NCBI RefSeq assembly: GCF_900079115.1
Contig: NZ_LT549890.1
Span: forward strand, 900,001 to 932,000
DNA from: Saccharolobus solfataricus
GTDB taxonomy: Archaea > Thermoproteota > Thermoprotei_A > Sulfolobales > Sulfolobaceae
DNA length: 32,000 nt
Direction of reading: 5' to 3'
The position numbers and the translations under genes are program-made. Position 1 is the first letter of the stretch; every line of letters starts with the position of its first letter. Of this stretch, positions 1 through 32,000 are shown piece after piece. Under the pieces are notes generated by a model, which did not search any database, was not told the DNA's origin, and worked only from the letters and a program-made list of their open reading frames with translations.

Positions 1-450
1 GAAGTTTGTAGTGTTTGCTATTATAAATCCCGCTAAAATGAGAACTGTACTCAGCTCTCCAAATGCCATGAAAACGAATGGTGGTCTATTATTCTTTGCT
101 GTTAGACCTATTGCTACATATGCTGGGATTGTCATTATTTCCCATCCTGCGAGGAATAACAGATAACCATCAGAGTTTAAGACAATGGTCATGCCTAAGA
201 TTGTTAGTATGTATAAGGGGGAGAGCCATTTCCCGTAATGATCGTACTCTATTGAGAAAATTGAGGCAAGAATCCACACTGAGGTAGAAATTATGGAGAA
301 GAATGAGAGAACTCCATTATATTCGTAAATCGAGGTGATAAGTAGTATTATTGATGATATCATTGTCAAGATATATCCCGCTTTTTTATTAAAGATTGAG
401 AATATAATAGAAATTAGAAATGGGGGTAATGTATAGAGTAGCGTGTTCAT
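1..450 (-). CDS. NuoL/HyfB(HycC)-type antiporter-like membrane subunit, N-terminal 150 codons; the gene runs off the window start
   Basis: Not in the ORF track because it is truncated. Hand translation of the minus strand from ATG 450..448 is open to base 1: MNTLLYTLPPFLISIIFSIF...DGYLLFLAGWEIMTIPAYVAIGLTAKNNRPPFVFMAFGELSTVLILAGF. It has an ATGA start/stop overlap with the 447..1052 gene. It is very hydrophobic and carries the GWE-x-M helix motif typical of complex-I antiporter-like subunits. Confidence 0.6.
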   Translation of the reverse strand, partial: MNTLLYTLPPFLISIIFSIFNKKAGYILTMISSIILLITSIYEYNGVLSFFSIISTSVWILASIFSIEYDHYGKWLSPLYILTILGMTIVLNSDGYLLFLAGWEIMTIPAYVAIGLTAKNNRPPFVFMAFGELSTVLILAGFIIANTTNF

Positions 451-1052
451 TTTCCCTTCACCTTCATCAAGGCTTCGAGTATTGTAAAGGGATTTGGTGG
501 ACAACCGGGGATTTCCACTACTGCTTCTAATGGTACTCCTTCGCCTATTATTCCTCCTGAGATAGCGCAAGCACCTAATAATATAACTACTTTGGGTTCT
601 GGCATTGCTTCATAAGCTTTTTTTAACACTTCTTTCATTTTCTCTGTCATTACCCCCATTACTACTAATGCGTCTGCATGTCTTGGAGTATTGGTGAAGA
701 ATATGCTAAATCTTGTCATATCGTATTCTGGTGATGAGATCAGCTTCAGTTCCATGTTACATCCTCCGCATGTGCCGGAGTCTATTGGGTAAAGGTAAAA
801 TGACCTTTTGAAGAGGGGTTGTGTTTTGTTTATTGTATATATTCTTGGATTGAGATTTGGTCTATAGTTGGGATAGCATCTTCTGCAAAATACGCATCTT
901 TCCTTTATCCACTTTCCATCCTTTATGGCGTTTGTTGGACAGTTTACAGTTCCCTCTCCTTGTATTTCAGTGCTCCATTCCGCTATTTCCTTCGGGTATT
1001 TCTCTGTCATTACTCCTTTTCTTAAACCTCTAATAAACCACCAATTCTTCAC
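447..1052 (-). CDS. NuoB/HycG-type [4Fe-4S] small subunit fused to a degenerate single-cluster ferredoxin (NuoI/HycF-like) N-domain
   Basis: The C-terminal part has the small-subunit cysteine pattern GTCGGCNMEL ... LLGACAISGG ... IPGCPPNP. The N-terminal part has NCPTNAI ... CVFCRRCYPNY, that is one CP plus one CxxCxxC. It overlaps both neighbouring genes by 4 nt. Confidence 0.8.
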   Translation of the reverse strand: MKNWWFIRGLRKGVMTEKYPKEIAEWSTEIQGEGTVNCPTNAIKDGKWIKERCVFCRRCYPNYRPNLNPRIYTINKTQPLFKRSFYLYPIDSGTCGGCNMELKLISSPEYDMTRFSIFFTNTPRHADALVVMGVMTEKMKEVLKKAYEAMPEPKVVILLGACAISGGIIGEGVPLEAVVEIPGCPPNPFTILEALMKVKGK

Positions 1053-2224
1053 TTTAACATCACTCCTATTTCACTTACCCAAATTCCAAAACTTTCCCAA
1101 TTGAATTGAAAATCGGTAAATATTGTGTTTATCACGCTTTTCAAAAATAGGTTGAGATTGACTTGTGAAGGAGTGAGAAGTGATACTGAGTCGATAATCC
1201 CGTTATTTAACTTGACGTAATAGGCTAGATCACCAGATGGACTCTCGACTCTGGCTAGTCCCTCTCCCCCTCCTTGTTTGTGATTTTTCCCTCTCTCGTT
1301 ATTGCTGTTCTTTATTTCATCGTGTAACTCTACTAAAATTTTGGCCGACTCGATTATCTCCATTCCCCTAACTAGGAACCTTCCGAATGAGTCTGCCTCT
1401 TGTGTGATAACTGTTCTAAAACCTAAGTCTTCATAAGGTAAGGCTTTAAAGTCCTTTCTCGCATCGTAAGCGAGTCCAGCAGCTCTTGCAGCTGGTCCTA
1501 TACTGTTTTCATCTATTATTTTTCCGTTTTCTTGGAGTCTATCTATGAAGATTCTACTTTCAAGTAGCCCATCGAAGATTTGTTTAAATTCCTTGGTAAT
1601 ATCTATTATTCTTAATAAATTTCCGAAATCGCAGTTAACCCCGTTAATTGCATTAACGCCAAAGAAATACCTGTGACCACACATTTTGCCTATTAATCTG
1701 TTGACTTTTTCAACGAGGTGCAAGAGATGGTATGTAGGTACGTTTAGTGATGTGGTTTCAGTTAATCTCGATATTACGAATAAGTGATTTCTTATTCTTT
1801 CCAATTCTATTTCGGCTATTCTCTTTAGTTGGGTTGGATAGTCTTGTTCTAATTCTAACGAATCTTCTACAGCGAGTAAAAAGGATATTGTGTGGGAAGC
1901 ACTAAATGGAGCGTTTATTCTCTCTACTCTGAGTAAGGCATCGTCCACAGTTAAACCGCTTATTACTATTTCTCTGTTCTTGTATACCTCAGCGTCTATT
2001 CCTAGAATTTTTTCACCATTAGTTGTAATAATGAATTTTATTGTTTCGAGTAGTCCTCCAGCTGAGGGTCCGTAAATGAACTTGAATGATCCATACGTTT
2101 GTGTTATATTTGGTTTGTTTTCCTCACATTTCTCTTCTGTTATCGTTTTTTCGTAGAGACAATAATCCCCTATTTTGCCTATTTTCCTTCCCTCGCCTTT
2201 TTGAGTCCATTTATAGTATTTCAT
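1049..2224 (-). CDS. NuoD/HycE-type 'large subunit' homologue lacking NiFe-site cysteines
   Basis: 391 aa. It has family-like blocks (YGPSAGGLLE, LLRVERINAPFSASHTISFLLAVEDSLE, PSGDLAYYV). The N-terminal RxCGxCxxxH position reads RINAPFSASH, and the C-terminus (ESFGIWVSEIGVMLK) has no DPCxxC. Position in the operon fits a large subunit. Confidence 0.7.
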   Translation of the reverse strand: MKYYKWTQKGEGRKIGKIGDYCLYEKTITEEKCEENKPNITQTYGSFKFIYGPSAGGLLETIKFIITTNGEKILGIDAEVYKNREIVISGLTVDDALLRVERINAPFSASHTISFLLAVEDSLELEQDYPTQLKRIAEIELERIRNHLFVISRLTETTSLNVPTYHLLHLVEKVNRLIGKMCGHRYFFGVNAINGVNCDFGNLLRIIDITKEFKQIFDGLLESRIFIDRLQENGKIIDENSIGPAARAAGLAYDARKDFKALPYEDLGFRTVITQEADSFGRFLVRGMEIIESAKILVELHDEIKNSNNERGKNHKQGGGEGLARVESPSGDLAYYVKLNNGIIDSVSLLTPSQVNLNLFLKSVINTIFTDFQFNWESFGIWVSEIGVMLK

Positions 2225-3543
2225 GAAAGGATCACCAGTAAAAGTATACCGAGAACGAGTGGAATTATAGATGATACAAGAGAAATGAACGTGATTAGCT
2301 TGGGTTCTTCTGAGACTGTCAGCTCTCTTTGAGTGAATATCATTTTGGTAACGTTATAGTTTATTGAGATGAAAGCTGTTGCCAGAGAAATTACTATTAA
2401 TATAAACTCTATAATATAACCTTTTTGAATTAATGTTTGTAATATGAAGAATTCTCCTATGAAAGTTGCAAAGGGTGGCGTACCAGTTACAGCTAGAGAG
2501 GACAATAATAGCGATACTGAGGTGAGTTTTAGTTTTGTATGTAAACCGCCTATGTTTTCAATTCTCTTTTCTCCAAGGACTTTCAATACAATTCCGCTAG
2601 AGTAAAAGGCACCCGCTTTGCCAAATGCGTGTGCAAGAAGGAGGATTATTGCTCCGAGGGGTTGGCCTATTGTAAGTCCAAGCAAGGCTAGGTTCATGTT
2701 TTCTATGGTTGAGTATGCAAACATTCTCTTTATATGCCATTGATAGGTTAGGATAATCGATGCGGTTATTATCGATAAAGTTGTGAATATTACAAAGATA
2801 TTGGTTAATGGATTTACTTGATATACCATGTACACCACGTAAGTTGCGGCTGGAAGTAGTACTCCAGAAAATAATGCGCTTATTGGAGATGGCGCTTCGC
2901 TATGAGCATCTGGTAACCACGTGTACATGGGGAAAACTCCTGCTTTTGTTCCAAATCCTATTAAAGCTAGAGCTACCGCAAGTTTAGTTATTATGTTGTT
3001 TTCAGGTTTTGTAAGTATTTCCGTTACAGTTAATGTATGGTAATTATAGTAGATGAAAATTATTGAGAATAGGGCTAAGGTTACTCCAGCGGATACTATG
3101 ATTATATACCTCCACGTGGCTTCCAGTGAGGTTTCAGATGCTTCCGCTATTATTAGAAGAGCTGAGGTCACAGTTGTGAGTTCTACCCCAACCCACATTA
3201 GACCGTAATTGTTCATAATAACGGTAAAAAGCATTGATGATGCGAAGGAATTTAGTAGAATGTAGTATAATCTTTCACTTACTATTTTGCTTGGTTTTAT
3301 ATAATTCATGGAGTAAAGGGTAGATAGGAGATAAATTGATGCAATCACCAATAGGAAAAACGTTGTGAACTTAGTGATGAAGAAGAAAGAGTTTTTGATT
3401 GGTGCTAAGAAGTAAAGGAAGATGCTGATGATTGATGTTAGTACTGCTGATAGTACGGATAGGGTCTTAATTAGCTTGAGTTTGAAAAAGCCTACGTTAC
3501 TTATTATAGGAATTAATAGTAAGAGTATGGGTTCAATATTCAT
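2221..3543 (-). CDS. NuoN/NuoM/HyfF-type antiporter-like membrane subunit
   Basis: 440 aa polytopic membrane protein with blocks such as FGTKAGVFPMYTWLPDAHSEAPSPISALFSGVLL and LAHAFGKAGAFY, which are typical of the NuoL/M/N-Mrp family. 4-nt overlap with the downstream gene. Confidence 0.75.
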   Translation of the reverse strand: MNIEPILLLLIPIISNVGFFKLKLIKTLSVLSAVLTSIISIFLYFLAPIKNSFFFITKFTTFFLLVIASIYLLSTLYSMNYIKPSKIVSERLYYILLNSFASSMLFTVIMNNYGLMWVGVELTTVTSALLIIAEASETSLEATWRYIIIVSAGVTLALFSIIFIYYNYHTLTVTEILTKPENNIITKLAVALALIGFGTKAGVFPMYTWLPDAHSEAPSPISALFSGVLLPAATYVVYMVYQVNPLTNIFVIFTTLSIITASIILTYQWHIKRMFAYSTIENMNLALLGLTIGQPLGAIILLLAHAFGKAGAFYSSGIVLKVLGEKRIENIGGLHTKLKLTSVSLLLSSLAVTGTPPFATFIGEFFILQTLIQKGYIIEFILIVISLATAFISINYNVTKMIFTQRELTVSEEPKLITFISLVSSIIPLVLGILLLVILS

Positions 3544-3548
3544 TTAGA

Positions 3549-4190
3549 TCACCCTTTTAGTTCATCTAACCTAGAATGTTCTGCTTTTTCTAACGTCAAA
3601 ATTGAGGAAATTATAACTAGCCCTAATACATCAAGGAATACACTCACTTCTATTAAGAAGGGAATGGGTAGTAATAAAATACCAAAAAGAATTGTGGAGT
3701 TTTCTTCTTCTATGAAACCGATGAATTGAAATATTGTACTTTTTCTAGAAATAATAAGGAATAGACCCTGGAAGAGTAAGACAAAGGCGAACAATAGCAT
3801 TAGCGTGTTGTTGATTTCCGTACTTATGGGTATTTTCTCCAATACGAAATAATATACTACTAGAGATGCTATAATGGAAAATGCGAGATTCAATATTAGT
3901 TCAGATGCTACTCCCTTAGAGCTTTCTCTAGCTCCTGGTTTCTCTTTAACTAGACCTCTAAATAAAAATATTGTGATTAGTACAGTCCTCAGTAGTATTA
4001 CTGTTATTCCTAAAATTATATAGTCGATGGAAAAAAGTGAGATTCCTAGATGGAAGGCTAGAATTGCGATTAAGGTAGATTGAATGGCTTGTGCATATAT
4101 TGCTGGTTTAAAGTAAGCTTGTCCTTGAATGTAAAAGGCTGAAATTAATATGAACGTTGAGAGTAGTTCTAGGATCTCTGAGTTAATCAC
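3549..4190 (-). CDS. Small polytopic membrane subunit, HyfE-like
   Basis: 213 aa, about 6 hydrophobic helices. Its size and its position between the NuoH-like and NuoN-like genes match hyfE of hydrogenase-4-type operons. No diagnostic motif recognised. Confidence 0.45.
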   Translation of the reverse strand: MINSEILELLSTFILISAFYIQGQAYFKPAIYAQAIQSTLIAILAFHLGISLFSIDYIILGITVILLRTVLITIFLFRGLVKEKPGARESSKGVASELILNLAFSIIASLVVYYFVLEKIPISTEINNTLMLLFAFVLLFQGLFLIISRKSTIFQFIGFIEEENSTILFGILLLPIPFLIEVSVFLDVLGLVIISSILTLEKAEHSRLDELKG

Positions 4191-4197
4191 TATACCT

Positions 4198-5160
4198 TCA
4201 CCCCAACAAGACAGTAAGCGTTAATGAAAGTAGGGAAAGGAGGAACGCCACTGCGAGATAATCCTGAACTTTAAATAGCCTTAATTTAGCTAGGGTGGTG
4301 TTTATTATAACGCTAATAAGGATTAGGAGTAACCATTTGCCGAACATCACCGCAATGTCTATTAAAGAGCCTATAATTCCAACTTGCAAAAACCAAGGGA
4401 ATATAAATACGTTTAGGAGTACTGAGCCTAATAGATATTGTTTGATGTAAGAACCCCACTTTAGTATTGCAAGTAATTTTCCGCTATATTCGTAGAGAAC
4501 TCCATCGTCTATCATACCCATTTCGCTTAGTCCAGGACTCTCTACGGGTAATTTACCGGTTTCGAATAACCATAACATGAAGAATGAGATCGATACGAAG
4601 ATGTGGTCTAGTTGAAAGTAATGAGAGAGGCTTTGGGAAACGTAATCTAATGTTACGTAAGGGTTGTTTGTACCAGTTATTAGTGCAACGCCGAAGAAAA
4701 CCGTTATCAGTGTAGCTTCAGATAAGAAAGTGAAAGAGAGAATTCTACTTACTCCTAATGCTACGAAATTACTTCCACTTTCTAGGGAGGCAATTATTTT
4801 TATGAACGCAGCTAAGGAGAAGAGTAATGCTCCCCCTAAGAAATCCACCGTAGGGGTGAGTAAGATGGGCACTGGATAAACTACTGGGATGACGAAGGAA
4901 ATAAGGAGATAAATCCCAAAAACTATGTAAGGAGCATAAACAAATAGAGATAATGAGTTATTTGAAATAACGGTTTCTTTTCTTAGTAGTTTAATTATAT
5001 CATAGTAAGGTTGCAGAACACTGGGGCCTTTACGCCCTTCTATTATGGCTTTTCCCCTATCGTAAATTCCTTGATATAATGGGGATAGTAGAATAACTAC
5101 AATAACTTGAGTTATGGTTAAAACTACTATCTGAGCTTCATTTGGCGCCATACTTCCCAC
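4198..5160 (-). CDS. NuoH/HycD-type membrane subunit, first gene of the operon
   Basis: 320 aa polytopic protein. The N-terminal region (GRKGPSVLQPYYDIIKLLRKE) resembles the conserved R-x-GP-x-G-x-LQ-x-ADxxKL block of NuoH/HycD. The track start is GTG 5160; an in-frame ATG lies at 5151. Confidence 0.7.
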   Translation of the reverse strand: MGSMAPNEAQIVVLTITQVIVVILLSPLYQGIYDRGKAIIEGRKGPSVLQPYYDIIKLLRKETVISNNSLSLFVYAPYIVFGIYLLISFVIPVVYPVPILLTPTVDFLGGALLFSLAAFIKIIASLESGSNFVALGVSRILSFTFLSEATLITVFFGVALITGTNNPYVTLDYVSQSLSHYFQLDHIFVSISFFMLWLFETGKLPVESPGLSEMGMIDDGVLYEYSGKLLAILKWGSYIKQYLLGSVLLNVFIFPWFLQVGIIGSLIDIAVMFGKWLLLILISVIINTTLAKLRLFKVQDYLAVAFLLSLLSLTLTVLLG

Positions 5161-5171
5161 CCTTTTGTGGT

Positions 5172-5250
5172 GAAGTAGGCGTCATCAGCCCCTATCATTA
5201 ATCAAGAGGCGGTTCGGGGTTATCCCCAGGGGGACGCCATCCCCTACTTC
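5172..5250 (-). promoter_or_regulatory. GC-rich about 80-nt imperfect hairpin, either the 5' leader of the operon or an independent small RNA
   Basis: Complementary arms on the plus strand: gaagtagg 5172-5179 / cctacttc 5243-5250; ggcgtc 5178-5183 / gacgcc 5233-5238; cccct 5189-5193 / agggg 5228-5232. An inner hairpin gggg-ttat-cccc lies at 5216-5227. It is embedded in very AT-rich DNA and ends 12 nt upstream of the GTG start. Confidence 0.35.
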
Positions 5251-5288
5251 ATTGAGTAAACTCCGCATGTTAATATCGAAGCAAACTA

Positions 5289-5295
5289 TTTTAAA
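5289..5295 (-). promoter_or_regulatory. TATA-like box (TTTAAAA on the minus strand) positioned to start a transcript just upstream of the hairpin
   Basis: ttttaaa at 5289-5295. Its centre lies about 26 nt upstream of about 5266, which would give a roughly 100-nt leader containing the hairpin. Confidence 0.3.
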
Positions 5296-5895
5296 GCTAT
5301 CGCTACACCATAAGGATGAAGTAAACTCGAACTATATTATTGTAAATGCTACTTAGGCTGGAAATAGAATCGAATACTAATTTATTGTATCAAGTATATT
5401 TAATAGCCTAAAATCAAACTATTAAAATTAATAAATATATAACAATAGATCGAATTTATAGAGCCTTTCTTTTATCAAGGAACGAAGTAGATAAACGAAG
5501 ATAAACATAAAATATTTTTAACACAACTCGTACGTCATGTTCTGGGTTTTTATATCCTCTTCAAAAATAAGAGTTAAGTAAAGAAATCAGAGAGGAAATG
5601 TTGTTCCTCCTTCTTCAAACAAACTAGATCTTTCAAAATGTTAAACCTGGAAGTCACATGACCTACCTAAATCTGTCAAGTATCTGATAACTTTATTATC
5701 ACTATTGTACGAGCTCACATTAGACAAAAATACTACAAAGCTAAAATGTGATCTCAGACTAGCCGTACTTCCTCTCAAACGAGAGATGTAATTCCGAATC
5801 AATGAGAAGAACCAACCTAACTCATCTTTTAGATTAATGTAAATAATGGTCGAATTATCGTATTTTTCTCCTTTTAAGCTTTATCCATTTAAGTA

Positions 5896-6306
5896 TTGAT
5901 TATCATGATAGGCAAGGTAATTGTTGTACTAGCAATCATTCTAGTAGGAGTATTTCTCTTAACTCATACTAACCTATTCTATCATCCACAGACTCCAGTT
6001 TCTAAAGGGCAAGAGTACTATACGACTACAAATGTTCAAAACATAACTTATCAATTTGGTATAATATCAAATGTGTCAACAAATTACACTGTTCCCTTGA
6101 AGTTAAGTTATGGCAATGTTACAATTAAAGTAATGGGACATAACGCGTTTAACTTAACCGTGGTAAATAACTCCACTGTAATTTACTCTGGTATAGTTGA
6201 TAGATATTTTAGTAAGACATTTATCATTGGTGGCGATGTTAAGTTAGTGTTTTCATCAAGGCAAGGGTTAGAAGTTAATGTAACGATTTTTGATGTGTTA
6301 AGTTAG
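5896..6306 (+). CDS. Small membrane-anchored extracellular protein, hypothetical
   Basis: 136 aa. N-terminal hydrophobic helix (KVIVVLAIILVGVFLL) followed by a beta-rich region with many N-x-S/T sequons. No recognised family. Confidence 0.45.
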   Translation: MIIMIGKVIVVLAIILVGVFLLTHTNLFYHPQTPVSKGQEYYTTTNVQNITYQFGIISNVSTNYTVPLKLSYGNVTIKVMGHNAFNLTVVNNSTVIYSGIVDRYFSKTFIIGGDVKLVFSSRQGLEVNVTIFDVLS

Positions 6307-6337
6307 TTTTTTCTTTTTATCTTCCATTTCTTTTTGT

Positions 6338-7036
6338 ATGTATAAGTACTTTGACGCTCATTGCCATTATTCCTATTTAAAGAAGAAGTATGAAGGTTAT
6401 CTTATAGCTGCGGTTTCAATGGATTACCAATCCGCTATGGATACTTTCTCCTTAAAGAGTGACAACGTATTAGTAGGAGTTGGTATTCATCCTTGGCGTG
6501 TTCATGAGGAGGATCTGACTAGAATTTTATCGTTGATTATTAAAGCTGATTTCGTTGGAGAAGTTGGTTTGGATTACAGATTCGCTAAGGCTCCTAAAGA
6601 ATTGCAGATTAAATATTTTGAGGAGCAGATAAAAGCGGGAGAAGGTAAGTTGATAAACGTCCACGCTTTAGACGCTTGGAAAGACGCTTTCAACATTTTA
6701 GTTAAAAACGACGTGAAGAGTGCTATCTTTCACTGGTATACTGGTCCCATTAATCTGTTGAAGGATATTGAGAGTGCTGGGTATTTTATTTCTATAAATC
6801 CTTCCGTTTCTTTCCAGAAGAAGCATCAAGAAGTGTTGAAAAATGTCGACCTAAAAAACGTTCTTACAGAGAGTGATGGTGGGTATGAATATAGGGGTAA
6901 GCTATTAGAACCTAGTGATATACCTAACGCTATCTCATTTATGAGCAATTTTTTAGGTATAGAAGAGTATAAGCTAGTGAGAATAATAAGCAATAATTTT
7001 TTCAAAGCTTATGGAGTAAACCCAGTTAATAATTGA
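6338..7036 (+). CDS. tatD: TatD-family metal-dependent hydrolase/DNase
   Basis: TatD motif series FDAHCH, GEVGLDY, NVHA, FHWYTG, TESDG. Confidence 0.8.
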   Translation: MYKYFDAHCHYSYLKKKYEGYLIAAVSMDYQSAMDTFSLKSDNVLVGVGIHPWRVHEEDLTRILSLIIKADFVGEVGLDYRFAKAPKELQIKYFEEQIKAGEGKLINVHALDAWKDAFNILVKNDVKSAIFHWYTGPINLLKDIESAGYFISINPSVSFQKKHQEVLKNVDLKNVLTESDGGYEYRGKLLEPSDIPNAISFMSNFLGIEEYKLVRIISNNFFKAYGVNPVNN

Positions 7037-7090
7037 TATTAATACGGATAGTAAGATCGTTTTAAATTTTCTAGATCAGTATACTATTGT

Positions 7091-9064
7091 ATGGAAGTTA
7101 GGAAAACCATATGCCCTTTCTGTGGTGTAGGTTGTGGTCTAGATTTTTATGTAGAGAATAACTTTATATTTAGGGTATCTCCATCACAAGAGCACATTGT
7201 TAGCAGAGGACACGTTTGCGGTAAGGGCGCTGTTGCTTCAGAAGTAATTTACGCCTGGGACCGTTTAACTTATCCTTTAAAGAGAGTTAAGGACACTTTC
7301 GTTAGGACTACTTGGGATGAAGCAATTAGCGATATTGCTAGCAAGTTAAAGGAAATTAGGAGTAAGTATGGCTCAGAGGCTATTGCCTTTTACGGGGGTT
7401 GTCAGAATACGTTGGAGGAAGGATATTCGTTCATGAAGTTGGCTAGAGCTTTGGGTACTAATAATGTTGACTCGTGTGCTAGGGTTTGTCATGAGCCCTC
7501 TGCAATGGCTTTAAAGGAGTTAGTCGGTATTGGAGCTTCTTCTGTTACCGTTTCTGAAATTTTGAATGCTAGAAATATTGTAATTTCTGGAGAATCTGTG
7601 ACTGATAGCCATCCCGTTTTGTCTCAATATTTAGTTGAGGCTAAGAGAAAGGGTGTGAAAATTGTAGTTATTGATCCTAGGATGACTGGTACTGCTAGGA
7701 TTGCTGATTTGTTTTTACAGATTAGTAGTGGTACTGATATTTATCTATATAACGCTGTTGCGAATTATTTGATAAGTAACGGATTATATGATAGTAAGTT
7801 CGTTAAGGAACGTGTTGAGAACTTTGATGAGTTTAGGGAGATTGTAAAGTCTTATACTATTGAGGAAGCCGAGAGGATTACTAGTGTTAGTAAGGATAAG
7901 ATTATTGAGTTCGCTAGGATTATTGCAAATAAGCCTACAATACTCTCATGGGGTTTGGGTTTAACTCAGTCAAGTGGCGTTAATGCCGTAAAGGCTTACA
8001 TTAACCTAGCATTGCTTACTGGGAATGTTGGTATTAATGGTGGGGGACTATTAGTTTATAGGGGTCAAACAAATGTTCAAGGTTCTGGTGATTTAATAAA
8101 GCCAGATGTTTTCCCAAATGGTCCAATGAATGAGGAAAACGCTAAGGAGTTGAGTAAGATTTGGGGTTTTGTTCCTCCAATCAAGAAGGGTTTGAGCATA
8201 ACTGAGGCTTTTCTAAGGGATAGTAATGTTAAGGCACTTTTTCTAATGAATTACAATCCAGCTTTTAGTTTGCCAAATAGATACAAGGTTATTAAGTTCT
8301 TGAAGTCGTTGGAATTGTTAGTAGTAATGGATCCGTTTATGACTGAGACTGCTAAATATGCACATTACGTTTTGCCTACTCCTTTATGGGCTGAAAAGGA
8401 GGGTTCAGTTACTAATTTAGATCGTACTGTTAAGTGGAGGTTTAAGGTTGTTGATCCTCCTGGGGAGGTTAGGAGTGAGTTGTGGATAATTAAGAGGATT
8501 GCTGAGAAGTTAGGTCTTACTGGTTTTCATGACGATCCTAAATTGGTGTTTAAAGAGATAAAGGAGGTTGCAAAGTTGTACTCTAATTTGACCCTTGATG
8601 AATTGATGGATTACTCTGTAGACTCCAGGTATCCTGATCACGAGTCTAGTCTGTACAAGGATAGGTTTATGACTCCTAGCGGTAAGGCTAAGTTTGGATT
8701 AGTTAGGTATAACGAAATATCTGGTGATAGTTACATTTTAATTACTGGTAGAGTTGTGACTAGGTATAATTCTGATGAGTTGATCAAGAGAGTCCCAGGA
8801 TATAGGAATTTCAGTTCTGATTTGTTGATAAACCCAGAGGATGCTACAAAGCTGAATATCAAAGACGGGGATATGGTTAAGGTTGTTTCTAAATGCGGCA
8901 TGGCTGTGATGAAAGCCAAGCTAACTAACGAGGTTAAGGTTGGTCATACGTTTGCTTATATGCATGATTACTATGTAAACAACGTTGTCTGTGACGATTT
9001 AGATGATATTTCTAAGACTCCAAGATATAAGATAACCTTTGTCAAGATTGAAAAATTGGGATAA
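7091..9064 (+). CDS. fdhA: Formate dehydrogenase alpha subunit (molybdo/tungstopterin, Cys-type), cytoplasmic
   Basis: N-terminal 4Fe-4S motif CPFCGVGCG...C. The active-site block DSCARVCHEPS has Cys-His where FdhH has SeCys-His. It has the conserved RGQTNVQGSGD block. No Tat/Sec signal. Confidence 0.8.
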   Translation: MEVRKTICPFCGVGCGLDFYVENNFIFRVSPSQEHIVSRGHVCGKGAVASEVIYAWDRLTYPLKRVKDTFVRTTWDEAISDIASKLKEIRSKYGSEAIAFYGGCQNTLEEGYSFMKLARALGTNNVDSCARVCHEPSAMALKELVGIGASSVTVSEILNARNIVISGESVTDSHPVLSQYLVEAKRKGVKIVVIDPRMTGTARIADLFLQISSGTDIYLYNAVANYLISNGLYDSKFVKERVENFDEFREIVKSYTIEEAERITSVSKDKIIEFARIIANKPTILSWGLGLTQSSGVNAVKAYINLALLTGNVGINGGGLLVYRGQTNVQGSGDLIKPDVFPNGPMNEENAKELSKIWGFVPPIKKGLSITEAFLRDSNVKALFLMNYNPAFSLPNRYKVIKFLKSLELLVVMDPFMTETAKYAHYVLPTPLWAEKEGSVTNLDRTVKWRFKVVDPPGEVRSELWIIKRIAEKLGLTGFHDDPKLVFKEIKEVAKLYSNLTLDELMDYSVDSRYPDHESSLYKDRFMTPSGKAKFGLVRYNEISGDSYILITGRVVTRYNSDELIKRVPGYRNFSSDLLINPEDATKLNIKDGDMVKVVSKCGMAVMKAKLTNEVKVGHTFAYMHDYYVNNVVCDDLDDISKTPRYKITFVKIEKLG

Positions 9065-9097
9065 ATTATTTTTAAAAAGGAAGGTGTTTCTCTATAT

Positions 9098-9841
9098 ATG
9101 TCTGAAGTTGCTATTGTAACCGGAGCATCAAAAGGTATAGGGAGAGCTGTTGTTAAGTTACTTAAGGAGAATAATTATACTGTTGTTTCGATTTCTAGGA
9201 GTAAATCGGATATTGGTGATGTAATTTATGATGCTGATGTCAGTGATAGGAGCACTGTATTTAGGATTGTAAATGAGGTACTGGAGAAGTTTGGCAAGAT
9301 TGACGTCTTGGTTAATAATGCAGGTTTTGGAGTTTATGGATCTTTTTTAGAGACTGATTTAAACGAGGAGGAGTACATGATTAGGACTAATCTTCTAGCC
9401 CCACTATACTTCATGAAGGCCGTGCTTCCACATATGGTTTCTAGGAGGAAGGGAAGTGTTGTTAACATCGTTTCGGAAGCTGCTTACGTATCTACACCCA
9501 AGCTTTTAGTTTACTCGGCAACTAAGGCTGGTTTAGCCAGTTTAACTAATGGCTTGTGGGCTGAAATGAGGAAATATAATGTTAGGGTAAGTGGTGTTTA
9601 CCCTGGCCCTGTCAGGACTAATTTTACCTCTCATCCTTCATTTAAAAAGAATAATGGCGATCCTTTTGCTAATTATAGCGTTGAGCCAGAGGCTGTAGCT
9701 AAAGCCGTTCTAAAAGCAATAAGGACTGGTAAGAGGGAGATTTATGTACCTTCAAGGTTGAAATTGGACCCCTATTTCCTTAAGCTTGCTAACCTTTTCC
9801 AGAGTTTCACTTATACTATAGTAAGTAATTATTTTAGCTAA
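9098..9841 (+). CDS. Short-chain dehydrogenase/reductase (SDR)
   Basis: TGASKGIG cofactor motif, NNAG, and catalytic YSATKAG (YxxxK). Confidence 0.85.
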   Translation: MSEVAIVTGASKGIGRAVVKLLKENNYTVVSISRSKSDIGDVIYDADVSDRSTVFRIVNEVLEKFGKIDVLVNNAGFGVYGSFLETDLNEEEYMIRTNLLAPLYFMKAVLPHMVSRRKGSVVNIVSEAAYVSTPKLLVYSATKAGLASLTNGLWAEMRKYNVRVSGVYPGPVRTNFTSHPSFKKNNGDPFANYSVEPEAVAKAVLKAIRTGKREIYVPSRLKLDPYFLKLANLFQSFTYTIVSNYFS

Positions 9842-9879
9842 CACATACGGGAGAAAAATTATAAAATGTTAAGGTTATT

Positions 9880-11088
9880 TTGTTAGAGAAAAATTTATTA
9901 CCGGAAATATTACTGGCTATACATATGCCGTTAAATAAAGGGTTAACTAGGGTTAAAGCTATCGTGATAATAATTGTTGTTATAATCGCAGTGATAGCTG
10001 GGGTTGTAGGATATTATTTAATTAATCATCCTTCTAATTCTGTAACTACTTCATCTTCATCTACTACAACTAGTTCTTCCCTATCTAGTACTAGCATATC
10101 TTCATCTACTACTAATATTACTTCATCTCAAGGTATTACAGTCTTCGTAGCGGGTGCTTATCTTGCAATTCTCAACTACCTAGCTGACCAATTTCAGAAC
10201 GCTACTGAAATTCCAGTTCATGTTGTAGGTAGTGGCTCCTTCGCATTAGCTTCACAAATAGCTTCCCAGACTCCAGTTCCAGCAAACGTTTTCATTCCAG
10301 TTGCCTATATTCAAGCTGTTGAGTTAACTGGCAGTAGGAATCCCGGTTGGGCTATAGCTTTTCTATCAGATCAGATGACAATAGTTTACTCTAACTACAC
10401 TACCAAATCTCCTTATTGGTCCCAACTATACTCCAATTACACCATGGCTATGGAGACCAACAATACTAAGTATTGGTATAATTTCTTCTACTTATTGACC
10501 ACCAGGTTCAGTCTGGGAATTGCTAATCCTAACACTGACCCAGAGGGATTATATGCGTATTTGATACTTCAAATGGCAAGTTATTTATATGCTAATCATA
10601 ATATAAGCTACTTTGTGCATCTCGTTAAAGCGAATCCAAATGTCAAAGTAGCCCCTAGTACAGCTAACTATGTAGCGCCCTTAAAGGCGGGTACTTTAGA
10701 CTTCACATTCTCTTATGTTTCCTATGCTGTATCTCAAGGATTGGAATATCTAAAACTACCTCCTTGGTTAAGTTTTGGTTATTATCCGAACGAGACGACA
10801 TGGTACAGTCAATTTGCTTATAATATAAGTGTAAATGGCCAAACATTAACAATTCATGGAAATCCAGTTTACTTATACATTACCATTCCATTAAACGCTT
10901 CGAATATACAAACTGCATATCAGTTTATTGGCTTCGTACTGGGTCATGAATCTCAACTTACCAGATTTAATGTAATTCCAATACAACCAGCTTTATTGTA
11001 TAATGAAACTAGTAATATTCCGCAGCCTATATTGAACTTGTTAAAATCTGGTGAGTTGAAGTATGCGGGTAATTTCTCTGAAGTTTAA
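9880..11088 (+). CDS. Molybdate/tungstate ABC-transporter substrate-binding protein (ModA/WtpA-like), membrane-anchored with a Ser/Thr-rich linker
   Basis: GSGSFALASQI...ANVFIPVAY and NPNTDPEGLYAYL resemble oxyanion-binding protein blocks. It has an N-terminal TM helix followed by an S/T-rich linker. The likely true start is ATG 9925 (MPLNKG...). It is adjacent to a ModB-type permease. Confidence 0.65.
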   Translation: MLEKNLLPEILLAIHMPLNKGLTRVKAIVIIIVVIIAVIAGVVGYYLINHPSNSVTTSSSSTTTSSSLSSTSISSSTTNITSSQGITVFVAGAYLAILNYLADQFQNATEIPVHVVGSGSFALASQIASQTPVPANVFIPVAYIQAVELTGSRNPGWAIAFLSDQMTIVYSNYTTKSPYWSQLYSNYTMAMETNNTKYWYNFFYLLTTRFSLGIANPNTDPEGLYAYLILQMASYLYANHNISYFVHLVKANPNVKVAPSTANYVAPLKAGTLDFTFSYVSYAVSQGLEYLKLPPWLSFGYYPNETTWYSQFAYNISVNGQTLTIHGNPVYLYITIPLNASNIQTAYQFIGFVLGHESQLTRFNVIPIQPALLYNETSNIPQPILNLLKSGELKYAGNFSEV

Positions 11089-11860
11089 TACCCTACAAGC
11101 CATATCCTTTTTTCTATCTCTCCTTTTAGCTTTACCAACTCTCTATTTGCTATTTTACGGCTATGGTCCGTTTTTTGTTAAATCAGTCGCGTTCAGTAGC
11201 TCTTTACTTTCCTCAATAGGTTTATCGTTTTTTGCTTCAGCCCTTTCCATTGTAATAACTGTTCTTATCTTTACTCCCTTGGCATATTATTTATCAAGAC
11301 ATAGGAATCCAATTATTGAGACTTTAGTCGATGTGCCAGCATCTATACCGCATCCCCTAGTTGGCATTGCTTTAATTTTCATTGATAGTCCCACTAATCC
11401 TCTAGGTGCTTTACTTTACTCTCATGGTATTATTTTTTACTACACTTATACTGGCTTATTGTTGGCTTTGATTATTGTTTCTAGTCCTATCTATATTCGT
11501 TCGATGCAGAATTTCTTCGAGTCTCTTCCAAGGTCTTATGAAATATATGCCATGAGTTTAGGTGCTTCCGAGTTCAAAGTATTTACTTCCGTAGTTTTCC
11601 CTCTTTCAATTAGGGGGATAATATCTGCTGGGCTAACTTCTATTGCTAGAGCTATAAGTGAATTTGGATCTGTGGTAATAGTTGCACCTTATGTTACTGG
11701 CTGGTTGTTTAACAACGCGTATGTGGCTTCAGTATATATTTATAATGAATACGAAACGTATTTTAGCGCTTCAATAAGTGCCTCAGCTACGCTTCTCCTT
11801 TTCTCCCTCATACTAATAGTTACAAGTAGGATAGTTAACCATTTCTTGTATAAGACATGA
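11063..11860 (+). CDS. Molybdate/tungstate/sulfate-type ABC permease (ModB/WtpB-like)
   Basis: Polytopic protein with the EAA-type loop region ARAISEFGSVVIVAPY. It overlaps the binding-protein gene. Confidence 0.7.
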   Translation: MRVISLKFNTLQAISFFLSLLLALPTLYLLFYGYGPFFVKSVAFSSSLLSSIGLSFFASALSIVITVLIFTPLAYYLSRHRNPIIETLVDVPASIPHPLVGIALIFIDSPTNPLGALLYSHGIIFYYTYTGLLLALIIVSSPIYIRSMQNFFESLPRSYEIYAMSLGASEFKVFTSVVFPLSIRGIISAGLTSIARAISEFGSVVIVAPYVTGWLFNNAYVASVYIYNEYETYFSASISASATLLLFSLILIVTSRIVNHFLYKT

Positions 11861-11883
11861 AAATCCTTTTAAATTATTAAGTA

Positions 11884-14061
11884 ATGAAGTATGGTAATAT
11901 GAAAAAATGGGCGCCATTAATATTATTTCTATTTTCTCTATTATTATTACAAGGAATATCTCTTCATGCCTCTTCACCGTCATTTTCCGTGAATGCAAGT
12001 TATTTAGCATCATTGCCTTACGCAAATTCTCATGTCGCAGTAGTATACTATCAAGGTAGCTTATATATCATAGGTGGGGATTCACATTCAAACCAAGTTT
12101 GGATATACTCCAATGGCACATGGAATATCGGGCCTAGTTTGCCTTTTAGTTTAGTTTCACCTTCAGCAATCGTCTATAATAACACAATTTATGTTATGGG
12201 TGGTTATAATAGCACTGGGATAAATCCTTACGTTCTTAAACTTAATGGTAATTCTTGGGTTGTCGTAAGTGAAATGCCACTCCCAGCATACTCACCTTAC
12301 ATATTTGTTTATAATAATGCGATTTACGTTATTGGTGGAGAGAACACCACTAGCCCAGCTGGCCTTTATTTTCCACCTTCTAATGCAATTAGATTATTCT
12401 ACCCCAATAACGATAGTTGGAGGATAATAGGTTACATGCCAGTTCCTACATATGGAGGTGGGTATGTATTTAATGGGACTTCCTTGATAATAGTTAGCGG
12501 TTACATTGGATATAGTGCCTATACCAATGACATATTGATTTATAGTCCACAAAACAATAATTGGACTATTCTTAATGGCGTTCTTCCCTACTGGATTCAC
12601 GATAGTGCCTTAGCCTATTATAGGGGTGTTTTGTTTATTGTGGGTGGTTATATTTATACTGCAGGTTCTGGTGGGGTTAATAACGCAATCCTTGCCTACT
12701 ATAATGGTAATTTGCAAAGAGTTGGATATCTTCCCGTCCCAGTATATTCTGCTGGTTATGTACAAGTAGGAAATATGTTGTATCTTGCTGGAGGCATTGG
12801 TAGTTCATTAAGTGATGTCTCTGCTTTACAGCTAATCACGTTTAACTTCCCACCTCTTCCCCCTAAGATAACCTCTTATTCTGCAGGAAATGAATCCGTT
12901 ACCTTAGGCTGGAATCCAGTTAGACTATCTAGTGGTTATGAGATAATATATTGGAATAACATGGGATTCAACAGCTCAATTAATGTAGGTAACGTTACTA
13001 GTTACACTGTAACTGGTTTGAAAGATGGTATAACATACTACTTTGAGGTTTTAGCTTATAATTCAATTGGCTATTCTTCTCCCTCAAGTATAATCGCGTT
13101 AACTCCAGCTTCAGTTCCTAACCCTCCACAACTCGTTTCTGTGAAGTACGGTAATGATAATGTTACATTGAATTGGTTGCCTCCAACTTTTTCTGGAGGC
13201 TATCTTTTACTAGGTTATTACGTTATTGTTAAGAACGAGAATTCGATGGTTAGCTCACATTTCGTTAATAGTACTAGTTTGACAATAAGTAATCTGACAC
13301 CAAACGTGACTTATAACGTTTTCATTTACGCTGTAAATAAGCTTGGTAATAGCTCTCCCCTAGTACTTACCGTTGTTCCAATTACCAAGGCTAGTGTTTT
13401 TGCATTTATAACTAAACTGGGAAATGGAATTTTAGTCAATTGGACTACTTCTTTCCCAGCTAATATAACTTTGGAACTGTATAATCCTAATGGTAACTTA
13501 ATTTCTCAGATTGCAGCTATAAAGGGTAATAGTAGCTATTTGTTTAGAGTACCTCAAGGTAATTATACGCTAGTAATAATAGCTTCAAACTCAGCTGGGG
13601 TTTCTAAATACGTTTATCAAGTAGTTTACTATTTACCACCAGCCTCTCCGCAAGTCTCGCTTATCGGATTTGGAAATAATCTGTACATTAGTTGGAATAA
13701 TGAAGCGAATGTAATCACATATCTCGTTTACGTTAATAATAGTCTGGTTTATGAGGGACCAAGTAATAGCATTGTGACTAATATTAGTAATGGTACTTAT
13801 TTAGTAAAGGTTATCGGTGTGAATCCAGCTGGCTCTTCATCTCCTGGCATTGCTGTAATTCACTATACCGGTGATTACGTCACTGTGGTTAAGATGAAGG
13901 TTGTTAATGTTACTATTGTCAGTAAGATCGCTTCGGCAGTATCAGGTAATGGCAATAATTTAAGTTTAGGTCAAAGTATTGTTATCATATTACTGGCTGT
14001 AATGATTTTGTTGAGTATTGCTATTATTACGAGAAATAGGAGCAATGGATTTGATTGGTAA
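11884..14061 (+). CDS. Large secreted, C-terminally anchored surface protein: Kelch-type beta-propeller plus about 4 FN3/Ig-like modules
   Basis: Signal peptide MKKWAPLILFLFSLLLLQGISLHA. Repeated Kelch signatures (GSLYIIGG, NTIYVMGGYN, NAIYVIGGEN, GVLFIVGGY, NMLYLAGG). FN3-like modules (VTLGWNP...GYEIIYW...YYFEVLAYNSIGYSSPS; VTLNWLPP...YNVFIYAVNKLGNSSP). C-terminal TM helix IVIILLAVMILLSIAII. Very many N-x-S/T sequons. Confidence 0.7.
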   Translation: MKYGNMKKWAPLILFLFSLLLLQGISLHASSPSFSVNASYLASLPYANSHVAVVYYQGSLYIIGGDSHSNQVWIYSNGTWNIGPSLPFSLVSPSAIVYNNTIYVMGGYNSTGINPYVLKLNGNSWVVVSEMPLPAYSPYIFVYNNAIYVIGGENTTSPAGLYFPPSNAIRLFYPNNDSWRIIGYMPVPTYGGGYVFNGTSLIIVSGYIGYSAYTNDILIYSPQNNNWTILNGVLPYWIHDSALAYYRGVLFIVGGYIYTAGSGGVNNAILAYYNGNLQRVGYLPVPVYSAGYVQVGNMLYLAGGIGSSLSDVSALQLITFNFPPLPPKITSYSAGNESVTLGWNPVRLSSGYEIIYWNNMGFNSSINVGNVTSYTVTGLKDGITYYFEVLAYNSIGYSSPSSIIALTPASVPNPPQLVSVKYGNDNVTLNWLPPTFSGGYLLLGYYVIVKNENSMVSSHFVNSTSLTISNLTPNVTYNVFIYAVNKLGNSSPLVLTVVPITKASVFAFITKLGNGILVNWTTSFPANITLELYNPNGNLISQIAAIKGNSSYLFRVPQGNYTLVIIASNSAGVSKYVYQVVYYLPPASPQVSLIGFGNNLYISWNNEANVITYLVYVNNSLVYEGPSNSIVTNISNGTYLVKVIGVNPAGSSSPGIAVIHYTGDYVTVVKMKVVNVTIVSKIASAVSGNGNNLSLGQSIVIILLAVMILLSIAIITRNRSNGFDW

Positions 14062-14062
14062 A

Positions 14063-14104
14063 TAATAGGGTTAACAAGGTTTGAACCCGGGATCACCAGC
14101 GTTA
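14063..14104. repeat. Left attachment-site copy: decayed duplicate of the tRNA-Pro 3' exon
   Basis: 14080-14103 (tttgaacccgggatcaccagcgtt) matches 17732-17755 at 23 of 24 positions. The adjoining 17 nt (14063-14079) match 17715-17731 at 8 of 17 positions. 7 of those 9 differences are G-to-A or C-to-T in this copy. Confidence 0.55.
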
Positions 14105-14837
14105 TAGAAGAATCTTTATAACATCGTAAATTAGTTGCCATCTTACGGCAATACCTTACAAGTGTAACGCAAAGGCTTTCTTTGAATTTTAGATAAATAA
14201 AAGGAAAATAAGCGAAGAGATGCTAAGAATATGTTATGGCGGTAAATAAGCCTCATCACAAGACTTCATCCAAGATGATCAGAACGGAATTCGTGGATAA
14301 TATCAGTAAAAATTTTGATTGGATTAAAGCAATCTACAAAAGCATTTATCTAAATAAAGCACGCAAAAATCCTCCTCTTTAGATTCCACTCCCTATAGAG
14401 ATTTTCCTTAATTAAAAGAATTATACCCAAAATTACGATACTATGAAAACCGCAACCAAACAAACCTTATTACCTCTATAATAGATTTTTTAATAACTAC
14501 AATATGTTAAGTATCTGCTAACTAAAGTAACACGCTAACGTTTAATTCTGTTTGACAGAATATAATTTTATCAAAGCTAGCGTGACTTACTTTTAAATCA
14601 AAGTTTGATTTTGAATTTAAAAAACTTAACGAGCTTGGTATCTTAGAAAATTGAATGATTTAACAAATCATTAGATATAGAAAAATTTTAGCTACTTGAA
14701 GGTAATGGGAAACCTAACTGGGTAAGAATAAATTATTTCTCTCTAGATGTTTAATTTTGTAGTAAGTATTTAAATTAAGGCGATTATATATACTATAATG
14801 TAATAAATATACCAAATTCGCGTATTTTTATTAAAGG

Positions 14838-14855
14838 AAAAATAAATAATAAAAA
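14838..14855 (-). terminator. T-rich tract downstream of the ABC ATPase gene, a candidate archaeal oligo-T terminator
   Basis: The minus strand reads GCAGTTTTTATTATTTATTTTTCC starting about 12 nt after the TAA stop at 14870-14872. Confidence 0.3.
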
Positions 14856-14869
14856 CTGCACTTTATAAA

Positions 14870-15484
14870 TTATTTAATCTCAATTCGCTCTATTTTTCCT
14901 GTTCTTAAATATATTGTCTTATCACATGATTCTTTGAGCAGAAGATCATGAGAAGCAAAAATTATTGTACCGCTATACTCCCTTATCATATCCTTGACCG
15001 CTTTAGAATTTTCTATATCTAAATTAGATGTAGGCTCGTCAAGTAGTAGTAATTTGGCCTCGGCAGAGAAGGCTAAAGCTAATTTAAATAACCTTCTCTG
15101 ACCAGAACTTAGTTGGTAAGATTTCTTATAAAGAGGTAGATCGAATTTATTAATTAGCTCCTCTGTTTTATTTATATTAAAATCCCTTAATGACGTTATG
15201 AACTCTAAGTTTTCCTTTAAACTAGCATTTTCTAGAAATATTAAATACTCCTCTAGCATGTACATTTCACTTTTTCTTAGCTCTACAGTTGGATTCTTAT
15301 TAAATACCCTTACGTATCCAGAATCTGGATTTAACACGCCATAAATTAGATATAGTAAAGTAGTCTTACCAGAACCATTTGGACCTTGAATTAAAACTTT
15401 CTCTCCTTCATTTACACTGAAATTTACTTTTAGCTCAAAATTTTTAAATTTCTTAAAAACATCTACTTTAACTATCTCACTCAA
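14870..15484 (-). CDS. ABC transporter ATP-binding protein (short, about 200 aa)
   Basis: Walker A GPNGSGKTT, signature LSSGQ, Walker B LLLLDEP, H-loop ASHD. 8-nt overlap with the upstream permease gene. Confidence 0.85.
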   Translation of the reverse strand: MSEIVKVDVFKKFKNFELKVNFSVNEGEKVLIQGPNGSGKTTLLYLIYGVLNPDSGYVRVFNKNPTVELRKSEMYMLEEYLIFLENASLKENLEFITSLRDFNINKTEELINKFDLPLYKKSYQLSSGQRRLFKLALAFSAEAKLLLLDEPTSNLDIENSKAVKDMIREYSGTIIFASHDLLLKESCDKTIYLRTGKIERIEIK

Positions 15485-16571
15485 TACTCCTCACCTTTAG
15501 GAATTTGTGCTGATTACTGTAAGCAGAAAACACCGTATAGTACTCAATCAAAATAGAAGATACTAATAATCCAATTAGTCCAGCTATGAATGGATAGACG
15601 ACCGATAATGGATACCAGTAGACATCGTATAAATAATAATAAGCTATATATACTATTAATGGAATTATACCTATTACCAGAAACGGTAATATTAGCAGCT
15701 TAAAACTTCTCTTCTCGTCTACTCCATTAATTATGAATAGTGCCAGAACGTTTGAAAATCTACTTCTAATTCTAAATATAAGGAGTAATGAGATCAGAAT
15801 GTAAATGGTTTCGACTATTTCTGAGGTAGTCCTTAATGAGTTAAGCTGAAAATACGAAAATGTAAACGAGGAACCAAATCGAGTTATAGAATACCAGTCT
15901 GAAAGCGGTAAACCTTCGTATTTTGTATTAGATAAGAAAGCTTTGAATTCATTTAAAGCAGTATAATTATCTTTAAGAATTATAACATTATCTAATGAGT
16001 TTATAGTGTAGTTTATATTAGTTAAAGGTAAGATAGCAAATCCTTCTGCGGAAAAGAACGCGTTATATAATATTCCAACAACTCTTAAACTTATGATATT
16101 TTTTCCCATATATACACTAACGTTCTCACCTAGCTGAAGATTAAGCTGATTCATTTTACCAGCTACCAAATATACTCCATATTCTGGATATCTACCTATT
16201 GCGATCATAGAGGAAATAGGAAATATTTTCTTAGCCAAACTTAAATTATTTATTGCAATAGCCTCAACTGTAGCTCCACCAAGTCTAGCCCCTATATAAA
16301 TATATCCAAAAGGTGCTAAAGAATTATTACCGAAGAGCCTTTCTAACTGATTTATTACTAAAGTATTGTTATTACCGGCTATACTTACCACAGATAGATT
16401 GCTATAACTCGTTGCTCTAACTTGATATATGGTTAGGGAACTAAATAAGGCAAAAAAGAAAAGGTGCAAGATTGGAAGAAATAATAAAAGAATTAATAAA
16501 AATATTACTAAATCTCTTATACTATTTCTTGTTAAGAATTGTTTAAAAATAGATTTAAGCATATTTAGCAC
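15477..16571 (-). CDS. FtsX/MacB-type ABC permease: TM1, a large extracytoplasmic domain, then three C-terminal TMs
   Basis: The call rests on topology. TM about residues 20-45, an approximately 200-aa non-hydrophobic sequon-rich domain, then three C-terminal helices (IYILISLLLIF, LLILPFLVIGIIPLIVYIAYYYL, VVYPFIAGLIGLLVSSILI). The probable real start is ATG 16562, preceded by GGTG. No sequence motif recognised. Confidence 0.55.
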   Translation of the reverse strand: MLNMLKSIFKQFLTRNSIRDLVIFLLILLLFLPILHLFFFALFSSLTIYQVRATSYSNLSVVSIAGNNNTLVINQLERLFGNNSLAPFGYIYIGARLGGATVEAIAINNLSLAKKIFPISSMIAIGRYPEYGVYLVAGKMNQLNLQLGENVSVYMGKNIISLRVVGILYNAFFSAEGFAILPLTNINYTINSLDNVIILKDNYTALNEFKAFLSNTKYEGLPLSDWYSITRFGSSFTFSYFQLNSLRTTSEIVETIYILISLLLIFRIRSRFSNVLALFIINGVDEKRSFKLLILPFLVIGIIPLIVYIAYYYLYDVYWYPLSVVYPFIAGLIGLLVSSILIEYYTVFSAYSNQHKFLKVRSIE

Positions 16572-16603
16572 CTAATATATTTAATCAGATTGAGAAAAAA
16601 GAT

Positions 16604-16903
16604 TTAAGTTATGGATAATGTCTGATAGGAATATGAATACCCTGAACCTACTGATACTGAACGAGCCCACCATGGTGTTATATTAAGATTTATTGCTCCT
16701 GCTGCTCCATAATCCACTTGTCCTATCAGGTTTGTGTTAGATGGAATGGGTTGCGCTATGTAGTATCCGATAGTTTCAGGTGATGTAATAAACCATATTG
16801 AATAATAAGCTGCAGCCCATACTTTAACATTACCCCAGTTAGCAGCTACCACATTAACTGGCGGAATACCACCTATTTCTCCAGTTATTTGGAGTTTAGG
16901 CAT
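16604..16903 (-). CDS. Small aromatic/Gly-rich beta-type protein (99 aa from MPKLQITGEIGG...), no recognisable export signal
   Basis: ATG 16903-16901 is preceded by GGAGGT at SD distance and overlaps the upstream stop (tATGccTAA). The upstream part of the track ORF (from 16936) is an alternate-frame reading of the preceding gene. No family recognised. Confidence 0.45.
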   Translation of the reverse strand: MPKLQITGEIGGIPPVNVVAANWGNVKVWAAAYYSIWFITSPETIGYYIAQPIPSNTNLIGQVDYGAAGAINLNITPWWARSVSVGSGYSYSYQTLSIT

Positions 16904-17153
16904 AACTACCTCCGTTAATACTGTAGTTAGTAACAACAGCGAAGTTTACAGCAGTTGTAGGTACAGGTATCGGGCCTACATTATCTGGGCAAACTTCTAT
17001 ACTTTCCGCACCATATGCCGTAGAGCCTATAGCAACACTTCCACTAGACCATGCGAAATAAGGGTTATTCTCAAAAGCTAATGTGATTATAGAGATTATA
17101 GGTACTGTTATAGCTAATAATATTACAGCTTTTAGAACTAACTTTTTCCCCAT
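16896..17153 (-). CDS. Small secreted or membrane-anchored protein (85 aa), first gene of the island operon
   Basis: N-terminus MGKKLVLKAVILLAITVPIISIITLAF is a positive patch followed by a hydrophobic helix. The K-A-V-I-L segment also fits a class III (pilin-type) processing-site pattern. A TATA-like box lies about 27 nt upstream. Confidence 0.5.
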   Translation of the reverse strand: MGKKLVLKAVILLAITVPIISIITLAFENNPYFAWSSGSVAIGSTAYGAESIEVCPDNVGPIPVPTTAVNFAVVTNYSINGGSYA

Positions 17154-17177
17154 TTTATATCACTATATTAAACCATA

Positions 17178-17185
17178 ATTTATAA
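17178..17185 (-). promoter_or_regulatory. TATA-like box (TTATAAAT on the minus strand) for the island operon, consistent with a leaderless transcript
   Basis: atttataa at 17178-17185. Its centre is about 27 nt upstream of ATG 17153. Confidence 0.4.
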
Positions 17186-17465
17186 CTTTTTTTACTCTCA
17201 TAATACTTAGTAAGATAGGTTTAAAGTTAGAAATCTATCCTTATAAATCTAGTTTTGGATATATAGATATTATAGGTAATTTTTATTCCTTGATGTTGTC
17301 GTTAACCTATTTATTTTTCCTATTACGAGTATTTAGGACATAATCAAGTACTCCATTCCCCTATTCTTGGGAAAAACGCTGTTCCTTGAATTTAAAGGTT
17401 AATAACGACACTATGAATCTTTACTGTCTTCTTTCAACTTAACGCGTTTTGACTGCAAAAATTAA

Positions 17466-17771
17466 CGGGTTCCCAATGCTTATAAGCCCGTTTTAGCAAC
17501 CATAATACGGGGCATAAAACTGACGAAAGATAAGACGCGCTATAAATATGGCGACTATATTTTACGTGAGAGAAAAGGGCGGTATTATGTCTATAAGTTG
17601 GAAACGATAAACGGTGAGGTAAAGGAGCGTTACGTTGGTCCTTTAGCTGACGTTGTTGAATCGTATCTGAAGTTGAAAGAAAGTAATGGAATTGGGGGTG
17701 GGGGGTACCCCCCACAATGGGGCCGCCGGGATTTGAACCCGGGACCACCAGCGTTCTGGTGGTTAGGGTAG
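17466..17771 (+). pseudogene. SSV-type integrase N-terminal fragment, Int(N), reading through the att site into the tRNA
   Basis: Hand translation gives ...[83 protein letters not shown]. From memory, the [27 protein letters not shown]...[18 protein letters not shown] block closely resembles the SSV1 integrase N-terminus. The expected ATG position reads CTG (17520). It is absent from the ORF track because it has no usable start. Confidence 0.7.
17715..17756. repeat. Right attachment-site copy, which is the functional 3' exon of tRNA-Pro
   Basis: See the left copy at 14063-14104. Identity between the two copies stops at 17755/17756, 2 nt inside the tRNA intron. Confidence 0.55.
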
Positions 17772-17814
17772 TATCCCCAGGCTGGCATCCTAGTCCAAGC
17801 TAGACTACGGCCCC
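17718..17814 (-). tRNA. tRNA-Pro (anticodon GGG) with a 21-nt canonical-position intron (17754-17774)
   Basis: Hand-folded from GGGGCCGTAGTCTAGCTTGGACTAGGATGCCAGCCTGGGG[ATACTACCCTAACCACCAGAA]CGCTGGTGGTCCCGGGTTCAAATCCCGGCGGCCCCA. Acceptor stem is 7 bp GGGGCCG/CGGCCCC. Anticodon stem is CCAGC/GCTGG with loop CUGGGGC. T arm is CCGGG-TTCAAAT-CCCGG. The D loop has A14, G18G19 and A21. CUGG/CCAG plus 3-nt bulges form a BHB-like motif. No encoded CCA. Confidence 0.85.
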
Positions 17815-17836
17815 TTTAATAAAGATAGAGGGAGGG

Positions 17837-17844
17837 TTTAAAAA
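17837..17844 (-). promoter_or_regulatory. TATA box (TTTTTAAA on the minus strand) for tRNA-Pro
   Basis: tttaaaaa at 17837-17844. Its centre is about 26 nt upstream of the tRNA 5' end at 17814. Confidence 0.45.
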
Positions 17845-18022
17845 TTAACTCGTTTCTAATACTCACATAATACTTTTACTTTCGGTCTACTCTCTCTCCC
17901 TATTTAATACGTTTGTATAACGAGTATCACAGTAGTTTGTGCTATATTAAATGGTGTAAATAGTTGTTAATAGGTGGTCATCAATTCCGATAAAATACGT
18001 TTGCAGGAATTGTGGAACAATA

Positions 18023-18208
18023 TTGCATAAGTTTGAAAAGGTTGGACAAGATTTCTATGGTGTGAGGACTCCCTCAGAGATTAAATCAATATTCGGAGGC
18101 AGATGCCCTAGATGTGGACATGAGTTAGGTATCCCGACTTTAAACGATATAAAGATAAATCTTAAAAAGAAGACAACAAAAGTTATGGTTTTAGAACAAC
18201 TGAGATAA
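18023..18208 (+). CDS. Small zinc-ribbon protein; the true N-terminus is probably upstream of the track start
   Basis: The track ORF starts at TTG 18023 and contains CPRCG. The frame is open upstream to 17960 and there encodes ...IPIKYVCRNCGTIL, which supplies the first CxxC of a CxxC...CxxC ribbon. That extension contains no ATG, GTG or TTG. Confidence 0.5.
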   Translation: MHKFEKVGQDFYGVRTPSEIKSIFGGRCPRCGHELGIPTLNDIKINLKKKTTKVMVLEQLR

Positions 18209-18790
18209 GAGCTGGTCAAAAGTTATTTCAGATTTAGAATACTTGACCCCCAAGTCACGCCTATTTAGATAGTTTGAAAGTAGTTTTGTGACATTTCTGG
18301 GTTTCTCTTTTATTGTCGCAGAATCGTAATCTATAATATACGTTCTGTTATACGAGACTATTACGTTTTTCCATGGTCTACTCAATTCTTTATGCTCTAT
18401 GAGTTTCTCTTCAAGAATTCTAGCTCTTTCTAGTAAATCAATTATTGTTTCTCTTCTCTCATTTTTCATTAAATTTCTCCCATGTATATACTCCATTAAA
18501 ATAAAATTCTTACCGTAATCGTAAACCCTTGGTGCTACTTCCTCTCCGGCTTTGATTTGTAATTTTGCTTCAATTTCTAAGGTTTCTTTAGGAGCATCTG
18601 TTCTCCTTATTTTTAGGACTTTGTATGGTTCAACTAATACTACTATTCCAGTTTTTCCTTTCCCTAATACTTTTAAACTCCCTAAGTTCTTTTGACCAAA
18701 TGAGTACGCGTAATCAAATCCCGCCTTTCTTAGCTCTTCTTCAACTTCTTTAGAATAAGTAGGGTAGATAAAACAGCTTATTTTAACCAA
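18191..18790 (-). CDS. Atypical small protein-kinase-fold protein (Bud32/RIO-like size; HKEL in place of HxD)
   Basis: Gly-rich loop LGKGKTGIV, lysine in YKVLKIRR, hinge ILMEYIHG, catalytic-loop-like [15 protein letters not shown], and IIDYDSA in place of DFG. I place the start at TTG 18790 (MVKISCFIY...). The longer track ORF (to 18961) overlaps the cca coding region in another frame. Confidence 0.55.
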
Positions 18791-20016
18791 GTTGGAGTTT
18801 TCCTCAAGAATTTCATTATTTGTTGATCTTCCGTGTTTTGTAGCCAATAACTCTCGATATTGTACTTCACCTTTAGAACTATATTCTTTTTGGCTATTGT
18901 CTCTGCATCGTATTCCTTTCTCTCTTTTATAGAGTATAATCTTCCATCTTCTCCAACCCATATATTATCATTTTTCTGAATAAAATCTTCTATAGTTCCT
19001 GAGTAGTATTGTGGTCCAATATTTAGATAATACTGTCCAATGTTCTTACTTTCCAGTTGTACTGCAATAGTGATATTATTGGTATCTCCCCATGCTTGTA
19101 CATCGATTACTCTAAAACCATATTGTTTTAGTGCTCTCTCTATTTTGTTTACACTTCTCTTTATTTGACCCCATACGATATCCTCTGAACTCTTCTCGTC
19201 CAAATTTAACCTTAAAATTAGCACGTCTCCCTTAACTTTTTCCTCTACTTTTTTTGATGGAAAGAAGAACTCTATAGAGGGGTTTTTTAGATAATATTTT
19301 GCGGCAATGGAAAATGTCGCTATATTTTTTAATGACACTGCGGCGGTTACATTTCTTTTAGGGTCTACTGGGTCTGGGATAATTAATGGCTCAGAAAAAA
19401 TTTTCATTGGTTTCGTTAATTCTATTTTTATTGGATGCTTCCATTTTGAGGCCTCTTCTAGAACTTTTCTAAAATTTCCATAATATATAATTAAGAGTTC
19501 TGTTGCATATCCAGAGAATCCTTGTACTTTCAATTCAGCCCCGTAAACGCCTATTCCTTTCATGAACCTTTTAAGTAATCTAACCTCATCTTTTCCTCTT
19601 TCGTCCAAGTGGGAAGTAACGTATTTCGTATGGAATGGTGTTCTATCAACTGCAGTTATTGCCTTATCTCCGCTTTCCACTCTCAAGGCTGGGACTATAT
19701 CTACTTCTACGTTATTTATATTGACTATCACATACGGATGTTCAGCGTATGCTAAAGTATAATCGAGATCTTTTATTCTGTTAATAATATCGTTTAGAGC
19801 GTTTCTTTCTAGATATTCTTTTCCAACATCTTTAGGATAAAATACGAAGACGTCTATATCTGTATCTTGTCTTAGCCAAGTTCCTTTCCTAAATGATCCC
19901 TCGACCTCGAAATCTAATTTATTTAACCTTTCCCTAATGATTTCCAATACTTTTTCTATTCCTTTTTTGTCTTCTTCAGTGGGTTTTATTATCTTCAGTA
20001 CTTCCTCCTCTATCAA
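18778..20016 (-). CDS. cca: CCA-adding enzyme (archaeal class I tRNA nucleotidyltransferase)
   Basis: 412 aa. Pol-beta-type motif [21 protein letters not shown], plus length and overall resemblance to archaeal CCA enzymes. Confidence 0.9.
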
Positions 20017-20560
20017 TTGAACTCACTTCAAATAGTTTATCATATATTGGACCTTTTGGAGTTAACGTGCTTTTAAAGAGAACAACATTATTAACTTCAA
20101 AGGTTCCAATATCCACGTTCATATTCTCGTTAATCGTATTTATGAGGTTGCTAATGGAGTTGTAGCTTTTTACCCTGCCTATTGTTAAATGTGGTGAGAA
20201 ATCCTTATCGTCTTCTGGTCTAATTTTTCGCTTTAATAGCTCGTTAAGTATATAAGATCTAATCTGTCTAAGCTGTTGTTGGCCCTCAACGATTCCAACC
20301 CAAACTACTCTTGGTCTTGTTAAATTTGGAAATGCCCCTAAACCTTTTAGTGTAACTTTAAATTTATTGAATTTTAACCCACTCATTGAATCTTTCACTT
20401 CTTCTACTCTATCCTCTCTAACTTCGCCTAGGAATAATAGTGTAATGTGAATGTTATATGGTTCGACCAATTTTATGTCGGCTCCTGCATTTTTTACTAT
20501 CTCGAATATTTCAAGCAGTTTTGGGGATTGCGGTACTTCTATGCCTATAAAGAGCCTCAT
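19976..20560 (-). CDS. thpR: 2H-phosphoesterase: RNA 2',3'-cyclic phosphodiesterase / 2'-5' RNA ligase (LigT/ThpR)
   Basis: Two H-x-T motifs ([12 protein letters not shown] and SPHLTIGRV). About 190 aa. Its 3' end overlaps the cca start by 41 nt. Confidence 0.85.
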
Positions 20561-20578
20561 AATTTTTAAACCTCTATA

Positions 20579-21145
20579 ATGAGTTATTTGGTGGTCACAA
20601 TTAAAGTCATTCTAATTACTGGAATGCCAGGATCTGGAAAAAGTGAATTTGCAAAGCTGTTGAAGGAAAGGGGAGCAAAGGTTATAGTGATGAGTGATGT
20701 AGTAAGGAAGAGATACTCCATTGAGGCTAAACCTGGAGAGAGGTTAATGGATTTTGCAAAGAGGTTAAGGGAAATTTATGGAGACGGTGTGGTTGCAAGA
20801 CTTTGTGTTGAGGAATTGGGAACTAGTAACCATGATCTAGTAGTGTTTGATGGCGTGAGGAGTTTGGCAGAAGTTGAGGAGTTTAAAAGGCTTTTAGGTG
20901 ACAGTGTTTACATTGTGGCAGTTCACTCTCCGCCTAAGATAAGATATAAGAGGATGATTGAGAGGTTAAGGAGTGATGACTCTAAGGAGATTTCTGAGTT
21001 GATAAGAAGGGATAGGGAGGAATTGAAATTGGGTATCGGAGAAGTAATAGCTATGGCAGATTATATTATAACTAATGATTCAAACTACGAGGAATTTAAG
21101 AGACGCTGTGAAGAAGTGACAGATAGAGTGTTAAAAAATGGTTAA
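20579..21145 (+). CDS. P-loop nucleotide/nucleoside kinase-like protein (UPF0200 family, CoaE/adenylate-kinase-like fold)
   Basis: Walker [13 protein letters not shown] near the N-terminus; about 185 aa. TATA-like tttttaaa at 20564-20571 suggests the real start is TTG/GTG at 20588/20591 ([11 protein letters not shown]...). Confidence 0.7.
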
Positions 21146-21575
21146 AGTTATGGTAGTCGCAGAGGTTAGACCTTCAGAGGACGTAAATAAGGTTCTTTCA
21201 GCAATTTCAAACTTCTTTGATTTTGAAAAAATGAATACGAGAAAGGAAGGAATTATTGATATTTTAGTTTTAGAAGCTAGAACACTTAAAAGCTTACTAA
21301 AATTTCATAGAGTGTTAAGGAATGAACGAATTTTGGATTCTGCTAGGAAATACTTGATGAAGGGAATAGAGGGTAACACAATAGCTTTTATGATACATAA
21401 ACAAGCTGCAGCAGTTGGTGTTTTAAGCTTCGTCGATAGCGATAAGGAATCTCCTCTTGGAGCAATCAAATTTTATATAGAATACCAAAATCCTAAAGAG
21501 ATAGTCGATTGGTTAGCTCCAAAAACGGCTCATGGAGTACCTCTTTGGGATAACCCCGTTCCTCCAGATGTCTAA
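21138..21575 (+). CDS. UPF0201-family predicted RNA-binding protein
   Basis: 145 aa. 8-nt overlap with the UPF0200 gene. I recall this pairing as conserved in archaea. No catalytic motif visible. Confidence 0.55.
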
Positions 21576-22451
21576 CTACTTAATAGTTATGTAAGATAGG
21601 TCGTCTGGTAAAATGGATTTCGGGAAAATTCTCCTAGCCATTTTTAAATGCTCACTTACGTCCTCATATCTGGGACTTATGTGTGTTAATGCTAACAGTT
21701 TAACTGATGCTTCCAAAGCGATTTTTGCAGCATCTGTTACGTTTGAATGTCCGTACGTATAAGCTGAGGGTTCATCTAAGAATGTTGAATCGTGAATTAA
21801 GATATCGACACCTTTAACAGAGTCTACTACAGATTGACAAGGCATAGTATCTCCAGTATAGGCTACTTTCGATCCTCTCTTTATCACTAAATAGTCCTCA
21901 GGCTTTAATAACTTGCCATTATACTCCACTGTCTTTCCTTCTTTTAATTTTCTTATTACTCTCCAATCTCTTATTTTTTCTTTTTCTAATTTTTCTTCAT
22001 CTATTTTTACTCTATCCTTTTCCATGATTAAATATCCTTGGGACTCTATGGTATGGCAAGTTTTAAATGTAGAAATTGTAATATTCTCGTCATTATAGTT
22101 ATCTATGAACTCTATCTTGAATGAAGGATTGAATTTGGAGTATTCGAAGGATGTGTATAGGAAATCCTTAAGTTTTCTTGGGCCTAGTATATATAATGTC
22201 TCCTTTCTATCTAGAAGACCCATGCTTGCAATCACTCCTAGTAGTCCAAATACGTGATCTCCATGCATGTGAGATATTCCTATGATTTTTATTGAATTTA
22301 TTCCTAACTTATAGTTCATTAACGTATATTGTGTTCCTTCTCCACAGTCTAATAAAATGTTTACTCCCTCTCTCCTTACCAAGAATGCTGGTAATTTTCT
22401 CTTCTTAGAAGGGGAACCTGCTCCCGTACCTAAAAAGAATATTTGAATCAC
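21576..22451 (-). CDS. rnz: Ribonuclease Z (tRNA 3' endonuclease, metallo-beta-lactamase fold)
   Basis: HMHGDH motif (ISHMHGDHVFGL), downstream D and H motifs (AYTGDT, LALTHIS). About 290 aa. Confidence 0.9.
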   Translation of the reverse strand: MIQIFFLGTGAGSPSKKRKLPAFLVRREGVNILLDCGEGTQYTLMNYKLGINSIKIIGISHMHGDHVFGLLGVIASMGLLDRKETLYILGPRKLKDFLYTSFEYSKFNPSFKIEFIDNYNDENITISTFKTCHTIESQGYLIMEKDRVKIDEEKLEKEKIRDWRVIRKLKEGKTVEYNGKLLKPEDYLVIKRGSKVAYTGDTMPCQSVVDSVKGVDILIHDSTFLDEPSAYTYGHSNVTDAAKIALEASVKLLALTHISPRYEDVSEHLKMARRIFPKSILPDDLSYITIK

Positions 22452-23392
22452 TTTTTCTGCACCACGTAAATTGCCCTTGTTAAACTCTTATGTGAGTATA
22501 AGTAATGTAGACCTTTTATAATAAAACTATTTTCCTTTAATTTATCTATAAAATTGAATCGTGAGTCTGTTGCGAAGACCAGAAATCCACCCTTTGTTAA
22601 CGTCTCTGATGCTGAGGAAAAGAATTCCTCATAGAGTTGGGTTAATTCTGCACCCTTATTTTTAGTTGATCTTCCATATGGGGGATCCGTTGCTATTGAC
22701 GTTATTTGGCGAAATGGTAAATTAGTAGCAGAAGAGAATAATAAACTACAATAGTAATTGAAATAATTTAGGTTTATTTTGGTCTTTTGTAACATTGCTT
22801 TATCTAAGTCACTTCCTATACACTCATAGTTCAACCATCTTGCTTCTATTAATATTGATCCAGTACCGACGAAAGGATCAAGTACTTCTTTTTTAGGTCT
22901 AGAGAGGTTTACCAGTAATCTCGAAGTCTCAGGGTTCATTGTTCCAGACTGAGAGAATGGTTTCTTCTCGTGTTCATGGAGACTTTTAGAGTCAATTTGT
23001 CCCTTTATTTTTCCCAATATAATCACTCCGTCAGTTAGTATTATGTCAATTTTCTCGCATTCCTTCGACACTTTTACTCCTCTTTTTATCTCGTAATTTA
23101 TTGCATTCAACTTATCCTTTTGAGAGCCCATTATTACGTCTTCCTTTATCCAGAAACATCCCCCTCTTAGCATCTCATTAATTTTTTTCGGATCATCTGA
23201 GATATACACAAGTTCGCCACTTCTTTTTATTCTAGCCGATCTGTTAGCTATGTCTCCTTTATTTCCTTCGAATATTGCTACCCCAGTGAAATAGTTAATC
23301 TCAGCGTTATCATCGTTAAGCAGAGCTCTCAATTCGGCCAATGACAAAAAATAGTTGTTCCCTTTTAATACGGCATAGGATGTAGTTTTCAT
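22448..23392 (-). CDS. THUMP-domain RNA (guanine-N2) methyltransferase, Trm11/Trm-G10/Trm14 family
   Basis: SAM motif I LDPFVGTGSILIEA and motif IV ATDPPYG, with an N-terminal approximately 150-aa THUMP-sized domain. 4-nt overlaps with rnz and prs. Confidence 0.8.
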   Translation of the reverse strand: MKTTSYAVLKGNNYFLSLAELRALLNDDNAEINYFTGVAIFEGNKGDIANRSARIKRSGELVYISDDPKKINEMLRGGCFWIKEDVIMGSQKDKLNAINYEIKRGVKVSKECEKIDIILTDGVIILGKIKGQIDSKSLHEHEKKPFSQSGTMNPETSRLLVNLSRPKKEVLDPFVGTGSILIEARWLNYECIGSDLDKAMLQKTKINLNYFNYYCSLLFSSATNLPFRQITSIATDPPYGRSTKNKGAELTQLYEEFFSSASETLTKGGFLVFATDSRFNFIDKLKENSFIIKGLHYLYSHKSLTRAIYVVQKK

Positions 23393-24273
23393 AAGCTTAG
23401 TGCTATTGATTGTGAAACGTCTATAGTTATTATATCTTTATCATTTACATTGATGGTATTTGTTCCTATTAACGTTTTTACTCCCACCTCTCTTAATCTC
23501 TCTTTTGCACCTCCTACTAGCAATAGGTGAATTGCTGCTGCTGTAACGCTTTTAGCACCTAATGAATAGGCTAAGCGTGTAGCTTGTACTATGGTGCCCC
23601 CTGTGCTAATTATATCGTCTATTATAACTACATCTTTACCTTTTAGGTTAATATTTGGCGCCTCTTTTATTCTGACTTCACCCGTTGTTCTATCCCTTTC
23701 CTTTTCGATATAAGAGTACGGAGCATTAATTTCCTCAGCGATTTTTCTAGCTCTATCTAATGCTCCTCTATCCGGTGCCAATATGAATGGGTCTTCGATA
23801 ATTTCTTTTATTTTTCTCGCAATTTGATGATAAGGATGGACTATCTTAAGTTCCCCTTTAAAGTACGATAACTCTTCTGGCTTATGTGGTTCTACTACTA
23901 CTAAAGTGTTAACTCCTACTTCGCTCAGTATATGTAAGATTGTTTTTATGCTAATTGCTTCTCCATCTTTGAATCTTCTGTCTTGTCTACTATATGCTAA
24001 GTATGGTACTATAGCAGTCAGTTTTTTAGCTCCTAGATCCCTTATTGTTTCTGCAATTAGAAATAGTTCTATTAGATGTTTATCTTGTGGGTAATCTGTT
24101 GTCTGTACTAATAATACTTCTTCATCTCTTATTGAAGAGGGTACTCTTATGTAAGATTCCCCATCGGGAAATATTTTGTTTTCCACTTTTACTAAAGGTA
24201 TGGATAATATTTTTGATAAGCTTTCGTCTATTCCATTAGTGGCTGATCCACCTATTATTATCATTATTATCAT
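23389..24273 (-). CDS. prs: Ribose-phosphate pyrophosphokinase (PRPP synthetase)
   Basis: PRPP-binding loop VVIIDDIISTGGT, plus YLAYSRQDRR and LAPDRGA blocks. Confidence 0.9.
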   Translation of the reverse strand: MIIMIIIGGSATNGIDESLSKILSIPLVKVENKIFPDGESYIRVPSSIRDEEVLLVQTTDYPQDKHLIELFLIAETIRDLGAKKLTAIVPYLAYSRQDRRFKDGEAISIKTILHILSEVGVNTLVVVEPHKPEELSYFKGELKIVHPYHQIARKIKEIIEDPFILAPDRGALDRARKIAEEINAPYSYIEKERDRTTGEVRIKEAPNINLKGKDVVIIDDIISTGGTIVQATRLAYSLGAKSVTAAAIHLLLVGGAKERLREVGVKTLIGTNTINVNDKDIITIDVSQSIALSL

Positions 24274-24286
24274 CTTTAAGGGGAAG

Positions 24287-24294
24287 TTTTTAAG
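24287..24294 (+). promoter_or_regulatory. TATA-like box for the GPN GTPase gene; a second TATA-like stretch for divergent prs lies at about 24294-24304
   Basis: tttttaag at 24287-24294 lies about 27 nt upstream of ATG 24319 (MYYVFILGTAGSGKTT, a more typical N-terminus than the GTG 24307 track start). On the minus strand TTTTAATCTTAAAAA lies about 25 nt upstream of prs ATG 24273. Confidence 0.4.
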
Positions 24295-24306
24295 ATTAAA
24301 AGCTGA

Positions 24307-25086
24307 GTGAAAAGAGATATGTACTATGTTTTTATACTTGGAACTGCGGGATCAGGAAAGACAACCTTGACAAAAAATTTACAAGATTATTTACTTGATC
24401 AAGAGATGGATACGGCAGTAATAAACTTGGATCCAGCGGTTGAACACTTACCTTATACCCCCGATTTTGATGTTAGAGATTATGTTGACGCATATGAGGT
24501 GATGCAAAACTATCATTTAGGGCCTAATTCTAGTTTAATAGCATCTATTGATTTAATTTTGACTAAGGCGTCTGAGATCAAATCGGAAATCGATCAAATT
24601 GAAGCTAATTATGTACTAGTTGATACACCTGGACAAATAGAGCTATTTGCGTATAGGGATACTGGTAGGCTAATTTCCCAGTTAATTAGAGGAAATAATA
24701 AGGCATTGGGACTATTTCTTCTAGACTCTTTTTTAGCTAAGGAAGCTAGAAGTTTTATATCCTTATTACTTCTTTCAAGTTCCATAAAATTTAGGTTGGA
24801 CTTACCGATTATCAATATACTTAATAAGATAGATCTTCTGACAGAAAAGGAGTTAGAGCAGATATTGGCGTGGGGAGATAATGCTGAGAATTTGATTGAC
24901 GAGTTGGGTAGGTTAGATGAGTATTCCCTTGAGCTAGTTAATTTATTAATAGAAAGCTTGTCTTATAACCTAATTCCCATGTCATCAGAAGAGGGCAAGG
25001 GATTTAACGAACTCTACGCTGAAATTCAAAGAGTAATAGCTGGTGGTGAGGATTATTTAACTGAAGAGTCTAATCCTAAGTTATAA
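24307..25086 (+). CDS. GPN-loop GTPase
   Basis: P-loop GTAGSGKTT, GPN motif (HLGPNSS), DTPGQIE, NKIDL. Confidence 0.85.
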   Translation: MKRDMYYVFILGTAGSGKTTLTKNLQDYLLDQEMDTAVINLDPAVEHLPYTPDFDVRDYVDAYEVMQNYHLGPNSSLIASIDLILTKASEIKSEIDQIEANYVLVDTPGQIELFAYRDTGRLISQLIRGNNKALGLFLLDSFLAKEARSFISLLLLSSSIKFRLDLPIINILNKIDLLTEKELEQILAWGDNAENLIDELGRLDEYSLELVNLLIESLSYNLIPMSSEEGKGFNELYAEIQRVIAGGEDYLTEESNPKL

Positions 25087-25087
25087 G

Positions 25088-25095
25088 CTTTATTA
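25088..25095 (+). promoter_or_regulatory. TATA-like box for the PCNA gene, consistent with a leaderless transcript
   Basis: ctttatta at 25088-25095. Its centre is about 27 nt upstream of ATG 25119. Confidence 0.4.
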
Positions 25096-25118
25096 GTCCT
25101 ATAGACTAAATTAAATAG

Positions 25119-25859
25119 ATGATGAAAGCTAAGGTAATTGACGCTGTCTCATTCTCTTATATATTAAGAACTGTGGGTGACTTCTTGAGTGAAGCCAACT
25201 TTATTGTTACTAAGGAGGGTATAAGAGTTAGCGGAATTGATCCTTCAAGAGTAGTTTTTCTAGATATATTTCTCCCATCGAGTTACTTTGAGGGATTTGA
25301 AGTTAGTCAAGAGAAGGAAATAATAGGGTTTAAGTTAGAGGATGTAAATGATATACTAAAACGTGTTTTAAAGGACGATACGTTAATACTATCCTCGAAC
25401 GAATCTAAATTAACACTTACTTTTGATGGAGAATTCACTAGATCTTTCGAGCTTCCATTAATTCAAGTTGAATCTACACAGCCGCCTTCAGTCAATTTAG
25501 AGTTTCCATTTAAGGCTCAACTACTCACTATAACTTTTGCGGATATAATTGACGAGTTATCTGATTTAGGTGAAGTTTTGAATATACACTCCAAGGAGAA
25601 TAAACTTTATTTTGAAGTTATTGGAGACCTCTCCACTGCAAAAGTAGAGTTGTCAACGGATAACGGTACGTTATTAGAAGCTTCTGGCGCAGATGTCAGT
25701 AGCAGTTATGGGATGGAATACGTTGCGAATACAACTAAAATGAGAAGAGCTTCCGATTCAATGGAATTGTATTTTGGTTCTCAAATTCCTTTGAAGCTTC
25801 GATTTAAATTACCGCAGGAAGGCTATGGGGACTTTTACATTGCACCAAGGGCAGACTAA
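25119..25859 (+). CDS. pcn: DNA polymerase sliding clamp (PCNA), one of the crenarchaeal heterotrimer paralogues
   Basis: 246 aa. Typical PCNA length and two-domain pattern. It lies directly upstream of, and overlaps, priS. Confidence 0.85.
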
Positions 25860-26817
25860 TCTAATAAAGAGTTTTTTTAGGAACTACTATTTAAATGCGG
25901 AATTGGAATTGCCAAAGGATATGGAATTAAGGGAGTTTGCTCTCCAACCATTTGGCTCAGACACCTACGTAAGGCATCTTTCCTTCTCTTCTAGCGAAGA
26001 ATTAAGGGACTACTTAGTTAACAGAAATTTACCACTTCATTTATTTTACTCTTCAGCTAGGTATCAGTTACCGAGCGCTAGAAATATGGAGGAGAAAGCT
26101 TGGATGGGGTCCGATTTGTTATTTGATATAGATGCTGATCACCTATGCAAATTAAGGTCAATTAGGTTTTGTCCAGTTTGTGGTAATGCCGTAGTTTCTG
26201 AGAAATGTGAGAGAGATAACGTAGAGACTTTAGAGTATGTTGAGATGACTAGCGAGTGTATAAAAAGGGGTTTAGAACAGACTAGAAACTTGGTTGAAAT
26301 TCTTGAGGATGACTTCGGATTAAAACCTAAGGTTTACTTTTCTGGAAATAGAGGTTTTCACGTACAAGTCGATTGTTATGGTAATTGTGCATTATTAGAT
26401 TCTGATGAAAGGAAAGAAATTGCCGAGTACGTCATGGGTATTGGTGTTCCAGGCTACCCTGGTGGTAGTGAAAATGCTCCGGGATGGGTTGGAAGGAAAA
26501 ATCGCGGTATAAATGGGGTTACTATTGATGAGCAAGTCACTATTGATGTTAAGAGGCTAATTAGGATTCCAAATTCTCTACATGGGAAATCTGGATTAAT
26601 TGTTAAGAGAGTACCTAATTTGGATGATTTTGAATTTAATGAGACTTTATCTCCATTTACGGGATATACGATATTTTTGCCGTATATTACTATAGAGACT
26701 GAGGTTTTAGGTAGTATCATTAAGTTAAATAGGGGTATACCAATTAAGATTAAATCTAGTATTGGGATTTATCTTCATTTGAGAAACTTGGGTGAGGTAA
26801 AGGCTTATGTTAGATGA
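25825..26817 (+). CDS. priS: DNA primase small (catalytic) subunit PriS
   Basis: Catalytic motifs LLFDIDADH and SGNRGFHV, a zinc knuckle CPVCG...C, and the [12 protein letters not shown] block. The N-terminus [18 protein letters not shown] matches my recollection of Sulfolobus PriS. Confidence 0.9.
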
Positions 26818-27262
26818 ATTGGTTAAAAAGGAATTATCAGAGGAAGAAATTACTGAAATTAAGCTAGAGGAAATAATCAAGTACATCACTCTCATTAAGA
26901 AATCTAAAACTTTTGTTAGTTCTGAAATCAGAAAGGAGGAATTGAAATTTCTTTCAGAGCTGGCTGAATCGTTATTTGAGCTAAGATTGTCAAAAGTTCT
27001 AGAGGGAAAGGTCGGCAAAGGGTTTGACGAATTTATCTTCGATATTTTTAAGATATTAAAACAATTTTACGTTGATTTATTAACTGGCAGATACATAATT
27101 TATAATGATAAAATCTATTGCATAGTACAGAAACCATTAATATATAATGATCACAGGGTTAATGAGGGAGATGTTTTGGTTTTACCTATGAGAGAAGCCT
27201 TGCCATTAATAATAGCAAGTTATTTAACTCCCTATAAGATAGATATTGAAGAACAATTATGA
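26807..27262 (+). CDS. gins15: Probable GINS subunit (Gins15/Gins51-type)
   Basis: 151 aa helical/acidic protein, translationally coupled to priS upstream and rpl44e downstream. Assigned mainly from the known PriS-GINS adjacency in Sulfolobales; I cannot verify a motif by eye. Confidence 0.5.
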
Positions 27263-27546
27263 AAGTCCCTAAGGTCATCAGCACATATTGTCCAAAGTGT
27301 AAGACTCATACAGATCACTCTGTATCACTATACAAGAGCGGTAAGAGAAGAAATCTCGCTGAAGGACAGAGAAGATATGAGAGAAAGAATATTGGATATG
27401 GAAGTAAAAGAAAACCAGAACAGAAGAGATTTGCAAAAGTTACAAAGAAGCAAACGTTAGTTTTGAAGTGTTCTAAGTGTGGTTACACTATAGTAAAAGA
27501 GGGAATTAGAGTAAAGAAGTTAGAATTAGTAGAGGTGGCTAAGTGA
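27259..27546 (+). CDS. rpl44e: Ribosomal protein L44e (eL42)
   Basis: [10 protein letters not shown] ... [18 protein letters not shown] ... CSKCG. 95 aa. Confidence 0.9.
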
Positions 27547-27743
27547 TGAGAAAACTAAGGGTCCTAATTCCAGAGCCAAAGAGTAGATTCCTTAGAGTAA
27601 AGTGTCCAAATTGTGGTAATGAACAAACAATATTTAGTCATGCTACATTTCCAGTTAGATGTCTAAGTTGTGGGACTGAGTTAGTATACTCTATGGGCGG
27701 TAAAGCAAAAATAGTTGGAGAAGTAGTTAGAATAATGGGTTAA
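27543..27743 (+). CDS. rps27e: Ribosomal protein S27e (eS27)
   Basis: [29 protein letters not shown] zinc ribbon. 66 aa. Confidence 0.9.
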
Positions 27744-27745
27744 AG

Positions 27746-28542
<797 letters not shown>

Positions 28543-28546
<4 letters not shown>

Positions 28547-28713
28547 AGTGGAAAATGAGGAAATGTCCTAAAGACAACATCTATACTTTTAAAGATACTT
28601 GCCAAATATGTGGCTCTAAAACTGTGATCCCTCATCCATCCAGATTTTCTCCGGAAGACAAATACGTAAAATATAGAATCGAATTAAAAAAAGGAATAAC
28701 GCTTAACTGTTAA
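28543..28713 (+). CDS. nop10: H/ACA RNP protein Nop10
   Basis: Below the track size cut-off. Hand translation: [60 protein letters not shown] overlap with the aIF2alpha stop. The [19 protein letters not shown] block is typical of Nop10. Confidence 0.8.
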
Positions 28714-30997
28714 CCATTACTGTAGGTTTTAATACTGTACCAGGCTGGGTAAACTGGTATACCATTACCATTATATAAACAGTGTAGTACAATCCTCCCG
28801 CACCTCCATTTCCTACTGGGAATAATGCTATATATGCAGGTTGGAAGTACATTAGTTGAACACGTGGTAATGGAGATCCCGTTATCGTATATCCAGAACT
28901 GGTAGGGACTATTTGCGTTGTAAATGGAGCAATAGGTTGTCCATATCCTATCTGATATAGACTCTCAATGAACATTTGGACTATAAGTGAGTTATAGGCC
29001 TTAGGAGTCCACGCAAATGGTTCAGCTTGTGAAACTTGTGAAGCTAAGGTCTGAGCAATAGTTGGATTAGTAGTGGCATAAGTATTAATTATTTGTGTTA
29101 TCGTATTATTTATTTCAGTTAGATTTACGTATTCATCTAAAGGATATCCAGCTATCGTTGTCATCGCCCCCATAGCTTTTCCAATATCTCCTAAACTTGT
29201 TGTGTATCCAAAGAATGCTCCAGGAAAACTAGGCGGATATCCAACATACCATTGAGCTTGGCTACCAGCATACACAAACGTGACAGCATCGTAGGCCACT
29301 ATATAAACTGGTATGGTATAGTTTGGACTACCGTAAGGATATAGATGGAAATCGTTTTCTAGTACATTAGCAGCGAAAGTTTCATTGTTCAAAAACATTT
29401 CAGCCATTAATCTAATTTGTGTCCCGTTAAGTGTATTATTTTCATCTATGACACTCCTATTTGTTAAAACTTCTAGCCAATATCCGTAATCCCACCAAGA
29501 TAATACAAATGCGTTTTGTGGAGAATGTGTTCTTATCCAATTTGCTGCAGATACCCAAGAATAATTAGTTGTCAGGAAGCTGGTAGCTGCATTGGTTATT
29601 GCTGGAGGTTCGTTGCTTGCTAGCGTTGCTAATCCAGCATCTGCTACTAAGGATATCCCTACTAGCGCTAAAATGAAACCTACCAATATTTTGTTACCAT
29701 TCCCATTTTTAACTCCCTTTAGTAGGTTATCTGAAATATAGTATACTCCTAAACCTCCTAATGTAGCTACCATATAGGCTGTATAGTTAAATAGATATGG
29801 TTGTTCTGATGTGCCAAATATACTCGCAACTCCTAACACTAATAGCCATAAACCCACTAGGTTTCCTCTTCTTATCAAGTAGTACATTCCTATGACTGAT
29901 AAGAATAGTGCTATTCCGAAATCTTGGATCATTGCGGTTATTGGTTGAGGAATATATTCTGCTACTGTCTTATCTATAGGTACTGTAACCTGATAAAACG
30001 GATTTATTATAGCGTAATACCTTGAGGGTATTGGGGCTGATGTAGGTCTTAGTATTGATAACCCAGACAATCCTAAAGTAAGTATAAAAATTAGTACCGC
30101 AATTACTATTAAATTTCTTGAATCTACGATTTCTTTAGGAAGTGTTCTGGATAGATATAAGTCTAGATAAAGAACTGCGGAGATCAAAAGTAAGGAAAAG
30201 CCATGTGCTAGTCCCGACATGAAACCTATATTATTTGGGGCCAAGGAAGTTAGAAACGAAGTTACAACTACCATTATTGTGTAAAGGTTTGCAGTAATCT
30301 CGTCATTTCTATTTAAGAGAATTAGTAAGAACGCTGCTACAAGCAAACTTAAGTCAATATAGGTGTAACCTCCCCAAGAAATCTCGGCTAAAAATAGCAC
30401 TATACCTGCCGGTATGCCATACCAGATGTTCTTCTTCTTTAAACCTTGATTTAGGAGGAAAATTGCAAATAGTATAAATACCGCACCCCACGATGTCTTA
30501 GGAAGTCCACCTAACAAGTTCTTATATGTTAATGCAGGAGAAACTGCTATTATTGCTGCAGCCATATAACCGGCTAATCTACTATTAGTAATTGATTCTA
30601 TCGAAAGATATGATGCTATAACGCCTAGTCCAGCTAATAAAATGTCAGAAAATATCGCTACCGTATATACTGCATTTGCTCCGTAAGTTCCATAAAAGGG
30701 TAAAGAGGCTAATGCAACCAAGAATGGCAAGCCTATAGTATTCCCGAGTTCAATAAAGTACCCCCACGGGAACCAGCCCAGTACGTCTGGAGGTACTGCA
30801 TACCAATTTCCATGAACTTGCGCTATCAGCAATGCGTTGTAGAAGAGATACCAAGGATCGAATTCGTTAACTGCTAAAGGCCAATTAGCGCTTAGGCTTC
30901 TAATTAATATTGACACTAATGAAAGACCCACTATTAGAGGTAAGTCTATGAATGACATTTTTCGTAAATCTCTTCTCAGTCCCTTAACTGATTGCAT
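28703..30997 (-). CDS. aglB: Oligosaccharyltransferase AglB (STT3 homologue)
   Basis: 764 aa. Multi-TM N-terminal half and the diagnostic WWDYGYW motif ([10 protein letters not shown]). Confidence 0.9.
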
Positions 30998-31235
30998 GGC
31001 TATAGTGTATTAGGTATTATACATTTATTAAACTTATTCCAAGTATTGCCTGGTTGATCCATTGAATATTTTCCATAAACTACTATTATCTTCATTTTAA
31101 TTAGTATTTGTATGTCAATTTAGATTTGTAACATCCTTCAAATGCAGCAAAAATTCATAACTCCATAAAAGCATCTAAGCATACTTACAGTTTTAGTTCA
31201 CAGAGGATCATTTTTAATTAAAGCTCTTAATTGAC

Positions 31236-32000
31236 ATGATAAAGAACAGCGCTTTCATTGCTTTAGGAATTATACTCATTGACATTCTTGTTATCTACTT
31301 CTTTCTCTATATGCCGTTTTCATTATCAACATTCTACCCCTCCTTCTTGCTTGGGCCAATCTACAATTTTAACCCTATAGAATACGCCAAAAGTTTCCCA
31401 GTAAGTATTAACTACTCTTCATTAACTTCCAATGATTCAAGGGCACTCTTCATTTACAATACATCTGGAAAGCCAATTTTACAGCAGATTATCGGTATTT
31501 TAAAACTTAATGCAAGTCGAGTAAGTCCAGAAGCTTATTGGAGTGTTGCGGATTTAGCGGGTTTCTTTTCCAATTATACTGTAACTAAAAATTATTCTGT
31601 ATACTTTCTAAATCCCTACTATTACGATAATATAGCAGAACAACCTAATGTCACAGAAATATATTTAAATATTTCAGATATTTATGCTTCTCCCTTTTAT
31701 ACCTCCTATCCTCCAAGTGATAAGATAAACGCAACCTTCTCCTTTATTATTACGAACTCATTTTCGATCCAGAGTTACGCTAGTTGGAACTTCACTGATA
31801 TTGAATGGCATTTTGGAGGAAATATATCCCAGAACGAATCCTACTATTACTATACTGCTACATTGAATTTGAATAAATATATGGTTGTCAACAATTCACA
31901 CTACTATTATGAAGGGTCTTTGAGTTTTCGAATAGCAGTTAAACCTTGGGGTGTATCCCCAAGTACTATTTCAACTTACGTAGTTTATAATCAAAGCTTA
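31236..32000 (+). CDS. Membrane-anchored extracellular glycoprotein, hypothetical; the gene runs off the window end
   Basis: Not in the track because it is truncated. Hand translation from ATG 31236 is open for 255 codons to base 32000: MIKNSAFIALGIILIDILVIYFFLYMPF...NYSSLTSNDS...NISQNESYYYYTATLNLNKYMVVNNSHYYYEGSL. N-terminal TM helix, Tyr/Asn-rich, many sequons. Confidence 0.45.
   Translation, partial: MIKNSAFIALGIILIDILVIYFFLYMPFSLSTFYPSFLLGPIYNFNPIEYAKSFPVSINYSSLTSNDSRALFIYNTSGKPILQQIIGILKLNASRVSPEAYWSVADLAGFFSNYTVTKNYSVYFLNPYYYDNIAEQPNVTEIYLNISDIYASPFYTSYPPSDKINATFSFIITNSFSIQSYASWNFTDIEWHFGGNISQNESYYYYTATLNLNKYMVVNNSHYYYEGSLSFRIAVKPWGVSPSTISTYVVYNQSL

Follow-up and report, generated by a model that had tools for sequence, protein, structure and literature searches.

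The stretch from 14870 to 17153 of the window (the whole 32,000 nucleotides of Saccharolobus solfataricus DNA that were analysed) is a three-gene operon encoding an exported protein (gene 1), a permease and an ABC ATPase, and it forms part of the decayed remains (14080-17755, about 3.65 kb) of an element with an SSV-type integrase that sits in tRNA-Pro(GGG). Gene 1 is broken here by a single-base frameshift; genes 2 and 3 are a highly divergent type VII (MacB/LolC/HrtB-like) ABC permease and ATPase. The first-pass annotation had described an island cargo operon for four proteins, including two distinct small ones and an FtsX/MacB-type transporter; its observations are confirmed in part, and its interpretation is partly supported. 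The features on which the argument rests are these:

14080-14103, no strand assigned: distal att copy, repeating 24 nt of the tRNA 3' part in direct orientation, 23/24 identical (repeat family D1, alignment)
14080-14310, plus strand: decayed int(C), covering the beginning of an SSV-type integrase's C-terminal part (tblastn, blastn)
14832-14855, minus strand: T-rich tract TTTTTATTATTTATTTTTCCTTT after the last stop (read from the sequence)
14870-15484, minus strand: ABC ATPase, 204 aa, TTG start (PF00005, E = 8.5e-25)
15477-16571, minus strand: permease, 364 aa from a GTG start, 361 aa from the ATG at 16562 (ORF list, AlphaFold, Foldseek)
16604-17153, minus strand: gene 1, ancestrally a single gene for a 182-aa exported protein, here a frameshifted pseudogene (alignments A1, A3, A8)
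16604-16903, minus strand: 99-aa ORF, the C-terminal fragment of gene 1 (ORF list, database matches)
16896-17153, minus strand: 85-aa ORF, the N-terminal fragment of gene 1 (ORF list and alignment)
16910-16911, minus strand: frameshift site, an extra G that turns GGAGT into GGAGGT (DNA alignment)
17178-17193, minus strand: BRE-like AAAAAAAG and TATA box TTATAAAT (read from the sequence)
17428-17505, plus strand: remnant of SSV1 ORF E-54 with in-frame stops (85% identity over 26 aa, E = 3e-9)
17520-17756, plus strand: int(N), the first 69 codons of an SSV-type integrase, entering the tRNA/att (SSV1 Int match)
17718-17814, minus strand: tRNA-Pro(GGG) with an intron of about 24 nt, the integration target (Rfam RF00005, 51.8 bits)

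All four minus-strand ORFs reported earlier (85, 99, 364 and 204 aa) are in the window ORF list at exactly the coordinates given for them, and the alignments show that the two smallest together make up one 182-aa gene. When aligned at DNA level with L001, L002 and L004, three relatives, the window has one G too many, AACGGAGGTAGTT versus AACGGA-GTNGTT; within alignment A1 this G is unique to the window sequence, being absent even from L014, which is 99.7% identical. Deleting it in silico yields one 182-aa ORF, colinear with intact ORFs of 182-213 aa elsewhere. Three S. islandicus strains (REY15A, M.14.25, L.S.2.15), one strain of S. solfataricus and two distant relatives known from metagenomes carry gene 1 as one uninterrupted ORF; the 182-aa form is present at at least seven S. 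islandicus loci and in S. solfataricus AB1303, and the homologues in L004 and L011 are 213 and 188 aa long. A dN/dS of 0.17-0.33 marks gene 1 as a real coding gene. In the window, the frameshift truncates the N-terminal part after 85 codons, leaving an ORF that holds the signal/anchor and about 55 further residues, with its last four codons out of frame, and leaving an internal ATG (16903) behind the SD-like GGAGGT. The 85-aa ORF has no called protein counterpart in a collection of 5.8 billion proteins; the 99-aa ORF is annotated elsewhere as SSO1036 (in a 110-aa, TTG-start version) and as WP_012717535.1. What had been taken for a signal-less, Gly/Trp/Tyr-rich 99-aa protein is the C-terminal half of the exported protein, and for annotation purposes one pseudogene underlies both SSO1036 and the unannotated 85-aa ORF, each being half of it. 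The reading as two separate small proteins is largely refuted by the alignments.

The minus-strand operon itself is genuine, with a promoter, coupled genes and a T-rich terminator. The TATA-like box that had been noted at a leaderless position is there, AAAAAAAG-TTATAAAT at 17193-17178, with its centre some 28 nt ahead of the first ATG (17153) and conserved in the S. shibatae and S. solfataricus relatives (L001, L002; DNA alignment), a spacing that fits a putative promoter for a leaderless or near-leaderless transcript. The claim of internal SD-like motifs and overlapping stops and starts divides: a GGTG does lie upstream of the permease ATG, and the ATPase TTG start, preceded by GGTGAGGAG, overlaps the permease stop (ATTGAGTGA); given the +G insertion and the single intact ORF in relatives, however, the GGAGGT and the overlap of the two small ORFs are a frameshift scar. 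The T tracts at 14855-14832 behind the last stop, also seen in the first pass, are likely an archaeal terminator. None of the papers found in a literature search mentions SSO1034-1036.

The gene 1 product has one hydrophobic segment (residues 5-23), an N-terminal signal or anchor that is followed by an aromatic- and Gly-rich, low-charge domain of about 155 aa; within the 155 aa of the mature part there are 3 K+R and 7 D+E. The domain is predicted to be extracytoplasmic and bears N-glycosylation sequons, NYS/NYT in 6/6 aligned homologues and NIT in 5/6. The K-A-V-I-L segment that had been proposed as a class III pilin-type cleavage signal is not conserved: the position is K/R-A in the window, L002 and L004, K-T in S. 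shibatae, K-S in L016 and K-I in L011, and the [KR]-[GA] motif for PibD cleavage of type IV (class III) pilins is found in only 3/6 homologues. The end of the hydrophobic helix shows a small-residue -3/-1 pattern (TLA before F, SFA before I, VNA before I), which would fit signal peptidase I as well as or better than PibD cleavage. Searches of Pfam, NCBIfam, PHROGs, PADLOC and the PDB detected no relative of known function.

The permease, 100% identical to SSO1035, has the proposed layout of one TM segment, an ectodomain of about 200 aa and three further TM segments. Hydropathy places the four segments at 18-36, about 245-267, 289-307 and 321-347; all seven N-X-S/T sequons lie inside the loop of about 200 aa between TM1 and TM2 (residues 55-201), and K/R-rich stretches at the N-terminus, in the TM2-3 loop and at the C-terminus follow the positive-inside pattern. 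The AF2 model has helices at 15-47, 243-281, 286-314 and 322-363 and the order TM1, alpha/beta ectodomain, TM2-4. This is the topology of type VII permeases, with TM1, a large extracytoplasmic domain, TM2-TM4 and both termini cytoplasmic. In a Foldseek comparison of the model with the PDB, ranks 1-41 were all LolE/LolC/HrtB/YbbP/YknZ/MacB/BceB or the 3is6 permease domain (E 3e-7 to 8e-3, probability up to 1.0), with full-length alignments of 295-369 columns. The model is poor (pLDDT 49.8, pTM 0.31; Foldseek TM-scores 0.2-0.45), and at this quality the type VII fold class is supported by the prediction and subdomain detail is not.

Sequence comparison gives a sparser picture. The permease has no match in Pfam, NCBIfam (including the lactococcin 972-associated membrane family) or PDB sequence/profile searches; Pfam FtsX (PF02687) and MacB_PCD (PF12704) match none of six family members, even at E = 10 (the window protein was scanned at a limit of E = 1, and P0001, P0004, P0007, P0008 and P0012 at E = 10); and HMMER found no link from the permease to any type VII protein among 1.84e9 representatives. 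When aligned by hhalign to E. coli LolC/LolE/MacB/FtsX it scores 1.4% probability, the sole aligned stretch being the G[DE]xV...VVG motif of the periplasmic domain; its UniRef cluster is named 'MacB-like periplasmic core domain-containing protein'. Of the earlier MacB/FtsX-type assignment, and of the HMM and structure searches that had been suggested as a check, the topology and the Foldseek matches of a weak model (type VII only among the top 41) hold, and a supporting sequence family does not, the Pfam, NCBIfam and PDB profile searches having come back empty. SSO1035/SSO1034 are a type VII ABC transporter missed by standard domain searches.

The short ABC ATPase is what it had been called, a complete ABC NBD with Walker A, signature, Walker B and H-loop all there, and its gene adjoins the permease gene and is translationally coupled to it. 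Its closest solved sequences are ABC-F NBD2, ABCB1 and ABCE1, not MacB/LolD, and its best PDB/NCBIfam relatives are ABC-F NBD2, TupC, CydD, CcmA, ABCB1 and ABCE1, with FtsE and LolD scoring lower. All these matches lie under the curated cut-offs, and the sequence is not of the MacB/LolD/FtsE clade; the match to TIGR03608, of the lactococcin 972 type, reaches 87.5 bits against a cut-off of 254.85.

The island claim holds because a 24-nt att repeat and the two halves of an SSV-type integrase flank the operon, at tRNA-Pro(GGG); its G+C is 29-33%, versus 34-38% across the remaining window. The proximal att copy is the 3' part of the tRNA itself (17732-17755). The int(C) piece matches SSV1 Int residues 69-165 by tblastn (33% identity, E = 0.01 within the window) and positions 15-168 of the S. 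islandicus SSV MK054204.1 by blastn (71.6%, E = 1e-11), and int(N) is 71% identical to SSV1 Int residues 1-69 (E = 1e-25), with 82% nucleotide identity to SSV1 1744-2073; Pfam PF07935 matches the ORF homologous to int(N) in other strains. The int(C) and int(N) matches are contiguous in circular MK054204.1, and their placement, int(N) at an intact tRNA and int(C) at the distal att repeat, is that of a partitioned integrase. Fusellovirus core genes (capsid VP1/VP3, DnaA-like and others) are absent from the interior, a blastn comparison of 14500-17500 and of 14062-14869 with 50,697 phage records matched only the integrase/E-54 ends, and the cassette was not found in a free virus or plasmid among sequenced fuselloviruses or plasmids.

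The family is confined to Sulfolobaceae and is patchy there, with 8 representatives in a set of 1.84 billion proteins. The small gene stays linked to the transporter, a point for which a neighbourhood check had been proposed: the order small gene-permease-ATPase is kept in four divergent lineages (Saccharolobus, L004, L011, L016), whose permeases are only 31-59% identical and whose genes are tightly spaced or overlap. In L004 the operon comes straight after another tRNA, and in L011 straight after tRNA-Val(CAC). Fragmented cassettes occur in Stygiolobus, Sulfurisphaera javensis, Acidianus ambivalens, S. caldissimus and S. islandicus Y.N.15.51.

Damage is concentrated in gene 1. This gene of 549 nt has acquired at least six independent inactivating mutations in lineages with intact transporter genes (+G, -AA, -A, +T, premature stops at Q134 and at codon 55, along with the loss of about 50 nt), and the indels sit in short G, A or T runs. 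The transporter (1.7 kb) has no indel over 16 loci, versus at least five disrupted gene 1 alleles; under equal per-base risk, at least five of six lesions falling in gene 1 has p ~0.004, in a post hoc calculation. An intact gene 1 with a broken transporter was never seen among the loci compared: where gene 1 is intact the permease is always intact, and so is the ATPase wherever it is complete on the contig (contig ends cut the gene in L011 and L022). Permease dN/dS lies at 0.06-0.28 and ATPase dN/dS at 0.09-0.19.

The explanation of the whole that we favour, while holding it only tentatively, is an archaeocin-type producer/self-protection cassette on a decayed element, reduced here to the pump. 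Such a function is inferred, and the mechanism would be of the following kind. The gene 1 protein would undergo Sec export and then stay on the external side of the membrane or be anchored there; the permease would probably act as a homodimer with two ATPase subunits, as in HrtBA and MacB; and ATP-driven movement of the ectodomain and stalk helices (mechanotransmission) would extract or expel the gene 1 protein from the membrane surface. Extraction would both release the protein and shield the producer from its action, and strains like the present one would be non-producers retaining the protective pump. The pattern of gene loss gives indirect support to the candidate toxin with an export or immunity pump that the first pass had suggested; a costly surface protein or a virus receptor, among other explanations, would account for it equally well. 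If the producer/protection reading is true, it would give a genetic handle on inter-strain antagonism in Sulfolobus and supply an archaeal example of producer/cheater dynamics; if it is wrong, the repeated loss of the exported protein still indicates a strongly selected surface factor, e.g. a virus receptor.

A more specific version, which we consider doubtful, is that the cassette is an unrecognised Saccharolobus archaeocin: a membrane- or vesicle-bound glycoprotein toxin of about 17-20 kDa with a type VII pump that releases it and protects against it, spread by tRNA-integrating elements and polymorphic in populations. REY15A, M.14.25 and L.S.2.15 would then be producers, and P2, LAL14/1, L.D.8.5 and B12 immune non-producers. 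The toxin could be the S. islandicus sulfolobicin or its relative. Work by Prangishvili et al. from 2000 is said to have found S. shibatae B12 sensitive to the sulfolobicin of S. islandicus HEN2/2; B12 carries an intact pump, and its sensitivity therefore argues against the cassette toxin being the HEN2/2 sulfolobicin.

Less likely than the producer/self-protection reading, though a serious competitor, is that the 182-aa protein, anchored in the membrane, serves the pump as an extracytoplasmic partner, like MacA/YknX, EnvC/PcsB of FtsEX or TesA of YbbAP, the real substrate being something else (a lipid, hydrophobic xenobiotic, metal complex or foreign peptide) and the cassette a mobile resistance or efflux module. 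Type VII systems often pair with an extracytoplasmic partner (MacAB, FtsEX-EnvC, YbbAP-TesA), and YbbAP and YknZ are among the Foldseek matches; the operon is tight and its gene order conserved, and the hydrophobic segment is long (about 19-21 residues), as anchor-like as it is cleaved-signal-like. An obligatory subunit, however, is not expected to be lost at least six times beside intact pump genes, and the gene 1 protein is without similarity to any known adaptor.

That the entire cassette is, in this genome, non-functional debris left by a trapped element, its transporter ORFs intact merely for lack of time and the surplus of gene 1 lesions due to chance or local mutational bias, we regard as unlikely. 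The dN/dS of both transporter genes, the freedom from indels of 1.7 kb at 16 loci while at least five alleles are disrupted in 549 nt, and the intact promoter, SD and coupling signals count against it, although the element is indeed decayed (integrase split and degenerate, E-54 with stops), the cassette is fragmented in the five taxa named above, and the indels lie in short homopolymeric G, A or T runs.

It is improbable that the exported protein is a filament subunit or S-layer accessory, whether a class III pilin or a donor-strand fibre, assembled by the ABC transporter. We know of no type VII ABC system that builds filaments, the [KR]-[GA] motif occurs in only 3/6 homologues, and there is no PibD-type context and there are no assembly ATPase or platform genes; these points stand against an N-terminal hydrophobic helix, a domain of beta-suggesting composition and glycosylation sequons, all of which would suit such a role. 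Archaeal thread-type fibres have no known assembly factors (PMC9715654), which leaves room for it, but the thread cluster is without an ABC transporter, and comparison detected no sequence relation. Hardly credible is the literal reading of an 85-aa secreted and a 99-aa cytoplasmic product made by translational coupling or programmed frameshifting: although the extra G puts GGAGGT 4 nt ahead of an in-frame ATG, making the 99-aa ORF translatable, and the +G allele is common (the 99-aa protein is found on 130 contigs, S. solfataricus P2 among them), the single ORF is ancestral and also the form with the widest spread, the gene is broken in close relatives at other places and in other ways (-2, -1, +1, nonsense, deletion), so that no single recoding signal suffices, and the 99-aa part would be without an export signal.

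Among known systems, the type VII group (MacB, LolCDE, HrtBA, YbbAP, BceAB, YknYZ, FtsEX) shares with the cassette a four-TM permease with a large TM1-TM2 extracytoplasmic domain, cytoplasmic N- and C-termini and an NBD that is separate or adjacent; the permease is near HrtB and YknZ in size (about 340-400 aa), and its top Foldseek matches are all of this group. Unlike these systems, the cassette has a permease without an FtsX or MacB_PCD Pfam match, an NBD not of the MacB/LolD/FtsE type, an archaeal host without an outer membrane and, as partner, an orphan 182-aa exported protein in place of an MFP, LolA or hydrolase activator. To our knowledge archaeal type VII ABC systems have scarcely been studied, and the cassette offers one with an obvious candidate client, tractable strains and natural 'knock-out' alleles. 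Lactococcin 972-type operons, and SDP/YknWXYZ protection in Bacillus, likewise begin with a gene for an exported protein and continue with a dedicated membrane component and an ABC ATPase, but there is no sequence relation and the exported protein of the cassette is larger and unrelated; bacteriocin operons of the lactococcin 972 type are often on mobile DNA, and immune non-producer variants are common. Sulfolobales-restricted, as the cassette is, are also the sulfolobicins SulA/SulB of S. acidocaldarius and S. tokodaii and the HEN2/2 toxin of about 20 kDa, which is membrane/vesicle-bound. We know of no ABC pump linked to sulAB, nor of any identification of the S. islandicus sulfolobicin gene. 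Sulfolobicins are Sec-exported, membrane-associated proteins of about 20 kDa, found in Sulfolobales only (PMC3387779), and sulA/B/C are absent from S. islandicus genomes (PMC3718332).

The integration site resembles those of trapped SSV-type elements at Sulfolobus tRNA genes (SSV proviruses, pXQ1-like), with int(N) at the intact tRNA, int(C) at the distal att and an att that overlaps the 3' half of the tRNA; it differs in its interior, which is the ABC cassette, the SSV matches in 14062-14869 and 14500-18300 being only the integrase pieces and E-54. An intN fragment at this tRNA is already on record for S. islandicus, at the intron-containing tRNA-Pro(GGG) of three strains (PMC3718332, Table 5).

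The operon lies on the minus strand, with the following elements:

17193-17178, minus strand: TTATAAAT with a purine-rich, BRE-like stretch; the first ATG follows ~28 nt downstream
16896-17153, minus strand: 85-aa ORF
16604-16903, minus strand: 99-aa ORF
15477-16571, minus strand: 364-aa permease ORF
14870-15484, minus strand: 204-aa ATPase ORF

All four ORFs lie where the first-pass annotation had placed them, and since the promoter-like box, the GGTG in front of the permease ATG, the ATPase TTG that overlaps the permease stop with GGTGAGGAG in front, and the T tracts downstream of the operon's last stop are likewise all present, its description of the operon is correct. The BRE-like stretch and TTATAAAT are conserved in S. 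shibatae and in a second S. solfataricus strain. The window belongs to a Saccharolobus chromosome: the 364-aa membrane protein shows 100% identity with SSO1035 of S. solfataricus P2, and it matches a protein of S. islandicus Y.G.57.14 at 100% over 361 residues; the 110/99-aa ORF is SSO1036. Searching the literature for SSO1034-1036 and for MacB in Sulfolobus yielded nothing relevant.

The 85-aa and 99-aa ORFs had been read as two small proteins, but comparison with relatives reveals that they are one gene (gene 1). In S. solfataricus AB1303 the upstream gene forms one continuous ORF of 182 aa, in the metagenomic contig L004 one of 213 aa, and ...NYSINGVVMPKLQITG... reads uninterrupted across the point at which the window switches frame. 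In a DNA alignment the window carries one extra G, AACGGAGGTAGTT against AACGGA-GTNGTT in three others, and the 182-aa ORF is restored once this G is removed. Given the single ORF in relatives and the extra G in the window, both the GGAGGT taken for an internal SD and the overlap of stop and start are the scar of a frameshift, and what looked like a signal-less Gly/Trp/Tyr-rich protein is an exported protein's C-terminal half; the two novel small proteins reduce to a frameshifted pseudogene in the window. Neighbourhood look-ups found the intact 182-aa gene in S. islandicus REY15A, M.14.25 and L.S.2.15 and in several other assemblies, and show this to be the common state; the word-indexed protein search had missed the intact S. 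islandicus homologues. A divergent locus, L011, encodes a 188-aa homologue of gene 1 next to a permease that is only 31% identical. Pairwise dN/dS values of 0.17-0.33 show that gene 1 is protein-coding and under purifying selection. Programmed frameshifting of gene 1 was rejected, because the disruptions differ among relatives and many relatives are intact.

These disruptions are numerous. The window has the extra G, and annotations of S. solfataricus P2 and S. islandicus Y.N.15.51 include the same 99-aa product. Two hot-spring metagenome contigs whose operons are 99.7% identical to that of the window (L014:5422-5965 and L015:3808-4351) have no extra G and instead lack AA 32 nt downstream of the +G site, an independent knock-out of gene 1 at almost no sequence divergence. 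The other alleles lack one A (L.D.8.5), gain one T (LAL14/1), lose ~50 nt (LAL14/1-like assemblies) or carry a nonsense mutation: Q134* in S. shibatae B12 and a single in-frame stop, at codon 55, in the divergent locus L016. In all loci with a disrupted gene 1 the 1.7-kb transporter has no indel and retains full-length permease and ATPase ORFs, and wherever gene 1 is intact the transporter is intact too (the ATPase being judged where it is complete on the contig). Fragmented transporters, in Stygiolobus, S. javensis and A. ambivalens, go together with a gene 1 that is itself degraded or missing. Assuming that disruptions strike at random per base, a post hoc calculation gives p ~0.004 for 5 or more of 6 in gene 1. 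The recurrent inactivation of gene 1 is a new observation.

The restored exported protein has a single hydrophobic segment (residues 5-23) with Lys/Arg in front, followed by a domain of ~155 residues that holds 3 K+R and 7 D+E and is rich in aromatics and Gly. Such a low-charge, aromatic- and Gly-rich composition is typical for extracellular proteins of acidophiles. Two N-glycosylation sequons are shared by the aligned homologues, NYS/NYT by 6 of 6 and NIT by 5 of 6. The class III pilin-type signal seen in the first-pass annotation did not survive comparison, since the [KR]-[GA] motif is replaced by K-T, K-S or K-I in other homologues. The small residues in positions -3/-1 where the helix ends would suit signal peptidase I, and an uncleaved anchor is equally possible. 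The 'beta-rich' character of the protein is something that we infer from composition. Sensitive searches were run for the small protein, and they returned no relative in Pfam, NCBIfam, PHROGs or PADLOC and only chance-level matches in sequence and profile searches of the PDB (alignment A8); the transporter's partner is an orphan. Kinship to the thread-filament cluster was rejected, as ABC genes are absent from that cluster and no similarity to it was detected.

For the permease, scans of Pfam, NCBIfam, PHROGs and PADLOC gave nothing useful, and sequence and profile searches of the PDB (alignments A2 and A5, and the family member P0012) gave chance-level matches at most. Searched exhaustively with an HMMER profile, 1.84 billion representatives yielded only 8 family members, all from Sulfolobaceae or unassigned hot-spring contigs; the UniRef name of the cluster is 'MacB-like periplasmic core domain-containing'. 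The protein has four hydrophobic segments, with a K/R-rich N-terminus, TM2-TM3 loop and C-terminus, and all 7 of its 7 sequons fall in the ~200-residue loop after TM1; the topology predicted from these features is that of MacB/FtsX. A first AlphaFold model from 5 sequences was unusable (pLDDT 38.6), and a second with 10 family sequences reached a pLDDT of 49.8 overall and 70-80 around residues 130-170. With this 49.8-pLDDT model as query against 350,542 PDB chains, Foldseek ranks 1-41 contain only LolE, LolC, HrtB, YbbP, YknZ, MacB, BceB and a putative permease domain. E-values reach 3e-7, and LolE, LolC, HrtB, MacB and BceB give full-length alignments of 241-369 columns, most above 295. An hhalign comparison of the permease family with an alignment of E. 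coli LolC, LolE, MacB and FtsX was not significant (1.4% probability), and the sole stretch aligned was the characteristic G[DE]xV...VVG...P[LI] motif. The first-pass assignment to the MacB/FtsX type therefore holds for topology and for the structural ranking from a weak model, and fails in the sequence-signature tests; we accept the type VII fold class for the permease as a model-based assignment. The transporter is of a known kind, yet an extreme sequence outlier restricted to Sulfolobaceae.

The short ABC ATPase called at first pass is confirmed as a complete but compact ABC NBD (PF00005 at 8.5e-25) with all motifs present. Among solved structures it is closest to ABC-F NBD2, ABCB1 and ABCE1 and not to MacB, LolD or FtsE, and in sequence it departs from a typical type VII NBD.

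Rather than moving substrates through the membrane, type VII ABC systems extract molecules from its outer face, or expel them, by ATP-driven movements. Examples, which are also Foldseek matches of the permease model, are LolCDE for lipoproteins, HrtBA for haem, MacB for a Sec-exported enterotoxin, and YknYZ and BceAB for protection against peptides. The simplest reading by analogy is that the co-encoded exported protein would be the pump's client. In producer/immunity cassettes, production is easily lost while protection is kept, and production without protection is not tolerated. Because the asymmetric loss seen here has that same pattern, we favour, with modest confidence only, the cassette as an archaeocin-like producer/self-protection module, reduced to its pump in the window genome. 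As alternatives, the pump may be a resistance pump with the exported protein as an accessory subunit, the exported protein may be a surface structure or virus receptor whose loss is selected for, or the cassette may be a neutral relic.

The surroundings of the cassette are those of an integrated element:

17718-17814, minus strand: intron-containing tRNA-Pro(GGG), by Rfam's tRNA model
17520-17756: int(N), the first 69 residues of an SSV-type integrase, 71% identity to SSV1, E = 1e-25
14080-14103: 24-nt copy of the tRNA 3' part, 23/24 bases

The tRNA was missed by ARAGORN, as were the equivalent tRNAs in S. shibatae, S. solfataricus AB1303 and L004. It is directly adjoined by int(N), which is preceded by a decayed ORF E-54. 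After the 14080-14103 repeat the integrase continues (SSV1 Int residues 69-165, 33% identity); this stretch matches an S. islandicus SSV by blastn (E = 1e-11), in whose circular genome the two matched segments adjoin each other. Such a split integrase with an att repeat is the signature of SSV-type integration. The operon sits inside this 3.65-kb bounded segment, which has the window's lowest G+C (29-33%), so that the description of the operon as island cargo stands. An intN fragment at tRNA-Pro(GGG) was noted earlier in three S. islandicus strains (PMC3718332), in a table that gives only this fragment and no distal att, int(C) remnant or cargo. The mobile-element context of the cassette is a new observation.

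Because the operon begins 63 nt after a different tRNA in L004 and 228 nt after tRNA-Val(CAC) in L011, and a cassette remnant lies near tRNA-Arg(CCG) in Acidianus ambivalens, the loci point to repeated tRNA-targeted acquisition. In the A. ambivalens remnant (L012:5029-5121 and 6001-7585) gene 1 is missing, the permease is truncated at its N-terminus and the ATPase is intact; the remnant lies ~870 nt from tRNA-Arg(CCG), SSV1's own target, but on the 5' side of this tRNA. Searches of viral contigs, phages and plasmids found no carrier among sequenced viruses, plasmids and IMG/VR contigs. Two genome-contig scans returned no cassette genes, although several NCBI Sulfolobaceae assemblies hold them, a limit of the scans; negatives from these and from the word-indexed protein search are not evidence of absence. 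A metagenome scan gave only two near-identical loci.

Beyond the ATPase gene, the plus strand of the window (11884-14061) encodes a probable glycosylated surface protein of 725 aa. It combines Kelch beta-propeller repeats with several fn3 domains and has a signal peptide and, at its C-terminus, a TM anchor; the distal att copy begins 19 nt past its stop codon. The interval between the two genes is variable (S. shibatae compared with window 14137-14782): REY15A has an IS605 OrfB/TnpB gene there (L020:3732-4086), S. solfataricus AB1303 a 3.3-kb insertion (L002:7842-11200), and in S. shibatae B12 the int(C) remnant is gone. Elsewhere in the window, a fluoride riboswitch (RF01734, 52 bits, E = 8e-12; 5169-5253, minus strand) lies directly upstream of a membrane-complex operon of NuoH-like, Mrp/NuoL-like, NuoD-like and NuoB-like genes (447-5160, minus strand).
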